Shown: piece after piece, positions 1 to 59,792 of the stretch | How positions within the stretch are numbered: position 1 is the first letter of the stretch | Layout of the letters: every line of letters begins with the position of its first letter | Source: Candidatus Heimdallarchaeota archaeon | GTDB taxonomy: Archaea; Asgardarchaeota; Heimdallarchaeia; JABLTI01 | Reading direction: 5' to 3' | NCBI GenBank assembly: GCA_018238155.1 | Contig: JABCTZ010000039.1 | Span: 1-59,792 of the forward strand | Length of the DNA stretch: 59,792 nt | Translations under genes and position numbers: made by a program | Notes under the pieces: generated by a model | Databases searched by the model: none | Seen by the model: only the letters and a program-made list of their open reading frames with translations | What the model was told of the DNA's origin: nothing

Positions 1-127
1 TAAAATAACGAAAACGCAAGAGAGTTCTTGCAACTTAAAATTTGTAGTCAATCTCATAAAACCCCTAAATACTTAGTAAAAAAGTGTCTATTTAGAATAA
101 TAAAGGATTTGATAAAAATGAAAAAAA

Positions 128-160
128 TGGTGGACGGGATGGAATTTGAATCCACAGGCC
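128..160 (-). repeat. Degenerate copy of the tRNA-Ala(GGC) 3' end (distal att/target-site duplication)
   Basis: tggtggacgggatggaatttgaatccacaggcc vs tRNA 13275-13306 tggtggaccggatggaatttgaatccacggcc: one substitution plus a 1-nt insertion. Confidence 0.85.
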
Positions 161-704
161 CATCTATAATTGAATCATTTTAAAACTCTAAAACGAACTT
201 TAATTTTTGGAACGGACAGCTCCTAAGCGTTTAGGCATTAACAAGATTCTAAAGTTTCATAATGCTAGAACGATTTTTCTTACCGTCAACTTGATCATTA
301 AAGTGGAACGGGATTTAGAAAGACCCCCTAGGATTAAATTGGAAAAAATTTCAAATAAAAAGTATTGAAAGAATAATTCTTACAAAGAAATTAAATGGAA
401 GAAAAAAATTGGAGGACTCGGGTTTACCTCTATTAGATCAGATAAATAGAGATTGAGTACAATCTATTCAAAAATAGCAGTAACTAAATCAGGAATATCA
501 CCAAACTTTGCTGAAGATTTTGAATTGTTCCTTCTTTCTTGGAGGGATGAGCAGAAGTGAAAACAAGATGGAAATAAATGATAGATAAAAGAAAATTTGA
601 CTTTCCATGTGGGGTTATTCAATAAAATTATGTATAAATTTTTGGTTTTGAAAATCTAAAAATGACAATTCACTAAAAAATAAAAAAAAAGGATAGGATT
701 GATA

Positions 705-1838
705 TCAACCAACAATACCATCACTATCAATACAATCAGAAACAAAATCAGTTAGATACATTGCTATTGCAGCCATTGTTACAATAATTCTAATTGCAGT
801 TGCAGCACCTGACGCGGTTATCGCATCTACAAAAGCTTCCGCACCAATAATTATTCCAGCAAGAACTAAATAGAGCAAAACAAGAGACCATTCTGCATCA
901 GTTGCATTAGCTAATGCACTTCCAAAACTCTCTGCGATTTCACCCGCAGCACTGCAGACATGCTCAAAAAATTCAGCCCCTGTCATATCACCATTTACAT
1001 AATAGGCAAATCCAATTAAAAAGTATGATATCGCATATTGATAGAATCCCACAGCTGTTTTCGTGACCAAGCTAAATTCTGCAGGAACAGCAGGAGCTCC
1101 GATTATTAAATTTAAAACTAAAACAATTAGCATTACTAAATGCCAAGATAGCTCAATGCCACTTAATTGGAAAAAAACATAACCTGTAGTAAACTGAGTA
1201 ACATAAAATGTTGATGGAAAATTAAATGATATAGAACTTCCACCACCACTTCCATCATCTAAATCAAATAATGGATTAAAATCAACATCACCCCTAATCA
1301 GGGAATTCTGATATGCCATTACTTTAGTTAGAACTAACTCAGATCTAGTAAGAATATACGCAGAAATTAAACCGCCTAGATTTGAATCAATTTTACCATA
1401 AAAGGTAAGTGCATCATTTTCTGTTAAATCGGTTTGTTGAATAATTTCATTAGAATGGCAGGATAGTATTATATCTTTTGAGCGAGATTTCTCAATTTCA
1501 TTTGAAAAATCATTCCATTTTATTAATTCTTTATTAATTGATATTCCTTTTATAGATCCATGACCGATCCAAATAATCGGTTGCAAGATTCTATTTGATA
1601 TTAAAAGAAATTTGAATGAATTATATTTTAGAATGCTAATTCCTTTTACATTTTCTTGTAGAACCCTACTTGCTGATTTAATAGAAGCATCTTCATCAAG
1701 TTGAACAACAATGGTTCCTGGAACACTTGTTGATAAAGCTTGGATAAAAATAACACTCGATATTAGGCTCGATATTATCAAAATTAAGGAGAATAACCTC
1801 ACATGTTTATATCTACTAGAAATCATTAAAGTCACCAC
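705..1838 (-). CDS. Secreted precursor: signal peptide, caspase-fold-like His/Cys domain, Gly linker, hydrophobic C-terminal domain (putative polymorphic toxin)
   Basis: N-terminal hydrophobic segment; IIWIGHGS...DIILSCHS; LDDGSGGGSS linker; Ala/Gly-rich hydrophobic helices; paralogous to 17657-18727 and 58473-59648. Confidence 0.65.
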   Translation of the reverse strand: MVTLMISSRYKHVRLFSLILIISSLISSVIFIQALSTSVPGTIVVQLDEDASIKSASRVLQENVKGISILKYNSFKFLLISNRILQPIIWIGHGSIKGISINKELIKWNDFSNEIEKSRSKDIILSCHSNEIIQQTDLTENDALTFYGKIDSNLGGLISAYILTRSELVLTKVMAYQNSLIRGDVDFNPLFDLDDGSGGGSSISFNFPSTFYVTQFTTGYVFFQLSGIELSWHLVMLIVLVLNLIIGAPAVPAEFSLVTKTAVGFYQYAISYFLIGFAYYVNGDMTGAEFFEHVCSAAGEIAESFGSALANATDAEWSLVLLYLVLAGIIIGAEAFVDAITASGAATAIRIIVTMAAIAMYLTDFVSDCIDSDGIVG

Positions 1839-1970
1839 TTTTTTCCCAATTAGCCCTTTTCATTAAAAGCTAATTAATATAAGAAAAGCAAATATGTATT
1901 AAAAGATTATGCACATAATATTAAATAGACATGCAGGAAGAATAGCATCATCAATGAGAGGGTTAAACTA

Positions 1971-2855
1971 TTGAAAAGATTAGACACTTATATTACATCT
2001 TATAGGAAAACGGGATTTGCTATTAAATCAGATCAGAAAAAAAAAGCATTGTTTATGAAAACGAGAATAAGACTTATGCCAATTTTCTTAATTGCTTTTC
2101 TAATTGTTGCGGGTTTTGGATTATTTAATATTTTTTTCACTCTACAAGTTATATTGAAATTTGTAATTGCATACTCTTCAGCATTGTCACTTTATTATAT
2201 TGTAATAATAGATTATAATACTGCAATGGATTGGCAAAGTTACTCTACAAGAAATGAAAGTATTAAAGGAAAAATTTTACATTCAATTAAAGAAGGTGTA
2301 ATTTTGTTCGGTATTTCTATGATAATTATCGGGATAATTTACTTAATTCGTTTACCTCAAAACTTAGAAACCTCATTATTAGAAAAAATAACTGGAGATG
2401 AAACACCTTTAAGTTATATGCCAAATACTATAGAGACAATTTTGCTTGCGGGAATAATTTTGTTAACGTTAATTTCAATAATAGCTTATATCAGATGGTT
2501 TTACCTAAGAGGTATAAAAATCACTGGTTATTTTAAAGATAAAGAAAGAATAAAAATTGATTTAAAACCATTAATCTATTGGGGGATAAATCAACTTGTG
2601 TGGTGTTTCATGCTCCCAATTTTAGATGTAATATTTATAGAAACAAGATATCCAGAGACATCTTCAAGATACGAATTTTTTAAGAACATTTTCGCTTCAA
2701 AACCATATATGCTCTTAATAATTCAACTTAGTATTATTCTGTTATTAACAGCTTTTTATTTTATTGATGGGTTTATTGTAAACAAAAGAAGAAAGAATTT
2801 TGTGGAACTTAACTTAATAGATATGGTCAACAATGAAGAAGAGTTTCTGCAATAA
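1971..2855 (+). CDS. Multi-pass membrane protein (candidate immunity partner); true start may be ~2055
   Basis: 294 aa ORF with about 6 hydrophobic segments, divergent from 705-1838 inside the cassette. Confidence 0.7.
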   Translation: MKRLDTYITSYRKTGFAIKSDQKKKALFMKTRIRLMPIFLIAFLIVAGFGLFNIFFTLQVILKFVIAYSSALSLYYIVIIDYNTAMDWQSYSTRNESIKGKILHSIKEGVILFGISMIIIGIIYLIRLPQNLETSLLEKITGDETPLSYMPNTIETILLAGIILLTLISIIAYIRWFYLRGIKITGYFKDKERIKIDLKPLIYWGINQLVWCFMLPILDVIFIETRYPETSSRYEFFKNIFASKPYMLLIIQLSIILLLTAFYFIDGFIVNKRRKNFVELNLIDMVNNEEEFLQ

Positions 2856-3019
2856 TAATTTACTCAATTGGAAAATAATGTTGGATAATCATATTTGATA
2901 AGATAAATTGGATTGAATACAGACTGTACAAAAAAACAGAAAAATAGTAATTGATTACCAATGAAAAAAGAGAACGAAAGAGAAGAAAGAGTTAAAGAAA
3001 CGGAAAAGAGAAAAGAAAC

Positions 3020-3050
3020 TGGTGGACCGGTTGGAATTTGAATCCACGGC
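3020..3050 (-). repeat. Copy of the tRNA-Ala(GGC) 3' 31 nt (att/target-site duplication)
   Basis: tggtggaccggttggaatttgaatccacggc matches 13275-13305 at 30/31 positions. Confidence 0.95.
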
Positions 3051-3107
3051 TTAATATCAAGTTTTAAAATAGAGCCACTCGCGAACAAAATTCTACTTAT
3101 GATTCAA

Positions 3108-3980
3108 TTAACTTGACAGATTAGCAAGCAGTAACTGAAAGTCTCTGTCCGATTTAAGAAAGGAAAAAGCTTCTTCTTTGGAAATTTTTTCCAAGAGTGG
3201 AAAGTCTCTACTCATAGCAAGTCGTAAAGTTTCCATAGTGAATTCTTTATCCTTTTTGAGAGCATAAACAACTGCAATTTCATAGGCAATTGAAGGATCA
3301 TACACCAATGCCTTGTTTGCTAACCAAAGACATTCTAAACTCTCATCATAATCACCTAAAGCTTTGTAGCAAAGTCCTAAATTGCACAAATAATCACCAT
3401 TGAAAGGATCGTTATTACTAGCATTTGTTAAGCACTTCCTTTCTTCCTGTGCATTTCCTTGTTTGTGATGGATAAGGGAGAGATTGAACCAAATAGAAGC
3501 ATTCGATGGTTCAAGTGTTGTTGCTTTCTGAAGAAACTCTAAAGCTTTAGTAAGCTGATCCTTTTCACTATAATAAACTCCAAGAGCAGCTAAGGCAATA
3601 ACATTCAAAGGATCTAATGACAAAATTTCTTCACAGATTTGTTTAATTTTATCTAGTGGACCAAAAAAGTCATAATACATACAAAGGTTTGTTAGATTTT
3701 CAATAGCAGTAGGATCTAGTTGATATGCAGTATCTAGAAACCCCTTTGCAGTGGAAATGTCATCATATTTTAAATGGTACGCTCCAAGCTTGGCATATCC
3801 AACTGCTTGGTCAGGCAAAAGAGCAATTGCTTGTTGGAGCGCTTCCTCAGCTTTAGTAAACCTACGAAGACACAATAAATGATCACTGAGCATAAGGAGC
3901 TCAAAATATTGAGGTGTCTTCTGTTCAAATTCAATCATCGACAAACCAGAGACGTAAGGAGGAATCTTTCTATTTAACAA
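3108..3980 (-). CDS. Tetratricopeptide repeat protein
   Basis: Repeated TPR-like units (e.g. ALEFLQKATTLEPSNASIWFNLS, YLCNLGLCYKALGDYDES). Confidence 0.9.
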   Translation of the reverse strand: MLNRKIPPYVSGLSMIEFEQKTPQYFELLMLSDHLLCLRRFTKAEEALQQAIALLPDQAVGYAKLGAYHLKYDDISTAKGFLDTAYQLDPTAIENLTNLCMYYDFFGPLDKIKQICEEILSLDPLNVIALAALGVYYSEKDQLTKALEFLQKATTLEPSNASIWFNLSLIHHKQGNAQEERKCLTNASNNDPFNGDYLCNLGLCYKALGDYDESLECLWLANKALVYDPSIAYEIAVVYALKKDKEFTMETLRLAMSRDFPLLEKISKEEAFSFLKSDRDFQLLLANLSS

Positions 3981-4101
3981 TTATTAACAACCTTCAGGAA
4001 ATGCTAAGAAAACACTAAGAAAAATCCTTTATAAAAGACTAAATAGAAAAGCCAAAGAGGATATTGTAGTATTTTTGCTAGATTGTCATTTTAACCTCAA
4101 A

Positions 4102-4269
4102 TTATTTCTCTTCAGGTTCTTCTTTTCTACAACGAAAATGACCATTTTCGAGTGTAACTAGTATTATATCTCCTTTCTTTATCTCAAGCTCTTGAGCAAT
4201 TTCTTTTGGAATGTTAACCATCAATGTTCTATTAAGGTTAGCTACTTTTCGCCTAAATTTTACTGGCAT
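4102..4269 (-). CDS. AbrB/MazE/SpoVT-family DNA-binding protein (55 aa, missing from the ORF track)
   Basis: Manual translation MPVKFRRKVANLNRTLMVNIPKEIAQELEIKKGDIILVTLENGHFRCRKEEPEEK contains the swapped-hairpin signature vxIPkeiaxxLxixxGD. Confidence 0.85.
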   Translation of the reverse strand: MPVKFRRKVANLNRTLMVNIPKEIAQELEIKKGDIILVTLENGHFRCRKEEPEEK

Positions 4270-4287
4270 AATTAATACCCTAGTCTA

Positions 4288-4353
4288 TTATAGGCAGCCA
4301 TAAACTTTAAATATTCCTCTTGCCTATAATATAGTTATAGGCAGATTATAGGT
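4288..4353. promoter_or_regulatory. Repeated TTATAGGCA boxes in a divergent promoter (putative operator)
   Basis: ttataggca at 4288-4296 and 4335-4343, inverted tgcctataa at 4321-4329, partial ttatagg at 4346-4352. Confidence 0.6.
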
Positions 4354-6490
4354 GTTGTTATTGAAAAAAGAATTAGATAAAGTCAAAAGGAAGAAACTGC
4401 TTTACAGCTATAAACAACCAAGCGGAGGAACAGCATTCGAAGTTTATACTGATGGGACTCTGATAGTCAAAACAAAGATAACAAGTAATGGGCTTAATAT
4501 ACCTAAAATGGCTGAAATCTATTTTGATTGCTCAAAGTTAGAAAAAAAATCACAGAACATTCCAACCACTTGGGAAATTAAACGAGAAAATGGGAAAACT
4601 GAAGTCGTTCAAGGAAAAAGCAAAATCGGAGTTTACAAGAATTCATATTTCATTCAACAAATTGCAGATGAAGGTTACAGAAAAATCAAAACCAGAATAA
4701 GAGCAACTTGTACAATTCAGGTTATTTCAAAACGGTTCCATACATCATTTTTTCAAAAGCTTGCTAAACTTAGAGATAATATGTTGTTAGAATCCAGAGA
4801 GAAACTGGAACCAATACTTTTTGGTGGAGAAAAAAATACCGAGTTCACTATCTATAGAAACTTTACAGGACAACTATTCATTTATAGTAAAGTAAGTTAT
4901 AATCAAAACAAAATCTTGCTTTCTGATGAAATAGCAAGATATATTGAAAATTGGCATAATAATCGAGAAGAATATTTTGTATGCTCTTTTAACGAACAAC
5001 CAGCAATGGTCGTGAAAGCAAAATCTCGACCAGGAAATAGAGAAGGAAGATCCTTCAAAGAAATCTTTTTTCATATTCAGGATATACCTGAAGAATCCTT
5101 TATTTATTTCACCAATATAGATTTGAAACTTTCAAAAAATGCCATACAAGACTTGCAACTCAAACAAAACTTGCTACAAAAAGGTTACTCTATAAAGCAA
5201 TTAACAACTAATTGGTTGGATAAACCAAAACATAAAAATGAAAATTTCGCGAGTGACGTTTGGACAATAATTAAACAAGCATTTACTGATAAGGAAGCTA
5301 AAATTTTCTCAGAGGTAAAAATAACATGCGCAAGTAAAGAAGAACAAACGAAGGTTGTTGATGGTCTCTTAGTGAGTGAGAAATTTTTAGGTTTAATAGA
5401 GATTAAAACTTCAGAGAAAATTAAAAATACTGTTTTAGATGAAGTCATTGGTGAGCTGGCATTACTACAAGAACAGCTTGGGAGCAAGAAAAACTTTATC
5501 TTGTTTTTTATCAATGCAGAAGTGATAGCATCAAAATTAAAGAAAAACATTACAAAACTCTATGGGATGGAACATAATATCATCTTAGTAGGTAAAAAAG
5601 AACTAAGTGTTCTTCTCATGAATCCAAAATTGTTATTAGAAAGAGTGAGAGAGCATTTGTATTTACTGGATGAGAAATCAAGCCAATCTCAAATTTATCA
5701 TCCTACTGAATTAACACTAACATCAAAAGAATCTCTCGAAAAACAGGCATACAGTCTTTTGGAAAAACTTTCGTTAAACTCACATGAATCACTCTCACTT
5801 ATTGAACAATACTGTTTCTTAATGAATATTGAAAAGTCAGATTTCTTCAAACTCTACAAACTGTTAAATGAACAACTTAGCAAAAAAATTGCTTCTGTGA
5901 AAGATTTGTCTATTCGACGAATGCTTTCATCAAGACATATCTTTGATTGTGAAATTTTACTATTACTCCATACAGAGCTTTCTCTTAATAGCAATTATTT
6001 GATTTTAGAAGAAGAGAAAAACAAAGGGTTAAAGTTTGCAGAAGAATATAGCATTTTATTACGAAATTGGAATGTCATCATGAACTCCTTGCCATCAATG
6101 TGTCGAATCCTTGGGTTTAAAATTTTGCAATCAGGCACAGGAATCGTTTTTGAAAGGCAGGTTCTAAAACTCTTAGAAAGAGAAGGATATCAAGTGGTTT
6201 CTAATGTTTTGCTTTCACTACATGGAAAACATTTCGAAATTGATCATTTAGTGTTTAAAAATGACTCAATGGAAATAATCAGCTGTAAGGATCGAAGCCA
6301 TTACCAATACATTCCAAATCTCTATTCAAAAATAGCATTAGCATTGGGACAAGTGATTCTTTATAGGAGAATTTTTAAAAAATCAAACGGACAACTATTC
6401 GTTAGAGTGAAAAAAAGCGACCAGAAGGAGTTACAGAAGAGGTTCAGAAATTTCTTCGCGACTAATTATTCGCTTGTTTTTACTATATAG
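4352..6490 (+). CDS. Large protein with two PD-(D/E)XK nuclease-like domains
   Basis: VVDGLLVSEKFLGLIEIKTS; C-terminal Mrr/NERD-like GIVFERQVLKLLEREGY...FEIDHLVF...IISCKD. Confidence 0.65.
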   Translation: MLLLKKELDKVKRKKLLYSYKQPSGGTAFEVYTDGTLIVKTKITSNGLNIPKMAEIYFDCSKLEKKSQNIPTTWEIKRENGKTEVVQGKSKIGVYKNSYFIQQIADEGYRKIKTRIRATCTIQVISKRFHTSFFQKLAKLRDNMLLESREKLEPILFGGEKNTEFTIYRNFTGQLFIYSKVSYNQNKILLSDEIARYIENWHNNREEYFVCSFNEQPAMVVKAKSRPGNREGRSFKEIFFHIQDIPEESFIYFTNIDLKLSKNAIQDLQLKQNLLQKGYSIKQLTTNWLDKPKHKNENFASDVWTIIKQAFTDKEAKIFSEVKITCASKEEQTKVVDGLLVSEKFLGLIEIKTSEKIKNTVLDEVIGELALLQEQLGSKKNFILFFINAEVIASKLKKNITKLYGMEHNIILVGKKELSVLLMNPKLLLERVREHLYLLDEKSSQSQIYHPTELTLTSKESLEKQAYSLLEKLSLNSHESLSLIEQYCFLMNIEKSDFFKLYKLLNEQLSKKIASVKDLSIRRMLSSRHIFDCEILLLLHTELSLNSNYLILEEEKNKGLKFAEEYSILLRNWNVIMNSLPSMCRILGFKILQSGTGIVFERQVLKLLEREGYQVVSNVLLSLHGKHFEIDHLVFKNDSMEIISCKDRSHYQYIPNLYSKIALALGQVILYRRIFKKSNGQLFVRVKKSDQKELQKRFRNFFATNYSLVFTI

Positions 6491-6505
6491 GTTGTTGACA
6501 CGTAA

Positions 6506-7183
6506 ATGCCTTTCCTTCGAAAAAAGATTCAAGAAACGCTCTCTGAAAATATCTCGCAGAAAATATTTCAATTAGAACTTGCAGATGAATCATTTATTGA
6601 ATTACTAAATGAGCTATTAGTAATCCTTTCAGTAGATGAACTTAATCTTCTACTTGAATTTGCTGTTGAGGACGAGGAATGGTCATCTGAGAAAAAAATC
6701 CTGCTCTTACAAGAACTTCTAAGCAATCAGAACTCAGTTATCTGTGAAAAGGCGATCATTTATCTTGAACCATTCATTGGGAAAAAAATCATCCCTCTCA
6801 TTGAACACCTTGTTACCAACCAATCACATGGGGTTCGTTCTCGAGTATTTTGGGTGTTAGCTAAATATGCCACAGAACGCGATTTGACTCTAGAGATAAT
6901 CGATGAATTAAAAACCGCTTCAGAAGATAATGAGCAAATCTTTCTTGCAGCAGCACTCTACCAGAGAAATAATTCTGCTTCCTCTCTCGAGATGCGATTT
7001 CTAAAAGATTACTATATCCAACAATTTTATGACCCTAAAATCGATGAACTGAAGGTAAGCTTAGTTGGCAAACAAGGTTTAGCTGCGAAAGTAATAGGTC
7101 TTATCCTCTGGGAGGCTGGAATAGAACTCTATTCTACAGGATCATTACAAAGTGAGAATATGCTCTGGCTCATTGAAAAATGA
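6506..7183 (+). CDS. HEAT-repeat-like helical protein
   Basis: Leu-rich helical repeats (LVTNQSHGVRSRVFWVLAKY). Confidence 0.55.
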   Translation: MPFLRKKIQETLSENISQKIFQLELADESFIELLNELLVILSVDELNLLLEFAVEDEEWSSEKKILLLQELLSNQNSVICEKAIIYLEPFIGKKIIPLIEHLVTNQSHGVRSRVFWVLAKYATERDLTLEIIDELKTASEDNEQIFLAAALYQRNNSASSLEMRFLKDYYIQQFYDPKIDELKVSLVGKQGLAAKVIGLILWEAGIELYSTGSLQSENMLWLIEK

Positions 7184-7242
7184 TAAAAACTACTTTTGTG
7201 CTGTAAGTTTAAGTAGTCAAACACCTCAAAGCTAATGATAAA

Positions 7243-8931
7243 ATGTGTGTGTTTTGGTGTTACTTATTGACTCCTCTTACCTGGCAAAATGATCCCTCAT
7301 TGCTCGATTCTGAACCCACTCCAGTGAATGAATGGCTCACAGCTAACAATCTTTTATCAATGGAATTGCACGGGAATAACTCAAATGCTAATAAAAACCT
7401 TGCTTCGATTGAAAGCAATTGGTTTTCTTCTTGTAATAATAGTGTTTGTTCGTTGAACCTGTATTCTATTCTCGTGCGGAAAATCGACTTTGTTCGAGAA
7501 AAAACTAGTGACAGGATTCTTGCCAGGTTTCCTTTTCTCGTTCTCTCAGAAGAAGAAAATGAGTTGATTCAAAAGAATATCTTACTGATTGCTGAATGTG
7601 CGCGAGATTATTTCTACAAATCGATCAATTCCAGTATTATGGATTGGAAGAGGAGATTATTGACTTATCTTAAGCGAGGAGCAATGCCTTATCCTCTCTA
7701 CCGTTGTGCTTGTGAGATTTTAAAACGTCAATTAGTTAATCCGGAAGTAGAATCATTAACTTTTGAAAGTGCTCGTGGAAAACGATATGCTATTCCAACT
7801 AAGATTACACCAACAATTGCCTATCTCTGTGGCGTAATTAATGGTGATGGTCATCTTAGTACTCACTGGTTACGAGTGGTGGATGAAACAAAGGAGCATA
7901 TAGAATTGATTTCGAAACTATTTGAAAAACAATTCAATGATGCCGGAGAGATTTTCAAAACGAGAAATGCAAACGCTTGGAATGTAGAATTGCGTTCATC
8001 CTCAGCAGTTCGGTTATTCAATTTCTTGACGGACCAAACGATTCAGGGAGCAAAATATGACTCTTTGCGAGAGCCTTTAATATTCAGAGAATTAGGTGAA
8101 CCACATCGCAACCTTTACTGGAGAGGAGTAATGGATGCAGATGGTTCGTATAAAAACCACATCTCATTTGCAAGTGCAAGTAAGCTTTACACTGAGGATT
8201 TTCAACATTTCTTACAAATAATAAATATTAGAAGTAAAATTTATCAAATGAAGAATGGATCTTATTTGCTAACAATTCCAATTGATTTCAAATTACCTTT
8301 TGCAAAACAGATAGGAGTACTTAATCCTAAGAAAAAACAAGATTTTTGTAAATTGCTACAAAGAAAGTCTATCGTTTTTAATGGTCTTGATGAGAAAAAC
8401 ATCACTTCTAATGGTTTTTTTGATTTAACTAAAATAAGCCCTCTCTATGTCAAAGGATTATCTAATATCCTAAGAGAATTTCGTAAGGATAAAACATATA
8501 CTGCTATCGAGCACGAATTATCTTTAACTAGAGGACAATATTTCTATTATGAACAAGGAACAAGAGCAATTCCATTTGAACTATTATTTCAGTTACTTGA
8601 TATCCAATCTTTGGATTCAAATTCGCTTATGCAAAAACTTGATACGCTAGAAGAGAGCATAATTTTTCAATCTTCAACTTCTACACTCATAAGGTTACCT
8701 TTGAAACCAACATCAGATGTTATCTTAGTTATGAGTCATTTACATCCTCTAAGTAATTGGACTCGAATCGTTCAACCAACACAAAAAATTAAGGATAAAA
8801 TACAAGAATTATTTGGAATATGTGCAAAGTCAAATCGAATACGTGGAAATATCTTACTTAGATTTCTTACTACATTTGGTGATTATACAACAATTAATGT
8901 AAAAGAACTTGTTATTGATGATGTTTTATAA
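7243..8931 (+). CDS. LAGLIDADG endonuclease-like protein with C-terminal HTH
   Basis: Two LAGLIDADG helices (AYLCGVINGDG, YWRGVMDADGS) and XRE-like TYTAIEHELSLTRGQYFYYEQG; start uncertain. Confidence 0.8.
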   Translation: MCVFWCYLLTPLTWQNDPSLLDSEPTPVNEWLTANNLLSMELHGNNSNANKNLASIESNWFSSCNNSVCSLNLYSILVRKIDFVREKTSDRILARFPFLVLSEEENELIQKNILLIAECARDYFYKSINSSIMDWKRRLLTYLKRGAMPYPLYRCACEILKRQLVNPEVESLTFESARGKRYAIPTKITPTIAYLCGVINGDGHLSTHWLRVVDETKEHIELISKLFEKQFNDAGEIFKTRNANAWNVELRSSSAVRLFNFLTDQTIQGAKYDSLREPLIFRELGEPHRNLYWRGVMDADGSYKNHISFASASKLYTEDFQHFLQIINIRSKIYQMKNGSYLLTIPIDFKLPFAKQIGVLNPKKKQDFCKLLQRKSIVFNGLDEKNITSNGFFDLTKISPLYVKGLSNILREFRKDKTYTAIEHELSLTRGQYFYYEQGTRAIPFELLFQLLDIQSLDSNSLMQKLDTLEESIIFQSSTSTLIRLPLKPTSDVILVMSHLHPLSNWTRIVQPTQKIKDKIQELFGICAKSNRIRGNILLRFLTTFGDYTTINVKELVIDDVL

Positions 8932-9201
8932 AAAGTCATTCAAATTCCCACGTAGATATTACTAAAATGTAGGAGAGAGGTATTTCCGCAGCATTTTTGT
9001 TACTTAGATGGCTCTAGATGAGTTTTTTCTCATTCTTAGCGGAATGTTTTTTTCGAAAGTCCGAAAAAATATCCTTTCTCTTCGAAAACATTCGAAAGTC
9101 CGATTTTTTTCCACTAAAATTGGTCAAAAAAAGCTTGAAAAACGTTTTTTCAAATGCTACATAGAGAGTACGTTTTTGAGTGAAAATTATGCTTTTTTTC
9201 C

Positions 9202-10008
9202 CTAAAGGCCGAAAATTTTCCATTGATTTATGTGGATTCTTTGGCAAATTTCACGATATAAACATCTAGTAGTGGCAAAATCACAATCTTTTTTCTTCTT
9301 GATCAAGTTAGGATTCATCATTTTAGTGCGAATTTCCTCGAGATGAACACTAAATGAAGCTAAAATATCAGCTGTTACTTTCGCTGTATAATATTCTCTG
9401 CTTCTATAGTAATAAGCACCTATCTCTGACACTTTTGTTATGTCTGGCAGCTCTTGGATAGGGAACTGATTGGTTAGAAGAAAAGAGTAAAACAACAGTT
9501 CTTCTTCATCAAATTCACTTGGTAGAGATTTATACTCAACAACTCGGCAATGACCTTGCTTATCCACTTGATCTATTCGATCGATTTTACCACAAAGAGA
9601 ATCAGTTCGCAAATATAATTCAACAGCTAGCGGTTCCCAAAAATCAGGCTCCTGTTGATAACGTCTAATTTCAAAAGCCAGAAAAGCCTTTTTCCAAGGA
9701 ACATTTCTATCCTCAACGTTCATTTGTGGGTTGAAGTTATTTTGAATGTCGGTACCATAATTTTCGTAAAATAATTGTAACCACAAATGTTTCTCGATGC
9801 CTTCTTGTAAAAACCCTTCATAATCAGTGTAATTTATAGTCCCTTTACTTTGACCTTGTGATTTATGTAATTCTTTGATTAGATAAAACTGGAATGGGCA
9901 TTCTAAATAAGCTATGAATTCAGTTTTATTAAGGATGAAATCTTTCTCAAGCAATTTTCTCAAAAAGTAATGCAGAATTTTCTTTATAAATGACAAAAAG
10001 ATAGCCAT
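9202..10008 (-). CDS. cas4: Cas4-like PD-(D/E)XK nuclease with four conserved Cys
   Basis: YLECPFQFYL...LCGKIDRID...VVEYKS...ELLFYS...CDFATTRCLYREIC (1+3 Cys Fe-S staple pattern). Confidence 0.75.
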   Translation of the reverse strand: MAIFLSFIKKILHYFLRKLLEKDFILNKTEFIAYLECPFQFYLIKELHKSQGQSKGTINYTDYEGFLQEGIEKHLWLQLFYENYGTDIQNNFNPQMNVEDRNVPWKKAFLAFEIRRYQQEPDFWEPLAVELYLRTDSLCGKIDRIDQVDKQGHCRVVEYKSLPSEFDEEELLFYSFLLTNQFPIQELPDITKVSEIGAYYYRSREYYTAKVTADILASFSVHLEEIRTKMMNPNLIKKKKDCDFATTRCLYREICQRIHINQWKIFGL

Positions 10009-10061
10009 TTAGCTCTTTAAGAAGGATTTTTGTCGATGGTATAAATAGTAGCAATAAAAAG

Positions 10062-10730
10062 GTGTTAGAAGATTTGGCTGAGAGCTATAAAAAATCGACA
10101 AATGTCGAAGCAGATGTTATAAGATATTTAGTATGGAGAGAAATAATAGGAGAAGAAGGATGGTTCGAGAAAGGATTGAAAGAACTAGCCTGTTGTGTTG
10201 GGCGACACGAAAAGTCAATTGGAGAAGCTGTAAAGTTATTAGAAGCAAAAGGAATGATTCAAAAAGAAAAAAATGACAATAAGCTTTGGATTAAGCACAC
10301 ATTAACCAATGATGAGTTGTATACTAGAATGGCGTTTATTGACCCAATGTTTTGCAATACAGAGTCAATGCACGAATTCCGGAGTGACCTTCTAAATGAG
10401 ATTAAAAGATTAGAAGAGGAAATCATAACTACAAAAGAAGCTAATGCTAGAAATCAAGGGAGAGAGACAATAATCGACGCAGTCCTTGGGGAGGTAACAG
10501 AATCAAATATAGATAAACTTGTGACAAACTTTGAAGAGTTAACTTATGAAAACAGCAACAAATCACATGATGAATGTATAATGGATGCATTGGAGACATT
10601 TAGAGATGATGTATTTAGTAAACATGAGGAAACTTTCGAAGAAGAAAAATCTGATGAATGGATACAAGAAACATACGAATTATATTGGTCGAGAAGGAAG
10701 GAAGAGGGGAACAAAGAAAAGGTTCAATGA
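10062..10730 (+). CDS. Winged-HTH plus coiled-coil protein
   Basis: LKELACCVGRHEKSIGEAVKLLEAKGMIQK wHTH pattern; first gene of the cas1 operon. Confidence 0.7.
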   Translation: MLEDLAESYKKSTNVEADVIRYLVWREIIGEEGWFEKGLKELACCVGRHEKSIGEAVKLLEAKGMIQKEKNDNKLWIKHTLTNDELYTRMAFIDPMFCNTESMHEFRSDLLNEIKRLEEEIITTKEANARNQGRETIIDAVLGEVTESNIDKLVTNFEELTYENSNKSHDECIMDALETFRDDVFSKHEETFEEEKSDEWIQETYELYWSRRKEEGNKEKVQ

Positions 10731-10739
10731 TGTGATAGT

Positions 10740-12623
10740 TTGGCAAAAGATATCCAAAATGATATAGGCAAAATTCTGCAGGCAAGATCAAAAAACTATC
10801 CAGTAACGATTGATGAGCTAGTGATAGAGCTAGGATATTCGAATGGTGTAATTCATAGACACATCAAGATATTGGAAGCAAATGGTTTAGCTGAAGCAAA
10901 ACGAGTTGCAAGACCAAAGGGGGGAGTGACCTATTATAAAACACCAGAAGCAGAGTGGCCAAAACATCTTGGCAAGAAGTGTTTTGATTGCCAGAACAGA
11001 GGGAAGACATTACGCTGTATATACTATGAAGAACTAGCAGAGGAGGGAATAGTAAAAGAAGAGTATAGATCGGGTGTTATTTTAACAAGAAATACTTACG
11101 CTTGTGATGATTTCATAGAGAGAGAGATTCGCTGGAAAAAGAAAAAATATGAGGTTTTTTTAGCTGAAAATAGAAGAATAACAATATCAAAAGAAGGGCT
11201 TAAGATAACCTACCATTGTGCAAATAAGGAATGTCAAGCGGAACTCCCAACCTTGGGAAATGGATTAATAGCTAAACTGGGAAGTTCAGTAATAAGATGT
11301 GATGCCTGTAACTCTTTTTATAAAACGCTTTATGACCAAAAAAAGGAACAGTTCTTTGTTCATTATAACATCGAGAAAGGACTGGAATACAAGAAGAATT
11401 TTGCAAAAGCAACGGGTGGGGAAGAGCCAGAATTACTCTATTCAAGCGACCAATATGGAATCGTTATCCATGACCTACGGGATAGCAATTTTAATTTTAG
11501 AACAAAAACGTTGACAAACAACAATTGGGTGGGAAAATTAGGAGAGATAGGTTATCTGGTTGCTAAAAGAAAAGAGGATTATGAACCGCTAGTAGAAATA
11601 TTAGATGGAAAGGGATACAGGGACATACAAGTCATCCTAGGAGCAGATAAACTAGTCAGTCCGCCACCAATAAAACAACAGGTAGGACTTTTGAGATTGC
11701 TACGAGAGATAAAAATCATCAACAAAGAATTTTGCACTTCTATGCTGTTTAGTAGAATAACTGTGATTGAAAAAATTCACCAACAGTTTAACAAAGAAAA
11801 AGAAGTAGTGGTAAGAAAAGCAGTAAAAGCAATTGAACAGGCAATCGTGGAGGTGGAAAGGAAAGGATGGATAACACCAAAAGAATGGAATGCTTTTGAG
11901 ATGAGAGCGGGGAATGCAATGTGGAGCGTAGTAAAAGTGTATTTGAAAACTTTAGGAATTGACTTTCCAGGAAGAATGAGATGCAGATTAGTAGAAGATA
12001 TTTCAAAACCACATAGATGCTTCTACGCCTATAGTCCAATTGATGCTTTGATAAATGGAGTGTATGGAATAGCAGGGGAGTTTGTGAAAGAATATTGTTA
12101 TGAGATAGGTTTTTGCTGGGATGGATTGCCAGGATTATGTCATAAAAAAACGAGAGGAGGAGAGTTCGCATTCCATCTAGATATGCGAGAGCAAGAAAAG
12201 ATACTAACGTTACCATACCTACTAGAAGCACTACAAATAGGGACAATACAAATGGAAGAAATGCAATACTTAAGAGGAAGAAATAGACAGAAAATCTACT
12301 TTGTAAAACAAAAAACAGAATTAGAAGAGCAGATCATTGAAGTGGTCGAAGAGATGAAAGGAGGAGAGATAAACGGGGGAAAAGCAAAGAACGTGATAAG
12401 TAACTATTACTTGCAAGGGAAACAATGGTTGAATAACTTCCAAAGAGGGAGTAACCAGTTAGGAGTAGAACATCATGGAGTAGATTACCAACCATGGGCA
12501 ATCATGAAAGAGAAAGTATGGGAACAACTGGGAAGAGAAGAAAAAGAGAGATTGATAAACGGCTTGAAAAGAGAACATAGAAAAATAGGGTTCAGACCAT
12601 TAAAAGTGATGGAGATAAATTGA
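10740..12623 (+). CDS. cas1: Solo Cas1 homologue (casposase/aCas1-like) fused to N-terminal wHTH and Cys-rich Zn-binding regions
   Basis: C-terminal Cas1 motifs in the expected order: FEMRAGNAMW (E), FPGR, SPIDALINGVY (cf. DPvNAlLNYgY), GLCH (H), FHLDMREQEK (D/E). N-terminal wHTH TIDELVIELGYSNGVIHRHIKILEANG; CFDC, CANKEC and CDAC Cys pairs. Confidence 0.8.
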   Translation: MAKDIQNDIGKILQARSKNYPVTIDELVIELGYSNGVIHRHIKILEANGLAEAKRVARPKGGVTYYKTPEAEWPKHLGKKCFDCQNRGKTLRCIYYEELAEEGIVKEEYRSGVILTRNTYACDDFIEREIRWKKKKYEVFLAENRRITISKEGLKITYHCANKECQAELPTLGNGLIAKLGSSVIRCDACNSFYKTLYDQKKEQFFVHYNIEKGLEYKKNFAKATGGEEPELLYSSDQYGIVIHDLRDSNFNFRTKTLTNNNWVGKLGEIGYLVAKRKEDYEPLVEILDGKGYRDIQVILGADKLVSPPPIKQQVGLLRLLREIKIINKEFCTSMLFSRITVIEKIHQQFNKEKEVVVRKAVKAIEQAIVEVERKGWITPKEWNAFEMRAGNAMWSVVKVYLKTLGIDFPGRMRCRLVEDISKPHRCFYAYSPIDALINGVYGIAGEFVKEYCYEIGFCWDGLPGLCHKKTRGGEFAFHLDMREQEKILTLPYLLEALQIGTIQMEEMQYLRGRNRQKIYFVKQKTELEEQIIEVVEEMKGGEINGGKAKNVISNYYLQGKQWLNNFQRGSNQLGVEHHGVDYQPWAIMKEKVWEQLGREEKERLINGLKREHRKIGFRPLKVMEIN

Positions 12624-12640
12624 AGGGAGAGTAAAAAAAA

Positions 12641-13213
12641 GTGACAGTAGAAAAAGAACTGCAAAAACTAGCAAAACTAACAGAAGAAAGTACAAAAGAA
12701 ACAATAGCAGAGCAAATAAAAAAAATAGGGGAAAAAGGGGGAGAAGTAGTCTATCAAATAATTATAACATTAACAAAAGAAAGGATGGAAAGAGGATACT
12801 CAAAGAGATACTCATTAGCAGAATTAGAAGAGAGGTTACCATGGAAGAAAAGCAGACTAATAGAGAAACTGCAAAGAACAGTGAAAGAAGAAGTACTAAA
12901 ACACGAGAAAAGAAAATATCAACTAAACAAAGAAAATGAATTAGTGAAAAGGATATGGAATTACTACAACGAACCAAACTATCAAGAAAAAGAAAAAACA
13001 GAAGAAATTAGAACCTTGATACAAAAAAAGAGAGAATTGGTTAAAGAACTGGAGAAAGAAGAGAAAAAGAAAAGGAGAAAATATCGAGAAGCAACAAAGA
13101 AAGAAGAAGAGGAATTTAGAAAGGAAATAATTGCAGAATATGAAGAAGGGGGAGAAGCAAGAAACCTTGTAACGAAAAAAACACTAGAAGCAATAGGATA
13201 CAAAGAACAATAA
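12641..13213 (+). CDS. Winged-HTH protein with charged coiled-coil tail
   Basis: YSLAELEERLPWKKSRLIEKLQRTVKEEVL; last gene of the cas1 operon, next to the tRNA. Confidence 0.6.
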   Translation: MTVEKELQKLAKLTEESTKETIAEQIKKIGEKGGEVVYQIIITLTKERMERGYSKRYSLAELEERLPWKKSRLIEKLQRTVKEEVLKHEKRKYQLNKENELVKRIWNYYNEPNYQEKEKTEEIRTLIQKKRELVKELEKEEKKKRRKYREATKKEEEEFRKEIIAEYEEGGEARNLVTKKTLEAIGYKEQ

Positions 13214-13274
13214 AAAAATAATTGATTATTGGTGGAAAAGAAGGATTTTAAGAGACGGAAAAGAGAAAATAAAT

Positions 13275-13382
13275 TGGTGGACCGGATGGAATTTGAATCC
13301 ACGGCCTCCTCCATTTTTGTCGGTAGAAACACATTTCTACCCATTGCCAAGGAGGCGATCTTCCAGACTGATCTACCGGCCC
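13275..13382 (-). tRNA. tRNA-Ala: tRNA-Ala(GGC) with 31-nt intron at position 37/38 (13314-13344) and encoded CCA
   Basis: Reverse complement folds as GGGCCGG TA GATC-AGTCTGGAA-GATC G CCTCC-TT GGC A[intron]T-GGAGG AGGCC GTGGA-TTCAAAT-TCCAT CCGGTCC A CCA; intron hairpin GGTAGAAA/TTTCTACC. Confidence 0.96.
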
Positions 13383-13445
13383 AAAATATTCTTCTTGTCT
13401 TTTCTTTCGTTGTTTTTTCTTTTATGAATCTTTCGTTTTGTGTGG

Positions 13446-13652
13446 TTACTTCGTTTCTTTTATCCTTACTTCCAGACAATCCGTTATTGTTACTCTATTG
13501 CGGCATATTGGGCATTTTTCTTTTTCTTTCAACCACTTTTCTGTCAAGTTTTTTTTCGAAATCCCATTATTTCAGTCAAGTGATATTTTTTTCTCTTTTT
13601 CCATCTATTTTTGTCTTTGTTGTCAATCATTTTTCTTCTTTCACTTCTTCCA
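13446..13652 (-). pseudogene. Decayed 3' fragment of the RING-finger membrane protein family
   Basis: DNA aligns with 18887-19095 and encodes KWLKEKEKCPICRNRVTITDCLEVRIKETK*, with disruptions upstream. Confidence 0.8.
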
Positions 13653-13705
13653 GTATGAAAAAATTAAAATTCTTTATTGTATGAGTATAAAGCAAGTAGT
13701 TAAGG

Positions 13706-14029
13706 ATGACAGAGATGATACCAGAACCAGTTGTAATTGCTGGCTTGAAAAAAGCGCTTGATGATCTTAAAGTAGATTACTCTTCTATTTTCTTATTCTG
13801 CAGTAGAGCAGGAACTGATTTTACTGTAGAAAGTGATTGGGATTTTCTGATAATTCTCAAGAAAAAGTTACCTCTTAAAGACCAACATTCTCTTCGGTAT
13901 CAAATTTTCCACCGCTTTCATATCTCCTTTCCATTAGTTTCGATTGATTTAATTTTAAAAGATAAACGAACTTTTGCTATTGAGAAAAAGATTGTTAATA
14001 CCATTTCTAATGAAGCATCTCTTGAGTGA
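13706..14029 (+). CDS. Minimal nucleotidyltransferase (MNT antitoxin), possibly degenerate
   Basis: IFLFCSRAGTDFTVESDWDFLII (GS...DxD motif with G>C). Confidence 0.8.
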   Translation: MTEMIPEPVVIAGLKKALDDLKVDYSSIFLFCSRAGTDFTVESDWDFLIILKKKLPLKDQHSLRYQIFHRFHISFPLVSIDLILKDKRTFAIEKKIVNTISNEASLE

Positions 14030-14037
14030 ATTGAAGT

Positions 14038-14443
14038 TTGAAAGATGATATTGTTACTAGATGGCTAAGAAAGTCTGACAATGATCTTGAAGCAGTAAAA
14101 CAGTTATTAACATTTGAAGATGCTCTTATCGATGTTATTTCCTTTCATTGTCAACAAGCAATTGAGAAATATCTAAAGAGTATCTAATTTTAGTTGATAT
14201 TCGAACCAAAAAAAGCACATGATCTGGAAATCCTTTTGAATGTGTATATAGGTGATAATAAAGATTTTGAAGAATTAGACTACGAGAAGATTGCATGGCT
14301 TAAATCTTTATGCGGTTATAGTAAGATATTCTAAAGAACCCCTTGATTTTTCTATTGAAGAATTAAATGAATTAGTTCTTCTTGTCCTAAAAACAAATGA
14401 AGTTATTATAAACAGAATTGAAAAAAAAAGATTAGGAAGAGTA
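14038..14443 (+). pseudogene. Frameshifted HEPN toxin of an MNT-HEPN pair
   Basis: LKDDIVTRWLRKSDNDLEAVK...SFHCQQAIEKYLKSI* continues in another frame as KAHDLEILLN. Confidence 0.8.
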
Positions 14444-14469
14444 GCTATGTTTTAATAAAAACAATGACT

Positions 14470-14670
14470 TCATTGACTCAATAATAACCATATAAGAACA
14501 CCTATACCCCCTACAATAAGCACAGCAAATATTCCATACATCATTTTTGTCGATGTAGCTCGAGCTTTTAAGCCCTTCTCAGTCATTTCACGCATGCAAT
14601 CATTGCAAATTCCTGAAGGAGACACAAAATCATCAGCTAGCTCTCTTTTACATTGTAAACATTCAGTCAT
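14470..14670 (-). CDS. Small Zn-finger protein with C-terminal TM helix
   Basis: CLQC...CNDC plus hydrophobic tail. Confidence 0.6.
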   Translation of the reverse strand: MTECLQCKRELADDFVSPSGICNDCMREMTEKGLKARATSTKMMYGIFAVLIVGGIGVLIWLLLSQ

Positions 14671-14992
14671 CTTATCACATTCTTCTAGTTGTAGTAAGAA
14701 AATCTATTATATAAATCTTAGTAAATTTTTCACGCTCCTTATGATAATGGAAAGCGTCAAACAAATTTACTATGATACCTGTTCCCTCATTTGATTTAAT
14801 GATAATTCAATGTTAATACACTTACCAGATGAGAACTGTTTGTAATATCAATTATGATAATCATATTGATTGAGTTATTGAGAAAGAAACAATTGCTTGA
14901 TAATATTATTTTTTTATTTTTATGGTGGGAAAATTATTCTAAAGCCTATCAAGTTACTTTCTTTGGCATTTTACATTTAATACCGCTTCTCT

Positions 14993-17518
14993 ATGATTAA
15001 AAAAAAAGAGGTTAGATATTCTGAGTGGATAAAATTCATAAGGAGTGAATATAGCAAAATATCTGGGGATAAAGAAATGAAAAAAAACAAATCAAAGAAA
15101 AGATCTAATCAGAAACGAAAAGAGATAGCAGTTGCTTCCTTCACACTATTCATTATTTGTATTCTTCTTGGGTCACTGAGTCTCATCTATTTTCTAAATA
15201 TACCGGCGGGATCGGATATTAATGGCGTTTATGGCAGTGTTTATGATGGTCCCTATGAGTCATGGGGTATTGGTGGTGGCGGAGCAATGTCTTCTTTTTC
15301 CATGAGTCCTTATGATACTAATCTCTGGTTTGTTGGCACAGATATGGGCACATTGTTTCGAAGTATTGATGCAGGAGGTCACTGGTCACCTATCAGCCAA
15401 ACCGAGGTAGTCTTTAGCGCGGACTTACCCAGGGCGTGTTATGTTGGTTTCAGTCCAAGAGCAAATATCGTTTTTTTTGCTAGGAGTCATGCTTGGTCTA
15501 CTACAGAGTACAGGAGCACTGATTACGGTGTTACTTGGGATGAGATTAGCCTCCCTCTAAATGATACTGAGTATATTCGTTATTGGTTTGCGGACTCTAC
15601 TCAGGAAGAACTTATGTTTGCTGCCTCCTCTGAAGGTTTGTTTAAAAGTGTTGATTTTGGTGAAACATGGGCTCGAATTGGGGCAGTAACGGGTTATAGC
15701 ACAGGTAGTTTTATTGATTATACTACAAACCGAGTGTTTCACTCCACGAGAGATGAGATATTAGTTTCGAATGACGGTGGTGAAACCTTTTCAACGCATT
15801 ACTCTGCAACAACGAATATTCAAGCATTCACGGGTGGTCGTGATAGCTCCGGTTTAACATTAGCCTTTTTAGATAATTGGCCATATGCGGAACTTGCTAG
15901 TGTTGATCGAAGATTACCTGAAGATTTACCTCAAGTATACATTGATTCCGGAAGAGTGGATTGTATAGGATATGTTTGGCAGAGTCATGATGATAGTGCT
16001 TTTGAAATGACTACTCGTGTTGGTGGTGATCATTTGTGTATGGCTGAAAATGATGCTCAAACGATTTATGTCACAGGATTACGGTTTTGGGCTTTGACAG
16101 ATTCTGGCTCTGTTACCGGTACAGGTGTTTGGCTCTCGAGAGATGCTGCTGCTACTTGGGACTTGAGCTTTATGATGCTTGAAGAATGGGATCTTTGGGA
16201 TTCTCTCGAGAAAAGCGCTGTTGGACTCGACATTGGCTATTGGGATGGCGGTTATGAAAGCTTCTCAGTTAATAAACGCAATTCTGCAATTGCAGGTGGT
16301 TCTGAGTACTTTTTCCTACACGTTTCTAAGAATTATGGTCAAGATTGGCTTTCACCATTTACTGAGTATGCTGATGATGGTCCCCGAGAGAAAGGCAAAC
16401 GTTGGAAATCAAATGGTTTAGAAGTAACTTCAACAACAAGGATTGAAGTTCATCCTACAGATGAAAATATCATCTATGCCGGTTTTAATGACATTCATGG
16501 TATGGTTAGTGAAGATGGTGGTGATACCTGGAGACTTTTAACAGGATTCCTTTGCAATGTTATCTATGATTTTGCTTTTGACCCCGATGATACTAATGTT
16601 GTTTATGCTGCTTCAGGTTATATGCACGATTGGCCTATTTGGTGGCATGCATTGCATCTTGTCAGTTCTGGAGAGGAGGTTCCGGGAGGAATATTTAAGT
16701 CAACAGATCGTGGCAGAACTTGGGCAAGATTGACACCTGATACGGGTGAAATGTATTTTCAATATTTATCTGTAGCTTACAATCACATTACAAATACATT
16801 ATATGCCGGAACACAAGGAAAAGGAATTGTTCGCTCCCTTGATGATGGTGCTTCCTGGGAGTGGTACAATACAGGCATCTATTCTTCTGAGGAAATGATC
16901 ATTGGTCAGATCGAAATCGATTTTGAAAACAATAATGTCTATGCACTCTTATCCGGTGATTATCCTGAATTTGAAAATCAAAATTACACGGGACTATACA
17001 TGTTAGATGTTTATGGCGGAGCAACCTCTTGGAAGATTCTTCGAGGAACGGTACATGTACCATCAGAACAGTCTTGCGCAAATATGTGGTATTATCCCTC
17101 TTGTTTTGCGGTTGATTTTTCCTCAAACTTGTTATCAAATAACCAAAGAGCAACGATCTGGCTTGGCGATTATGAAAATGCAGGAGGAATGGGTCAATGG
17201 CTTTCCACAGGAATCTGGAAAACAACGAATGGTGGTGATACCTGGACTCGCCTTTACCAGTATTCCTTTCCAACGTGTATAAAGATTGATCCTTCAAATT
17301 CTAATAGAGTCTATTTTGCTGGTGGTTATTCAGTTTCAGGTGGTTGGGGCTATGGCGGTCCACTATATACAAATGATGGTGGACCTACTTTGTTGATGAA
17401 TGAGGGGTTGCCTTTTGAGGGTGTTTCACACTCAATTGCTTTTTTCCTGACAAAACCCGATTATATGATCTATGGCTTTCATGGTGGTGGTATGAGATAT
17501 GGTCCTAAACCGACCTAA
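14993..17518 (+). CDS. Membrane-anchored BNR/Asp-box beta-propeller (GH74/sortilin-like); start likely ~15077
   Basis: Many SxDxGxTW Asp-boxes; GIGGGGAM and VGTDMG motifs; N-terminal TM. Confidence 0.85.
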   Translation: MIKKKEVRYSEWIKFIRSEYSKISGDKEMKKNKSKKRSNQKRKEIAVASFTLFIICILLGSLSLIYFLNIPAGSDINGVYGSVYDGPYESWGIGGGGAMSSFSMSPYDTNLWFVGTDMGTLFRSIDAGGHWSPISQTEVVFSADLPRACYVGFSPRANIVFFARSHAWSTTEYRSTDYGVTWDEISLPLNDTEYIRYWFADSTQEELMFAASSEGLFKSVDFGETWARIGAVTGYSTGSFIDYTTNRVFHSTRDEILVSNDGGETFSTHYSATTNIQAFTGGRDSSGLTLAFLDNWPYAELASVDRRLPEDLPQVYIDSGRVDCIGYVWQSHDDSAFEMTTRVGGDHLCMAENDAQTIYVTGLRFWALTDSGSVTGTGVWLSRDAAATWDLSFMMLEEWDLWDSLEKSAVGLDIGYWDGGYESFSVNKRNSAIAGGSEYFFLHVSKNYGQDWLSPFTEYADDGPREKGKRWKSNGLEVTSTTRIEVHPTDENIIYAGFNDIHGMVSEDGGDTWRLLTGFLCNVIYDFAFDPDDTNVVYAASGYMHDWPIWWHALHLVSSGEEVPGGIFKSTDRGRTWARLTPDTGEMYFQYLSVAYNHITNTLYAGTQGKGIVRSLDDGASWEWYNTGIYSSEEMIIGQIEIDFENNNVYALLSGDYPEFENQNYTGLYMLDVYGGATSWKILRGTVHVPSEQSCANMWYYPSCFAVDFSSNLLSNNQRATIWLGDYENAGGMGQWLSTGIWKTTNGGDTWTRLYQYSFPTCIKIDPSNSNRVYFAGGYSVSGGWGYGGPLYTNDGGPTLLMNEGLPFEGVSHSIAFFLTKPDYMIYGFHGGGMRYGPKPT

Positions 17519-17656
17519 CTCATACAAAACATCTGGAAATGATTCTTTTTTTTTCTTTGGAAACCATCAAATATTTTACCGTATGATTTTATTAGCTTTA
17601 TATAAGTAGATGTGTTAAACATCTTATCCAATAGCTTTATTGTGTGAAGTGATTTT

Positions 17657-18727
17657 ATGGATAATAACAAACTACGAAAAGTAAAATTGGCTAGCATTTT
17701 AATTATATTGACTTTTTTAACAACTTCTGTTCTAAGTGTTACTAGTGGAGCTTTATCTCCACAAGCAGTTACTAATTCTAGCCCACAAGTTGTAGGGATA
17801 TATGGTGACCTATCAGATTCCGCAATCAATCTTGGTATGGAAGCATATCTAGATGGAATAGGCACGAATTTTGAAGTACTATCATTTAATCAAATACTGC
17901 AATTTAGAGGGCAAATTGTCATCTTTGCTCATGGTGATGAGCACGGTATTAAATTGTCAGAAAAATTGACCTTTACATGGGATGCTTTTTCCGTCTACCT
18001 TTCCTCTTCAAAAGCAGCGAAAATTATTCTTGCATCTTGCTTTGGCGCAAATGCAATTACAGACAGCTATACGGGACCAGAGCTCTTCTCTTGGAATGGA
18101 AATATTGATGCTCTTCTTATTGGCTATGCAGCAGCGTACTATACATTACAAGATCAAGAAAACAGTATTGATTATGTTTTAAACCAATTATTTAGTAGAG
18201 CAACATTGCTTGTAAGGAAGGAAGCTGAACCTGTATACTTAGCGCACACTCCTGGTGGCGGAGGAGGTGGCGGTGGTGGTGGCAGAGATTTTAGTTTATC
18301 TGAAAGTGGGTACACGCATGCCTACAAAATGCAAAATACTGGAAGAGGTGCCTTAGCAGGAAGAATATTCTGGGTCAATTTTGATAAAAATGAAGCTGGA
18401 ACACTGATGGAACTTCATGGTGCATTAAGTACTCTAATGGGTGAGATTGCTATCTTAAATCCTCCTTTAGTGGCACTTCTTCTTGCAATTTTAGCTGTAA
18501 ATGCAGTGCTAATTTTAATATCAAAAGCAAATCGCATTAGACACGACGCAAAATTTGGTGTGCAATTTTTCAAATATATACCATTAGTGAATTTTGTTTA
18601 TCATAATGGAAACGATGGGTATAAATTAAGTGGAATATTTTACCTGCCTCAAATATGTGCAAGTGGCATTTTCGGTTATTTTGGAATTGCAAATGTTCCT
18701 ACATATTGGACATATGTCAGAATGTAG
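17657..18727 (+). CDS. Secreted precursor with caspase-fold-like His/Cys domain, poly-Gly linker and variable C-terminus
   Basis: Signal peptide; IVIFAHGD...IILASCFG...WNGNID; HTP followed by poly-Gly; hydrophobic helix in the C-terminus. Confidence 0.65.
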   Translation: MDNNKLRKVKLASILIILTFLTTSVLSVTSGALSPQAVTNSSPQVVGIYGDLSDSAINLGMEAYLDGIGTNFEVLSFNQILQFRGQIVIFAHGDEHGIKLSEKLTFTWDAFSVYLSSSKAAKIILASCFGANAITDSYTGPELFSWNGNIDALLIGYAAAYYTLQDQENSIDYVLNQLFSRATLLVRKEAEPVYLAHTPGGGGGGGGGGRDFSLSESGYTHAYKMQNTGRGALAGRIFWVNFDKNEAGTLMELHGALSTLMGEIAILNPPLVALLLAILAVNAVLILISKANRIRHDAKFGVQFFKYIPLVNFVYHNGNDGYKLSGIFYLPQICASGIFGYFGIANVPTYWTYVRM

Positions 18728-18886
18728 ATTATTGTAGCATTTAACCAACAAACCAGAACAAAAATGTTCTCCCAAAAAAGATGGGATCAAAGAAAGGGTT
18801 TTTTTGATTCTCATCTAATTACTATTTTTTTCATTTTGCTTTCTTACTCATTTCTTTTGTCCAATCAATTCGCTCGTTTTGTGGAG

Positions 18887-19606
18887 TTACTTCCTTTCTT
18901 TTATCATTACTTCAGGGCAATCAGTTATTGTTATTCTATTGCGGCATATTGGGCATTTTTCTTTTTCTTTCAGCCACTTTTCCAGCAAGTCCTTTTTTGC
19001 GTAATGCCTACATTTCGGGCAGACGACAATTTTGTCTCCTTCTACATCTAGTCTAATTCCTGTTATCATGCATTTTTCTTCTTTCACTTCTTCTACGAAG
19101 AATATTTTTGTTATTGGTATTATCGTTTCTGCTTCCTCTATTGCTTCTTTTTTCTCTCCCTCGCTTTCTTCACTTCTCTCTAAATAACCCAACAGATAAT
19201 TGCACCTTTGTCTTACAAATGCTTTTTTCAAGGTTGTATTAACACCCATATCTTCCAAGAAGGATCTTATTATCTCTTCTAGAGAATTGCTTTTCGTATC
19301 TGCTAAAGCATAAATACCCATCATAACCGTTATCACTTCAAAAGGAGAACTTCTTTCTATCATTCTAATTCTTTCTTTTTGATTTCCTTCTGTTACTAGA
19401 TCTGTTAGTTGCAGATATACTTTCTTCCTTTTGAGTAATTGTATCAAAAAGTATACACCTACTGGCAGAAAAAGGAAGCAACATACGATTATTTTAATTG
19501 TCATTTCTCGCTTTTGTTGCCCCCAATAATACTCCAACAAATCGCCTTCATTGGGGATAACTTCCTCGTCCTCATAGCTATTCTTCTCTTTTGGTTTCAA
19601 AATCAA
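18887..19606 (-). CDS. Membrane protein with C-terminal RING-like Zn finger
   Basis: TM helix; CMITG...CPKCRHYA...WLKEKEKCPICR. Confidence 0.8.
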   Translation of the reverse strand: MILKPKEKNSYEDEEVIPNEGDLLEYYWGQQKREMTIKIIVCCFLFLPVGVYFLIQLLKRKKVYLQLTDLVTEGNQKERIRMIERSSPFEVITVMMGIYALADTKSNSLEEIIRSFLEDMGVNTTLKKAFVRQRCNYLLGYLERSEESEGEKKEAIEEAETIIPITKIFFVEEVKEEKCMITGIRLDVEGDKIVVCPKCRHYAKKDLLEKWLKEKEKCPICRNRITITDCPEVMIKERK

Positions 19607-19879
19607 CTTAAATTTCCTCTTTCCATTTTAATCTTTAGCTGCTATAATAAAAAAAGAACAATTGTTGTTATGAGTCTTTATTAATTCAATAGGAGATGAG
19701 CGGCTAATCCAGGATTCAAACTAGTGAGAGATTTCAAACACTTTCAATCCTTTTTACTTTGAGAGAAACTTTTATTAATAAAAATTTAAAGTCAATAATT
19801 CCTTTTACAATAATACTTGGAGGGATAGACGATCAATCATTCTCAAAGCAGACTAAACCCTAGAAGAAATGTTCTTACT

Positions 19880-20875
19880 ATGAGCGTTACTTGTGTAGAT
19901 GAACGAATTGCTCCAAGAGTTCATATGCTTTCTTTTCGAGTGCCAGGAGCATGCGTATTCCCTCGAGAGAACGAGCCGTCTTATACCCTTGCTGCAATAC
20001 TTTTCTTCAATAAAACAGCAGGAGACATCTATAATGAAATTCGTGTGGTTATTGCTGATCACGGAATTCTAGGTAAGAATGGCTATTTTGGTTGTGGGAT
20101 GAATAACATATCGGAATCACTAACAGCTATGAAAGAAAAGTTGGATGAAGAAACTAACCTATCTAATGATGAAATTGACGACTATTTGAGAAGAGCACAA
20201 CTATATGATCTTAGCAGTTTGGGAGGAATAGGAAAACACGCAGCTTGGGAAGTAAACCAATTTAAAAAAATACCAGAAGAATACACATTGAAAAGTTTAC
20301 TTGGAAGAATTCTCCCAAATGATTTGGCTAAAGAAGAGATACCAAATGATCGATTAGTTATAACACAACCATTTGTTAATCAGGGTGGAATGTTGGAAAA
20401 TATCGATGAAAGAGGAATAAGTTTTGACGGAAACACTATGATCCATACCCTAGCAGGAAAATCAAGTATAAAAGAAGACTACGCGCTAACAAACGAATTA
20501 TTGATCTTTAGTTATTTGAAAGGAGAGACGGTAAGAGAAGTACTGGTCTTAGAACCAGCTATGAATGTGCTTGAACAATCTTCTCTTAGACGGTTCTTGC
20601 AAAGGGTACAACAAACCTCAATGTATTCGATTAAGAAAATAAGCAAACAAATAGCTCCAATTGTTAATCTACCAGAAGATAGTTGTTATCAATATTTAAC
20701 AAGTATTAAAGAAAATGCAATATCTTGTCTCTATGGTTCAGAAAGTGAACAACTCAACAGAGCCAGAATCACTGCAGAAGAAATCAAAAACACAGGATTG
20801 TTACCAAAGACTATAACCTGTAAGTATGGATTAGTAGATGTTGGGGGCAAAATTAAACAGCTAACTATTCTCTAG
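19880..20875 (+). CDS. Beta-carbonic-anhydrase-fold-like metalloprotein
   Basis: TCVDERI...VPGA...ADHG...GCGM resembles CxDxR...H...CG. Confidence 0.45.
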   Translation: MSVTCVDERIAPRVHMLSFRVPGACVFPRENEPSYTLAAILFFNKTAGDIYNEIRVVIADHGILGKNGYFGCGMNNISESLTAMKEKLDEETNLSNDEIDDYLRRAQLYDLSSLGGIGKHAAWEVNQFKKIPEEYTLKSLLGRILPNDLAKEEIPNDRLVITQPFVNQGGMLENIDERGISFDGNTMIHTLAGKSSIKEDYALTNELLIFSYLKGETVREVLVLEPAMNVLEQSSLRRFLQRVQQTSMYSIKKISKQIAPIVNLPEDSCYQYLTSIKENAISCLYGSESEQLNRARITAEEIKNTGLLPKTITCKYGLVDVGGKIKQLTIL

Positions 20876-20887
20876 AATTAAGTGAAG

Positions 20888-21604
20888 TTATTTCCTTTCT
20901 TTTATTCTTACTTCAGGGCAATCCGTGATTGTTATTCTATTTCTGCATAGAGGACATTTTTCTATTTCGTTCAGCCACTTATCCAGTAATTCCTTTTTCG
21001 CGAAATGTCCACATTTCGGACAGGCGACAATTTTTTCTCCTTTTACGTCTATTCTAATTCCTGATATCATACATTTTTCTTCTTGTACTTTATCCTCTTC
21101 TACAAAGTATAGTTTTGTTATTGGTATTATCGTTTCTGCTGTTTCTGTTAGTTCTTTTGTTTTGAATCTACTTTCCTTTCTTCTCTTTGCTGTCCATAGT
21201 AAATCATCACATAAAGATCTTGCAGATGATGCTTTTATTGTTGCTTTAAATTCTAAAGCTTTCATGAAGACTCCTATTGTCTCTTCAAGTGCACTACTTT
21301 TCATATCTGCTAAAGCATAAAGCCCCATCATAATAGCTCTAACATTAAAAGAATCAATATTGTCATTTACTAGTCGGACTAGTTCTTTTTGATTCCCGTC
21401 TCGTATTAACTCAGTTATCTTCAGATAAGTTCGCTTACTTTTGCTAAATCGTATCAAATAGAATATTCCAACAGGAAGAAAAAAAATGAACCCCATGGAT
21501 ATATAAGCTATTAGTAGGAACTTTTGCTCTGTCCAATATCCCACTAATAAATTTCCATCATCGATTTCCTCATAACTATTCGTTTCATATGTTTCAAAAA
21601 CCAA
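20888..21604 (-). CDS. Membrane protein with C-terminal RING-like Zn finger (paralogue of 18887-19606)
   Basis: CMISG...CPKCGHFA...WLNEIEKCPLCR; shares AETIIPITK and NRITITDCPEV with the paralogue. Confidence 0.8.
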   Translation of the reverse strand: MVFETYETNSYEEIDDGNLLVGYWTEQKFLLIAYISMGFIFFLPVGIFYLIRFSKSKRTYLKITELIRDGNQKELVRLVNDNIDSFNVRAIMMGLYALADMKSSALEETIGVFMKALEFKATIKASSARSLCDDLLWTAKRRKESRFKTKELTETAETIIPITKLYFVEEDKVQEEKCMISGIRIDVKGEKIVACPKCGHFAKKELLDKWLNEIEKCPLCRNRITITDCPEVRIKERK

Positions 21605-21665
21605 CTTACATTTCCTCTTTCCAATCTATTCTTTAACTGCTAATAATATGGAAAGTATTTTACCT

Positions 21666-22172
21666 TTATTTTCTTTTTGCTTCCTTTCTCATCTCTTTAG
21701 CCCATTCTTTTGCTCGCGTTGTTTGCTCTTCTGTATTGTTTGTTAGAGGATCAATGAATTCAGTTTCACCTATGACAGTATTTTCTGTTAAATATTCCTT
21801 TGTTTTTTCGCATACTTTTAAGCCACTGCCTTCTCCAGAGCAGCTACAATACAGAGCGAATTTCTTTCCAGTGAAATTTACTTCAGTCAGCATTGAACGT
21901 ACCGCAGGATTCATACTCCAAGCCCATACAGGTGACCCAAGAAAGATCAAATCATATTTTTGCAAATCTTTTTCGAACGGTTTTATTTTCGCCTTTCTTT
22001 TTGTCATTGCTTCAAAGCCCCCTTTCATATACATCCCGAACCCTGTGCCTTTGATGTCTTTTTCTCTTTGTATCTCGAGAATATCTGCTTTGACTTCTTT
22101 AGCAATTATTTCTGCTATATGTTTTGTATTTCCTGTTTTTGAATAATATAACACAAGTGTTTTCATGATCAA
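21666..22172 (-). CDS. Flavodoxin
   Basis: LVLYYSKTGNTKHIA FMN-binding loop; YDLIFLGSPVW. Confidence 0.92.
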   Translation of the reverse strand: MIMKTLVLYYSKTGNTKHIAEIIAKEVKADILEIQREKDIKGTGFGMYMKGGFEAMTKRKAKIKPFEKDLQKYDLIFLGSPVWAWSMNPAVRSMLTEVNFTGKKFALYCSCSGEGSGLKVCEKTKEYLTENTVIGETEFIDPLTNNTEEQTTRAKEWAKEMRKEAKRK

Positions 22173-22369
22173 TCACTTTTATTTTTTATTAGAAAGTCAA
22201 TTCACTTTCTTTTACAGAATAATCTGGTATTTATTTATTAAAAGCCTTCGAAATTTTTGTAAAAAGAGGGATTTTATAGTTACTACCGTACCTCTTCATC
22301 TTAACAATACTTATAATTTTCTATGTTAAGAGATAGTAAGCTTTTAATTCAAAAGAAGGGTAAATCAAA

Positions 22370-22786
22370 ATGTCAATTAAATGTAGAAATTGTGGAGCTG
22401 AAAACGAACAAACAGTAAATTTCTGCGGTTCATGTGGTGCTCAACTGATATTTGCAAGAGTAGCAGCAACAAATGGTGCTGAAACCATCTGCCCAAATTG
22501 TGGGAATAGGAATCCATCCAAATTTAATAACTGTCCAAAATGTGGTTCATCATTAAGACAGCAAAGTGTTCCCCCATCTCAACCAATTTATCAGCAAGAA
22601 ACTAAGAAGTTCAAATGGTGGAAATTATTTACTTGGCCATTTATTTGTTTGGTTAATTTAACGGAAAGCTGCTGTAGCTGTTGTTGTGGCTCCTGTTGTG
22701 ATACTGGAAGTAGTAATAAATCTCTTAAACAAGAGGTTGCAGAAGAAGTAGCTGAAAATGTTCTTGGTTCACTTTTAGGTGATTGA
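22370..22786 (+). CDS. Double zinc-ribbon protein with Cys-rich segment
   Basis: Four CxxCG motifs; ESCCSCCCGSCCD. Confidence 0.85.
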   Translation: MSIKCRNCGAENEQTVNFCGSCGAQLIFARVAATNGAETICPNCGNRNPSKFNNCPKCGSSLRQQSVPPSQPIYQQETKKFKWWKLFTWPFICLVNLTESCCSCCCGSCCDTGSSNKSLKQEVAEEVAENVLGSLLGD

Positions 22787-23000
22787 AATTATATTGTTTT
22801 AAATAACAATTCCTTCTATTTTTTTATTATTAGTTTTATTTTTTATTCCAAAGAGATTAAGGAAGACCTCAATAAAGAAAGAATTGCTAGTAAGGGATTT
22901 TTTATTCTTTTAATGAATAAAGTTCTTGGGCGTAAAGTTCTAAAGGTAGAAATTCTATACTCTGAGATACGATTAAAGTTCTAAGAAAGGGAACAACACT

Positions 23001-25442
23001 ATGAAGAGAAGTAACAGCTTTTTCCTAATATTATTAATAATAATGAGCATTGGCTTTGAACTAAATGCATCTGCAATTAGCAGTTCAGAACTAATCAATC
23101 GACCAAAAAATATTCCAATGAATAGTACTTCTGGAGAAATCACTTTCCCCTTTGGTAAGAATCTCCATCTTGATGGTAACAACTACTGGAATATGACCGA
23201 TTTGTTAGATGTAAACCAAACATTAGATAATCTCGCAGATTTTACCACTGAAGGTATAACAGCTTTCTCAGGTGATGATGTCATACCAGCTGTAAGTGCA
23301 AACAGACATTTAGTTAACGTTACACTCCTAAACTCAACTATTTGGAATGATAACGACATTGGTGAAGGAGAAATTTATTTCAATGTAACAATAAATGGCA
23401 ATTTCACTAAAACCATCAATTATGGCGCAAATGATGGTGATACTCTTGACCTTAATCTAGCAGTATTTTACGCTTGGTGTATAGTCCTTGATATCACCGT
23501 TGAAGTTTGGGAAGATGATCCCGCACCACAACCAGATGATGAACTAGGAATATATCATTATGCAACAACTAACCCAGTATCGCAAACCATTACTGGAAAT
23601 ACTACTATTGGTGATGCACAAGTATGGCTAGAAATAGATGTACAAGATACTACATCAGGAGTAACAGCTGAAGTTCTTGCAGATGGTTGTAAACCATATT
23701 TTTACTTTACTGACGAAACAGGAGCAACCGAGGAAGCAAATGAAACCTACGCTCGAGTGTTAGTTGGACCCGATGGGGATGCAGGACTAACAACAGCAAT
23801 TTGTATTCAATATATCTTTTGCTGGGATAAAGAGAACTTTCCATTTCCAATTAATGTGCAATTCCATGAAGACGATTACGAGCAATTCTTGATATTTATC
23901 GATCCAAGCGATTTGATGCATCCATATAGATATGTCTTTGATGACGGTAGCTATATTTCCAATACGCGCTCTCAAAGGATAGCTATCTGGGAAGACCACG
24001 CAACAACTGCTGTGCTCGAGACAGAAGCTTTTAGCTCTGAAGAGCTAACACCACTCATTGGCGATAATTACACTGCAAAATACAAATACTTTAACATGTC
24101 CGTTGTAACAGATGAGTTCCGTATGGGAACAAGTGGGATACAAACAATGAACTTGCTGGTGCAAACATCTTTCCACAACTTCCAAGAAGGACAACCAGGA
24201 ATTTTTGATATCACAACAAGTGAATTAGGATTCAACTATGCAATAGATGAATTGAATGACTCGAAAATAGCAGAATTCTTTAGAATGCATTATTACGCTT
24301 TCGAACAAGGATTATGGTGGATAGCTCATCTAGGGTTGGAATATCCTAAAGTACATCCGTTCACCTTTGATGTGGTAAATCCGTTCAGTTTTCCATACCT
24401 GATAAATGGTTACCCAAATGTAGTGGATGATATAGATGCATTCGAGGAAGCAAACAGTAATTTCATCAACTATGAATATGGCATAGACCTCACCCTCGCA
24501 CTGCTAATGAAAGCCAGGTATACGATAACCTCTCCTGAACTAGTGAACCCAGGGGATACATTCGATGCTACAATTGAAATCGAAATACTTGAAGACGACA
24601 CAGAAATTGCCTTGCTATACGATCTCTTCTTAAATGGAACGATAAAAGCACTATTCTTTAATCAGAACTTTTTATTTGACCACGAAGGAAAAGTAAGTGT
24701 GAATATACCAATAGGCAAACTGAGCTTGCTACTCTCACTGCTAGGATATCAACCATATGAACAAAGTGGGTTGAGCATAGACAGTAGTGGCTATTTAACA
24801 ATGGATCACCTGTATTTAGCACCAAACCTACTTGGAACAATAATGGCACTAAATATGACTCTAGATATTTGGGATATGATAAAAGGAGAATTACCAGGTT
24901 ACTACCCAGCAACAGAGAAACCATTAAACCTACTAGATTATTTCATGGAGTCAATTGAACTAACATTAGGAGCAGGATTTGAAGGCTATAATACTGGAAC
25001 AATCAGTTCAAACAATACCGCTTTAGCAACTGTAGGAACAGATGAATTCACTTTTGATGGAACAACAATGTCAACAACAACAGAGGTAACAGTAGCTGAA
25101 GATATTAGTACGACCACCGGATTTGAAATTGTTCTTGATGATATGCTATTTACCTATGAATTCTTTGCTGATTGGGGACTGGATATAAACTTTGGAAATA
25201 TCATAGCACTAATTGCACCCCAATATGCTGAAATGAATTTCGATATCGGAACCTTCCCATCAATAATAGTGGATTCTGATGATAGCCTGATCGATAGCGA
25301 TTCAACGGTAACGAAAACAACGACAGTAACTCTCGACTCTATTACCCCAACGAATACAGGTGGAATAATTCCTACAATACTAACCTTGTTAGCTATTTCT
25401 GGTTTAGGAACGCTTGTTATTATTCGAAAACGAAAGAAGTGA
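23001..25442 (+). CDS. Large secreted/surface glycoprotein with C-terminal membrane anchor
   Basis: Signal peptide, many N-x-S/T sites, Thr-rich linker, TM plus RKRKK tail. Confidence 0.85.
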   Translation: MKRSNSFFLILLIIMSIGFELNASAISSSELINRPKNIPMNSTSGEITFPFGKNLHLDGNNYWNMTDLLDVNQTLDNLADFTTEGITAFSGDDVIPAVSANRHLVNVTLLNSTIWNDNDIGEGEIYFNVTINGNFTKTINYGANDGDTLDLNLAVFYAWCIVLDITVEVWEDDPAPQPDDELGIYHYATTNPVSQTITGNTTIGDAQVWLEIDVQDTTSGVTAEVLADGCKPYFYFTDETGATEEANETYARVLVGPDGDAGLTTAICIQYIFCWDKENFPFPINVQFHEDDYEQFLIFIDPSDLMHPYRYVFDDGSYISNTRSQRIAIWEDHATTAVLETEAFSSEELTPLIGDNYTAKYKYFNMSVVTDEFRMGTSGIQTMNLLVQTSFHNFQEGQPGIFDITTSELGFNYAIDELNDSKIAEFFRMHYYAFEQGLWWIAHLGLEYPKVHPFTFDVVNPFSFPYLINGYPNVVDDIDAFEEANSNFINYEYGIDLTLALLMKARYTITSPELVNPGDTFDATIEIEILEDDTEIALLYDLFLNGTIKALFFNQNFLFDHEGKVSVNIPIGKLSLLLSLLGYQPYEQSGLSIDSSGYLTMDHLYLAPNLLGTIMALNMTLDIWDMIKGELPGYYPATEKPLNLLDYFMESIELTLGAGFEGYNTGTISSNNTALATVGTDEFTFDGTTMSTTTEVTVAEDISTTTGFEIVLDDMLFTYEFFADWGLDINFGNIIALIAPQYAEMNFDIGTFPSIIVDSDDSLIDSDSTVTKTTTVTLDSITPTNTGGIIPTILTLLAISGLGTLVIIRKRKK

Positions 25443-25469
25443 TTTTTCACTTCTTTATTAGTTAATTTT

Positions 25470-25844
25470 TTAATTAGTAACTAATACTATTTTCTTTAAC
25501 TTTTCACTAAATTTATCCAATATTATTCTTAATTGTTTTTCATTTTTGATTAATTGATAACGTTTGTTTTTATGAATGTATACTGGCAGAGGAAATGAAT
25601 TATCTATTATTTGTGTTGCATCTTTTGGCAATTTTGGTGGAATAATATTTCTTTTTATAATAATATTCTTACCTAAAAAGAGTTGTGAGCTATATTCTTT
25701 CAAACTGATTTCTTTTAATTCCTTCATAACCCTTAAATCATCAGGTTTTTTACTAACAATTATTGGTGATTCAAATTCAATATCCAATTGCTCTAAATGG
25801 TCATTTTTTAGAATTTGAATTCTACCAATATCTAATTCGGACAT
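25470..25844 (-). CDS. Hypothetical protein downstream of the PLD gene
   Basis: 124 aa ORF with GGTGGGAG RBS-like sequence upstream. Confidence 0.55.
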   Translation of the reverse strand: MSELDIGRIQILKNDHLEQLDIEFESPIIVSKKPDDLRVMKELKEISLKEYSSQLFLGKNIIIKRNIIPPKLPKDATQIIDNSFPLPVYIHKNKRYQLIKNEKQLRIILDKFSEKLKKIVLVTN

Positions 25845-25989
25845 TCTCCCACCCTTTTCTGTGATTTGAATGTTTGCTAAATAGAAGAATAACTATCTCG
25901 ACCAAAAAGCAATACTAAATTTACAATGAGAGGGTCAACAGTTAACAATAATACATGATAACTTAATATAAAATTTAATATTTTCAAAT

Positions 25990-27360
25990 CTACTTTGTTC
26001 TTTTAGTATTTTTCTGTTTACTTCTTGGCAGATATTCCCATAGAAATGTAAATGTTTTTGCTGATTCCTTCAATCCTTCAGGTATTTTCAACATGGACTC
26101 AAAATCCTTTACGTCTCTTATTTTTTCGTTATCTAATTCCCCTAAAGTTATTTCTTTATTCTCTACTATCTGAAAATGTTCTTTATTCTTTTTCCACCTT
26201 ATATAGGAACCTGTTTTCAAGTTTTTTATTTTTTTACTGTTGAAAAACGTTGCAGGTATAATCTCATTCCAGGATTTTACTATTGGTAGAATAATCTGAA
26301 TCTGTTCCTTCGTAAGAAAGATTCCTACATCATAACTATCATTAAAACTTTGTGAGGTAAGATTTCCGGTAAAAATCATACCGATTGACTTTCCCTTCTC
26401 CTCAATAAACATTCCTTTCATATGTAATAATGTGTGACCTTTAATTTGAGCGCCACTTTCTTTTAGCTTAGCTAAAGGTTCAACACCCTTTCGACTTGGA
26501 CGTGTATAGATATGTAATTTTCTCCCATTTTGTAGTTGTTTAATAAGGATATCAAAGAGAGAAGTAGATTGTTCAATTGAGAAAGTACATAAATGAATTG
26601 GTCCTGTTGTTTCTTTAATTGTTTCTTCCAGAGTATCCTTAAAACCTATATCTTGATTAGCGCCGAATATATGGTCAATTTTTAGTTTGTCAAATAAATT
26701 TTCATTTATTTTCTTAACAGATCTTAGAGACTCTTTAGAGAGAGATTCGTGCTCTGCTTGATACCAAAAAGCATAGCAGAATGTATTGAATAGATTAACA
26801 ATTTGTTTTTTATTTAGTTTAATACCTATTTCTAAATTTTTTGATAAAGCGTGTTGAGTGAAATTTGCACTTGAAAGATAGCCTGCAGGATTTTCATTTT
26901 TGGGGTCAATTAAAACATATTTAGCATGGAAATGACGTGCTGTTCTAATAAAACATTTTGTTTTTAAAATTCTCAATAATTTTTTATGCTCATCAATTCT
27001 ATCATTTTCAGTTTCGCTTTCTTTACCTTGATCTTTATTTAATCGTTGTTCTGAAGCAGTTAGAAGATAGATTCTTACACCTTTTTTCGAAGCCTTTAGA
27101 AGAGCATTTGTAATTTCAGTTTCTTGAATTAAGAAAGAGCAAATAACTACTAATTCTTTAGCTTTTTCAATTGCTTTTGAAATTTCTCTTTCAAAAATAC
27201 GATTCTTTCCAATAAACCATATATCAGGAGAATAGAATTCTTTCATTTTATTATCAAAATCACCTGATGTATCAATATGCCAGATGTTCTCTAAAGATAA
27301 AAGATTATCAATAGTTTTTTTATTATTTTTTAACAACACTTTCAAATTCTTTTGACTCAT
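25990..27360 (-). CDS. Phospholipase D-family nuclease (two HxK domains)
   Basis: FHAKYVLID...SSANFT and LHMKGMFIE...TGNLT; abuts the upstream gene (27361/27360). Confidence 0.9.
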   Translation of the reverse strand: MSQKNLKVLLKNNKKTIDNLLSLENIWHIDTSGDFDNKMKEFYSPDIWFIGKNRIFEREISKAIEKAKELVVICSFLIQETEITNALLKASKKGVRIYLLTASEQRLNKDQGKESETENDRIDEHKKLLRILKTKCFIRTARHFHAKYVLIDPKNENPAGYLSSANFTQHALSKNLEIGIKLNKKQIVNLFNTFCYAFWYQAEHESLSKESLRSVKKINENLFDKLKIDHIFGANQDIGFKDTLEETIKETTGPIHLCTFSIEQSTSLFDILIKQLQNGRKLHIYTRPSRKGVEPLAKLKESGAQIKGHTLLHMKGMFIEEKGKSIGMIFTGNLTSQSFNDSYDVGIFLTKEQIQIILPIVKSWNEIIPATFFNSKKIKNLKTGSYIRWKKNKEHFQIVENKEITLGELDNEKIRDVKDFESMLKIPEGLKESAKTFTFLWEYLPRSKQKNTKRTK

Positions 27361-28461
27361 CTAATTATTCTCCTTTTCAGCTATGGGGATTAAATCTAAG
27401 GGTGCTTTAACAAACCAAAATGCGTTAGGAATATTTTCTAAATCTAAATCTTCTTCCATTTCTTTTGCCAAAATTTCATGTGAAAGAAATTTAATTGTAA
27501 AACCTGGGAATAACATAGAATTTTGTTGTATGCGTTCAATAAAAACAGCATCAAATAAGAAATCATTTATATCATGTTTTAAGAGCCAATTTGCCCATTT
27601 ATTGGCATCAACTTCAGTTTTTGGTTTAATATCAACTTCTACAGATGTTGAATCAAATACTCCAAAATCAATGATGTTTGGGGATTTAAATTTAATTTTC
27701 TTCTTAAAAGTCATTTTTTCCGTGTCTGATATATTACTGTGAACTTCTAATTTATTATCATTCCAATCCCAATCCGTTATTCTATTTGCTAATAACTCCT
27801 CCCAAATTATTTGGAAGTTGGGGAAATAATCGATTTCTCTGTGATTATCATCAAAAATTCCTGTAGTTTCTAAGATGCAAGATTTCTTAGTTAAATTAAT
27901 TGAAACCACCATTTCTAAGTTTTCTATTAATTCAACTTTTTCAGAAATAGATTTTACATTTATCTCGGTTTTTTCATCATCGAATAATTGCTTGCCTTCA
28001 ATTTTCTCTATATCCTTCAACCATCGAGGGATATCTATTAAATTGATTGGATTCTCATCAGGTTCCCTAATTTCATTTCTAAAATTAATATTTTCATCAA
28101 TAAACTGAAAATCTAAAATCCTCTGAGGAATTAATTGATCTTTAGTAGCATAAAGATAAGACACTCCATCATAATAACGATAGATCATTCCATCTTCTAT
28201 TGCTTGAAAACCTACTTCAGTTATTTTGTATTCATTGTCAAGCACTTCATATTCAATGCACCTTCGTAAAATATTTTCCGCCATTTGATTGTGATATCTA
28301 AATAAAAATTCTTTGCAAACAATTTTCTTTGATAATTGATTATTATTAGACTGAGCTATTAGCAAAAGGGCAATAATATCAGATCTCTCTTCTTTTCTTC
28401 CTATATCTAAAATAACTTTGAATTTACTAACTGCTATTTTTCTTTCCAGTTTTATATTCAT
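27361..28461 (-). CDS. Uncharacterised protein with N-terminal wHTH-like region, in the helicase-PLD operon
   Basis: 366 aa; ...YKITEVGFQAIE; 10-nt gap after the helicase. Confidence 0.75.
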   Translation of the reverse strand: MNIKLERKIAVSKFKVILDIGRKEERSDIIALLLIAQSNNNQLSKKIVCKEFLFRYHNQMAENILRRCIEYEVLDNEYKITEVGFQAIEDGMIYRYYDGVSYLYATKDQLIPQRILDFQFIDENINFRNEIREPDENPINLIDIPRWLKDIEKIEGKQLFDDEKTEINVKSISEKVELIENLEMVVSINLTKKSCILETTGIFDDNHREIDYFPNFQIIWEELLANRITDWDWNDNKLEVHSNISDTEKMTFKKKIKFKSPNIIDFGVFDSTSVEVDIKPKTEVDANKWANWLLKHDINDFLFDAVFIERIQQNSMLFPGFTIKFLSHEILAKEMEEDLDLENIPNAFWFVKAPLDLIPIAEKENN

Positions 28462-28471
28462 AATAATTCAC

Positions 28472-31054
28472 CTAGATTGTTAAATCATCTTTAATATTAG
28501 CTAATTCTTGCAAAATTGATGAATAATTTTGCTCACTAAAGAATGTTCTATTTCCAAGCATGACAAGTTGATATCTTGCTCTAGTAATTGCTACATTTAA
28601 TCGATTAATTGAGTTAAGAAAACCTACACTGTTTGTTTTTACAAATGAAAGAAAGACAATATCTGCTTCTTGACCTTGAAATCTATCAACTGTACATACT
28701 TTGATTTTTACGTTATAATCTTTGAGAATGAATTCTCTTGAACCAATCTTAAAACCAAAGTGATTCAATAATAAGCTATGAAGAAGATCCTCCTGGTATC
28801 TGTAAAATGTTAAAATGGCTACTTCCCATTTTCTATTGGATTTTTTAGCATATTTCAAGAACTCATCTAATTCAATTATTAACCGATTTGCTTCATTGAT
28901 ATTAATATTCATTTTTGAAAAATTTCTATCTGTTATATTAATCCAAATTGATCTTGAAGCATATTTTGAATAATTCCAGTTGCGCTTTTCAACCATTAGG
29001 GGATTATCTTTCAATGCCATACCGTCATAGATATAATTTCTAGGAAATTCCGATATTTCAGGATGCATTCTATGTTGATATTCCAACTTTTCAAATCTGA
29101 TTTCTAAATCCTCGTCATTAAAACCATTTCTAATAACAGAATGCTTCCATGGTTCAAGATTCTTATAATCAATAAAACCCTCTTTTAACAATTCGATTAT
29201 AGATGGAAAAGCAACTTTCTTTATTGTTGTAAGATTCCTCCTTAATTTTTCTAAATCATATGATTTGAAATATTGAGGAAGCAATTTTTCAATATCATCC
29301 TCTAATTCTATTTTGATTGAATCATTTTCGGAATATCTTAATGTAAAAAGACGTACTAAACGCCATGCGAGAAGTTCTCCAAAACTTCCTCTATACCTTT
29401 TTGAAAGTTTCTCAGTCTCGAAATACTTCTCCCAATACGAATGTGCGTTTCTCATTTTTTCACTAAATCCTTCACCCAAATGAAAAGAATCCATTGGAAA
29501 AGATTTTTCATATTTTTTTACGGTTTCAGGTGAACCTATGAAAATTTGAGATCCAAGGAAAACCGGCGAAAATGGTTCTGGGTTATTATCTAAATTAATG
29601 TAGTCCAAATTTAATGAATCAAATTGCTCCATATATTTTTCTCTGTTTTTTAAATCAGCTTCTGATATTATTGTACTATAAGAATCATATTTCCAACAAC
29701 AAAAAGCTGCCCTGCATATTAATTGATCATCTAAAGGAATAATACTATCCAACGTTTTTTTAATTATTAAATCATCAACAAATGGAGATAGTTGCATATT
29801 ATCACCAACTAATATCCATCTTTTGCAGAACAGTGCTGGAACAATAAATTCTTGAAATGTCGTTTTGCTTGCTTCATCGATTATTAGTAAATCGAAAACA
29901 GCTTTTGGTGTTGTTTTTTCGGCTTCTATATCGGGATGTTTTAAAATGCCCATTACAGTACCACATACTACATTGGCATTATCTAAAATTAATCGTTCAA
30001 TTTCTGATTCGCCTATATCAGATTGAAGAACGTTAAGATAATAGTCCTGACCCACACTTTTTGACTTTCCTAATTTAATTAACTCATTGCAAATTCTTTC
30101 TCTTTCAGTTCTTTTTCTATTTTCAAGAAAATATTTCTTAATAGTTTCAGGAATCAATGGATTATTTTCATTCCCAATCCTTACAGCGATAACCTCTTCC
30201 CTATCAGCAATTTTTTCTAGAACATTATCAACTGCAACATGAGTTGAGGCACATAGCAGTACTCGCTTATTTTGTTTCACAGCTTGAAGAATCAATTCAC
30301 AGATAGTTAATGTTTTTCCAGATCCAGGGGGACCATGAAGAATTGCAAAATCTGATGTGCTCAAAGCTTTTTGAACAAAAATCCTTTGGCTATCTACTCC
30401 AGGAAAATCCGGATCATTAAGTAATTTCCAATCATCTATTGATTGTACTACAAAGTTAGGCCATAAAGAAAGGTCTTTCACTTGAAATAATCTAAGTAGA
30501 GGTCTATGCTCTTTTCTAGGTTTGGATTGAAGAGCATAAATTGCTTTTACTTGTTGATGAAAATCATAAGGGTTGCCTTTATAAAAAATATATTCAGAAT
30601 TAACTTTTCTATCAACTTGTAAGACGTTAAACATTGGAAAGCTTTTCAATACATAAATCCAATCATCTCGGCTATCATATTTTTGTACTTTTTCTCTTAA
30701 CACTTTTGCTTTCATAAAATCCTCAAAGGTATCCTCATCAATTTTACCTGAAGGGTCATATATTTGTATAAATTCACCATCTGATACACTAATTTCATCA
30801 AGTTCTGTTTTTTCAAAACCATATTTATTCCAAGAATCCAGTTTAATTTGTTTTAGCATGTCTATTATCAGTTCTTTAGATAAAACTCGAAATGGTAATC
30901 GTATAACTCTGTCTTGTTGGAGATATCTCGCATTATTTAAATAAAAAGTGAAATCAAGAAGAGTATAATAACAATCCTTCCTAAATCTATCCATGTTTTC
31001 TTGATCAGGTAAATCAGGTAAATCAGGAAGATTGTAATAGTATAATTCTGACAT
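28472..31054 (-). CDS. SF1B helicase of the Upf1/DNA2-NAM7 family (AAA_11/AAA_12)
   Basis: HGPPGSGKT, LCASTHVAVDN, IIDEAS, LVGDNMQL, QHRMHPEI, TVDRFQGQE, NRLNVAITRAR. Confidence 0.95.
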   Translation of the reverse strand: MSELYYYNLPDLPDLPDQENMDRFRKDCYYTLLDFTFYLNNARYLQQDRVIRLPFRVLSKELIIDMLKQIKLDSWNKYGFEKTELDEISVSDGEFIQIYDPSGKIDEDTFEDFMKAKVLREKVQKYDSRDDWIYVLKSFPMFNVLQVDRKVNSEYIFYKGNPYDFHQQVKAIYALQSKPRKEHRPLLRLFQVKDLSLWPNFVVQSIDDWKLLNDPDFPGVDSQRIFVQKALSTSDFAILHGPPGSGKTLTICELILQAVKQNKRVLLCASTHVAVDNVLEKIADREEVIAVRIGNENNPLIPETIKKYFLENRKRTERERICNELIKLGKSKSVGQDYYLNVLQSDIGESEIERLILDNANVVCGTVMGILKHPDIEAEKTTPKAVFDLLIIDEASKTTFQEFIVPALFCKRWILVGDNMQLSPFVDDLIIKKTLDSIIPLDDQLICRAAFCCWKYDSYSTIISEADLKNREKYMEQFDSLNLDYINLDNNPEPFSPVFLGSQIFIGSPETVKKYEKSFPMDSFHLGEGFSEKMRNAHSYWEKYFETEKLSKRYRGSFGELLAWRLVRLFTLRYSENDSIKIELEDDIEKLLPQYFKSYDLEKLRRNLTTIKKVAFPSIIELLKEGFIDYKNLEPWKHSVIRNGFNDEDLEIRFEKLEYQHRMHPEISEFPRNYIYDGMALKDNPLMVEKRNWNYSKYASRSIWINITDRNFSKMNININEANRLIIELDEFLKYAKKSNRKWEVAILTFYRYQEDLLHSLLLNHFGFKIGSREFILKDYNVKIKVCTVDRFQGQEADIVFLSFVKTNSVGFLNSINRLNVAITRARYQLVMLGNRTFFSEQNYSSILQELANIKDDLTI

Positions 31055-31064
31055 TGTTCTCTCC

Positions 31065-32012
31065 CTATGTACAAATATTTCTTTTTTTTCTTTTCAGTAT
31101 CTTTAATGACTTTCTCTTTATCCTAAATAAAGATTTTTTATGAGGATCACGATAATAGAAACCATTTCTTTGATTGAATTTTTCTTTTTGCCAAGTAATC
31201 TGATTAAATGCTTTCAAAACACCAACTGAGAATATTGATTCACTATATCTATGAGTGCCTGTTGTGTCATCAAAAAATCGTCCTATAGGATCAATCATAA
31301 TATATGATCCTGTAATTAAATCATTACTTTCAAAAACAGCATAAGAAATTTCCTTGTGGTTATTTTTGAATGCAGCAAATTCGATTGGTGTGATTAGTAG
31401 TTTTTCAACAGAACCATTATTTTGTCCATCTACTTTCAAAACTTGAAAAATTTTCCATCTGATTGGTTCAATTTCTCTAATTATTTCATTTAAATCTTCA
31501 AACCAATTAAGTTTGGTAATTACTGAGTTTAATTGCAATTGAATATTATAAGATTTGATCAATTTAGCTGTTTCTTTAATTGAATCAACATAATAACCCC
31601 AACCTCTGCCCAATTTTTTCTCAGTTTCATTTGAAGGGCTGTCAAGACTTAATGTAATATAATCAATATGTTTTCCATAATTAGCTAAAAACTCGGCATC
31701 AATATTTGTCCCATTAGAAACAATTTTAGTAACTAATCCCACTGATTTTGAGCGTTCCAATAATTCACCAATATATGGACAAAGCATTGGTTCTCCTCCA
31801 ACTAAAGTTAGTTTCTCGGTTCCCACATCTTTTAGCATTGCAGGAACTTTCAAAGCCAATTCTTTTGATATTATCTTTTTAACATCATTAAATGTAGCAA
31901 AACAAAACTTACATTTCATATTGCACCATGGCCAGAAATGCCAATTAACGCTTATTGGTTTATTTTGTAATGATTTTTGTTTTGGCATAAAGAATACTAT
32001 GTTAAAGAACAT
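31065..32012 (-). CDS. rsad2: Viperin (RSAD2-like radical SAM antiviral enzyme); start likely 31988
   Basis: SVNWHFWPWCNMKCKFCFATF, GGEP, IVSNG, LSLDS, LGRG, RWKIFQVL, ESNDLITGSYIMIDPIGRF, RNGFY viperin motifs. Confidence 0.92.
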   Translation of the reverse strand: MFFNIVFFMPKQKSLQNKPISVNWHFWPWCNMKCKFCFATFNDVKKIISKELALKVPAMLKDVGTEKLTLVGGEPMLCPYIGELLERSKSVGLVTKIVSNGTNIDAEFLANYGKHIDYITLSLDSPSNETEKKLGRGWGYYVDSIKETAKLIKSYNIQLQLNSVITKLNWFEDLNEIIREIEPIRWKIFQVLKVDGQNNGSVEKLLITPIEFAAFKNNHKEISYAVFESNDLITGSYIMIDPIGRFFDDTTGTHRYSESIFSVGVLKAFNQITWQKEKFNQRNGFYYRDPHKKSLFRIKRKSLKILKRKKRNICT

Positions 32013-32103
32013 ATTAAAACATAGTCTTTTATAGTAAAGGTTTGATTTGTATTATAAAACACAATCATTAATAATATAAACTCGATAATTATAGTGAATT
32101 ACT

Positions 32104-32760
32104 ATGGAAGTACATATAGCTACAGTAGGTTTAACAATTGAACCAATTTTCCACGGCGTAAATGCTTATACAATTGATAAATTAATTCTACTACACAGCA
32201 ATGATGACAAATCACATGAAATTTCAGTAGAAATTTCTAAGGTAATTCAAAAAATGAATATTGATTATGAAATTATTGAAATTGATGCATTTGATCTAGA
32301 AAACGTAATTATTTCCATAATGGATGTTCACAAGAAGCACAATAGGGATAATGTTTCTATTAATCTCACAGGTGGCACTAAGGTTATGGCTTCTGCGGCG
32401 TTATTAGCAGGTTACATTTTAGGATTAAGAGTTTATTATATACAAGATGGATCTAATGAAAGAAACAAAGGAAAACCAAAGAAAGAACTAGTGATTGAAT
32501 TACCAGTTCCAAAAACTAACATTCATGATTTAGAAGATACACAGAGAAAAATTATTTCTTATATTTATCAAGAAAATGGAATGTTGGAAAGAGCAAATTC
32601 TGCCTTACATGAAGAATTGAAGATAACCAAACAAAATGCTAGTTATCATTTAAAACAACTAGCTTCAAAAGAATTAATCACACTAAAAATAGATGGCAGA
32701 AACAAGATAGCAACATTAACAAATACTGGAAAACTTTTTGCTAGAATCGTTTCAAAATAA
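32104..32760 (+). CDS. CARF-wHTH transcriptional regulator (Csa3/DUF6293-like)
   Basis: HIATVG...INLTGGTKVM CARF motifs; C-terminal wHTH ITKQNASYHLKQLASKELI...LTNTG. Confidence 0.88.
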   Translation: MEVHIATVGLTIEPIFHGVNAYTIDKLILLHSNDDKSHEISVEISKVIQKMNIDYEIIEIDAFDLENVIISIMDVHKKHNRDNVSINLTGGTKVMASAALLAGYILGLRVYYIQDGSNERNKGKPKKELVIELPVPKTNIHDLEDTQRKIISYIYQENGMLERANSALHEELKITKQNASYHLKQLASKELITLKIDGRNKIATLTNTGKLFARIVSK

Positions 32761-32841
32761 CCAACATTTCAACTTTCTATCAAGCAAGCTTTTTATTTTG
32801 CAAATTCAATACTTGATTGGAATAGAGGTTAGGTTGTTTTA

Positions 32842-33354
32842 ATGTCAAGTAATAAATTGTGTTATATGATTTTTTGTGGAACAAGCCCTTATTCAATTAT
32901 TAATTCATTATGGGCATCTATTGATATAAAAGGAATAATACCAACAAAGATCGTTCTTTTAGTATCTGAAAAGCAAAGCAGTTTTGAAAAAATAGAGAAA
33001 TCTGTTTCAACTCTAATCGAGAATATATTGGAGAAAGAATGCTCTGTAGAAACTTTAATTATTTCAGAATTTGAAATAAAGAAGAATATTGCACTGCTTA
33101 TGAAATATATTGATAGTTTAGGTGAACAGAAAAAACATTTGATTTTAGATATAACACCCGGTAGAAAAACAATGAGTATTTCAGGTGTATTATTCGCAAA
33201 TAATGCTTTGAAACAAAAAATAATCACCAGTGAAGATTTGCATCAAATTATTTACTGGCATCTAATTGACAGTGATAAACATTATAGTAAATGGTATCCT
33301 GAAATTCCAAGAGAGAATTTTAACTATGTAGACTTAATGGAAGTTATAAAATGA
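32842..33354 (+). CDS. Standalone CARF-domain protein
   Basis: CGTSPYSIINSLWA and ILDITPGRKTMS CARF motifs; overlaps the next gene by 4 nt. Confidence 0.8.
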   Translation: MSSNKLCYMIFCGTSPYSIINSLWASIDIKGIIPTKIVLLVSEKQSSFEKIEKSVSTLIENILEKECSVETLIISEFEIKKNIALLMKYIDSLGEQKKHLILDITPGRKTMSISGVLFANNALKQKIITSEDLHQIIYWHLIDSDKHYSKWYPEIPRENFNYVDLMEVIK

Positions 33355-34448
33355 TTATCTCTTGCTCTGAAATCGAAATAATTCTAAATGAATTATTAGC
33401 ACAAAATAATAAAGAAATCACATTAGCTCCTTTCTTTCCAGAAGAAAAAATGTTCAATTATGATTTAGAGAATAAAAAATTACTTCTTAAAACAAATCCG
33501 CAGAATTGGAGGGTGTTCATTGATTTCTTAACAAGAGAATATTCTCTTTCAAGAGCAACAAAAAAGGAATTGCCAGAATTTGACGATATAATAAAAGCAG
33601 TTATTTCTGCAGGATTACTAATGCCCAAGGGAATTGATGATTTAATCAAAGAAATAAAAAATTACTTGACACCAGTACAGAGAATGAATAGAAGAAAACG
33701 ATTCTTAATAGCACTAGATACCAACCAACTGATTGATAATTTAATGAGTAGCTATGTAGAAAGAGAATTCTCAACAAAAGAGAAACAGCAAATGAGAAAT
33801 TTTATTAGCTATATTATATCCAGTTGGGTACTTTCTGAAAGAGATGGATTTATGAGAAATGAAGAAAATAAAGGCATAAAGGAATTAAATAGAAAATTAG
33901 AGGAATGGGATTTTTATCTTCCAGAAAAAATAGATAGAAAAGCAAGATTAGGATATTCGATTTATTCAGAATTGAAATCATTAGAAGAATCCTATACTCA
34001 ACTAGAGAGTAAAAAATTATCAGAAGAAAAATATGAAATAATGAGAAATAAAAATCTAAAAGACCAAGCAATAGTTGAGGAATACGAAGATTACATAAAA
34101 TCGTTGAAAGACGTAAAATTTGTTTATGTAACAGCCGATGACCAATCTTATGCACTTGCTAAGGATCGTTTTGAAAGTGTTAAAGTAAAAGTGGAGAATA
34201 GAATACCCAAAGAATTAGACTGTAATTTCGAAAGTGGTGCAAAACTAATCTATCAATTAGCTTTATTTTTAGGATTTCTAAGAATCGATAGCTATGATAT
34301 TAAATTCAATATCTATTATAAAGGAAAAGAACATGATCATTGGGAGAATAAAAAACTAAAATTTCTGTGTTCAGATAAGAAATTTGATAAAAGAATCACT
34401 AAAGTTATCTCAACTATTCGGGAATTAAAAGAGTGCTTAAAAAATTAA
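33351..34448 (+). CDS. PIN-domain ribonuclease
   Basis: FLIALDTNQL...E...KDQAIVEEY...YVTADDQSYALA acidic tetrad. Confidence 0.8.
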   Translation: MIISCSEIEIILNELLAQNNKEITLAPFFPEEKMFNYDLENKKLLLKTNPQNWRVFIDFLTREYSLSRATKKELPEFDDIIKAVISAGLLMPKGIDDLIKEIKNYLTPVQRMNRRKRFLIALDTNQLIDNLMSSYVEREFSTKEKQQMRNFISYIISSWVLSERDGFMRNEENKGIKELNRKLEEWDFYLPEKIDRKARLGYSIYSELKSLEESYTQLESKKLSEEKYEIMRNKNLKDQAIVEEYEDYIKSLKDVKFVYVTADDQSYALAKDRFESVKVKVENRIPKELDCNFESGAKLIYQLALFLGFLRIDSYDIKFNIYYKGKEHDHWENKKLKFLCSDKKFDKRITKVISTIRELKECLKN

Positions 34449-34459
34449 AAAATTTAAAT

Positions 34460-36040
34460 CTATTTGCGACCTCTCATATTCGGAAAGAAATCTTCGTATT
34501 CCTTTTTTGATTTTTTTAATTTCTCAACTACCTCAAAAGCTGCTTTATTTGCACCCCCAGAACCATAGTAACTAAATAATTCCTTTCGGAATTTTTCTGA
34601 AATAATTTCCCTTAAATCATCTATAAAAGCGATTTCAGATTTTTTTATTGTGTTATATTGCTTATTTTTGAAAAATAGAAATATTAATCTGAAAAATAAT
34701 CTGATACCTAGATTTGTTTTAATAATCTTTATCATTACTGGATTTTCATCTCTAATTGCTAAATCTATTAAATCATTTATTTTGTTATAAAATTCATTTA
34801 ACTCACTTCTTTCGATATTAAAGAAATTATTTTTCCCAGTTATTTGATTTTTTAATAGTGCAGTAACAAATGTTGCCAATGTAACTGGCTTATTACTTCT
34901 TGTTTCTTCTATTCCATGGAAATAGATTTTGTTTTTCAAGATTGAATCAGATTTATTAAATTCCCTGGCTATTAATACAGCTATTCTTTCATCATAATAC
35001 TCATGTTCAAGAGGATATTTAAAATCAGCTTTTAAATTATAAAGAAGGCTAGCATCTACTCTACTTTGTGTTGAATTAATCTTTATGAAAGTATATACCT
35101 CTTTGAATTTTTCAATTTCTTTATATGCAACAACTATTAGATTAAAATTCTGTAATAATTCATCATCCAATTTAGCAAACCCATACAATCTATGTTGTCC
35201 ATCAACTAATTTCATACTACAATAACTTGAAGGTAATGTAAGGATGCCTGCTTCTGGTATATTGCGTTCTTCCAGAAGCTTTTTGAAAATTAAATCACCT
35301 TTTGTAGATACTATTATTGAGTTTGGAAAGGTAATAGATTCATCTGATTTGATAGCTTTTTTAATTGAAATTATTTTTTTATTACTTAAAATTCTTTGAA
35401 AACCTGTTATATCCTTTCGTCTACTTACATAACAAGTTTCAAGAAGCTTTTTTACTGTTAACGAGAACAAAAATACCTCTTCATTCCCTAAAAAAGTTCT
35501 AATTGCAGGTACACCATCACTGGACCAATTTTTTGGAATTTTCAATGTATGTAATAGATCTGATTTAGCATGTTTACCAATCATTTTAATTTGTCTTTCA
35601 AGATATCTATAATCAATTAAATTGAGGTAATGATTATTTTTATCTCTAAAAATATGTTCAACAGAAGGAAGTTCATCATGAGATTTTGTATGTTTTAAAT
35701 CAAAAAAAATTCGGACTATTTTTGTACCTCTAGATAATTTAAAGTTTTTTTTGATTAATTCTATATTCTTCTGATTACTCCAAAGGTTAAAAAAACGTTC
35801 CATTTTTTCTGTTAAACCATCTTTCTTTGCAGTAGTTTCAACTAAAATAACATATTTATTATCATCTATAGACCAAATCCCATCAATTTCACCTATAATG
35901 CCTTGTTTTGTAGAAAACTCAACACTTGATCCTAAATATTCAAAATAGGTATCAAAGAAAAGCTTGTTTACCTTATATTCATCTTCGTTTTTTGCATTAT
36001 TTTTAATTAAATTAAGAACCTCATCTCTTGTTTCTGACAT
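34460..36040 (-). CDS. DGQHR (DndB-like) domain protein with N-terminal nuclease-like domain
   Basis: GFQRIL, FPNSIIV, LVDGQHRLYG, FIKINSTQ; N-terminal GEIDGIW...LVETT. Confidence 0.88.
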   Translation of the reverse strand: MSETRDEVLNLIKNNAKNEDEYKVNKLFFDTYFEYLGSSVEFSTKQGIIGEIDGIWSIDDNKYVILVETTAKKDGLTEKMERFFNLWSNQKNIELIKKNFKLSRGTKIVRIFFDLKHTKSHDELPSVEHIFRDKNNHYLNLIDYRYLERQIKMIGKHAKSDLLHTLKIPKNWSSDGVPAIRTFLGNEEVFLFSLTVKKLLETCYVSRRKDITGFQRILSNKKIISIKKAIKSDESITFPNSIIVSTKGDLIFKKLLEERNIPEAGILTLPSSYCSMKLVDGQHRLYGFAKLDDELLQNFNLIVVAYKEIEKFKEVYTFIKINSTQSRVDASLLYNLKADFKYPLEHEYYDERIAVLIAREFNKSDSILKNKIYFHGIEETRSNKPVTLATFVTALLKNQITGKNNFFNIERSELNEFYNKINDLIDLAIRDENPVMIKIIKTNLGIRLFFRLIFLFFKNKQYNTIKKSEIAFIDDLREIISEKFRKELFSYYGSGGANKAAFEVVEKLKKSKKEYEDFFPNMRGRK

Positions 36041-36178
36041 TTCCTTTTCACTCTTCTAAAATTAATAGAATTTTCACATAATAAATATTTTGATTTCAAA
36101 ATATATCGGAAATTAATAAATTATAGATATAATATTGTTAAAAAAACAATTCCTTAAAAATTAAGGAGATAAGTGGTT

Positions 36179-37156
36179 TTACCACCACTTCTTACTGTCG
36201 CTATTCCTTCGAGGAGTTTCACGTTCATCAGGTTTACGAAAAACGTAAAGGTGCTCAAACATAAGAAGGAGGAAATTACTTTTAATGGATTGCTTCCGCC
36301 ACAAACGTTCCGTTCGAGTATTATGTTGAACTTTGATAACATTTTCTTTTAAAGCAAAACCAATATCAAGAAATGATTGCATAACACGAAAGCTAATAGG
36401 AACTTGATGTTTCTTTCTCCTAGTATCTCCTATAAGAATAGCACAATATTTTCCTGGTTTTAGAACACGGTAAAATTCCTTAGCTACTTTTGTTATCTCT
36501 TCAATAAATTCATCAATAGAATTGACTTTGGAAAGATCTCCTTGTTCTTTAGAATTTTTGGAATAACTAATAATATTGGCATAGGGAGGGTGAGTAACAA
36601 TTAAATCAATACTCTCATTAGAAAAAAAATTAAGATTTCGAGCGTCACCTTGAAAGACCATTTGCTCTGGAAAATCATCATGTAATATTTCAAAATTTAA
36701 TCTATCATTAGTTATCATTAGGGCGTCTTGATTGATATCAATACCAATACCTTTTCTTCGAAGCAATTTACATTCAATCAATGTAGTTCCTGAACCAACA
36801 AAAGCATCAAGAACAATATCTCCTTCTTCTGAATAACGTAGAATAAGATTCCTTGGTACTTGTGGAGCCCAATTTCCCCGGTATTTTGCATTAAGATAAT
36901 GTGTTGCCCAGTTCCCTCTTTTTGGAAAACTCCAAACATTGCTTCCCTCAAGTTTGAATTTGTCAGGATGTAGTTTTTTAATATGTTTTTTCTTTTTTAT
37001 TTTCAAACGTATATCATCTATTTCAATTTCAGAATTTTTGTATTTATTAAAATCCTCAATGGTTACAATTCTCATATTAGTTTGTTTAGAAAGAATATTA
37101 AAAGCCCAACAAATAAAATCCTTATATTTAATATAATTTTTAAAACCCACCTTCAT
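36179..37156 (-). CDS. Amino (N4-C/N6-A) DNA methyltransferase
   Basis: VLDAFVGSGTT SAM-binding motif and THPPY catalytic motif. Confidence 0.9.
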   Translation of the reverse strand: MKVGFKNYIKYKDFICWAFNILSKQTNMRIVTIEDFNKYKNSEIEIDDIRLKIKKKKHIKKLHPDKFKLEGSNVWSFPKRGNWATHYLNAKYRGNWAPQVPRNLILRYSEEGDIVLDAFVGSGTTLIECKLLRRKGIGIDINQDALMITNDRLNFEILHDDFPEQMVFQGDARNLNFFSNESIDLIVTHPPYANIISYSKNSKEQGDLSKVNSIDEFIEEITKVAKEFYRVLKPGKYCAILIGDTRRKKHQVPISFRVMQSFLDIGFALKENVIKVQHNTRTERLWRKQSIKSNFLLLMFEHLYVFRKPDERETPRRNSDSKKWW

Positions 37157-37535
37157 TTAACCAGATTTGTAATCCATCTAAGTTAAATAATACATCTAAA
37201 TTATCCCCAATACTATTCTTCAAAAAATCCTTAGCTGTATCTGATTGACCATCACCAGCTAGCATTATTATAGCACTATATTTGGAATTTATCTTTAATG
37301 TATCCCTTAAATGATATAATTTCTTTTCTGTTGAACCTGAACTTTGTTGCCATCTTGGTTCAATAATTAAACATTCTGGATATTTTATTGGGTGATATAA
37401 AATGAAAGTACATCTAAAATCTCCACCCATTGCTTCTTTGCCAATCAACACTCTCTTTGCATAGATTGGTTGCTCTAAATATCTCGCTGCAAAGAATTCA
37501 GTATTTTTACATATAGAATAGTTTTTCTTTTTCAA
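37140..37535 (-). CDS. Small PD-(D/E)XK-like protein, catalytically degenerate (paralogue of 42322-42792)
   Basis: RCTFILYHP...IIEPRWQQSSGSTEKK; overlaps vsr and the MTase gene. Confidence 0.65.
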   Translation of the reverse strand: MKKKNYSICKNTEFFAARYLEQPIYAKRVLIGKEAMGGDFRCTFILYHPIKYPECLIIEPRWQQSSGSTEKKLYHLRDTLKINSKYSAIIMLAGDGQSDTAKDFLKNSIGDNLDVLFNLDGLQIWLNEGGF

Positions 37536-38001
37536 ATTGTTTCTTTATCTTTTTAGCACACTTACCTATTTCCTCTTTTATTTGATGTTCCCAAAAAACC
37601 AGAACCTTCCAACCTTCTTTTACTAATTCCTTTTTCTTTTTCTTATCTCTCTCTTTGTTTTTATCGAATTTATTCTTCCAGAATTCGGTATTTGTTTTTG
37701 GCAAATTAGGATTACATTTCGGACAATGATGCCAAAAACATCCATGAACAAATATTGCTAATTTGATTTCAAGATAAACAATGTCGGGTTTACCTGGAAT
37801 ATCTTTTGCATGAGTGACAAAATCAGGTAATCCTATTTCAATTAATGCTTCCCTTAACAATAATTCTGGCTTAGTATCTTTTCCTTTATTTGCACTCATT
37901 ACTCTCGAAGTATTTTCAGATTCAGGAATGGGTAATCGACCATCTCTTATGTATTCCATGATTCCATAAACTCTAAATAATATATTTAGGTGTTGCATCA
38001 A
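37507..38001 (-). CDS. vsr: Very short patch repair endonuclease
   Basis: MSANKGKDTKPE, PGKPDIV, IFVHGCFWH, FWKNKFDKNKERD, GWKVLVFWE. Confidence 0.95.
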   Translation of the reverse strand: MMQHLNILFRVYGIMEYIRDGRLPIPESENTSRVMSANKGKDTKPELLLREALIEIGLPDFVTHAKDIPGKPDIVYLEIKLAIFVHGCFWHHCPKCNPNLPKTNTEFWKNKFDKNKERDKKKKKELVKEGWKVLVFWEHQIKEEIGKCAKKIKKQFEKEKLFYM

Positions 38002-38176
38002 CTACTGTATTTTTGTCTTTAAATTAACTTCTAATTAGTTAAATACAAATTTTTAAAACGAATAAAAATAATATATTTGTAATTATTTAATTTGAAATGT
38101 TAGGTAGGGATTCAAAATTACAGATGATTTAACGGATGATCAGAAATTTTTCATAAATGCAATTAGAATTAATGCC

Positions 38177-39274
38177 ATGCAATATTTGGGTTGGACTGTT
38201 GGAGAAATTAAGAATCGTTTAGAAATCCAGTTCAAGAAACATCCTAAAAATTATGCCGCTTATGTAATACGAAAAGCAGTTGGTATTACAAAAGAAGGAA
38301 ATCTATATATTCAAAATAAAAATGCTAAAATGAAAGTATTTACTTACCGTTGTTTACCAGGTCTAAAAGTAAAAGAAACAATAAGCATAGGAGGATACAG
38401 ATATAACGAAATTATAAATCAGAAATGGGAGAATTCTGAATTAAAAATTAATATTTCAAATTTCATATTACTAGTTTTAGAACTTCCTAATACAAAAGCA
38501 AAACAGGAAGAAGCAATTTTTAAAACAGTATTATTCCACAAACCAACTGGTACAGATATGGATAAAATTAGAGAGGATTGGTCAGATATTGTAGATTATA
38601 TTAAGACAAAGAAAGCTGATGATTTAGATGCATCAGTTGGTGGGAGAATAATACAAACAAGACCAAAAGCTGCTGATGGTGATGATAAAGTTTTAGCACC
38701 AGGTAATCAAAGAACAGTTAAAAGAGGTTTCTTCATCAAAACTAATTATATACAAAATATATTAGATAACTACAAAGAAAATACTGAATTTTGTAATCCC
38801 TCTATTGCATATGATATTGGTGAAACTAAAAAGAATAGAAGAGTAAAAACCAATGTTCTTAGGGTAATACGAGACACTAAAATTTCGGCAAAATTAAAGG
38901 AAGAATATGATTATAAATGTCAAATTTGCGGAAACAGAATTTACTTAAAAAATGGCAATCATATAAGATACTATGTTGAAGCTCACCACCTAAAACCTTT
39001 TGCTCAAATTCATAATGGTCCTGATATTGAAGAAAATATTATAATACTGTGTCCCAATCATCACGTTGAATTTGATTATGGAACAATTGCTATTGATCCT
39101 AATGATTTTTGTACAATTTTGCATAAAAATAATAAAAATCCCTATATTGGAAAACAAATTGAAATTAGACATAAGATAGGAAAAGAATTCATAAAATACC
39201 ATTATAATATTTTTAGAGGTGATATTAAAACAACTGATGAAAAAATTACAGAATACTTAGGGAGTAGTTCTTAA
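38177..39274 (+). CDS. MutH/Sau3AI-like domain fused to a C-terminal HNH endonuclease
   Basis: IREDW...QTRPKAA...KRGFF (Sau3AI-like); CQICG...VEAHHLKP...NIIILCPNHHVEFD (HNH). Confidence 0.8.
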   Translation: MQYLGWTVGEIKNRLEIQFKKHPKNYAAYVIRKAVGITKEGNLYIQNKNAKMKVFTYRCLPGLKVKETISIGGYRYNEIINQKWENSELKINISNFILLVLELPNTKAKQEEAIFKTVLFHKPTGTDMDKIREDWSDIVDYIKTKKADDLDASVGGRIIQTRPKAADGDDKVLAPGNQRTVKRGFFIKTNYIQNILDNYKENTEFCNPSIAYDIGETKKNRRVKTNVLRVIRDTKISAKLKEEYDYKCQICGNRIYLKNGNHIRYYVEAHHLKPFAQIHNGPDIEENIIILCPNHHVEFDYGTIAIDPNDFCTILHKNNKNPYIGKQIEIRHKIGKEFIKYHYNIFRGDIKTTDEKITEYLGSSS

Positions 39275-40888
39275 TCTCTTTACAAAATAATCGCAAATAT
39301 AAAGTCCTGCAATTATTTTGGTTGGTATGAGTTCTCGATCAATATTTATTTGTTTGGAATTATTACTTATATAATTGGATTCATCCACAAAGTGTTTATC
39401 AATAATTTTCCTCATTAAATCCAGAACTCCATGAGGAGATATTGATTTACTGTTAACGTAAATATGAGAATCATGCAATCGTAAGTGAGATATGTTAATA
39501 CTTCCGAAATTCGATTTAATGTCTTTTTTGAATTTGTTGAAATTTGGTATGTCTTTTACTATTGTTGCAATATCACATTCATCTGAATAACATTTGTCAG
39601 TATTTTTACCTACTCCTCTGTGTAAGATGCATGACCATTTGATAATACCCTTTTTAAAATCAGAATCTTCATTAGTTAGCTCTACTCTAAAACCCTTAAT
39701 CTTCAAATATGGAATATGTCTAGAAAATCTAGAGTTGTATTTCTTATTTTTCTGTGCTTTGATAAGTCTCTTAGAGTCAGTTAAATCATATATTGTTTTT
39801 CTAATGTTATTCAATCCTAAATTATTTCTAATTTCAATGCCTTCTTTCAATAAAATACTTTCTGCAATTGCAGATGAAAGTTTTACGCTTACTGCATTTC
39901 CAACAAGTCTATACTTGGAGCCTTCTCCAGAAACATTGAATTGATAGGAAATTGGAAATGACATTAGAGAGGATATTTCTCTTATAGTAGGAAGACGGTA
40001 ACCTAAATGTTTACCCTCATCATTAGTTGCGTTTAAAATTATCGATTCTCGGGTTGATGCTGAACGAGTAGCCATTATTGTTCTACTCGGACGATTAGTG
40101 TTTTCGGGAAAAGCCATTTTCCCCATATACCCATGGTCTTCCTTTTGTCTTTTGGCTCTCCTCCACTCATACTCAGCTATTCTAGTATCATAGAAATGGT
40201 CTGTTAATAAAGAAGATTCTATAATCAAATCATAATTTGGATCTTTAATTTTCTCTTTTCTCTTTTTACTTAAAGGATTGGTTAGAGAATTCAATACATT
40301 CTGTAATGTATTGAAATTATCCGGATTAATTAAATGAGGTTCTGGCAGAGGAACTTTACCACCAAAAAATCTTTTCCTAGCTTGAGGCGAATTGAAATCA
40401 GCGGCATTTAGAATTCCCTTTTCCTCAAAAACAAGATTCGGACCTTTACCGGGTAGGTTTAAATCTTTCCAGGAATATACATCCTTTATATATTTTCCAG
40501 CATTGGGAACATTTTCCAAAACCCAATATTTAAGATTTCCATTTTTGAGTTTCCATAATATTATTCTGAGATAAGCCTCTATTAATTTTATTCCGAGTGC
40601 TTTATCAGCTTTACCAGCTTTATTGGAACCTGAAAATGATACACATGGAGGTCCTCCAATAATTACATCTACATCAGGAACATAATGACCGATTTTCTCG
40701 GGTGTGTCTAAATCTAAAATATTCATTTTTAAGGTTCTACAATTTGGGTGATTAAATTTATGAGTAGTTATTGCAGGTTGCCAATTATCTAAAGCAAAAA
40801 CTACATCAAATCCCTTTTGTGAAAAACCTTCAGAAAATCCACCTGCACCACAGAAGAAATCTGCAACTGTTAGTTTTCTTTTTATCAT
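39257..40888 (-). CDS. dcm: C5-cytosine DNA methyltransferase
   Basis: DFFCGAGG, GGPPCVSFS, LENVP, PQARKR, LVGNAV. Confidence 0.95.
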   Translation of the reverse strand: MIKRKLTVADFFCGAGGFSEGFSQKGFDVVFALDNWQPAITTHKFNHPNCRTLKMNILDLDTPEKIGHYVPDVDVIIGGPPCVSFSGSNKAGKADKALGIKLIEAYLRIILWKLKNGNLKYWVLENVPNAGKYIKDVYSWKDLNLPGKGPNLVFEEKGILNAADFNSPQARKRFFGGKVPLPEPHLINPDNFNTLQNVLNSLTNPLSKKRKEKIKDPNYDLIIESSLLTDHFYDTRIAEYEWRRAKRQKEDHGYMGKMAFPENTNRPSRTIMATRSASTRESIILNATNDEGKHLGYRLPTIREISSLMSFPISYQFNVSGEGSKYRLVGNAVSVKLSSAIAESILLKEGIEIRNNLGLNNIRKTIYDLTDSKRLIKAQKNKKYNSRFSRHIPYLKIKGFRVELTNEDSDFKKGIIKWSCILHRGVGKNTDKCYSDECDIATIVKDIPNFNKFKKDIKSNFGSINISHLRLHDSHIYVNSKSISPHGVLDLMRKIIDKHFVDESNYISNNSKQINIDRELIPTKIIAGLYICDYFVKRLRTTP

Positions 40889-41134
40889 CGTTGAAATAAA
40901 ATGCTCCTTGTAAATTTTAAATTATATTTCAATATTTCTCTTTATGATTTTATTTATAAATTAAACAACAGTTAATATTAATGAGTTTTCTTGTCACGAA
41001 TGGGCATTTTATTTCAAGAATTTTGTTAGGGATTATTAAAATTTTTCATCTAACTTTAGATTGGTTCTAATCTTAGAAAATATTAAAAGTAATATTAGTC
41101 AATATTATGTTATTAATTAGGGATTTTGATATAA

Positions 41135-42259
41135 ATGAATAAATACATGGAAAAAGAAATAGATATTCGAATTGATGATAATATTTTTTCACCTTTAGGT
41201 TTAGGGGCATTAAATTTTGGAATAACACAAAGTCTAACTCAAATTATTGCAAATTCTTTAGATTGGAGACAACTGAGCGAAAAAGAAAAGTATTTATTAG
41301 AAACAAAATCTGAAGAAATGAAAGCAATTATACGTGTGAACAAAGATAGTATCGAAATATGGGATAACGGAATAGGAATGACTCTTAAAGAGCTAAATAA
41401 TGCTCTTAAATTTGGATTTTCAAATGATACGATAAGAAAACCAATTAGAAAAAGAAAAGGTATTTTTGGTATGGGGTTAATTTTGGCTTTGCTTAATATT
41501 GGTTGGAAGTTCACAATAAGAACAAAATCTATTTTTGAAAAGAATGAATATGAAATTACTATTAACACAAGATTGATTGAATCAAAAGCACTAAAACTCA
41601 GTAATCTTGTAATAAAATCTTTCGAGAGTAGTGACGTTGAAAGCCCTATGAAAGATTATAAATATGGAACATATATTTGTATTAGTGATTTATTATCAAA
41701 AAAACATAAGCCTGAGATTTGGCGTCAAGAATTAGGACGAAATTTTTCTCCTGAAATCGAATCTGAAGGTGTAAAGATAATATTCATAGATAATAGTTTA
41801 GGTGAAAATATCGAACTTGAACCTTGTAGGCCAGAAGTTACGGATATCTTTCCTGAAACTAAAGTTCACTTAGAGCCTCTAGATTTACTTATAGTGCCAG
41901 AGTATGGAGATAATAAAATTCCTATCAAGATAAGAGGATGGGTGGCTCTAAGACAAATAAATGCTTCAGGTTCCGGCAGATGGGGGCTTCATACATTTTA
42001 TAGGGGGCAGCTTATTGAAGCATTCCATAATGATGGACCAACAAATAATGGGTTATTACCAACTGATCCACACCCTACCATTGCCAGAATTCATGGTGAA
42101 ATACACTTAGATATGTGCTTACCTACTTTTACAAAACTTGGTTGGAATACAGAGCTTAAATCATGGAGCGACGCGAAGAAAGGATTAAAGCCTATTTTGG
42201 AAGAACTCGTCAAAGCAGCAAGAGCATATCGCAAGAATAAAAGAAAAACTTCAAAATAA
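41135..42259 (+). CDS. GHKL/MORC-like ATPase, short copy with catalytic E>Q
   Basis: TQIIANSLD, WDNGIGM, GIFGMG; lacks the C-terminal domain of 43983-45596. Confidence 0.85.
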   Translation: MNKYMEKEIDIRIDDNIFSPLGLGALNFGITQSLTQIIANSLDWRQLSEKEKYLLETKSEEMKAIIRVNKDSIEIWDNGIGMTLKELNNALKFGFSNDTIRKPIRKRKGIFGMGLILALLNIGWKFTIRTKSIFEKNEYEITINTRLIESKALKLSNLVIKSFESSDVESPMKDYKYGTYICISDLLSKKHKPEIWRQELGRNFSPEIESEGVKIIFIDNSLGENIELEPCRPEVTDIFPETKVHLEPLDLLIVPEYGDNKIPIKIRGWVALRQINASGSGRWGLHTFYRGQLIEAFHNDGPTNNGLLPTDPHPTIARIHGEIHLDMCLPTFTKLGWNTELKSWSDAKKGLKPILEELVKAARAYRKNKRKTSK

Positions 42260-42321
42260 TAAACGTGCTTTTTTAGAAAGTAAAATAAGTATTGGTTTAT
42301 TTTATTGATTTGGAAATATTT

Positions 42322-42792
42322 TCATAATCCTCCATTATTAATCCATTTTAGGAATCCTCTCATAGTAAAAACATGAATAAGCTTATCATCAATTTGAGAT
42401 TTTAACCAATCCTCTGCACCTTTTCTATATCCATCTCCATCGAGAATAATTATCGTCCTGTAAGGATAAACATTCTTAATATTAAGAACCCAATATGGAT
42501 ATTTCTCATCTATTGTACCATGTGATTGTTGCCATCTTGAATCAATTATTAGAAAATCATTATGTTTCTGTGGGTGAAATATAATAAAATCGCATGAAAG
42601 ATCAGTATTATAGATAGATTTACCTAGTGAATATTGCTTAGAGAAAATTGGGTGTTCTAAAATTGTAGAAGCATCGAATCTAATATTTTCGATAAATGTG
42701 TAACTATTTTCAAATAAGCAATTCTCAATAAATGATTCAAGATTTGTTGAGGTTGTTTTTGTATCTAAACCTTTTCCTTTTTTCATTTTCAA
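42322..42792 (-). CDS. Small PD-(D/E)XK restriction-endonuclease-like protein
   Basis: SCDFIIFHP...IIDSRWQQSHGTIDEKYPY; overlaps the dam-like gene. Confidence 0.7.
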   Translation of the reverse strand: MKMKKGKGLDTKTTSTNLESFIENCLFENSYTFIENIRFDASTILEHPIFSKQYSLGKSIYNTDLSCDFIIFHPQKHNDFLIIDSRWQQSHGTIDEKYPYWVLNIKNVYPYRTIIILDGDGYRKGAEDWLKSQIDDKLIHVFTMRGFLKWINNGGL

Positions 42793-43700
42793 AAACTCTT
42801 AATAATTAATTCATTAATTGGATCTCTACCATCTTTTTTACAATTTAATAACCTAGGAGCTTTTACTAATTGTAAATTAAATGGTTTACATTCATAAATT
42901 TGTTTAATAAACTCTGAATTTGAATTTGATATCATAACATTTACACCCTTTTTATGCAATTTTAAGGCGAAATCTCTTAGTTGTAAATGCTGTTTTTTTA
43001 TAAAATCAAATCTTGTATAACTAGTGAAAGAATTTTCTTCTATAGGGAAATATGGTGGATCAAAATAAACAAAATCATTTTTTTCTGGTTTTATTTGATA
43101 AAATTCATTACAACTTAGATTTATGTTCTGTAATGCTTGTGAACAAGCAATTATATTTTCTTCTTGAATTATATTTGGATTTTTATAACGTCCAATAGGA
43201 ACATTGAATTCATTTTTCTTATTCACCCTATATAATCCATTATAGCAAGTTCGGTTCAAATAAAGTAATCTTGCTGCTACTTCTAGTGAATCTTTTATAT
43301 TATGTTGAGATCTAATACTATAGTAATATTCTTTTTTATTTAGTGAGTGTTCTTTTGCATGATATCTAAGCAATTTTATTAATTTCTTTGGTTTCTTCTG
43401 TATTATTTTGTAGGTTATCATTAATTCAGAATTTAAATCAGATAAATAAACATTATTAGAAAAATTACTTTCATAAAGTGAAAAAAATAATGCTCCTCCA
43501 CCAACAAATGGTTCATAATAATTCATATAGTTTTCAGGTAAATTGTCTCGCAATGTTTGAATAATTCCCCTCTTTCCACCAGCCCATTTTACAAATGGTA
43601 CAGCTTTTTTCTTAATCTTGAAATCTTTAACTATATCTTCATAATTCTTTAATGAAGGGAGAATTTCAAATAACGTTAAATCTTCAGATTTCTTGGACAT
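42789..43700 (-). CDS. dam: Dam/D12-class N6-adenine DNA methyltransferase
   Basis: KWAGGKR, YEPFVGGGA, NGLYRVN, YFDPPY. Confidence 0.93.
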   Translation of the reverse strand: MSKKSEDLTLFEILPSLKNYEDIVKDFKIKKKAVPFVKWAGGKRGIIQTLRDNLPENYMNYYEPFVGGGALFFSLYESNFSNNVYLSDLNSELMITYKIIQKKPKKLIKLLRYHAKEHSLNKKEYYYSIRSQHNIKDSLEVAARLLYLNRTCYNGLYRVNKKNEFNVPIGRYKNPNIIQEENIIACSQALQNINLSCNEFYQIKPEKNDFVYFDPPYFPIEENSFTSYTRFDFIKKQHLQLRDFALKLHKKGVNVMISNSNSEFIKQIYECKPFNLQLVKAPRLLNCKKDGRDPINELIIKSF

Positions 43701-43982
43701 TGTTTCACCTTAACGTTTAATCTTAATGTACTTTTTCGTTATATCTATTTCTTATATATTACTTTAGTATTAAATCATTGCTCAAATTATTGTTATAACC
43801 CTACACTTATTTTATTTTTAAATCACCAAAAAATCTGCACTGTATCAACAGTTAATTTTAAGTAACTTAACGAATAATTATAATGAGTGAAAAATTTGAA
43901 AGGAAATAAAATTATCGAGAGAAAATTTGTTTCTTTTGTCAAAATTATAAATTAATTCATAATTAATAGGATGAGTAAATAA

Positions 43983-45596
43983 ATGATTCAGTATAAAGAG
44001 AAGAAATTAGATATAACTGCAGATGATAAAATATTCACACCAAAGGGAGTTGGAGCTCTAAACATTGGCATCGTTCAATGTTTGTCTGAATTGGTAGCTA
44101 ATTCATTGGATTGGCGAAGATTAAGCGAGAAAGAAATTAATAGTTTAATTGAAGAAAAGAGAATAAATCCAGAAAAAGTTCGAAAATTCTTTGAGTTTTA
44201 TGCTCCCCTTCTAAAAGCAAATCCAATTGATACTATTATAAAAATTCAATTCAATGGTGAAAGTATTGAGATATGGGATAATGGTATTGGAATGAATTTA
44301 AATGAACTTGAAATTGGGCTTAAACTAAGAGCTGCTAGTAATGAAAAAAGGGAACCTTTGCGGGAACGTAAAGGTATGTTTGGTATGGGGTTAAAAGTAG
44401 GAATCTTAGGTATGGGTTGGAAATTTACAATTAGAACTCGATCGTTGATAGATAAAACCGAAAATGAAATAATAATCAATACTCGAGAAATTGAAGACGG
44501 AAAACTAAAATTGAAAGAAGTTATCGGAAGAATTTATGAAAAATATGATAATATTGGTCCATTAAATGGATTTGAAAGTGGAACTTATATTAAAATTGAG
44601 GATTTGCATAAAAGTAGGCATAAACCAGAGTTATGGCGTCAAGAATTGGGTCGTAATTTTTCCCCTGAAATTCAATATGAGAATATTAATATTGTCATTG
44701 TAGATAATAGCTATGAAAAGGAAAAAGAATTGGAACCATGTCTTCCTGAAATTATTGCTATATTTGATGATACAAGAATTAATTTAAATCTAAAAAAAAT
44801 AATGGTAAAACCTGATAATGGAGATGGTACTAGAGGTGAACCTATCCAAATTAAAGGATGGATTGCTTTACGCAAAATTAGTGCTTCAGGTTCGGGCAGA
44901 TGGGGTATTCATACTTTTCGAAAAGGTCAACTTGTTGAGGCATTCCATAATGATGGACCCACAAATAATGGGCTATTACCAGTTGATCCACACCCTACCA
45001 TTGCCAGAATTCATGGTGAAATACACTTAGATATGTGTGATCCAAATTTCACCAAAATGGGTTGGAATACAGAGCTTAAATCATGGATCGATGCGAAGAA
45101 AGGATTAAAGTCTATTTTGGATGAACTCGTCAAAGCAGCAAGAGCATATCGCAAGAATAAAGCGGGAAGTGCAAAAGCACGACAATTCATACAAAAAGCC
45201 AAAGAAACAGGGAAAAATATCATTGAAAAATTATCTAATAATTCAGAGGAAAAGGATGAAAAGGAAGACTCTAGAGAATATATATCACTAGGAGATGGAC
45301 GTTTCATTAAAATTTCAGTAACACAACAAACAACACCTAATCACTTTCAATTTTGGGATTTTAGTTATAATGAAGAATCAAATGAAATTGCAATATTTGT
45401 GAATCAATCTTCAACACTTTGGTTATGGGCACAAAATAAGAAGAATCCAGGAGACTTAGCATATCTTATTAATAATTGGGCAATCCTTGATTCACTTTAT
45501 TTCTGTTTGATTTATGATTTAGATATAGAACCTGCCAGAGCTATAGATTTAAGAGATAAATGGCATGCAAAATTATATCCAGAAGAGGGAAAATGA
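43983..45596 (+). CDS. GHKL/MORC-like ATPase, full-length copy
   Basis: SELVANSLD, WDNGIGM, GMFGMGLK, SGT. Confidence 0.88.
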   Translation: MIQYKEKKLDITADDKIFTPKGVGALNIGIVQCLSELVANSLDWRRLSEKEINSLIEEKRINPEKVRKFFEFYAPLLKANPIDTIIKIQFNGESIEIWDNGIGMNLNELEIGLKLRAASNEKREPLRERKGMFGMGLKVGILGMGWKFTIRTRSLIDKTENEIIINTREIEDGKLKLKEVIGRIYEKYDNIGPLNGFESGTYIKIEDLHKSRHKPELWRQELGRNFSPEIQYENINIVIVDNSYEKEKELEPCLPEIIAIFDDTRINLNLKKIMVKPDNGDGTRGEPIQIKGWIALRKISASGSGRWGIHTFRKGQLVEAFHNDGPTNNGLLPVDPHPTIARIHGEIHLDMCDPNFTKMGWNTELKSWIDAKKGLKSILDELVKAARAYRKNKAGSAKARQFIQKAKETGKNIIEKLSNNSEEKDEKEDSREYISLGDGRFIKISVTQQTTPNHFQFWDFSYNEESNEIAIFVNQSSTLWLWAQNKKNPGDLAYLINNWAILDSLYFCLIYDLDIEPARAIDLRDKWHAKLYPEEGK

Positions 45597-46275
45597 AATG
45601 AATCTAGATAAATTTAACTTGTTAAATGAAGAAATCAACCTCTTAAAAAGATATGATAAGTTTATTGAGAAAATTAGGGAATTTGGTTTCAATCCACGCG
45701 CAATAAGTGATGGTAATTTAGATTCACATATGATATCTTATGCCTTTAAAATCGCTCCACAAATAGTAAGAATGTATTTTGGTTTATATCTATGTGATGA
45801 AGAAGAAAGAAAAAAACTCAATGAATTAAAATTAGATATTGGAATAGTTAGAACTCTTATGTTAATAGAACCAGAAATTAGAAATGAATTGTACAAAAAT
45901 CTCAATGAGATCTTACAACAAGAATTTCCACTAAAAAGTATAATATCATATATTGACAATGGAAATTGGAGAATTAGAATTCTAAACCTATTTGACTTAA
46001 TAGATAAAAATTACTGGGCTGCTGTTAGTGCATATTTGAAGGACATTAATCTAATTTCTGGAACATTAAACGCTAAATTTAGAAGTATGTTAATGGGCTT
46101 TAAAATATATAAGAAGGCATCTTATAAACAATTAAATTGGTTAGAACGTGAAATTATTTATGATCATGAATTAGATTTACAAGTATTTATGAATCCATCT
46201 TTAAAGAAAGATTTTCCTGAAGCAGTTAAAATCATTAAATTATTCTTAGAAGAATATGAATTATATGATAGCTAA
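45565..46275 (+). CDS. Hypothetical protein in the ATPase-SNF2 operon (start likely 45598)
   Basis: ORF tightly packed between the GHKL and SNF2 genes. Confidence 0.7.
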   Translation: MQNYIQKRENEMNLDKFNLLNEEINLLKRYDKFIEKIREFGFNPRAISDGNLDSHMISYAFKIAPQIVRMYFGLYLCDEEERKKLNELKLDIGIVRTLMLIEPEIRNELYKNLNEILQQEFPLKSIISYIDNGNWRIRILNLFDLIDKNYWAAVSAYLKDINLISGTLNAKFRSMLMGFKIYKKASYKQLNWLEREIIYDHELDLQVFMNPSLKKDFPEAVKIIKLFLEEYELYDS

Positions 46276-46296
46276 ATTGGATTTAGGTGTAAATAA

Positions 46297-49200
46297 ATGA
46301 ATATGGAAAATATTCCTAAGGTATTAAGTAATCGAGGTAAGAAAATATATTCTGAAATGATTAAACCTTTGCTGAAGCATACATATTCTTATGATCGAGT
46401 GGCATCATATTATAGCCCACTCTCACTCTCAATTCTTCTAAATGAATTTGCAGAGATATGGGCAAAAAATGGGCAAATAAGGTTAATCATTGGTTTTCAT
46501 GAAACAATGAAAATTACTCCGGCACTGAAATCTGATGTAGAAGTTAAAGATGCAATAAGAAATGCAGTAATGAATGCAATCTTGGGTAATGCTAATCAAT
46601 TGAGTACGATATTAAAAAACAATAAAAAAAACACTTTAAGTATAATTAAAGAATTAATTAATCAAAAAAGATTATTAGTAACCCTTGTTACACCAAAGGT
46701 TAATTTTGAATCTTACAAAAAGAAAAAGAAATGGCCCAATCCTGAAATCGGGATTTTTCATTCAAAATTTATGATTTTTCATCATACTCCTAAGAATTCA
46801 AAAGACACTAAAATCAGTAAAACAAGATTAACAAAGTTCAGTTTAAAAAATCTATTCTATCGTCCTTTTTCGCTTAGACGTTCAAGTTCTAAATTCTCAG
46901 TAATAACAACATCGATGAATGAGAGTGTTAGAGGGTATTCAGAAAATATAGAAGATGCAATATTACACCATTCATGGTATGAACCAGATGAGATTGTTTG
47001 CAAACATTTCTTAAACCGTTTTGAAAAAATATGGTTGGGTGAAGATGAAGATGTTATCACAATGCCTTTCACAGAAGAATTTGGAAATGTTGTAGATACA
47101 GTTTATAAACAGTCGGATATTAAATATTTCACTTGGAATAAATTCATTAAATTGTTAGATAGCTCGCCAATATATCATTGTTTATCTTTCAAAGAAGTTG
47201 GACTTCTCTCGCATCAAATAGGCGTATTTAAGGAGGCTCTTAGTAGATGGCCAATAAGAATACTTTTAGCTGATGAAGTAGGTTTGGGTAAAACGATTGA
47301 AACTGGTGCACTAATTAGCTATTTACAGAAATTTTGTAATGTAAAACGAATAGCAATTCTTACTCCTGCCTCATTACAGAGACAATGGCAAAAAGAGCTA
47401 AAGGAATATTTCAAACAAGATTTTTGGATTTATAACTCTTCACTTCAAACATGTGAAAATGATAAAGTTAGTATTTCTGTAGGAAAAAATCCATTATCTC
47501 AAATAGGTAAAATAGATAATGTGATTATCTCTTGGCATTGGGCAAGATTGGGTGCGAAAGAACAGATTAGATTTAATAAAGATAATTTACCTAATCTATT
47601 AATTGTCGATGAAGCACATCATGCTCGAATAAAAGAAAATAATTCAAATATTGAAAAAACTCAATTATATTGTTTATTGAAGGAAATGCAAAGATATATT
47701 CCTCATATAATTTTAGCTACAGCAACTCCATATCAAACGAATATTCATGATTATTTCTCTCTATTAGATATCCTTGGAATACCTGAGAATTTTATTGATT
47801 CTTTGCAGCACTACACTAAATGGGTTAGAGGTGAAATTCCTGATAGAATGAATTCTCAAATTAAACACCTAAAATTTATTCATGGATTTAAGGAGAAATA
47901 TCAGCTAAATCTTCCTAACATTAAATTATTGCATAATTTAGAAAACAAAGAAACAACAGATATCAAATTTTACAAAGACATAATACAAAAAATCCAAAAA
48001 ATTCCTAGAAATGATATAATAGCAACACATCCTGCAACATTTTTAACAACGAGAAATTTTAGAAGTGGTTTAAAAAATTTAGGTTATGGATTTCCAAAAT
48101 CTCATTTCGAAGGATTTGAAATAGCTATTGATAATAACCAAAGTGATTTATTAGAAGATATTGAAGAATATATTCAGCTTCATCTAGGTCATCTAGAAAG
48201 ACACTTAAGTGAAAATAACAAGATAGGATTATTACGTAGTTTATATAAACAACGAATGGTTTCATCATTTAAAGCAGCTTATGATACCTTAAAAAATCGA
48301 GAAAATAAATTGCAGAAAATATTGAATGATAAAAAAATAGATAATTTTATTTTGAATGTATTATCTGAATTTAATTCAGAGTCAAATGATGAGAATGATG
48401 CACTGCCTGATTTTTCTAATGTATCAGAATCAACTAATTTGAGTCAATCAATATTGGAAATCGCTCGAACTGAATTATATATAGTAAATAGGCTCGTTTC
48501 AAAACTTGAAAAAATGTTTACTGAAGGTAAAATCTTTGACCCAAAACTTGTTAAGTTAAAAAAACTTTTGAAAGAACACCTGCTTAAAAACCATAAAATA
48601 TTGGTGTTCAGTAGATTTACTTCTACAACTAGTGCCATTATAGATGAGTTAAAAGAATTCTATAATAATGCGGGAGTTGGTAGATTTGATGGGAAATATG
48701 TTGGTATATATAAAATTACTAAAAATACAGTTGAATTTCTTCCTTGCAATCGTAAAACCATAATAGACTATCTTAATAATGGAAAAATAAAAATACTAAT
48801 TTGTTCTGATGCTGCAAGCGAAGGATTAAATCTTCATGCTGCTAATGTTGTTATCAATGTAGATGTCCCATGGAATCCTTCTAGACTGCAACAACGTTTT
48901 GGTCGTGTGGATAGATTAGGTCAGAAATCTGAGAATGTTCATTTGATTAATCTTTATTATCCTAATTCGATTGAAGAGAGAATGTATCGTGTTCTAGAAA
49001 ATAGACGAATTGATTTTCGTGCAGTATTAGGTGAAGTACCAGAAATCATGTCAAGTCAACAAAAGAATATTATTAATGGTCTAAGCAAAGGTAGTATTCC
49101 AACTGTTAATATAACATTTGAGGAAATTGATAGAGAGAGAAAAAAATATCTCAAATACTCAAAGTTTGGTATTGATACGGCTTCTAAAAATAAATTATTT

Positions 49201-49731
49201 GACAAATCATTATACTATAGTTTAAGTGATTCAATACTAAGGTCTGCTTCTTTAAAAGACAAGCAAATAGTTAGAATTAATAGTGATACATTTAAAATTG
49301 ATAATCATTGTTTCAGCGTTAATCCACTAGATGAGAATTTTGTAAGTCTAAACAACCAAATTTTTAGTAAATTTAAAACAGAACCTGAAAATATAAATAA
49401 ATTTATGAGAATTTATCAAATTGAAAACAAAGCTGGAATTCCTCTATTTCTAGCTTTGGAAGATAAAGATCACATAATTCCAATTACAACAAAAGATTGG
49501 TTACATTTATTTGATTTTTGTTTTAATGGAAAACCTATTAATATAATTGGATGCAAGCGATTCCCTAAAAATGATTTTTGTGAAGTGATGAAATATATTG
49601 CTGAAGCTGAATCATGGTTAATGCCAAATCACACAAAGATTAGAACAATATCATCTACAGAAATAGAAATACCAAATTTTACTGAAGTTAAAATTGGAAA
49701 GTATTTAGGATCTATTAGTGTAATTTATTAG
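46297..49731 (+). CDS. SNF2-family helicase with N-terminal PLD-like domain
   Basis: IFHSKFMIF...TSMNES; LADEVGLGKT, IVDEAHH, ATATP, SEGLNL, QRFGRVDRLGQ. Confidence 0.92.
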   Translation: MNMENIPKVLSNRGKKIYSEMIKPLLKHTYSYDRVASYYSPLSLSILLNEFAEIWAKNGQIRLIIGFHETMKITPALKSDVEVKDAIRNAVMNAILGNANQLSTILKNNKKNTLSIIKELINQKRLLVTLVTPKVNFESYKKKKKWPNPEIGIFHSKFMIFHHTPKNSKDTKISKTRLTKFSLKNLFYRPFSLRRSSSKFSVITTSMNESVRGYSENIEDAILHHSWYEPDEIVCKHFLNRFEKIWLGEDEDVITMPFTEEFGNVVDTVYKQSDIKYFTWNKFIKLLDSSPIYHCLSFKEVGLLSHQIGVFKEALSRWPIRILLADEVGLGKTIETGALISYLQKFCNVKRIAILTPASLQRQWQKELKEYFKQDFWIYNSSLQTCENDKVSISVGKNPLSQIGKIDNVIISWHWARLGAKEQIRFNKDNLPNLLIVDEAHHARIKENNSNIEKTQLYCLLKEMQRYIPHIILATATPYQTNIHDYFSLLDILGIPENFIDSLQHYTKWVRGEIPDRMNSQIKHLKFIHGFKEKYQLNLPNIKLLHNLENKETTDIKFYKDIIQKIQKIPRNDIIATHPATFLTTRNFRSGLKNLGYGFPKSHFEGFEIAIDNNQSDLLEDIEEYIQLHLGHLERHLSENNKIGLLRSLYKQRMVSSFKAAYDTLKNRENKLQKILNDKKIDNFILNVLSEFNSESNDENDALPDFSNVSESTNLSQSILEIARTELYIVNRLVSKLEKMFTEGKIFDPKLVKLKKLLKEHLLKNHKILVFSRFTSTTSAIIDELKEFYNNAGVGRFDGKYVGIYKITKNTVEFLPCNRKTIIDYLNNGKIKILICSDAASEGLNLHAANVVINVDVPWNPSRLQQRFGRVDRLGQKSENVHLINLYYPNSIEERMYRVLENRRIDFRAVLGEVPEIMSSQQKNIINGLSKGSIPTVNITFEEIDRERKKYLKYSKFGIDTASKNKLFDKSLYYSLSDSILRSASLKDKQIVRINSDTFKIDNHCFSVNPLDENFVSLNNQIFSKFKTEPENINKFMRIYQIENKAGIPLFLALEDKDHIIPITTKDWLHLFDFCFNGKPINIIGCKRFPKNDFCEVMKYIAEAESWLMPNHTKIRTISSTEIEIPNFTEVKIGKYLGSISVIY

Positions 49732-49967
49732 TGGTTATGATAATCAGTTGATTTATTGTCTACTCAAGGACACTTATTCTTGTTTACTGATAATAATCAT
49801 TTTAAAAGAGTCTTAAGAGAGTAGTAATTCAAAAACTGATGCTTTTTCTTTTGTCTAATTTCCGTGATTTCCCAAGGACTACGATAAGGTTCTGTTATTT
49901 TTCCTTCAAAATCATTCATTACTTTATTTTGACTAAGTATCGAATTTAAAAATCCGATTCTTATCTT

Positions 49968-51497
49968 ATGAAATGTACAGATGTAGACATTCACAAGTTT
50001 TTAAAACAATATAACTCTGTAAAGTTGATTATGAACTATAAATTATCAAAATCGCATTATCTTTTAGGTTTAGAATGCCCAAGATATTTGTGGAATATCA
50101 ATAATAATCCAGAGAAGATACGCAAAGAAACTATAGGTGAAAAATTTACTTTAAATGAAGGTATTAAAGTAGGTGAAATTGCTAAACAGTTATTTTCAAA
50201 AGGGATTAATATTCCAATTGATGAATATTCGGAAAATATTCTAAAAACAAAAGATTTTCTAACAAAAAATAAGCCTTTATTTGAAGCAGGATTCGAGTTT
50301 GAGAATTGTTTTGCTAGGGCAGATATTATTGTTCCTAATGGTGATGGCTGGGATATTATCGAGGTAAAATCGAGCACGAGAGTAAAGGATAAACATATTC
50401 ATGATGTTTCTTTTCAGAAATTTGTTTATGAAGCCAATGGGTTGAAAATAAAGAACTGTTTTCTACTGCACATAAATAGAGAATATACTAGAAGGGGAGA
50501 TTTTGAAATTCAAAAATTCTTCAAGAAAGAAGAGATTACCTCAGAAGTTGAAGAAGCAATTGTCGGTATTAGAGATAGAATAGATGCAATATTCAAATTC
50601 ATTTCTTCAGATGAAGCACCTGAAGCTAAGCTTTTCTTACCAAAGATAATAAAAAAAGGCAGTCATAATTGTCTTACTGAAAAATGTTTAGTATTACCTC
50701 CAAACAATGTTTTTTGTTTGTATGGCAGTAAAAAAGCAACTTACGAATTGTTTGAATCCGGAATAGAATTAATTAGAGACATTCCTGAGAGTTTCGAACT
50801 TATATATAAACAGGCAATTCAACGAGAAAGTGTGATCAAAGGAAAACCATACATTGATACTGTGAAATTAAAGGAATTTCTTGGAGAGCTATTTTATCCG
50901 TATTATTTTCTTGATTTTGAGACTTTTTCTACAGCTATTCCAATGTTCGATGGATTAACTCCGTATTTTCACGTTCCCTTTCAATTCTCGTTACATGTAG
51001 TTCAAGAAGAAGGTGCAGAGAGCAAGCATTTCGAATATTTATACAATGGTAAAGAAGATCCGAGAGAAGAATTCCTTCGAGAATTAATGAAAGTTTTGGG
51101 AGACAGTGGAAGTATTATTGTTTATCATAAAAGTTTTGAGATTGGAAGATTAAGGGATCTTGCAAAGCATTTCCCCAAACATAAGAAGTGGGTTGATACG
51201 GTTATTACAAGAATTGTTGATTTGCGTGATCCATTTAGAAAATTCTTTTATTATCACCCTCAACAGCAAGGTAGCGCCTCTATTAAAGCTGTTCTTTCAG
51301 CTATGACTGAAATGAGCTATGAGGGATTAGAAATTAAAGATGGAAGAACTGCACCGGTGGAATTTCTAAGCGTAACCTATGAAGACTGCAAAGAAAGTAA
51401 AAAGCAAAGGGTTAGGAATAATTTACTCGAATATTGTAAGCTAGATACTCTCGCCCAAGTCAAAATCGTTGAAAAGTTGACTGAATTAGTGATATAG
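49968..51497 (+). CDS. DUF2779-like protein (Cas4-like nuclease plus DEDD/RNase H-like domain); start likely 50031
   Basis: LSKS...ECPRYLW, ARADII...IIEVKSST; FLDFET...PFQFSLH; LLEYCKLDT. Confidence 0.85.
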   Translation: MKCTDVDIHKFLKQYNSVKLIMNYKLSKSHYLLGLECPRYLWNINNNPEKIRKETIGEKFTLNEGIKVGEIAKQLFSKGINIPIDEYSENILKTKDFLTKNKPLFEAGFEFENCFARADIIVPNGDGWDIIEVKSSTRVKDKHIHDVSFQKFVYEANGLKIKNCFLLHINREYTRRGDFEIQKFFKKEEITSEVEEAIVGIRDRIDAIFKFISSDEAPEAKLFLPKIIKKGSHNCLTEKCLVLPPNNVFCLYGSKKATYELFESGIELIRDIPESFELIYKQAIQRESVIKGKPYIDTVKLKEFLGELFYPYYFLDFETFSTAIPMFDGLTPYFHVPFQFSLHVVQEEGAESKHFEYLYNGKEDPREEFLRELMKVLGDSGSIIVYHKSFEIGRLRDLAKHFPKHKKWVDTVITRIVDLRDPFRKFFYYHPQQQGSASIKAVLSAMTEMSYEGLEIKDGRTAPVEFLSVTYEDCKESKKQRVRNNLLEYCKLDTLAQVKIVEKLTELVI

Positions 51498-51676
51498 AAA
51501 TTGTTTGGGAAATCATTCGAATAAAACCTTACTATTTCCATTAATCAGAAAGCCTAAGATTTTTACACTGTATGTTCAATTTTAGGAAAATTAATATTAT
51601 TAAGCTTATGTTTTTATAAATAATGAAAAGAGATTTCTGTCTATATAGTTAGAACACGAGAAGGAAGACTTAGGAC

Positions 51677-53038
51677 ATGAACAAGTTATTAATAAAAAGG
51701 AAAGAGCTCGTAACAGTTTGCGGGGCATCATTGATATTCATTATTCTCGGTGTTATGATTTTATTACCTCAAGAATCTGAGGTGCCAGAAGTTGAAAATC
51801 AAGAGTTAGATAGTTCCATTGAGTGGCAACAAATGTACGGAGGCTCAAAACAAGACTGGGCTTATTCAATCCAACAAACTAACGATCAAGGGTATATCAT
51901 AGTTGGTGTTTCCGAGTCAACAGATATTGCAGGTTGTACAAATCATGGAGGAGACGATATTTACATTCTTAAACTCGATTTTAACGGGACAGTTGAGTGG
52001 CAGCAATTGTATGGGGGCAGTAATGGTGATTATGCTTATGTGATTCTGCAAACAATTGACGGAGGATTTATTCTAGTTGGAGAATCGGATTCAACTGATA
52101 TCCAAGGTTGTACGAACAATGGTGGGTTTGATGGTTTAATCATTAAACTAGACCCGTTTGGAAAAGTGGAATGGCAACAAATGTACGGGGGAAATAATAA
52201 TGATCTTGTAATCTCCATTCGCCAGCTCGCTAATGGTAGTTTTATTGCTGCAGGAGAATCTCGATCAACCAACATTCCTGGTTGTTCTAATAATGGCGGT
52301 GCAGATGTCTTTGTCCTCAAACTTGATTCAAATGGCACCATTGAGCAACAACAATTGTATGGAGGAGAGAATGATGATCGAGCTTTGTCCATTCAACAAA
52401 CTTCTGACAATGGGTTCATTGTTTTTGGCAGTTCAAATTCGCAACTAGCAAATTGTACAAATCATGGCGATTATGATTTTTACGCTTTAAAACTAGATGA
52501 AGCGTGTAATATTACCTGGCAGCAAATGTATGGTGGTAGTTCTCGAGAGTGGGGGTTCTCAATCGAGCAAACTGCTGATGGTGGTTATATTGCATGTGGT
52601 CTTTCAGACTCTACTGATATTGCCGGTTGCTCGTCCTATGGTGATTGGGACTCCTATGTAATAAAATTAGATTCAAATGGAAATCTTCTCTGGCAGAAAA
52701 AGTTCGGGGGAAGCTCTATGGATCTTTCTTATGAAATCAAGCAAACCACTGAAGGATATATTGCTCTTGGTGGTTCTTGGTCAGATGACATCCAAAATTG
52801 TACTAACCACGGTGAAAGAGATTATTATCTCTTTAAGATTGATTCAACAGGTGCTGTGGAATGGCAAAAACTGTATGGCGGTTCTAAAATCGATTATGCT
52901 TCCTCTTTTGATCTAACCTCTGATGGAGGTCTGATTATTTCCGGTGGTTCAGGATCCAAAAATATTCCCGGTGTAACTAACCAAGGAGAATGGGATGTAT
53001 TCATAATCAAACTTAAAGCTTGTTCAGTATATGGTTGA
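51677..53038 (+). CDS. Membrane-anchored repeat (beta-propeller-like) protein
   Basis: About 7 repeats of WQQMYGGSxxD...SIQQTxDGG...NHGxxD...KLD. Confidence 0.85.
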   Translation: MNKLLIKRKELVTVCGASLIFIILGVMILLPQESEVPEVENQELDSSIEWQQMYGGSKQDWAYSIQQTNDQGYIIVGVSESTDIAGCTNHGGDDIYILKLDFNGTVEWQQLYGGSNGDYAYVILQTIDGGFILVGESDSTDIQGCTNNGGFDGLIIKLDPFGKVEWQQMYGGNNNDLVISIRQLANGSFIAAGESRSTNIPGCSNNGGADVFVLKLDSNGTIEQQQLYGGENDDRALSIQQTSDNGFIVFGSSNSQLANCTNHGDYDFYALKLDEACNITWQQMYGGSSREWGFSIEQTADGGYIACGLSDSTDIAGCSSYGDWDSYVIKLDSNGNLLWQKKFGGSSMDLSYEIKQTTEGYIALGGSWSDDIQNCTNHGERDYYLFKIDSTGAVEWQKLYGGSKIDYASSFDLTSDGGLIISGGSGSKNIPGVTNQGEWDVFIIKLKACSVYG

Positions 53039-53069
53039 TTGAATTAGTAAATAAGAAATAATTAGTTAG

Positions 53070-53979
53070 CTATTCATATAGTACCCCCACTATTCCTTCA
53101 CTCAAATCCTTAAGTTTGGATATCATGTTCTCCTTTTCGTTTTTGGTAAAATCATGTAAATCTCTTTCCCATAGGACTAATTGTTGTGGAAGAATGAAAG
53201 CAATTTTCTTGATTTCGGGAAAATTTTGTATCTTCTTAACAGAATGATGATGACAAAGACTAGCATAAATTAAAAGTTGATTTACATCATTATTTGGAGC
53301 TTTATGTGGATGTTTTGTTGTTTTTATATCCACAAGACAATTATCAATAATTAGATCAGCATCAGCTTTTACAAAATCTTTTACTCCTAATGAGGGGTTA
53401 AGGTAAACTTTTTTTGCTGAGCTGAAAGTTTTTTGCAACCATTCCAGAATGTTTTCAAAAAAAATCTCTAATTCATTTATTTCTAGTTTTTCTAATGGTT
53501 TTATTCGAGGAAAATGACCACTTCTATATAATGCATCAAGAGCTGACATTAACCAAATGTCTTGTATTATGTCTTTCCAAGGTTTGTTCTTGTAATGATC
53601 AACCCACATGGTGCCCTTTTCGTAAAGTGCCATCGTTTCTTCTTCTCCTATGTCATCTCTGTATACTAAAACGGAACAATGGTCGTCAACCTTATGATAA
53701 ATATGATCCAAGCTTATCTCTGAAATCAGAGGTCTTTCAAGAATAATTTCCGCATCAGGTGCTATTAATTTATCACGGAAAAATTTCCTAATCATATAGT
53801 CAGTCAAAGTTCCTAAGTGCATCCAGAGACGTCTTTCATTGATAAAATTTGGGCAAGGATTTGTAGTTTCAGGTTTAAAGCTATTATCTCTAAAATGCCT
53901 TGTGCCAAAATAATCCCATTGTTTACTTTTAAGTTCCTTTAACCAACCTGTTATTGGTCTAATTTCAATTTTTTTTCAT
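53070..53979 (-). pseudogene. PD-(D/E)XK nuclease with a +1 frameshift in an A8 run right after the likely ATG (53979); annotated ORF 53070-53822
   Basis: DADLIIDNCLVDIKTT...QLLIYA; ATG-A8 reads MKKN*, whereas A7 would read MKKIEIRPITGW... in frame with MHLG. Confidence 0.6.
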
Positions 53980-54001
53980 TTATATCGCATCTGTTCTTTT
54001 T

Positions 54002-55765
54002 CTACCAAAGTGGTAATGCTCTTTTCTCATTTATCCCGAGAACAACATCTTTGAGTTGTATTCTATGTCTAAATTTCACATCTTCCAAATTAGTGTAATT
54101 TTTATAAGCCAAAATTTCCCCTGAAAGAATGGTTATAGATTTAGCTTTTTCAAGTTCTGCAGTAAACTCATCCATAATTTCCAGGACCCAGAGTGATTTT
54201 AATTTCTCATTCCAGGCATAGATCCAAGTAGATTTTTTCTTTGAACGAATCTCGGCAAGTTCCCAGGGACCATGATAAGCTTCTGCTTCTTTACAAAAGA
54301 AATCATTTTTCACTTTCTCCAAATTAACAGAATCAGGTCTAATACCAGTTCGATCACTTATTTCTCTTCCAAGTAATTTTTCTGCTTTCTCAACGATAGG
54401 ATTTTCAGGTAATAAAATACGTATGTTTACTAGATGGAAAATTTCTTCTGCAGCGGCTTTCCGATATTTGATATTCACACGTTCATCTTCAACCATCTTG
54501 GTCAAGATATTTTTAGCTAAAGCAGGATTAGGAATAGCTATTGCTTCCTTTACTAATTCTAATAGCATATCTTCACTTGATGGTTTTATCCGACCGACTT
54601 TTTGGCCGTAAATAACTAGTAAGGATTCAGCAACGTTTCTGAAGGTTTTGGTCTCAGATGATGCTAAGATATTACTTGATAGAAACTCTTGGAAGTACGT
54701 TAATGCTTCCTTTTCTGAGCCAAGCTCTAGTAGTAGTAATGCTTCAATAAACAATATTTCTTCAAGGGATTTTTCTATTTGTTTTTCTTCGGAATCAATG
54801 AAAGCCATTACTTGTGCTGCTGAGCGAATATGTCCTAACGCTCCTACGAGATTTAGCTCAATATGATTATTACTTGCGAGTTCTAAGTGGTAACCGGCAA
54901 ATTCACGATGAGCAAGATCAATAATCAATTGTTTGTTTTCATCACTAACAGATACTAAATCACTCATTTTAATCATTAATTGTAAACAAGCTAATTCAGT
55001 GCTATAATCAGGGTCGAGACGATTTTTTCGTATGATTTCCAGTATTGGCAAGTACTTGTCAATTTTACTTTTAATTTTCCCAGAAGTCAAGAACACATCA
55101 ATGCTATCTTGGATCAGAGCAAATTTCTTTTGATTTACTCCTGAATAATTCCTCGATAAAATTTCTATTGAAGTATTGATGACTTTTTCGTAGGGCAAGT
55201 AGCGGTCACTTCTTCTGAGGTAATTGTTCAAGTAGTAAAAACTATCTTGGATGTTGTATTGTATTTCACTCTTATCATTCGGGTCAGTTATGAATGGTAG
55301 TAATTTGAGAAAATACAGATGAGTGTAGAGGATGTCTATTCCATCATTCAACTTGAGTTCTTCAACAAGACTGTGCACACCGGCATCATCAGTAACGATT
55401 ATTACTTCTTTTCCTTGTTCTTGATATTCGATGGCTAACCGAACAATATCTAAATCGGTTAATTTCTCATTTCGCACATCATCTTGACTTATGTACCGCT
55501 TATCTAAAGCGATGGTTTTAATCTCATTAAATTGTTCATCCCGAGGGCTTTCTTGAAAATTGAATAGAACATTAATTCTTGCTCTGTACTTTGTTTGTAG
55601 TGGAAGAATAAGGTCCTTGTGCAAGTCATTTTTAGCGAGAACATATTGACTATTTAGTTGCTTTTTGTATTTTTGAAGGAGAGTGTGGGCATCACTTCGA
55701 TTAGAATGTAAGTAGATGTAGACGAGAGATGAAGAATCGAAAATACATACTTTTTCTTGAACCAT
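54002..55765 (-). CDS. N-terminal PIN-like nuclease domain plus helical C-terminal region
   Basis: CIFDSSSL...TDLDIVRLA...IIVTDDAGV. Confidence 0.65.
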   Translation of the reverse strand: MVQEKVCIFDSSSLVYIYLHSNRSDAHTLLQKYKKQLNSQYVLAKNDLHKDLILPLQTKYRARINVLFNFQESPRDEQFNEIKTIALDKRYISQDDVRNEKLTDLDIVRLAIEYQEQGKEVIIVTDDAGVHSLVEELKLNDGIDILYTHLYFLKLLPFITDPNDKSEIQYNIQDSFYYLNNYLRRSDRYLPYEKVINTSIEILSRNYSGVNQKKFALIQDSIDVFLTSGKIKSKIDKYLPILEIIRKNRLDPDYSTELACLQLMIKMSDLVSVSDENKQLIIDLAHREFAGYHLELASNNHIELNLVGALGHIRSAAQVMAFIDSEEKQIEKSLEEILFIEALLLLELGSEKEALTYFQEFLSSNILASSETKTFRNVAESLLVIYGQKVGRIKPSSEDMLLELVKEAIAIPNPALAKNILTKMVEDERVNIKYRKAAAEEIFHLVNIRILLPENPIVEKAEKLLGREISDRTGIRPDSVNLEKVKNDFFCKEAEAYHGPWELAEIRSKKKSTWIYAWNEKLKSLWVLEIMDEFTAELEKAKSITILSGEILAYKNYTNLEDVKFRHRIQLKDVVLGINEKRALPLW

Positions 55766-55783
55766 CCAAAATCAATTCCATCG

Positions 55784-57625
55784 TTAGTCTTCTGATAGCT
55801 TTATTATCTTAGCCCATTTTCCGTCCAAGAAATCCCGATTGTAGGTGAAAACAATACTTTGACCTATCTCCTTCTCATCAATAGAAGTTAGAATATCTCT
55901 GAACAACCGACCATTCACTTCATCTAGATGCTGGCAAGGCTCATCGATAATAAGTAATTGGAATTTCTCGAGTGATTGTTGAATAGCAAGTCTGATAGCC
56001 AACATAATCAGAAATTTCTCCGAACCACTCATTTCATAAGCAAAGAGCTCTCGTTCGGAAGACAGTGGTTTTGCTTTGGGCACAAAATCCTTATCCCATT
56101 CTATTTGCCAGGGAACTCCTTTGTATTGCTTCCAAATGCCCTCAGCAATGCTTTTCACATCAGCAGTATACGTTTCACGTTGCATCTCCGTTGTTTCTTT
56201 TGCTGCTCTGCTAATGAGTTCAACTATTTTCATTTTATGCTTGACTTCTTGCTCTTGGGTAATTTTGGATTCGACGAATTCTTTTGTAATTTCTTTAGCG
56301 CCTTCTGCAGCAGAAAGACTGTGGTTTAGTGCAGTGCCCTCTTTATCTAGAATATCAATTTGAGATTTAACAGCAACAACCGTTTCAGGATAACCTTTCT
56401 TTCGCAATAATTTAATTGTGCCCTCATTAGTACTTAGATCAACAAGTAATTGACCTGCTGTCTCTTTGAGACCTTTAAGAGCTCCTATCTTCTTATCTAA
56501 TTCATCAATTTCTCTTTCTTTCTTAGTGACTGTCTTTCTTTTTGACTCGAGTTCAACTATTTTCATTTGAAGGTCCTTGTTGAGTGTTTTTATTTCACCT
56601 GTAAGCTTCTTTAGAGTAGCATCAACAAGTTTTTGATCCATTTCACGACCACAAGTGGGACAATCGGGTATTTCACCGGATTTCAAATCGGTCGACAAAT
56701 CTTCAACGATATTTTCTTTCAATTCTTTTTTAGCGGAAAATGTCCCCTGAGAAATAATCAATTCATCAATATTTCCACGTTCTTTCTGAATTTCACCTTC
56801 AATTGTTGTCTTCTCTTTTGTTGTGCTGATTTGTTTTTCGATTAGCTTTGCTTCGAGTTTCTGCTCATTTTGCTCGCCAACTAATTTCTTAACTTCAGCT
56901 ATTTCATCAGCTAGTTCAATTCTTTTCTCATAGAAACCCTGCAATTTCATTAATTCTTCAGATGTGGAGGTAATTTCTTTCAGTCTCTTTTTAGCCTTGT
57001 TAATATCTGTTTTTGACTCTTTAACGCCCAATTCTCTTTTAACTGCAGTTTCCAGTTCCTTTCGATTTCGTTCCACGTTTCTGTGAAGTATCTTCAAATC
57101 GCGTTCAATGTTATACATGTCCTCAGATATTTTGTGAACTTTTTCAAGACCAATTAAACGATCGATTTCAAATAAAACTTGACCATCAGGTTTAGCTAAA
57201 AACTCGTGAACATCTTCCTCTTTCATGTAAATGATACGTTGAAAGATATCAGGGTTCATACCAAAAATTTGTTGAAGAAAGAGTTCAGCCTTATCATCAG
57301 TATACACAGCATCAGTTGGCTTGTCAGCTTCATAAATAAATAGCGTAGAATCTTTGCGCTTTCCTTTGTTCATCATTCTTCGAACAAGATACTTTTTGTT
57401 CTTACCCTGAATGGTCAGATCAACAAAACAAACCCTAGTATTATCTCTTCGTGGGTTAACATTCTTAGAGAGAAAACCAGTTAGATTGTATGCGATTGCT
57501 TTCGCAAGACTGCTTTTGCCAGTTGCATTATGACCGTAAACAAGGTTTTTACCGGGTTTTAATTCAGCTTCAAAATTCTCATGAGCCATCCAATTAGAAA
57601 CAGTGATTTTTTCAAGCATGAGCAT
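55784..57625 (-). CDS. Rad50/SbcC-like SMC ATPase with zinc hook
   Basis: Walker A GHNATGKSS, coiled coils, CPTCG hook, MSGSEK signature, LIIDEP Walker B. Confidence 0.92.
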   Translation of the reverse strand: MLMLEKITVSNWMAHENFEAELKPGKNLVYGHNATGKSSLAKAIAYNLTGFLSKNVNPRRDNTRVCFVDLTIQGKNKKYLVRRMMNKGKRKDSTLFIYEADKPTDAVYTDDKAELFLQQIFGMNPDIFQRIIYMKEEDVHEFLAKPDGQVLFEIDRLIGLEKVHKISEDMYNIERDLKILHRNVERNRKELETAVKRELGVKESKTDINKAKKRLKEITSTSEELMKLQGFYEKRIELADEIAEVKKLVGEQNEQKLEAKLIEKQISTTKEKTTIEGEIQKERGNIDELIISQGTFSAKKELKENIVEDLSTDLKSGEIPDCPTCGREMDQKLVDATLKKLTGEIKTLNKDLQMKIVELESKRKTVTKKEREIDELDKKIGALKGLKETAGQLLVDLSTNEGTIKLLRKKGYPETVVAVKSQIDILDKEGTALNHSLSAAEGAKEITKEFVESKITQEQEVKHKMKIVELISRAAKETTEMQRETYTADVKSIAEGIWKQYKGVPWQIEWDKDFVPKAKPLSSERELFAYEMSGSEKFLIMLAIRLAIQQSLEKFQLLIIDEPCQHLDEVNGRLFRDILTSIDEKEIGQSIVFTYNRDFLDGKWAKIIKLSED

Positions 57626-57632
57626 TCTCTCC

Positions 57633-57833
57633 CTAATCTGCTGCTCCTAGAAATTTCTTTAAAGCAGATTCAAGATCAAAATCTCTTTTATCCACTTTCT
57701 TTAACAATTGCTCAATAGCTGTTATCTCTTCATCAGAGATTTTATTGTGTTCAGCTAATCGCTTGCTCTTGTTCGATTCTTTACAAATTTCTCTAAATCT
57801 TCGGGCTAAAAATGGTCCAATTTGTTGTGACAT
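57633..57833 (-). CDS. Small helical protein leading the Rad50-like operon
   Basis: 66 aa; 7-nt gap with GGAGAG RBS before the SMC gene. Confidence 0.6.
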   Translation of the reverse strand: MSQQIGPFLARRFREICKESNKSKRLAEHNKISDEEITAIEQLLKKVDKRDFDLESALKKFLGAAD

Positions 57834-58043
57834 TTATACACTCAACAACCTTCTCCAAGATGTAAGATTATGTTAAATCAACAATAACATTCACTTGCGC
57901 ATATTTATTGTTACTGTTGATGCAAATGCCTAGCAGGAATCCGTTTTAGCACAGAAAAACAATTCAATCATAAAAGAGTGATGAAAAAAGAAAAAGGAAT
58001 AGAAGAAAAAAAACGATTCATGGAAAAAAAATTCCTAAGAATC

Positions 58044-58460
58044 CTATCTAACAAAAGCTAGAACAAGAAGATATATCAAATAAACTATTTGACATAATAT
58101 TGAACCTATAAAAGAGAGCCATACAAAGATTCGAATGGTTTTAAATGGTTGTTGTGCAGGATTTTCTTTATCCAAAAAAACAGCTAATATATCATTTTTT
58201 GTTAGAGATTCTTTTTTTAATGCTTTAATTATAATTGTACTGCTATGTAAGAAAAACGTAAGAAGAAGAAAAGAGATTGGAAATAAAAATAATATAAGTG
58301 TGGTTCTAACAGTATTCGAATCTAAGGAACCAAAATCAATCAATAAACTGATAGTATTTGGAGTGATGAATAGCACCATAATAAGTAGCATATAAAAAAT
58401 GGAAGAATTGGCTTTTTGCTTCCCTTGAAGATTTTCTTTGTTCAAATTGTTATTTTGCAT
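58044..58460 (-). CDS. Three-TM membrane protein (candidate immunity protein)
   Basis: Co-oriented, 12 nt downstream of 58473-59648. Confidence 0.7.
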   Translation of the reverse strand: MQNNNLNKENLQGKQKANSSIFYMLLIMVLFITPNTISLLIDFGSLDSNTVRTTLILFLFPISFLLLTFFLHSSTIIIKALKKESLTKNDILAVFLDKENPAQQPFKTIRIFVWLSFIGSILCQIVYLIYLLVLAFVR

Positions 58461-58472
58461 GATTTCAAAACC

Positions 58473-59792: not shown

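Follow-up and report, generated by a model that had tools for sequence, protein, structure and literature searches.

The window analysed here is a stretch of 59,792 nt from a Candidatus Heimdallarchaeota genome (contig JABCTZ010000039.1). It harbours a tRNA-Ala(GGC) gene on the minus strand (13275..13382), which anchors an array of direct repeats. The gene contains a 31-nt intron and a genomically encoded CCA; it was missed by default ARAGORN and called when introns were allowed (-i), and Rfam RF00005 matches positions 13278-13382 on the same strand with 49.5 bits. The last 31 nt of this functional tRNA (S0, the putative proximal att site, 13275..13305, 0 mismatches), covering the T-arm, the acceptor 3' strand and CCA, recur in the same, minus-strand orientation at 3020..3050 (S1, one mismatch) and at 128..158 (S2, with three mismatches and one additional base on its 5' side), whereas 100 shuffled sequences yielded no match to the 31-mer. 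A recurring tRNA 3' end whose copies degrade with distance from the tRNA had already been described in the first-pass annotation, and both observations hold. Beyond S2, only 127 nt are left to the contig end, which is also the start of the window.

Directly after the CCA follows a pyrimidine-rich arm (13202..13274, minus strand) that is conserved with the arm after S1 (2931..3019, minus strand) and with the arms after Ala-type copies on other contigs. The repeat similarity extends into the element side: identity is 89% between positions 2980-3050 and 13235-13305 (71 nt) and 74% between 2931-2968 and 13202-13239. As read from the sequence, a related but older element terminates in the arm after S1.

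S0 and S1 enclose a complete element of 10.2 kb (element 1, 3051-13274). At its tRNA-proximal end lies F3 (12641..13213, plus strand), a 190-aa K/E-rich helical protein that in every case directly follows the gene of a Cas1-like protein (10740..12623, plus strand, 627 aa), our candidate integrase. Further inward we found F5 (10062..10730, plus strand), a 222-aa wHTH protein with weak DnaD-like/HVO_A0114 similarity that is conserved in the closer elements, a Cas4-like PD-(D/E)XK nuclease (9202..10008, minus strand; Pfam PDDEXK_1, 9.7e-13; PADLOC Cas4, 5.6e-5) and F1 (7243..8931, plus strand), a 562-aa protein that resembles two-motif LAGLIDADG endonucleases and is extended at either terminus; both motifs are kept and their acidic residues are invariant. 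Two accessory genes, present in a subset of the elements, encode the 225-aa HEAT-like repeat protein F7 (6506..7183, plus strand) and the 712-aa protein F6 with NERD and Hjc-like nuclease signatures (4352..6490, plus strand); a TPR-repeat protein (3108..3980, minus strand) forms cargo at the distal end. The Cas1-like and Cas4-like genes lie where the first-pass annotation had placed them. Family searches revealed no PolB, Cas2, tyrosine or serine recombinase among the element ORFs and no polymerase match of any family among the ORFs in 159-13274, and no inverted pair, as terminal inverted repeats would require, joins the two ends of 3051-13274. The Cas1-like gene is the sole recombinase-family gene in element 1.

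The second block (159-3019, 2.9 kb) carries genes for two predicted membrane proteins (705-1838, minus strand; 1971-2855, plus strand), neither with a family match. There is no integrase among the genes of this block, and its cargo is not conserved in congeners. We read it as what remains of a related but older element, or as a passenger cassette of such an element.

A diverged Cas1-fold protein

Searches of Pfam (including PF01867), NCBIfam and, with the single sequence, the PDB gave no Cas1 match for the Cas1-like protein; only a profile of the family reaches Cas1, with the M. mazei casposase as the best PDB match by sequence profile (6opm, E 3.6e-7). The protein consists of an N-terminal wHTH, a Cys-rich Zn-ribbon region, a Cas1 beta-domain and a catalytic helical domain. 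Its AF2 model (pLDDT 91.6) retrieved Cas1 or casposase structures in all of the best 50 Foldseek matches, and VIA comparison gave Z 21.5 with 4n06_B (rmsd 3.1 Å over 253 residues) and Z 21.2 with the casposase 6opm_B. The catalytic positions are preserved in the family alignment, E387 as E/D in 22/22 sequences, H468 and D481 each in 21/21, and E484 as E/D in 21/21, and the His and Asp/Glu residues align with the casposase motif. Judged by the structural model, the product of 10740-12623 is a genuine, highly diverged Cas1-fold protein with its catalytic residues intact. This agrees with the earlier assignment of a Cas1 homologue as the only integrase-like gene, for which a structural comparison had been recommended. 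A complex prediction for F3 and the Cas1-like protein was weak. The actual CRISPR Cas1 of this genome, together with its arrays, is located elsewhere.

Related elements, tRNA targets and empty sites

The LAGLIDADG endonuclease, the Cas4-like nuclease, the wHTH protein, the Cas1-like protein and F3 constitute a conserved module, with five full copies in this genome and about 29 loci elsewhere; F1, the Cas4-like and Cas1-like genes and F3 are present in all elements. Besides tRNA-Ala(GGC), the module was found at tRNA-Val, -Leu, -Ala(TGC) and -Pro genes of this genome, of congeners and of metagenomes, the range so far being one Heimdall-group genus and matching sediment metagenomes. The element at tRNA-Ala(TGC) encodes a further diverged Cas1-like protein (hhalign probability 98.9%), and Cas1-like proteins sharing 57-78% identity change freely in the tRNA they target. 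It is always the Cas1-F3 end that adjoins the tRNA. The F3 stop codon is separated from the convergent tRNA 3' end by 1-60 nt at Ala, Val (twice) and Pro, and adjoins tRNA-3' fragments at other loci. The Leu element has the opposite orientation relative to its tRNA. It also encodes Cdc6/Orc1, which fits an episomal replicon.

Across arrays, the repeats separate gene blocks of 0.6-21 kb, and older module fragments (pieces of F3, F1 and Cas1) are located deeper in the arrays. For tRNA-Leu, an empty site is seen in four congeners, where the flank that lies beyond the distal copy here directly follows the tRNA. Downstream of tRNA-Ala(GGC), the relatives G005, G006 and G008 have different DNA, which lacks the module; G008 also has a 1.06-kb block without integrase. 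Since relatives have empty sites and differing cargo, we regard these loci as mobile elements stacked at tRNAs. The comparison of tRNA loci in relatives, which the first-pass annotation had proposed for tRNA-Ala, upholds its view of variable mobile cargo between the repeats and contradicts a module that is fixed, vertically inherited and without empty sites.

A further array is found at a tRNA-Lys gene on another contig. It comprises five copies of 31-33 nt with unrelated spacers of about 850 nt, and each of the four spacers contains exactly one toxin-antitoxin pair. No integrase is present within this array, and in no instance did we see the same cassette in two different arrays.

Integration mechanism and alternatives

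The sister arrays are informative as to the origin of the flanking copies. At tRNA-Val, the copies flanking an intact element differ at 10/28 positions; all five distal copies represent the genus-typical allele, and the 3' end of the live tRNA is unique to this genome. At tRNA-Leu, six variable positions are divided in a complementary fashion between the proximal and distal copies. The upstream flank of the tRNA remains syntenic. Repeat length, too, differs from one tRNA to another, with 31 nt for Ala, about 35 nt for Val and 44 nt for Leu. As the flanking copies in Val and Leu are different alleles, a CRISPR-like duplication is not supported, and the earlier suggestion that Cas1 copies its target at every insertion does not fit. 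These allele patterns rather point to an att copy borne by the element instead of a target-site or repeat duplication. As the copies in the window itself differ by just 1-3 bases, it is the sister arrays that speak against duplication; a short duplication may lie hidden at the crossover. Moreover, the tRNA-Val array contains an arm that shares 95% identity with the arm of element 1 but comes after another tRNA-like copy. A strict model in which copy and arm travel together would not predict this, and gene conversion between array members would be needed. No excised circle or attP junction was observed; public runs, available as short contigs, showed no informative joints.

On balance we favour the reading that the locus is a head-to-tail stack of mobile elements integrated at the 3' end of tRNA-Ala(GGC), in which the 31-nt repeats are probably att sites of elements integrated by the Cas1-like enzyme, and not CRISPR-type duplications. 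According to this proposal, the Cas1-like enzyme would act as the integrase, probably together with F3 and the Cas4-like nuclease, and would land in the T-arm/3' end of a tRNA gene, as casposases do. The element would carry its own copy of the tRNA 3' segment (attP-like), which upon integration would become the new tRNA 3' end, with the former 3' segment being displaced to the far side of the element. Successive insertions at the live tRNA would then yield a polar array, with decay of the older copies and elements. Cas1 chemistry, a strand transfer by 3'-OH groups, normally takes place at linear ends and duplicates the target. A conservative att-type outcome is not readily explained by this chemistry and counts against the proposed mechanism, as do the reversed orientation of the Leu element and the conserved LAGLIDADG endonuclease, which would be an alternative site-specific enzyme.

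This raises the question of whether the endonuclease does the work. F1 might cut the tRNA target and/or the tRNA-like site of the element, after which host recombination or end joining would insert the episome by way of the short tRNA segment common to both, in a homing- or Campbell-like manner. The Cas1-like and Cas4-like proteins would then have other tasks, for instance in the processing of ends, in replication or in warding off competing elements. F1 occurs in every element with both motifs and their invariant acidic residues, the mosaic make-up of the two flanking copies is compatible with a crossover within a homologous segment, the free change of target at 57-78% Cas1-like identity fits targeting by element-borne homology instead of by a protein, and a homing-endonuclease-like gene was proposed as integration factor of HeimM2, a different Heimdall element (Wu et al. 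2022). We nevertheless judge this route unlikely: the homology is one-sided and merely 31-44 nt long, LAGLIDADG genes are frequently selfish passengers, and the att end is occupied by the Cas1-F3 pair and not by F1, while the family precedent at tRNA 3' ends is Cas1, in the form of casposases. The link to HeimM2 is unsupported, as the F1 family has no significant match in two complete genomes of another genus. Distinctly unlikely, in our estimate, is target duplication, in which Cas1 would cut staggered around the 31-nt tRNA segment and insert gene-sized DNA, with a 31-nt TSD per event; the system would then be a casposon-to-CRISPR intermediate or a Cas1-driven array. The allele differences in Val (10/28 positions, with genus-typical distal copies and a unique live end) and the six complementary sites in Leu oppose it, and so do a repeat length that changes with the tRNA (31, about 35 or 44 nt), unlike a fixed molecular ruler, and the lack of Cas2 in the element, despite a 31-35 nt repeat and hairpin resembling a CRISPR repeat, near-identical window copies that decay with distance from the tRNA, an intact Cas1 fold with its catalytic residues and the target duplication known from casposases as well as from Cas1-Cas2 (PMC9939771).

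The tRNA-Lys array, with its toxin-antitoxin pairs and without an integrase, as well as block 2 and the 1.06-kb block of G008, both devoid of an integrase, are what one would expect if a resident Cas1 module at a tRNA captured and shuffled cassettes ending in tRNA-3'-like sites, these cassettes being small, promoter-less or self-contained and mobilised in trans. Such an integron-like platform appears very unlikely to us, however, as the module resides between the tRNA and the first copy, with older module fragments deeper in the arrays, so that the module itself was inserted; remnants with toxin-antitoxin genes only may be what selection retained once the rest had decayed, and none of the cassettes recurred from one array to another. 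A tyrosine recombinase, encoded elsewhere in the genome or diverged beyond recognition, would reduce the Cas1-like gene to cargo. An element-borne tRNA 3' segment, direct repeats and tandem stacks are indeed typical products of tRNA-targeting tyrosine integrases, and the genome does contain two PF00589 genes. These, the only ones of the genome, are located on contigs C8 and C19, however, neither in nor near any array, which weakens the first-pass annotation's proviso that a tyrosine integrase elsewhere might account for the att copies. Furthermore, no element ORF matches a recombinase family, an autonomous family spreading between species is expected to bring its own integrase, and the genes shared by all elements are F1, the Cas4-like and Cas1-like genes and F3, which makes this explanation highly improbable.

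Relation to known systems and implications

Casposons, self-synthesising transposons with a solo Cas1 known for example from Aciduliprofundum boonei and Methanosarcina mazei, resemble the family described here in that a Cas1-family protein is the sole integrase candidate. Casposases integrate at tRNA 3' ends, with the T-loop as determinant, and may form tandem head-to-tail arrays at tRNA genes, which were thus known before; casposons may also carry Cas4-like and HTH proteins and a conserved extra endonuclease, without Cas2 and without a CRISPR array (PMC9939771). They differ by a family-B DNA polymerase and terminal inverted repeats, both absent here, by a target duplication of 14-15 bp instead of 31-44 nt direct repeats that are different alleles in the sister arrays, and by an HNH in place of the LAGLIDADG endonuclease. 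The Cas1-like protein of the present family is, in addition, about 630 aa long, carries Zn-ribbons besides its N-terminal wHTH and does not reach the Pfam threshold for Cas1, and one member of the family carries Cdc6/Orc1. The first-pass annotation pointed to a report of Asgard Cas1 elements beside tRNA-Ala in Wu et al. (2022), yet the main text of that paper mentions neither Cas1 nor casposons. Closest among earlier work is that of Makarova et al. (2020, CRISPR J 3:156), compared here through the summary in PMC8730458, according to which Asgard archaea have extremely diverged Cas1 homologues and distinct Cas4 forms, some of them being "possibly associated with novel MGE".

Tyrosine-integrase elements (pNOB8/SSV-type elements and bacterial genomic islands) share the element-borne tRNA 3' part, the direct repeats, the regenerated tRNA and tandem, decaying arrays resulting from successive insertions, but here a Cas1-family protein is found at the att end and no tyrosine recombinase. 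CRISPR adaptation by Cas1-Cas2 (with Cas4) is similar in the fold and the catalytic residues of Cas1, in the accompanying Cas4-like nuclease and in a polar array of hairpin repeats of about 31 nt, whose newest unit adjoins a fixed "leader-like" stretch, in the present case the tRNA body. That system uses Cas2 and has spacers of about 30-40 bp, whereas the blocks in the window measure 2.9 and 10.2 kb, Cas2 is absent and, on the allele evidence from Val and Leu, the repeats do not appear to be products of duplication. As in integrons, gene cassettes are separated by short recombination sites, and toxin-antitoxin cassettes are common (here in the tRNA-Lys array); in contrast to integrons, IntI and an attC structure are absent, tRNA 3' ends serve as the sites, and the inserted units themselves include the recombinase module.

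Cas1 is known in two roles, as the integrase of casposons and as the integrase of CRISPR spacers. A family that lacks a polymerase and inverted repeats and whose sole recombinase-like gene is a diverged Cas1 would broaden the roles of this enzyme, with att sites that behave like those of tyrosine integrases. It is conceivable, although we put this forward tentatively, that a Cas1-family enzyme has a third lifestyle here, as the integrase of polymerase-less episomes and of small cassettes (including toxin-antitoxin cassettes), each with a tRNA-3'-like att site, giving rise to integron-like polar cassette arrays at many tRNAs and to repeated rewriting of the host T-arm/acceptor ends. The family would offer a testable system for the evolution of Cas1 target recognition (tRNA T-arm, leader-like context), and the prediction of "unknown mobile elements" for Asgard Cas1 homologues, going by the summary cited above, now takes tangible form, with ends, targets, empty sites and core genes defined. 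As regards the host, the elements appear, from sequence comparison, to exchange the 3' part of its tRNA genes. Such an exchange would account for the strong differences that species of a single genus show in the T-arm and acceptor end of tRNA-Val and tRNA-Leu, in contrast to the conserved intron, and it may bear on the odd intron positions in archaeal tRNA genes.

The tRNA-Ala(GGC) array and other tRNA arrays of the genome

The window comprises the first 59.8 kb of contig C43 in a genome of 4.08 Mb and 46 contigs. Rfam detected a single tRNA in it (13278-13382, minus strand), and ARAGORN with introns allowed identified it as tRNA-Ala(GGC), spanning 13275-13382, interrupted by a 31-nt intron and ending in an encoded CCA; the default ARAGORN run missed this gene, so that the intron option was required, and Rfam at its gathering threshold missed intron-bearing tRNAs of related loci. 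The repeats of the tRNA-Ala 3' end described in the first-pass annotation were borne out: the 31-mer (T-arm, acceptor 3' strand and CCA) has three copies of like orientation, an exact one at 13275, one at 3020 with one mismatch and one at 128 with three mismatches and an additional base at its 5' edge; 100 shuffles gave 0 matches. The copies bound a complete element (element 1, 3051-13274) and a shorter, integrase-less block (block 2, 159-3019). Similarity between the copies at 13275 and 3020 extends on the element side, a stretch of 71 nt with 89% being followed by one of 38 nt with 74%, so that the end of a related element lies behind each copy. As the contig stops 127 nt past the third copy, the array may continue beyond it; a loose end at position 128 in the short Logan contigs from public runs matched nothing in the genome.

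Several observations concern the surroundings of this tRNA. In a related strain from a public sediment run, the T-stem of tRNA-Ala carries 32 additional bases at window position 13299, within the 31-nt att segment (the tRNA-3'-like copy bounding the elements); these may represent a second intron, of non-canonical type, by which the integration target would be interrupted. The stretch at 13433-13650, just upstream of the tRNA, has two further copies at 18874-19093 and 20887-21090 (75-81% identity), and 50 nt of it recur ahead of other tRNA genes in the genus, which makes a promoter-region motif probable. Also upstream of tRNA-Ala is a small nucleotidyltransferase ORF of the MNT-like antitoxin type (13706-14029), whose position is occupied in congeners by the tail of a tRNA-Val array; no Val-type copy remains in the window. 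Contig C36 (L048, 4.6 kb), with two Ala-type 31-mers as its ends and cargo genes common to elements on C17 and C42, is probably an unassembled piece of one of the tRNA-Ala arrays, and probably of the one in the window.

Additional 3'-end copies accompany 7 of the 43 tRNA genes of this genome, and congeners have them as well, e.g. five of the Ala type in G009. None of the about 53 CRISPR spacers from the three arrays of this genome matched the tRNA-linked elements. One spacer of the CRISPR array at C12:7829-8984 is identical to C24:36311-36351 over 41 nt, which would make it self-targeting, or its target an integrated one.

A Cas1-family protein within a conserved gene set

The ORF at 10740-12623 (plus strand) encodes 627 amino acids, for which Pfam, NCBIfam and a single-sequence PDB search returned an N-terminal winged helix-turn-helix (wHTH) domain as the only detection and no Cas1 match. 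Just 26 relatives emerged when 1.8 billion representative proteins were searched exhaustively. The profile of this family aligned with the Methanosarcina mazei casposase (6opm, E 3.6e-7) and with Archaeoglobus Cas1 (4n06, E 2e-4), the alignments covering the His and Asp/Glu motifs. In the AlphaFold model (pLDDT 91.6, pTM 0.86), residues 1-70 form a winged helix, and residues from about 301 to 626 could be superimposed on 4n06 with Z 21.5 (rmsd 3.1 A, 253 residues) and on 6opm with Z 21.2; the best 50 Foldseek matches in the PDB were all Cas1 proteins or casposase. Residues E387, H468, D481 and E484, together with N439, R412 and R416, are kept across the family. Judged from the modelled fold, the ORF product is a Cas1-family protein, as proposed in the first-pass annotation, and it looks catalytically competent; with the fold and the catalytic residues both present, the lack of a Cas1 fold, on which that proposal could have foundered, is not what we find.

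There are five full-length paralogues in this genome, and a more diverged 501-aa member in a tRNA-Ala(TGC) element was recognized with an hhalign probability of 98.9%. The genome has one canonical CRISPR Cas1, located on C15. All Cas1-like copies share a gene set consisting of F1 (a LAGLIDADG protein), a Cas4-like PD-(D/E)XK nuclease, the wHTH protein F5, the Cas1-like protein and F3, a protein of 190 aa encoded directly 3' of the Cas1-like gene. The set is also present in 9 loci of other Heimdall MAGs and on 20 metagenome contigs. In a set of 60 relatives, 8 of the 10 other genomes of the genus and 0 of the 50 genomes of other genera in the class had the Cas1-like family.

In the window, on C13 (tRNA-Val), in L035 (tRNA-Val) and in L053 (tRNA-Pro), a convergent tRNA has its 3' end 1-60 nt away from the stop codon of F3, and a tRNA-3'-like fragment is found downstream of F3 in L034/L049 and L065. 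The module on C6 is flanked by tRNA-Leu(TAG) and by 44 nt repeated from the 3' part of that gene, and it has the opposite orientation; this element also carries a Cdc6/Orc1 gene. About 200 nt past F3 of a related element, L041:9420-9450 contains on the opposite strand a 28-nt tRNA-like sequence made up of a 5' acceptor strand and D-arm, the 3' half being absent nearby. Among the element ORFs, small ones included, there was no match to a polymerase, Cas2, a transposase or a tyrosine or serine recombinase, and no inverted repeat pairing the element ends was found. The two PF00589 genes of the whole genome, on C8 and C19, are both distant from the arrays.

Origin of the repeat copies and mobility of the elements

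The 31-mer copies of the window are too alike to show their origin, and it is the sister arrays that are informative. On C13, 10 of 28 positions differ between the live 3' end of tRNA-Val (T-arm and acceptor) and the copy beyond an intact, Cas1-bearing element of 10.5 kb, and four more copies further out resemble the distal one. These five copies (L044:14530-19797, i.e. C13:175530-180797, all downstream of that element and separated by 571, 3020, 856 and 792 nt) are of the genus-typical kind, the distal type being the tRNA-Val 3' end of G001, G004, G005 and G006, and no other genome of the genus shares the live 3' end found here. Across species, the intron and much of the 5' part of tRNA-Val are conserved and synteny of the upstream flank is kept up to the promoter, whereas the T-arm and acceptor 3' strand differ wholesale, with matching changes in the acceptor 5' strand. 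For tRNA-Leu, comparison of the proximal and distal copies with the tRNA of G001 gave six variable sites, distributed in a complementary split, and one crossover at about position 16 of the 44-nt block would account for five of them.

The first-pass annotation had inferred that Cas1 duplicates its target in the manner of a CRISPR repeat. Duplication leaves two identical copies derived from the host, and the Val and Leu patterns, which span elements with intact genes, could not be produced in this way. On the simplest reading of these sequences, a tRNA-3'-like segment belongs to each element and would on integration replace that of the host, the displaced host segment remaining at the distal junction. 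An att segment brought along by the element is consistent with the variable length of the repeat block (31, about 35 and 44 nt for Ala, Val and Leu, respectively) and with target switches between tRNAs among Cas1-like proteins whose divergence is only 22-45%. One misfit is an arm (the element DNA directly after a copy) that is 95% identical to the arm of the Val element and sits behind a copy of the other type; here we assume gene conversion within the array.

Two side observations were made on the Val loci. The tRNA-Val(GAC) genes of L044 in this genome and of L091, L094, L097 and L035 have an intron that is identical in three species of the genus, with strongly different T-arms, acceptor strands and parts of the 5' exon; the exons would thus evolve, or be replaced, faster than the intron. 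Two F3 gene fragments lie among the copies in L044, one with 93% protein identity to the F3 of the window.

In G001-G004, tRNA-Leu(TAG) adjoins the DNA that in this genome follows the distal copy at C6:47965, the flank in G001 being 90% identical to it; these four loci are true empty sites. In G005 and G006, tRNA-Ala(GGC) is followed by different DNA, with a tRNA-Gly 2-5 kb further on and without the module, and in G008 by a 1.06-kb block, a 31-mer copy and then the flank seen in G005. Block 2 gave only weak, partial DNA matches within the genus, and no second copy of it that would prove cassette mobility was found in the congeners. Empty sites, differing flanks and the weak matches of block 2 together indicate that the cargo varies and that the elements are mobile, in line with the variable inserted cassettes suggested earlier and at odds with a fixed gene order lacking empty sites among relatives. 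No relatives were present in IMG/VR and none of the metagenome contigs had overlapping ends, so that no free or circular form was found; the short Logan contigs of the sole public runs with the locus contained neither a 3051-13274 joint nor one across the element, an outcome compatible with the presence as well as the absence of such forms.

We also considered an integrase hidden upstream of tRNA-Leu or tRNA-Val, or a whole tRNA borne by the element, and rejected this, the additional DNA at these places being a TnpB/IS605-type gene (upstream of tRNA-Leu) and a GNAT acetyltransferase gene (upstream of tRNA-Val), which are independent insertions. The TnpB/IS605 OrfB-type gene (L047:2345-3706, C6:38344-39705) is part of 5.7 kb of inserted DNA immediately upstream of tRNA-Leu(TAG); the closest congener lacks this insertion.

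The integration enzyme and relation to known systems

As the enzyme of integration we favour the Cas1-like protein. This inference draws on the conservation of its catalytic residues, on its always lying at the att end and on the absence of other recombinases; there is also a precedent in the casposases, which insert at tRNA 3' ends, have the T-loop as a determinant and build arrays in tandem (PMC9939771). The main rival is that F1 drives integration instead. F1 is LAGLIDADG endonuclease-like, with acidic residues invariant in both of its two motifs and archaeal homing endonucleases (2dch and 1dq3) as best PDB matches. F1 may also be a partner of Cas1, e.g. by opening the att site of an episomal form to yield 3'-OH ends. 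An integron-like cassette platform is kept alive by the tRNA-Lys(CTT) array on contig C19 (L043:8800-14158), where five copies of the 3' 31-33 nt alternate with spacers of about 850-1580 nt that are unrelated to one another; a single toxin-antitoxin pair is encoded in each of four spacers (two MNT/HEPN, two VapBC-like) and one membrane protein in the fifth, and there is no integrase inside the array.

With the Cas1-like protein as the favoured integrase, F3 may be its subunit partner. The predicted complex of the two is weak, with a median score of 0.34 versus 0.00 for the best control, at least 38% of contacts in agreement between runs and a partner pLDDT of at least 61. In the calibration, 58 of 80 solved complexes and 2 of 110 mismatched pairs attained this mark, but at scores of 0.60 or less only 7 of those 80 complexes did, together with both mismatches.

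Mobile elements at tRNA genes of Heimdallarchaeum have been described (Wu et al. 2022). The first-pass annotation ascribed to that study Asgard Cas1 elements beside tRNA-Ala; the main text of the study mentions neither Cas1 nor casposons. No link could be drawn to HeimM2, the element of Wu et al. with a homing-endonuclease-like gene, the LAGLIDADG and Cas1-like families giving only marginal matches in two complete genomes of another genus. According to the summary by Koonin and Makarova (PMC8730458), Makarova et al. 2020 reported extremely diverged Cas1 homologues from Asgard archaea along with distinct forms of Cas4, some of them possibly linked to novel mobile elements. Full-text searches of the searchable library returned no paper describing Cas1-linked arrays of tRNA 3' copies in Asgard archaea. 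Without a polymerase, inverted repeats and target duplication, the family falls outside the definition of a casposon. It resembles casposons in target choice and presumed integrase, and elements with tyrosine integrases in the logic of its att sites.

Follow-up and report, generated by a model that had tools for sequence, protein, structure and literature searches.

A viperin gene heads a conserved operon with a UPF1-like helicase, protein X and a PLD-family nuclease in a Heimdallarchaeia archaeon

Does a viperin gene that stands directly in front of a helicase and a nuclease belong with them to one antiviral system, or do these genes share a neighbourhood and nothing else? Prokaryotic viperins (pVips) occur alone or with nucleotide kinases, and in two studies of them the gene neighbours considered were kinases or none (10.1101/2023.09.13.557418, PMC11291487); on their own, Asgard viperins expressed in E. 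coli protect it against T7 (PMC11291487). We considered the question for a stretch of 59,792 nucleotides (contig JABCTZ010000039.1 of the Candidatus Heimdallarchaeota archaeon assembly GCA_018238155.1; hereafter the window), in whose ORF list the minus strand holds a genuine viperin, an SF1 helicase of UPF1 type, a protein of 366 aa that we call X and a two-HKD PLD nuclease (Table 1). An earlier note on this DNA had named the four genes in the same way, and profile matches and intact motifs bear these identities out.

Table 1. Coordinates of the conserved unit and its associated features within the window.
Feature	Position	Strand	Remarks
Viperin ORF	31065-32012	-	315 aa, open to 32012; first gene
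Viperin from conserved start	31065..31988	-	307 aa; pVip
UPF1-like SF1B helicase (HEL)	28472..31054	-	860 aa; AAA_11/AAA_12
Protein X, putative winged-helix adaptor, unnamed family	27361..28461	-	366 aa
Two-HKD PLD-family nuclease	25990..27360	-	456 aa; PLDc_2
Imperfect palindrome	32026..32060	.	11-bp arms, 13-bp spacer; between divergent promoters
TATA-like box TTTTAATAT	32011..32019	-	centre ~27 nt upstream of conserved viperin ATG
CARF-wHTH transcription regulator, Csa3-like	32104..32760	+	divergent from viperin
Stand-alone CARF protein	32842..33354	+	170 aa
PIN-like protein (lead only)	33351..34448	+	365 aa; start overlaps CARF gene by 4 nt (ATGA)

Judged by its sequence, the viperin is an ordinary pVip, scoring 269.3 bits against NF038283, above the curated cut-off of 180, and 259 bits against the PADLOC pVip model. 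The solved viperins 5VSL, 6Q2P, 6B4C and 9DFW match residues 14-287 at E values of 1e-48 to 1e-50 (phmmer), and the radical SAM CxxxCxxC motif reads CNMKCKFC (ORF residues 30-37), its three cysteines being invariant in 23 relatives. An alignment of seven related loci places the conserved start at the second ATG, at position 31988, and the first ATG sits within a conserved TATA-like box.

The helicase matches AAA_11 and AAA_12 in Pfam at 128 and 127 bits, and the PADLOC model of the Mokosh helicase MkoA at 281 bits, the latter over the helicase part of a 1112-position model. Motifs V and VI, like Walker A and Walker B, show conservation across 24 relatives. Its AF2 model (pLDDT 85) finds as best Foldseek matches UPF1 (2xzo, E 1e-23), IGHMBP2, SETX/Sen1, ZNFX1 and DNA2, and the first 222 residues of the protein look like the 1B barrel region of UPF1/SMUBP-2, a likeness that we treat as a lead. 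No kinase family was detected in the helicase with Pfam at E<=0.1. The nuclease, in turn, matches PLDc_2 at 95.5 bits in two stretches, and H145, K147, D152 and N166 as well as H313, K315 and N333 are invariant in 21 relatives; its match to MkoB is weak (32 bits), and DrmC models score better (75 bits in PADLOC, 64 bits in NCBIfam against a cut-off of 133).

Protein X matches no family in Pfam, NCBIfam or PADLOC, and a profile search returned at least 500 cluster representatives of its family at E<=1e-3, nearly all of them full length. The AF2 model of X (pLDDT 94.3) begins with a beta-hairpin (residues 3-25) and a winged-helix domain (wHTH, residues 25-92), and the latter aligned in VIA with Z scores of 9.1 to 2x4h and MarR and 8.1 to the Csa3 wHTH. 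Foldseek returned nothing for the model in the PDB at E<=0.001; since VIA-align matched the wHTH (residues 25-92) alone and residues 93-366 were barely probed, we make no claim of a new fold. Modelled together, X and the PLD nuclease gave a complex score of 0.82, compared with 0.00 for the best of three controls. In the benchmark this score was attained by 58 of the 80 solved complexes and by 2 of the 110 mismatched pairs, counts that are approximate here as we used our own alignments. The runs agreed in at least 92% of contacts with a partner pLDDT of at least 85, and the predicted interface holds the conserved residues W349 and D356 of X and R96, Y98, F194 and W199 of the nuclease. This model supports a predicted binding of the PLD nuclease by the C-terminal helix of X (residues 336-362).

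The viperin, helicase, X and PLD genes are one operon. Their intergenic gaps of 10, 10 and 0 nt agree exactly with the co-oriented operon described in the earlier note, and a Shine-Dalgarno-like GGAG or GGTGA lies 6-11 nt 5' of each internal ATG, including a GGAG within the spacer before the helicase ATG and another about 10 nt before the PLD ATG, which directly follows the X stop codon. No conserved promoter-like box precedes the helicase gene, which has the short gap with its SD-like motif instead; the viperin, as first gene, has a TATA-like box and no SD motif. Eight of the nine columns of this box are invariant in the seven-locus alignment, its role as a promoter element following from archaeal promoters in general, and the spacing from TATA box to ATG suggests that the operon transcript is leaderless. 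For an archaeon, a sigma-70 promoter scan (35 sites, 41 expected) and an intrinsic-terminator scan (2 sites, 2.1 expected) are uninformative.

Outwards from these four genes, the conserved unit comprises seven genes (25990-34448), four on the minus and three on the plus strand. A 124-aa ORF (25470-25844), considered as a fifth member of the operon, was rejected: it is separated by 145 nt from the PLD gene upstream of it, is missing from every related locus and has no family match. The left end therefore moves from 25470, where the earlier note had set it, to 25990. The divergent CARF genes, which that note had listed as a separate finding, share the operon's conservation and probably act as its control module. 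The first of them encodes a regulator with an N-terminal CARF Rossmann-like domain, which scores 67.7 bits against HFX_2341_N (cut-off 30) and 35.6 bits against CARF_Card1 (cut-off 24.6); DUF6293_C and HTH_20 cover its C-terminal wHTH over residues 140-215, and the gene keeps its position in L003-5, L010, L016, L057, L059, L062, L065, L069, L075 and L079. The architecture is that of Csa3 CARF-wHTH and RtcR regulators, in which one protein, encoded divergently from the genes that it presumably controls, joins a CARF sensor to a DNA-binding domain, whereas here the score against the Csa3 model TIGR01884 (45 bits) is under the cut-off of 60.2 and no CRISPR array or Cas10 is associated. The stand-alone CARF protein matches CARF_Card1 at E 6e-5 and, weakly, the Crn1 ring nuclease at E 8.5e-4; its gene is co-conserved in L003-5, L010 and L057 and found at other positions in L059, L060, L063 and MK-D1. 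The last gene recurs in L003-5, L010 and L057, where its product is 68-86% identical; it encodes a protein with no Pfam match, for which a language-model (ESM) feature search gave 0.96 to archaeal clusters with 12-24% PIN_4 members; we take PIN-like as a lead only.

Between the two arms lies an imperfect palindrome, the candidate operator of the CARF-wHTH regulator. In the seven-locus alignment, where the flanking proteins are 45-70% identical, invariant columns cluster in its two arms, which match at 9 of 11 positions in the window and at 11 of 11 in L010 and L016. Being AT-rich and set amid TATA-like sequences, the palindrome may owe part of this conservation to promoter elements. CARF-wHTH genes, stand-alone CARF genes or both accompany nearly every Asgard copy of the helicase-X-PLD trio, and proteobacterial trios end with an RtcR-like CARF-AAA+ gene (191 and 107 bits against NF038308, under its cut-off of 650). 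As for a source of signal, no Cas10 (Cmr2, Csm1) was found in the assembly, which at 90.7% completeness is not proof of absence, and one CD-NTase-like gene was found on another contig.

The earlier note had also raised the possibility that the linkage is unique to this genome; the linkage is conserved and recurs in several arrangements. In 83 genomes of the window's class, which belongs to the same phylum as Promethearchaeum but is a different class, 17 full viperin genes were found. Eleven of these lie directly upstream of the helicase, four of them with a UMP-kinase-like gene in between, and the other six (6/17) lie apart from the trio. The linkage recurs in 11 genomes from 4 families of the class, and all seven metagenome contig families with close X homologues (7/7) keep the order viperin-HEL-X-PLD wherever the contig is long enough. 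With these independent contigs, viperin and helicase are adjacent far more often than chance would give. Flanks vary among the related loci, and the four-gene block stays intact. Elsewhere the parts are rearranged: viperin lies in the divergent arm in MK-D1, L086 reads viperin-CARF-HEL-X-PLD, and L085 holds a further combination. A scan of genome contigs for related loci returned three. The trio itself is patchy, being present in 23 of 400 Asgard genomes. It occurs without viperin in Loki-type genomes (other Asgard classes) and in proteobacteria, and X stands between helicase and PLD in every locus examined, archaeal or bacterial.

Trees show that the trio was exchanged as a cassette behind a vertically inherited viperin/CARF block. 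The viperin of the window is sister to viperins of the same genus, while the viperin-linked helicases form two separate clades; a single clade is rejected by the AU test (p 1.9e-76, for a group named after the tree had been seen). The helicase clade of the window falls within Loki-type trios (SH-aLRT 100); of these, one lacks viperin and the other, from MK-D1, has it in the divergent arm. Within the genus, the locus in G082 retains 64% identity in viperin, 73% in the CARF-wHTH regulator and 69% in the PIN-like protein, compared with 35% in the helicase, 24% in X and 31% in the PLD nuclease. This exchange favours two separable effectors under one CARF-wHTH regulator.

The helicase-X-PLD trio is widespread and unnamed, a kinase-less relative of the Mokosh and cnuHE modules. 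Type I Mokosh consists of MkoA, a helicase with a Ser/Thr kinase (STK) domain, and the PLD protein MkoB, and mutants of helicase and PLD each abolish defence (Millman et al., 10.1101/2022.05.11.491447). The trio likewise pairs a UPF1-like, COG1112-type helicase with intact ATPase motifs with a separate PLD nuclease, but its 860-aa helicase carries no Ser/Thr kinase domain, X is an obligatory third gene where type I has two, and here CARF regulators and viperin are attached. An assignment to type I of Mokosh, a system whose architecture the earlier note had recognised, therefore had to be given up on the kinase domain and the two-gene layout; type II (MkoC, a helicase-PLD fusion) was also rejected, the ORFs here being separate with stop codons between them. 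In CoCoNuTs, the UPF1-like CnuH is typically followed by the wHTH-nuclease CnuE, often with RtcR-like CARFs; in type III-C, CnuE combines a wHTH with two PLD domains, and the predicted target is RNA (Bell et al., eLife 2024; PMC11090510). In both this module and our locus, the gene after the UPF1-like helicase encodes a winged-helix protein that has a nuclease of its own or comes with one; here, comparing by domain content, the wHTH (X) and the two-HKD PLD are split into separate polypeptides that are predicted to bind. No Pfam match to an McrB-like GTPase (CnuB) or McrC-like protein (CnuC) was found in the seven conserved genes and four flanking ORFs, and the Hsp70-like CnuD is not among the conserved genes; we rejected a CoCoNuT assignment for want of the CnuB and CnuC partners. 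DISARM was rejected as well: the PLD nuclease matches DrmC models, but there is no DrmA or DrmB among the conserved neighbours. The viperin gene itself conforms to the known pattern, as a standard pVip in first position whose relatives include some with a UMP-kinase-like gene right after it, and differs from the published pVips by its translational link to the helicase-adaptor-nuclease trio and by probable control through a CARF-wHTH protein. The CoCoNuT paper makes no mention of viperin (PMC11090510), and our literature search found no paper describing a viperin-helicase-X-PLD system.

We consider it somewhat probable that the seven genes constitute an antiviral regulon controlled by a signal and made up of two effector modules that are separable, with viperin and trio working in parallel. 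The Csa3-like regulator would bind the palindrome between the two TATA boxes, and a nucleotide-type signal binding to the regulator would switch on both arms, the ligand and the operator function being inferred. In the first arm, viperin would convert a pyrimidine NTP to a ddhNTP chain terminator, and the helicase, X and PLD would form a complex in which the helicase translocates 5'->3' on a presumed target of viral RNA or ssDNA, and X holds the PLD nuclease by its C-terminal helix and offers its winged helix to the nucleic acid, which the nuclease cuts. In the second arm, the stand-alone CARF and PIN-like proteins could act as a second signal-gated RNase or as an off-switch for the signal. 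Viperin and trio would then be a layered defence, the modules not being obliged to act on each other's products. The antiviral role of the trio is suggested by its context and by its likeness to Mokosh.

The repeated, independent joining of viperin and trio could equally mean that the two interact mechanistically. In such a coupling, ddhNTP would stall viral polymerases, the helicase would recognise either the 3'-blocked transcript or the stalled complex, and the RNA or the template would be destroyed by X-PLD. UPF1 and Sen1/SETX, which the helicase model resembles, act on aberrant RNPs and stalled RNA polymerase; the tight operon with its 10-nt gaps also speaks for coupling, and so does the fact that viperin became joined to at least two trio lineages and in varied gene order, which hints that the pair itself was selected. 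We nevertheless think it rather unlikely: Loki-type and proteobacterial trios do without viperin, six of the 17 class viperins lie apart from the trio, the cassette was swapped with no co-evolution of viperin, Asgard viperins are active in E. coli by themselves (PMC11291487), and the parts include no demonstrated ddh-specific sensor domain. Of the composite antiviral system put forward in the earlier note, the operon and its conserved linkage thus stand, and the hand-off of ddh-terminated or stalled transcripts from viperin to helicase is weakened by the first four of these observations. A fuller version, in which helicase, adaptor and PLD clear ddh-blocked polymerases or transcripts and are switched on by a CARF protein sensing a non-CRISPR infection signal, such as cyclic-phosphate RNA ends as in RtcR, appears to us doubtful.

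The trio might instead serve RNA quality control, or the maintenance or competition of mobile elements, its link to viperin being incidental. UPF1-like helicases have housekeeping roles in eukaryotes, and bacterial copies of the trio lie on conjugative elements and plasmids, in one case next to AbiE, within the tra genes of a conjugative element. Against this, which we hold to be improbable, stand the patchy distribution of the trio, its links with viperin and CARF genes and its defence neighbours, which include AbiE, CBASS-like, Gabija and DndB genes.

A DndB-like gene also flanks the unit of the window, which is a defence island with, nearby, what we take from the earlier note's reading of the sequence to be methylase and nuclease clusters. 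One could thus see in the locus a pVip and a Mokosh-like system as independent neighbours with no shared regulation or function; each module is found alone elsewhere, and PADLOC lists pVip, Mokosh type II and Gabija separately for MK-D1 (10.64898/2026.02.13.705702). We judge this very improbable, in view of the 10-nt gap before the helicase, which holds an SD-like motif and lacks a conserved promoter-like box, the same position in 11 of the 17 class viperins, an architecture that outlasted the swap of the cassette, and a block that is intact between differing flanks. The least probable reading makes the radical SAM enzyme a signal generator whose nucleotide product or 5'-deoxyadenosine is the CARF ligand gating PIN and PLD: it would fit a genome in which no Cas10 was found and a unit whose sole nucleotide-modifying enzyme is viperin, but it is unlikely, given that trios of Loki type and of bacteria have CARF or RtcR-like genes even where viperin is missing. 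In addition, the enzyme exceeds the cut-off of the curated model as ordinary viperins do, and relatives have the UMP-kinase partner typical of ddhNTP supply.

Asgard viperins are the proposed source of eukaryotic viperin and have so far been studied as single genes, yet about two thirds of those in this class are the first gene of a helicase-adaptor-PLD operon that is probably CARF-controlled. The helicase-X-PLD module, which current defence finders split or mislabel as Mokosh, brings a concrete predicted role to the X family, at present unannotated. The locus offers a testable case of a chain-terminator strategy bundled with nucleic-acid destruction under one inducible switch. Were its parts to work as one mechanism, archaeal kin of eukaryotes would possess an interferon-like, inducible, multi-effector antiviral programme assembled from the same kinds of protein as eukaryotic immunity, namely viperin, a UPF1/MOV10/ZNFX1-type helicase and a PLD nuclease.

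The four co-oriented genes and the 10-, 10- and 0-nt gaps between them, as described in the earlier note, were borne out by ORF coordinates and family matches. The first gene encodes a viperin (NF038283, 269 bits, cut-off 180; PADLOC pVip, 259 bits) that matches solved viperins across its full length (~1e-49). It is followed by an SF1 helicase with Pfam AAA_11/AAA_12 domains, whose AF2 model (pLDDT 85) has UPF1, IGHMBP2, SETX/Sen1, ZNFX1 and DNA2 as its nearest structures, by the third-gene product, X, and by a two-HKD PLD protein. Catalytic motifs are conserved over 21–24 loci: in viperin the cysteines, in the helicase Walker A, Walker B and motifs V and VI, and in each PLD motif the H, K and N. 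Because the spacers read TAG-GGAGAGAACA-ATG and TAG-GTGAATTATT-ATG, and GGAG lies ~10 nt upstream of the PLD start codon, all three internal genes have SD-like motifs. The left end proposed earlier, 25470, took in a 124-aa ORF (25470–25844, −) that lies 145 nt apart and is conserved nowhere; absent from all related loci and without a family, it is probably not a member of the system. This ORF carries its own GGGTGGGAG motif. Directly downstream of the operon lies an 813-aa ORF (23001–25442, +) for which Pfam gave no family at E ≤ 0.001.

Features of the viperin operon and its control region
Feature	Position	Strand	Length	Basis
Inverted repeat, 11 bp with 13-bp spacer	32026–32060			seven-locus alignment
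TTTTAATAT box	32011–32019			seven-locus alignment
Conserved ATG of viperin	31988			seven-locus alignment
Viperin ORF	31065–32012	−	315 aa	
Helicase ORF	28472–31054	−	860 aa	
X ORF	27361–28461	−	366 aa	
PLD nuclease ORF	25990–27360	−	456 aa	

The linkage, which the earlier note had allowed might be unique to this genome, recurs on metagenome contigs and in other genomes. Close X homologues (58–77% identity) were found on metagenome contigs from several samples, and all contigs that are long enough keep the order viperin-helicase-X-PLD, with variable downstream flanks. X is present in 23 of 400 genomes of the phylum, across 19 of 85 genera, and gene maps around it show helicase, X and PLD together without exception. 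A viperin scan of the window's class (83 genomes) yielded 17 full genes in 16 genomes, 11 of them directly upstream of the helicase (the window's own genome, G000, and G082, G011, G015, G018, G051, G052, G075, G055, G053 and G047); four of these 11 have a UMP-kinase-like gene in between (pyrH_arch, 127–152 bits, below cut-off), and one has an NYN RNase gene ahead of the block. In Promethearchaeum syntrophicum MK-D1, a solo CARF gene heads the trio, while viperin (233 bits) and an NYN RNase lie in the divergent arm. Two more contigs of unassigned origin carry viperin-helicase-X-PLD and viperin-CARF-helicase-X-PLD, respectively. The composite of viperin, helicase, X and PLD is real and recurrent.

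Several of these loci have further neighbours. In MK-D1, the viperin arm adjoins a Gabija-like pair, an OLD/TOPRIM ATPase and a UvrD-like helicase (L001:1–3202), making this locus a defence island as well. Downstream of one viperin-trio operon (L003:9678–12449) lie NrdG-like and NrdD-like anaerobic ribonucleotide reductase genes and a dNK/thymidylate-kinase-like gene, so that nucleotide-supply genes adjoin the maker of a nucleotide analogue. In G045, viperin lies within a 559-aa open frame (L077:2248–3927), possibly a viperin fusion; a UMP-kinase-like gene comes next, and no helicase is seen up to the contig end.

The helicase-X-PLD trio forms a distinct family. Searching with a profile of X gave 500 cluster representatives at E ≤ 1e-3, of which 302 reached ≤ 1e-10; almost all are 355–415 aa long and match end to end, and many come from Gammaproteobacteria. 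Vibrio-type conjugative elements encode helicase (909), X (369) and PLD (510), then a 481-aa protein, in a block that adjoins AbiE and is flanked by tra genes; the same four genes occur on an alphaproteobacterial conjugative plasmid. Since the top NCBIfam match of the 481-aa protein is RtcR (191 bits, model positions 69–441 of 530, below cut-off), we consider it a CARF-AAA+ regulator paralogue. Another bacterial trio (L087:1508–10209) comes directly after patatin and CD-NTase (SMODS/DncV-like) genes on the same strand, possibly linking it to a cyclic-nucleotide source; an unnamed 248-aa gene lies in between and a DUF6998-like 185-aa gene after. Asgard trios nearly always have a CARF-wHTH gene, a solo CARF gene or both, and often a PIN-like or NYN gene. 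In one Loki-type locus without viperin, the gene after PLD (L051:12099–13199) encodes a 366-aa protein that matches RNase III and dsRBD weakly (E 1e-5).

X has no family in Pfam, NCBIfam or PADLOC, and its kin in the ESM Atlas are bacterial clusters without names. Its AF2 model (140-row alignment; pLDDT 94.3, pTM 0.85) opens with a long beta-hairpin at the N terminus, continues with a winged helix (25–92) and beta-rich segments, and closes with a helical C-terminal region. The winged helix matches 2x4h (VIA Z 9.1, rmsd 1.7 Å over 64 residues), MarR proteins and the Csa3 wHTH (VIA Z 8.1); Foldseek returned no whole-chain match in the PDB. Complex prediction of X with PLD passed with a score of 0.82 (best control, 0.00). 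Of 80 solved complexes, 58 attain this mark, as do 2 of 110 mismatched pairs; both counts are only rough here, since own alignments were used. At least 92% of contacts agreed between runs, with partner pLDDT of at least 85. The predicted interface comprises X residues 336–362, including invariant W349 and near-invariant D356, and PLD residues 70–98, 134–137 and 185–226, including near-invariant R96, Y98, F194 and W199; the model supports binding of X to PLD as a prediction.

In the helicase tree, viperin-linked helicases split into two clades. In one, the helicases from the window and from six metagenome contigs sit within Loki-type trios with SH-aLRT 100, namely G241, which lacks viperin, and the Promethearchaeum pair, of which MK-D1 has viperin in the divergent arm. 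The other eight class genomes make up the second clade. An AU test, its group chosen once the tree was in view, rejected a single viperin-linked clade (p 1.9e-76). The helicase of G139 (L063:385–3717) is 1110 aa, ~250 aa longer than the others, and sits on a very long branch. In the viperin tree, the window's viperin groups (100) with viperins from two members of its own genus, of which one has the other trio type and the second lacks a trio. The same-genus genome G082 shares 64% identity in viperin, 73% in CARF-wHTH and 69% in PIN-like, but only 35% in helicase, 24% in X and 31% in PLD. The trees and these identities therefore indicate that trio cassettes were swapped next to a viperin/CARF block of vertical descent, with the architecture kept. 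Such exchange argues for selection on the viperin-trio combination and against intimate co-evolved contacts between the two.

Across seven loci, the spacer between the CARF-wHTH regulator gene and viperin retains 34 invariant columns, with flanking proteins only 45–70% identical; these columns concentrate in the inverted repeat, the TTTTAATAT box and the viperin ATG. The repeat arms match at 9 of 11 positions in the window and 11 of 11 in two contigs, and we infer that this palindrome is a candidate operator of the CARF-wHTH regulator. As the first ATG of the window's viperin ORF falls within the box, a start at M9 and a leaderless mRNA are both probable. No Cas10 was found in the window's genome; its sole CD-NTase-like gene (SMODS, 35.5 bits) lies on another contig (C42:15728–16072, L084), within a 472-aa frame, and is a candidate source of a CARF signal. 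A 526-aa protein with a DNA-sulfur-modification-associated DndB domain (34460–36040, −; 52.8 bits) flanks the CARF/PIN arm and fits a defence island.

The earlier note likened the SF1 helicase and PLD to the Mokosh architecture. Type I Mokosh has a Ser/Thr kinase domain in the helicase gene alongside a PLD gene, and type II is a fusion (10.1101/2022.05.11.491447), whereas the window system has neither kinase nor fusion and has an obligatory third gene. The closest described logic is one in which UPF1-like CnuH helicases precede CnuE, where an elongated wHTH is joined to a nuclease that in CoCoNuT type III-C consists of two PLD domains, with RtcR-like CARF genes often present (Bell et al., PMC11090510); the comparison of X with CnuE here is one of domain content, and McrBC-type partners are absent from the window system. 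Papers on Asgard and archaeal defence give viperin and Mokosh separately and leave the linkage undescribed, and a viperin evolution preprint considered only kinases among neighbours.

The earlier note had also proposed that the helicase senses or unwinds ddh-terminated or stalled transcripts and PLD cuts them, a substrate hand-off that is possible but unsupported. Ten of 48 Asgard viperins assayed alone were active against T7 (Leão et al., PMC11291487), so a viperin is able to act in the trio's absence. Assembled from known kinds of parts, the window system does not represent a new system type. As a working model, a CARF-switched regulon is the most likely; it would comprise two separable effector modules and a CARF/PIN arm.

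What the first reader, a model, noticed from the sequence alone, without database searches (positions are those of the whole stretch)
32013..34448. Orphan CARF module (CARF-wHTH, CARF, PIN) divergent from viperin, with no cyclase in the window
Seen: a Csa3-like regulator shares a ~90-115 bp divergent promoter with viperin and is followed by overlapping CARF and PIN genes. No Cas10 or CD-NTase was recognised in the 60 kb. Known: CARF domains bind cyclic oligoadenylates or, in RtcR, RNA ends with 2',3'-cyclic phosphate. Inference: a nucleotide-inducible viperin operon plus a split CARF-PIN effector or toxin-antitoxin pair. The ligand could be cOA made elsewhere, RNA fragments from PIN/PLD, or a viperin product.
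Basis: partly seen in the sequence, partly recalled or inferred. Interest (0 to 1): 0.78.

Follow-up and report, generated by a model that had tools for sequence, protein, structure and literature searches.

The report
CARF switch and split CARF-PIN RNase
Three genes of an Asgard archaeon (a nucleotide-sensing regulator and a two-piece sensor-RNase) are the control arm of a conserved seven-gene antiviral cassette that also holds viperin, yet the genome has no known enzyme that could make their signal.

Summary
P0001 (32104-32760) is a CARF-wHTH regulator. It lies 91 bp from, and divergent to, a viperin gene. P0002 (32842-33354) is a CARF_m1 sensor. It overlaps P0003 (33351-34448) by 4 nt. P0003 hits no family model directly, but it belongs to the PIN half of the fused CARF_m1-PIN family and keeps the invariant D/E/D/D quartet. 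A complex model supports P0002-P0003 binding.

The trio is not a chance neighbour of viperin. The same seven genes recur in every related Asgard contig long enough to show them, with different flanks and in rearranged orders. The other four are viperin, an SF1 helicase, a winged-helix protein and a PLD nuclease. In one relative a CARF-PD-(D/E)XK nuclease replaces the PIN pair.

An inverted repeat, TTTTATAGTA-N13-TAYTATAAAA, overlaps both putative TATA boxes and travels with the regulator. Both CARF pockets are invariant.

I found no Cas10, mCpol, GGDEF or CD-NTase in this genome. None of the 12 genomes of its family has a Cas10 match. The genome's CRISPR system is type I-B.

Most likely this is a ligand-gated switch plus a ligand-gated RNase that respond to a nucleotide signal of unknown source.

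The scan has already met this cassette in at least 8 other genomes. I found it in no paper.

The parts
32104..32760 (+). P0001, a CARF-wHTH transcription regulator (HFX_2341-like, PADLOC 'CARF3'; Csa3-like in architecture)
   Evidence: Pfam PF19810 scores 67.7 bits against a cut-off of 30, with HTH_20/MarR-type C-terminal hits. PADLOC PDLC01866 gives 4e-47 over the full length. The signature N87-x-T-G-G-T-K93 and G9 are invariant in 18 homologues at 24-78% identity. Single copy in the genome. dN/dS is 0.08-0.17.
32027..32059 (.). Inverted repeat TTTTATAGTA-N13-TATTATAAAA in the 91-bp divergent intergenic region. Candidate operator overlapping two opposed TATA-like boxes.
   Evidence: Found. 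The same half-sites and the same 13-nt spacing occur in L005, L006, L008, L009, L010, L013, L017 and L019. They also occur in L015, where the regulator faces a different operon. This site is the single best match in the genome: 1 mismatch, with 6 hits at up to 3 mismatches against 1-5 hits at other spacings. Binding has not been tested.
32789..32799 (+). Conserved T-rich/TATA-like element CTTTTTATTTT in the 81-bp gap between P0001 and P0002. It is either a terminator for P0001 or a separate promoter for P0002-P0003.
   Evidence: Alignment of six loci. Function is inferred only.
32842..33354 (+). P0002, a stand-alone CARF_m1 sensor: the N-terminal half of a split CARF-PIN effector
   Evidence: PADLOC PDLC01972 gives 1.5e-20; PDLC01973 (CARF_m1--CARF_PIN) gives 4.8e-17 on profile positions 4-139. 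G13, N21, D103-x-T105-x-x-R108-K109 and Y138 are invariant in split and fused forms. The complex model with P0003 scores ipSAE 0.79 against 0.00 for the best control.
33351..34448 (+). P0003: N-terminal helical/beta domain, PIN-like nuclease core (about residues 118-280) and a C-terminal domain. The nuclease half of the split CARF-PIN effector.
   Evidence: No direct family hit. A profile search finds 66 relatives, including the fused forms P0050, P0064 and P0083. Relatives hit PADLOC CARF_PIN and Pfam PIN_4 at the equivalent residues. D123, E163, D238 and D263 are invariant in 44 family members. Weak PDB PIN hits: 3i8o at E 0.0023 and 9jxw at E 0.0037. The AF2 model on a shallow alignment was poor.
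31065..32012 (-). Prokaryotic viperin (pVip), first gene of the divergent operon
   Evidence: NF038283 scores 269 bits against a cut-off of 180. PADLOC pVip gives 1.4e-77.
28472..31054 (-). SF1 (Upf1/MkoA-like) helicase
   Evidence: AAA_11 and AAA_12 at 7e-37. PADLOC MkoA gives 6.8e-84 over the helicase core only.
27361..28461 (-). Conserved 366-aa protein with a winged-helix domain (residues 25-92) and a beta-rich remainder with no recognised fold
   Evidence: AF2 pLDDT 86. VIA-align Z 8-9, rmsd 1.7-2.0 over 64-65 residues, to MarR-type wHTH domains. No Foldseek PDB match for the rest. Present in all cassette variants.
25990..27360 (-). PLD-family (HKD) nuclease, MkoB/DrmC-like
   Evidence: PLDc_2 at 3e-27. 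PADLOC DrmC gives 1.4e-21 and MkoB 1.5e-8.

Best explanation
The three genes are the sensing and control arm of a conserved seven-gene Asgard defence cassette.

- P0001 is a dimeric CARF-wHTH transcription factor. I infer that it sits on the inverted repeat TTTTATAGTA-N13-TATTATAAAA, which overlaps the two opposed TATA-like boxes of the 91-bp divergent region. From there it would gate both the viperin / SF1 helicase / winged-helix protein / PLD nuclease operon and its own arm.
- P0002 and P0003 are the two halves of a split CARF_m1-PIN ribonuclease. They assemble into one complex. Ligand binding in the CARF pocket would switch the PIN active site (D123, E163, D238, D263).
- Both CARF pockets carry the canonical [DN]x[ST]xxx[RK] signature, so the ligand is most likely a cyclic-oligoadenylate-like nucleotide.
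- In this lineage the ligand cannot come from Cas10, mCpol, a GGDEF cyclase or a CD-NTase. Its source is an unrecognised synthase or an infection-derived nucleotide.

Shown: gene identities, the split/fused relationship, conservation of the gene set, conserved pockets and catalytic residues, the conserved repeat, and the absence of known cyclases.

Inferred: DNA binding, ligand gating, the identity of the ligand, and RNase activity.
For: Domains and motifs:
- Domain assignments.
- Split versus fused: the A1 profile finds the fused proteins P0050, P0064 and P0083. They match PADLOC CARF_m1--CARF_PIN over their full length.
- Relatives P0037 and P0040 pass Pfam PIN_4 at residues 124-275.
- The acidic quartet is invariant in 44 sequences.
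- The CARF signatures are invariant. The signature is defined in PMC4012209.

Complex model: ipSAE 0.79 in three runs, best control 0.00. That mark was reached by 58 of 80 solved complexes and by 2 of 110 mismatched pairs. At least 93% of contacts agree between runs, and the partner's pLDDT is at least 84.

Linkage:
- The same seven genes occur with different flanks in L005, L006/L007, L009, L013 and L016.
- They are rearranged in the closed genome G015. There CARF_m1 and a PIN-like ORF follow the PLD gene; hhalign gives 96.4% probability, E 1.3e-9.
- In G055 a CARF4-PD-(D/E)XK nuclease takes the place of the PIN pair.
- In G142 the viperin is co-transcribed with the regulator.
- The regulator lies next to at least 10 of 28 true viperins in 400 genomes.

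Selection: dN/dS is 0.07-0.25.

Operator.

No cyclase. Cas10 is found in 0 of 12 genomes of the own family against 69 of 400 in the phylum. The genome's own CRISPR system is type I-B.
Against: - No experiment or structure shows ligand binding, DNA binding or RNase activity.
- The repeat lies in DNA that is about 85% A+T. It may be nothing more than two back-to-back TATA boxes.
- P0003 has no direct PIN hit, and its AF2 model was poor over the PIN region.
- The complex pass may lean on a solved fused CARF-PIN, PDB 9jxw. That entry is hit weakly by both halves.
- The assembly is 90.7% complete, so a cyclase could lie in the missing part.
- For Csa3 of S. solfataricus, cA4 did not change DNA binding in vitro (PMC8844856). 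Ligand gating of a CARF-wHTH is therefore not a given.
- The PIN arm is broken in two relatives (L010 and L013), so it is dispensable at least sometimes.
Confidence: 0.55

Rival explanations
1. The cassette is a mobile ancillary module of type III CRISPR-Cas that works in trans. The ligand is cA4 or cA6 made by Cas10. In this genome the CARF arm is either an orphan left behind after loss of type III, or a Cas10 lies in the unassembled 9%.
For: - Distant split CARF_m1+PIN relatives lie beside csm1-csm4 (L044).
- The CARF4-PD-(D/E)XK that replaces the PIN pair in G055 matches models labelled as type III signalling effectors.
- A regulator homologue at 36% identity lies 5 kb from a Cas10-palm protein and a RAMP protein in G324.
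- 5 of 14 cassette genomes have a Cas10 elsewhere, against 69 of 400 in the phylum.
- The PIN arm has decayed in L010 and L013.
Against: - 0 of 12 genomes of the own family have Cas10.
- 9 of 14 cassette genomes lack it, including the single-contig genome G142.
- All three genes here are intact, keep every invariant residue and show dN/dS of 0.07-0.25. That does not fit a dead orphan.
- Within families the Cas10 rate in cassette genomes is near the family's own rate (f5: 2 of 4 against 6 of 12).
Confidence: 0.2
2. The signal is made inside the cassette. Either a viperin product (ddhNTP or a derivative) or RNA fragments released by the helicase/PLD machinery bind the CARF domains, giving feedback control of the operon and a second-line RNase.
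For: - CARF proteins always travel with the helicase / winged-helix / PLD trio, and nearly always with viperin, through several gene orders.
- No known cyclase is present in the genome.
- The two arms recombine as modules yet stay together.
Against: - The same regulator clade, with the same repeat, also fronts a bpMoxR-VWA operon (L015) and lies near a type III-like locus (L023). Its signal is therefore not specific to this operon.
- One evaluable cassette (L021, G386) has no viperin.
- The 366-aa protein shows only a wHTH and no nucleotidyltransferase fold that I could detect.
- HKD and PIN nucleases are known to leave 5'-phosphate ends rather than cyclic phosphates (own knowledge).
- Both CARFs keep the post-strand-4 lysine that RtcR-type, RNA-end-sensing CARFs mostly lack (PMC4012209).
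Confidence: 0.15
3. P0002/P0003 is a VapBC-like toxin-antitoxin pair. The CARF protein merely neutralises the PIN toxin, and P0001 is a ligand-independent repressor. The CARF domains serve only as dimerisation modules.
For: - The small gene precedes and overlaps the PIN gene by 4 nt, as in VapBC operons.
- The complex model supports binding.
- The pair lies in a defence island beside restriction-modification genes.
Against: - Fused CARF_m1-PIN proteins exist. A fusion makes no sense for a labile antitoxin.
- P0002 has no DNA-binding domain.
- The ligand-pocket residues are invariant in both CARF families across 19-78% identity.
- In another lineage the pair is replaced by a fused CARF-nuclease.
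Confidence: 0.05

Closest known systems
Csa3 (Csa3a/Csa3b) CARF-wHTH transcription factors of Sulfolobales (PMC8699464, PMC8844856)
   Same: N-terminal CARF plus C-terminal winged helix. Canonical nucleotide-pocket signature. Binds paired palindromes at promoters with non-canonical TATA boxes. Controls defence genes.
   Different: P0001 scores below the curated Csa3 cut-off (45 bits against 60.2). It falls in Pfam HFX_2341-like and PADLOC 'CARF3'. It is not next to cas genes; it fronts a viperin/helicase/PLD operon. Its genome has no Cas10.
Fused CARF_m1 CARF-PIN effectors (PADLOC PDLC01973 and PDLC01068; two CARF-PIN families noted in PMC4012209; probably PDB 9jxw/9jxx)
   Same: Same CARF_m1 sensor and same PIN-containing C-terminal region, with the same invariant residues. 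Distant members lie beside type III-A genes.
   Different: Here the protein is split into two overlapping genes, sits in a viperin cassette and is not linked to type III CRISPR. Split forms are common in the family, so the split itself is not new. I found no paper describing the biochemistry of this family.
Mokosh type I (MkoA helicase + MkoB PLD nuclease; Millman et al. 2022, cited in PMC11291487)
   Same: The neighbouring operon pairs an SF1 helicase with a PLD nuclease.
   Different: Only the helicase core matches MkoA. A conserved winged-helix protein is inserted. Viperin and CARF genes are attached. No CARF control of Mokosh is described.
Panoptes type II (mCpol + CARF-TM; PMC13577387)
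   Same: A CARF effector that works outside CRISPR-Cas.
   Different: Panoptes carries its own cyclase (mCpol) and a membrane effector. No mCpol was found here, and the effector here is a PIN nuclease.
RtcR (CARF-sigma54 activator sensing tRNA fragments with 2',3'-cyclic phosphate; PMC7790460)
   Same: A CARF-containing transcription regulator that is not dependent on Cas10.
   Different: RtcR-type CARFs mostly lack the basic residue after strand 4 (PMC4012209), whereas P0001 keeps K93. P0001 has no AAA+ domain and an archaeal wHTH output.

Membership tests
CARF superfamily (P0001 and P0002) | Rossmann-like domain with a small or polar residue after strand 1 and the [DN]x[ST]xxx[RK] signature after strand 4 (PMC4012209) | tested here: met
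   P0001 has N87-L-T-G-G-T-K93 and G9. P0002 has D103-I-T-P-G-R-K109 and G13-T-S. Both are invariant in alignments A5 and A6. HMM hits.
Csa3 (NCBIfam TIGR01884 cas_HTH) | Score at or above the curated cut-off of 60.2 bits | tested here: not met
   45.0 bits, E 8.1e-12.
Csa3 (NCBIfam TIGR01884 cas_HTH) | CARF + wHTH architecture | tested here: met
   CARF at residues 2-119 and HTH at 140-215.
Csa3 (NCBIfam TIGR01884 cas_HTH) | Encoded in or beside a CRISPR-cas locus | tested here: not met
   Neighbours are viperin, CARF_m1/PIN and a DGQHR protein. The genome's cas1-cas2-cas4-cas8b locus is on another contig.
Csa3 (NCBIfam TIGR01884 cas_HTH) | Binds cA4 | not testable with these tools
   Needs a binding assay.
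CARF_m1 CARF-PIN effector (PADLOC PDLC01973) | N-terminal CARF_m1 domain | tested here: met
   P0002 hits PDLC01973 at 4.8e-17 (profile positions 4-139) and PDLC01972 at 1.5e-20.
CARF_m1 CARF-PIN effector (PADLOC PDLC01973) | C-terminal PIN-containing region homologous to that of the family | tested here: met
   P0003 has no direct hit. Its family profile reaches the fused members P0050, P0064 and P0083, and split members that hit PDLC01973 at profile positions 164-459. Close relatives P0027-P0029 hit at 1e-11 to 5e-18.
CARF_m1 CARF-PIN effector (PADLOC PDLC01973) | Single polypeptide | tested here: not met
   Two ORFs with a 4-nt overlap. The same split is seen in all close relatives.
PIN domain nuclease | Four conserved acidic active-site residues | tested here: met
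   D123, E163, D238 and D263 are invariant in 44 sequences. They align to the PIN motifs of MJ1533, PDB 3i8o.
PIN domain nuclease | PIN fold | tested here: inconclusive
   The AF2 model on a shallow alignment has pLDDT below 50 for residues 105-279. In the ESMFold2 complex run the P0003 chain has pLDDT 88-89, but I did not compare its fold with known structures.
PIN domain nuclease | Direct match to a curated PIN model | tested here: not met
   P0003 has no Pfam or NCBIfam PIN hit. Relatives P0037 and P0040 pass PIN_4.
Type III CRISPR-Cas cOA signalling pathway (ancillary module) | A Cas10 cyclase in the same genome | tested here: not met
   PF22335, TIGR02578 and TIGR02577 gave no match in G000. 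tblastn with four Asgard Cas10 sequences found nothing credible. 0 of 12 genomes of the family have a match. Caveat: the assembly is 90.7% complete.
VapBC-type toxin-antitoxin | Antitoxin with a DNA-binding domain that neutralises a PIN toxin | tested here: not met
   P0002 is a CARF domain only. Fused forms exist.
Panoptes type II | mCpol cyclase next to a CARF-TM effector | tested here: not met
   No PF18182 match in G000, G082, G142, G386 or G047. The effector here is a soluble PIN-type protein.
RtcR-type CARF regulators | Divergent CARF lacking the basic residue after strand 4, fused to a sigma54 AAA+ domain | tested here: not met
   K93 is present. No AAA+ domain.

The most novel reading that the evidence does not exclude
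CARF domains in this cassette sense a second messenger that is not made by any Cas10, mCpol or CD-NTase enzyme. It could be a product of an unrecognised synthase, of viperin, or of the helicase/PLD machinery. In that case Asgard archaea would run a signal-induced viperin response through a CRISPR-independent CARF pathway, a prokaryotic counterpart of inducible viperin expression in animals.
Probability: 0.3. Interest if true: 0.85.

Novelty: new variant of a known kind. Interest (0 to 1): 0.6.

Why it matters
Viperin is one of the few antiviral enzymes shared by archaea and eukaryotes. Papers on Asgard viperins (PMC11291487, bioRxiv 10.1101/2023.09.13.557418, PMC12988326) treat it as a single gene, or as a gene paired with a kinase. 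None mentions CARF regulators or a helicase-PLD partnership.

This locus shows a viperin under a ligand-sensing switch, tied to a sensor-gated RNase, in a lineage with no type III CRISPR. Two questions become testable:
- How is prokaryotic viperin expression controlled?
- What do CARF sensors bind when no known cyclase is present?

An earlier scan note says a related cassette occurs in the cultured Promethearchaeum syntrophicum. I did not check this. If true, transcript and ligand studies would be feasible.

The scan has met this cassette in at least 8 other genomes, so this window adds a further instance plus new details rather than a first sighting.

Tried and rejected
- AF2 of P0003 on nine close homologues gave a poor model (pLDDT 54; PIN region below 50). 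I did not use it for fold comparison.
- The 366-aa protein as a hidden cyclase: the AF2 model is good (pLDDT 86). Foldseek found no PDB match at E <= 0.001. VIA-align wide matched only the wHTH at residues 25-92. The remaining roughly 270 residues were barely tested, so a cyclase fold there is not excluded.
- The SMODS hit on contig 42 is the CCA-adding enzyme next to a 2'-5' RNA ligase-like gene.
- The weak tblastn hit of a Cas10 query on contig 29 is a PAS histidine kinase.
- A wider regulon: the repeat pattern is not enriched genome-wide, with 6 hits at the 13-nt spacing against 1-5 at other spacings.
- The 2020 CARF classification paper (PMC7498327) is not held. What I say about the clade names rests on PADLOC model names.
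- hhalign of the shallow A1 profile against the G015 366-aa ORF failed (probability 0.6%). The deep A4 profile succeeded.
- No paper was found for PDB 9jxw.
Full report
**What is there.** The region holds three + strand ORFs that run divergently from a viperin gene.

- The viperin (31065-32012, -) is a clear family member: NF038283 scores 269 bits against a cut-off of 180, and PADLOC pVip gives 1.4e-77.
- P0001 (32104-32760) starts 91 bp away. It is a CARF + winged-helix protein. Pfam HFX_2341_N scores 67.7 bits against a cut-off of 30, with HTH_20 and MarR-type hits at the C-terminus. PADLOC 'CARF3' PDLC01866 gives 4e-47 over the full length. It resembles Csa3 in architecture but stays under the curated Csa3 cut-off, at 45 bits against 60.2.
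- After an 81-bp gap comes P0002 (32842-33354). It is a stand-alone CARF of the CARF_m1 kind: PDLC01972 gives 1.5e-20. It also matches the first 139 positions of the fused CARF_m1--CARF_PIN model at 4.8e-17.
- P0003 (33351-34448) overlaps P0002 by ATGA. It has no hit in Pfam, NCBIfam or PADLOC.

**Is P0003 a PIN?**

- It has only 13 close homologues (62-86% identity), all from Asgard-type metagenome bins.
- A profile of nine of them, searched against 1.8 billion representatives, found 66 proteins. Most are 330-380 aa and align end to end. Four are longer (P0050, P0052, P0064, P0083) and carry the match in their C-terminal part.
- The long ones match PADLOC CARF_m1--CARF_PIN over their full length (1e-40 to 2e-59). 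The short ones match its positions 164-459.
- P0037 and P0040 pass Pfam PIN_4 at residues 124-275.
- In a 44-sequence alignment the invariant residues are N13, D123, E163, R199, D238 and D263. The four acidic ones are a PIN-type quartet. The profile aligns weakly to the PIN domain of MJ1533, PDB 3i8o, at E 0.0023.
- So P0002 + P0003 is a split form of a family that also exists fused. Split forms are the majority in the family.
- An AF2 model on the shallow alignment was poor, and I did not use it.

The complex test with the deep alignments supports binding:

- ipSAE was 0.79 in three runs; the best of three controls scored 0.00.
- That mark was reached by 58 of 80 solved complexes and by 2 of 110 mismatched pairs.
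- At least 93% of contacts agree between runs, and the partner's pLDDT is at least 84.
- The interface joins the first and last helices of P0003 to P0002 residues 16-20, 50-62 and the conserved 145-157 segment.
- Caveat: PDB 9jxw (429 aa, 'PIN domain-containing protein') is hit weakly by both halves. It is probably a solved fused CARF-PIN, so the pass may partly reflect likeness.

**The trio belongs to a seven-gene cassette.**

- Every related contig long enough to show it carries the same set: PLD nuclease, 350-380-aa protein, SF1 helicase and viperin, divergent from CARF-wHTH, CARF_m1 and PIN-like. These contigs are L005, L006/L007, L009, L013 and L016.
- The flanks differ: tyrosine phosphatase, DGQHR protein, DEAD helicase, HNH.
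- In 400 genomes of the phylum, P0001 homologues occur in 37 and true viperins at 28 places. At least 10 of those viperins have the regulator within 1.3 kb, in four families. Several more sit at contig ends.
- The set survives rearrangement. In the closed genome G015 the CARF_m1 gene and a 366-aa ORF follow the PLD gene. That ORF is homologous to the P0003 family (hhalign 96.4%, E 1.3e-9).
- In the single-contig genome G142 the viperin is co-transcribed with the regulator, and a CARF-only gene heads the helicase operon.
- In G055 the regulator is followed by a CARF4-PD-(D/E)XK nuclease instead of the PIN pair (PDLC01883, 4e-51), and the viperin is followed by a kinase.
- One evaluable variant (L021, G386) lacks viperin.
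- The arms are mosaic. The window's helicase, adaptor and PLD are 80/62/65% identical to those of L005 but only 35-40/24-26/31-32% to those of L006, L009 and L013. Its CARF arm is closest to L008 and L013 (77-78/72-73/81-85%).
- So modules are exchanged yet kept together. That is good evidence of functional coupling.
- In L010 and L013 the PIN gene is broken, and in L010 the CARF_m1 gene is broken too.

**Signs of function.**

- The CARF signature [DN]x[ST]xxx[RK] (PMC4012209) is intact. It is invariant in both families: N87-x-T-G-G-T-K93 plus G9 in 18 regulators at 24-78% identity, and D103-x-T-x-x-R-K109 plus G13 in 15 CARF_m1 sequences, fused ones included.
- RtcR-type CARFs mostly lack this basic residue (PMC4012209). 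A cyclic-oligoadenylate-like nucleotide is therefore the more likely ligand class.
- dN/dS for the three genes is 0.07-0.25. dS is mostly saturated, so these values are rough.

**The intergenic region.**

- It contains TTTTATAGTA-N13-TATTATAAAA at 32027-32059.
- The same half-sites with the same 13-nt spacer occur in all close loci and in the 38-39%-identical G015 and G011 loci.
- They also occur in L015, where a 51%-identical regulator faces a bpMoxR-VWA-EVE operon instead. The repeat therefore travels with the regulator.
- More distant regulators (24-27% identity) have a different palindrome, TTAACAA/TTGTTAA.
- Each arm also looks like an archaeal TATA box pointing at the other. A protein bound there would block both promoters.
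- The centre-to-centre distance of 20 bp would suit a CARF dimer that holds its two wHTH domains apart. This is inference; Csa3 likewise binds paired palindromes (PMC8844856).
- Genome-wide, this site is the best match, and the pattern is not enriched. The regulator therefore seems to act locally.

**Where could the signal come from?**

- The whole assembly (4.08 Mb, 46 contigs, 90.7% complete) has no match to Cas10 palm, Csm1, Cmr2, GGDEF or mCpol models.
- The only SMODS hit is the CCA-adding enzyme.
- tblastn with four Asgard Cas10 proteins found nothing credible.
- The genome does have CRISPR arrays with cas1, cas2, cas4 and cas8b, that is type I-B.
- None of the 12 genomes of its family has a Cas10 match, against 69 of 400 in the phylum.
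- Of 14 cassette-bearing genomes, 5 have Cas10 elsewhere and 9 do not. G142, a single contig, is among the 9.
- On the other side, distant CARF_m1+PIN pairs lie beside csm genes. A 36%-identical regulator also lies 5 kb from a Cas10-palm protein and a RAMP protein.
- The parts therefore descend from type III signalling. Here they work, or at least are maintained, without it.
- The conserved 366-aa protein of the viperin operon folds confidently (pLDDT 86), but only its wHTH domain is recognisable. I found no sign that it is a synthase, though about 270 residues remain unassigned.

**Reading.**

- Most likely (0.55) this is a ligand-gated repressor/activator plus a ligand-gated split RNase. Both would answer a nucleotide signal whose source in this lineage is unknown.
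- Rivals: cOA from a Cas10 in trans (0.2); a signal made by the cassette itself (0.15); a plain toxin-antitoxin pair with ligand-blind CARFs (0.05).

**Novelty.**

- The papers on Asgard and archaeal viperins and defence that I could search do not mention this association.
- Earlier notes of this scan describe the same cassette in at least 8 other genomes, and my independent results agree with them.
- Every part is of a known kind. What is new is the combination and the decoupling from Cas10. Hence 'new variant of a known kind'.

Noticed in passing
L015:8516-10660 (GCA_014730365.1 contig WJIK01000121.1): A 51%-identical CARF-wHTH with the same TATAGTA-N13-TACTATA repeat faces a bpMoxR AAA / VWA / EVE-YhcG operon instead of viperin. 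The same bin also carries a decayed viperin cassette (L010). The regulator looks like a portable switch for different defence operons.
   Followed up: partly
L010:1559-3162 and L013:11254-12341: The CARF_m1 and PIN genes (L010) or the PIN gene alone (L013) are broken into pieces, while the regulator and viperin stay intact. This looks like decay, or counter-selection, of the RNase arm.
   Followed up: partly
window 25990-31054 compared with L005, L006, L009, L013, L035, L043: The helicase/adaptor/PLD trio comes in two deeply diverged versions (62-80% against 24-40% identity to the window's) among cassettes whose viperin and CARF genes are all 50-85% identical. The window's version is nearer to that of a different family (G141/G142, 49/39/42%). 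This points to module swapping or horizontal transfer.
   Followed up: partly
L023:15063-18616 (G324:C37): A short Cas10-palm protein (479 aa) is followed by a 705-aa RAMP protein, 5 kb downstream of a regulator homologue. About 15 other 480-590-aa Cas10-palm ORFs appear in the phylum search, possibly a compact type III-like variant.
   Followed up: no
L019:9059-9550 and 10253-12266 (G011:C33): A NYN/Zc3h12a-like RNase gene heads the viperin operon. The regulator is followed by an NAD epimerase/dehydratase and a second, diverged viperin-like radical SAM gene.
   Followed up: no
G000 contigs C12:7829-8986, C15:363585-364597, C27:25157-26765: Three CRISPR-like arrays (16, 14 and 22 repeats). The one on C15 lies beside cas4-cas2-cas1 and a cas8b-like gene (type I-B).
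   Followed up: partly
window 23001-25442 (+): An 813-aa ORF convergent with the PLD gene has no NCBIfam hit. L006 and L007 have an 811-826-aa ORF in the same position. I did not test whether they are homologous.
   Followed up: no
window 13278-13382 (-): A tRNA found by Rfam (49.5 bits, 105 nt) but not by ARAGORN, consistent with an intron-bearing archaeal tRNA.
   Followed up: no
L007 (GCA_035528535.1, DATKYH010000045.1): A full cassette sits on a contig whose record is labelled 'candidate division Zixibacteria bacterium'. Its genes are 60-77% identical to the Asgard ones, so either the contig was mis-binned or the cassette was transferred recently.
   Followed up: no
window 32761-32841: A conserved CTTTTTATTTT element and a GGAG-rich stretch lie in the gap before P0002. 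The effector pair may therefore have its own promoter rather than being read through from P0001.
   Followed up: partly
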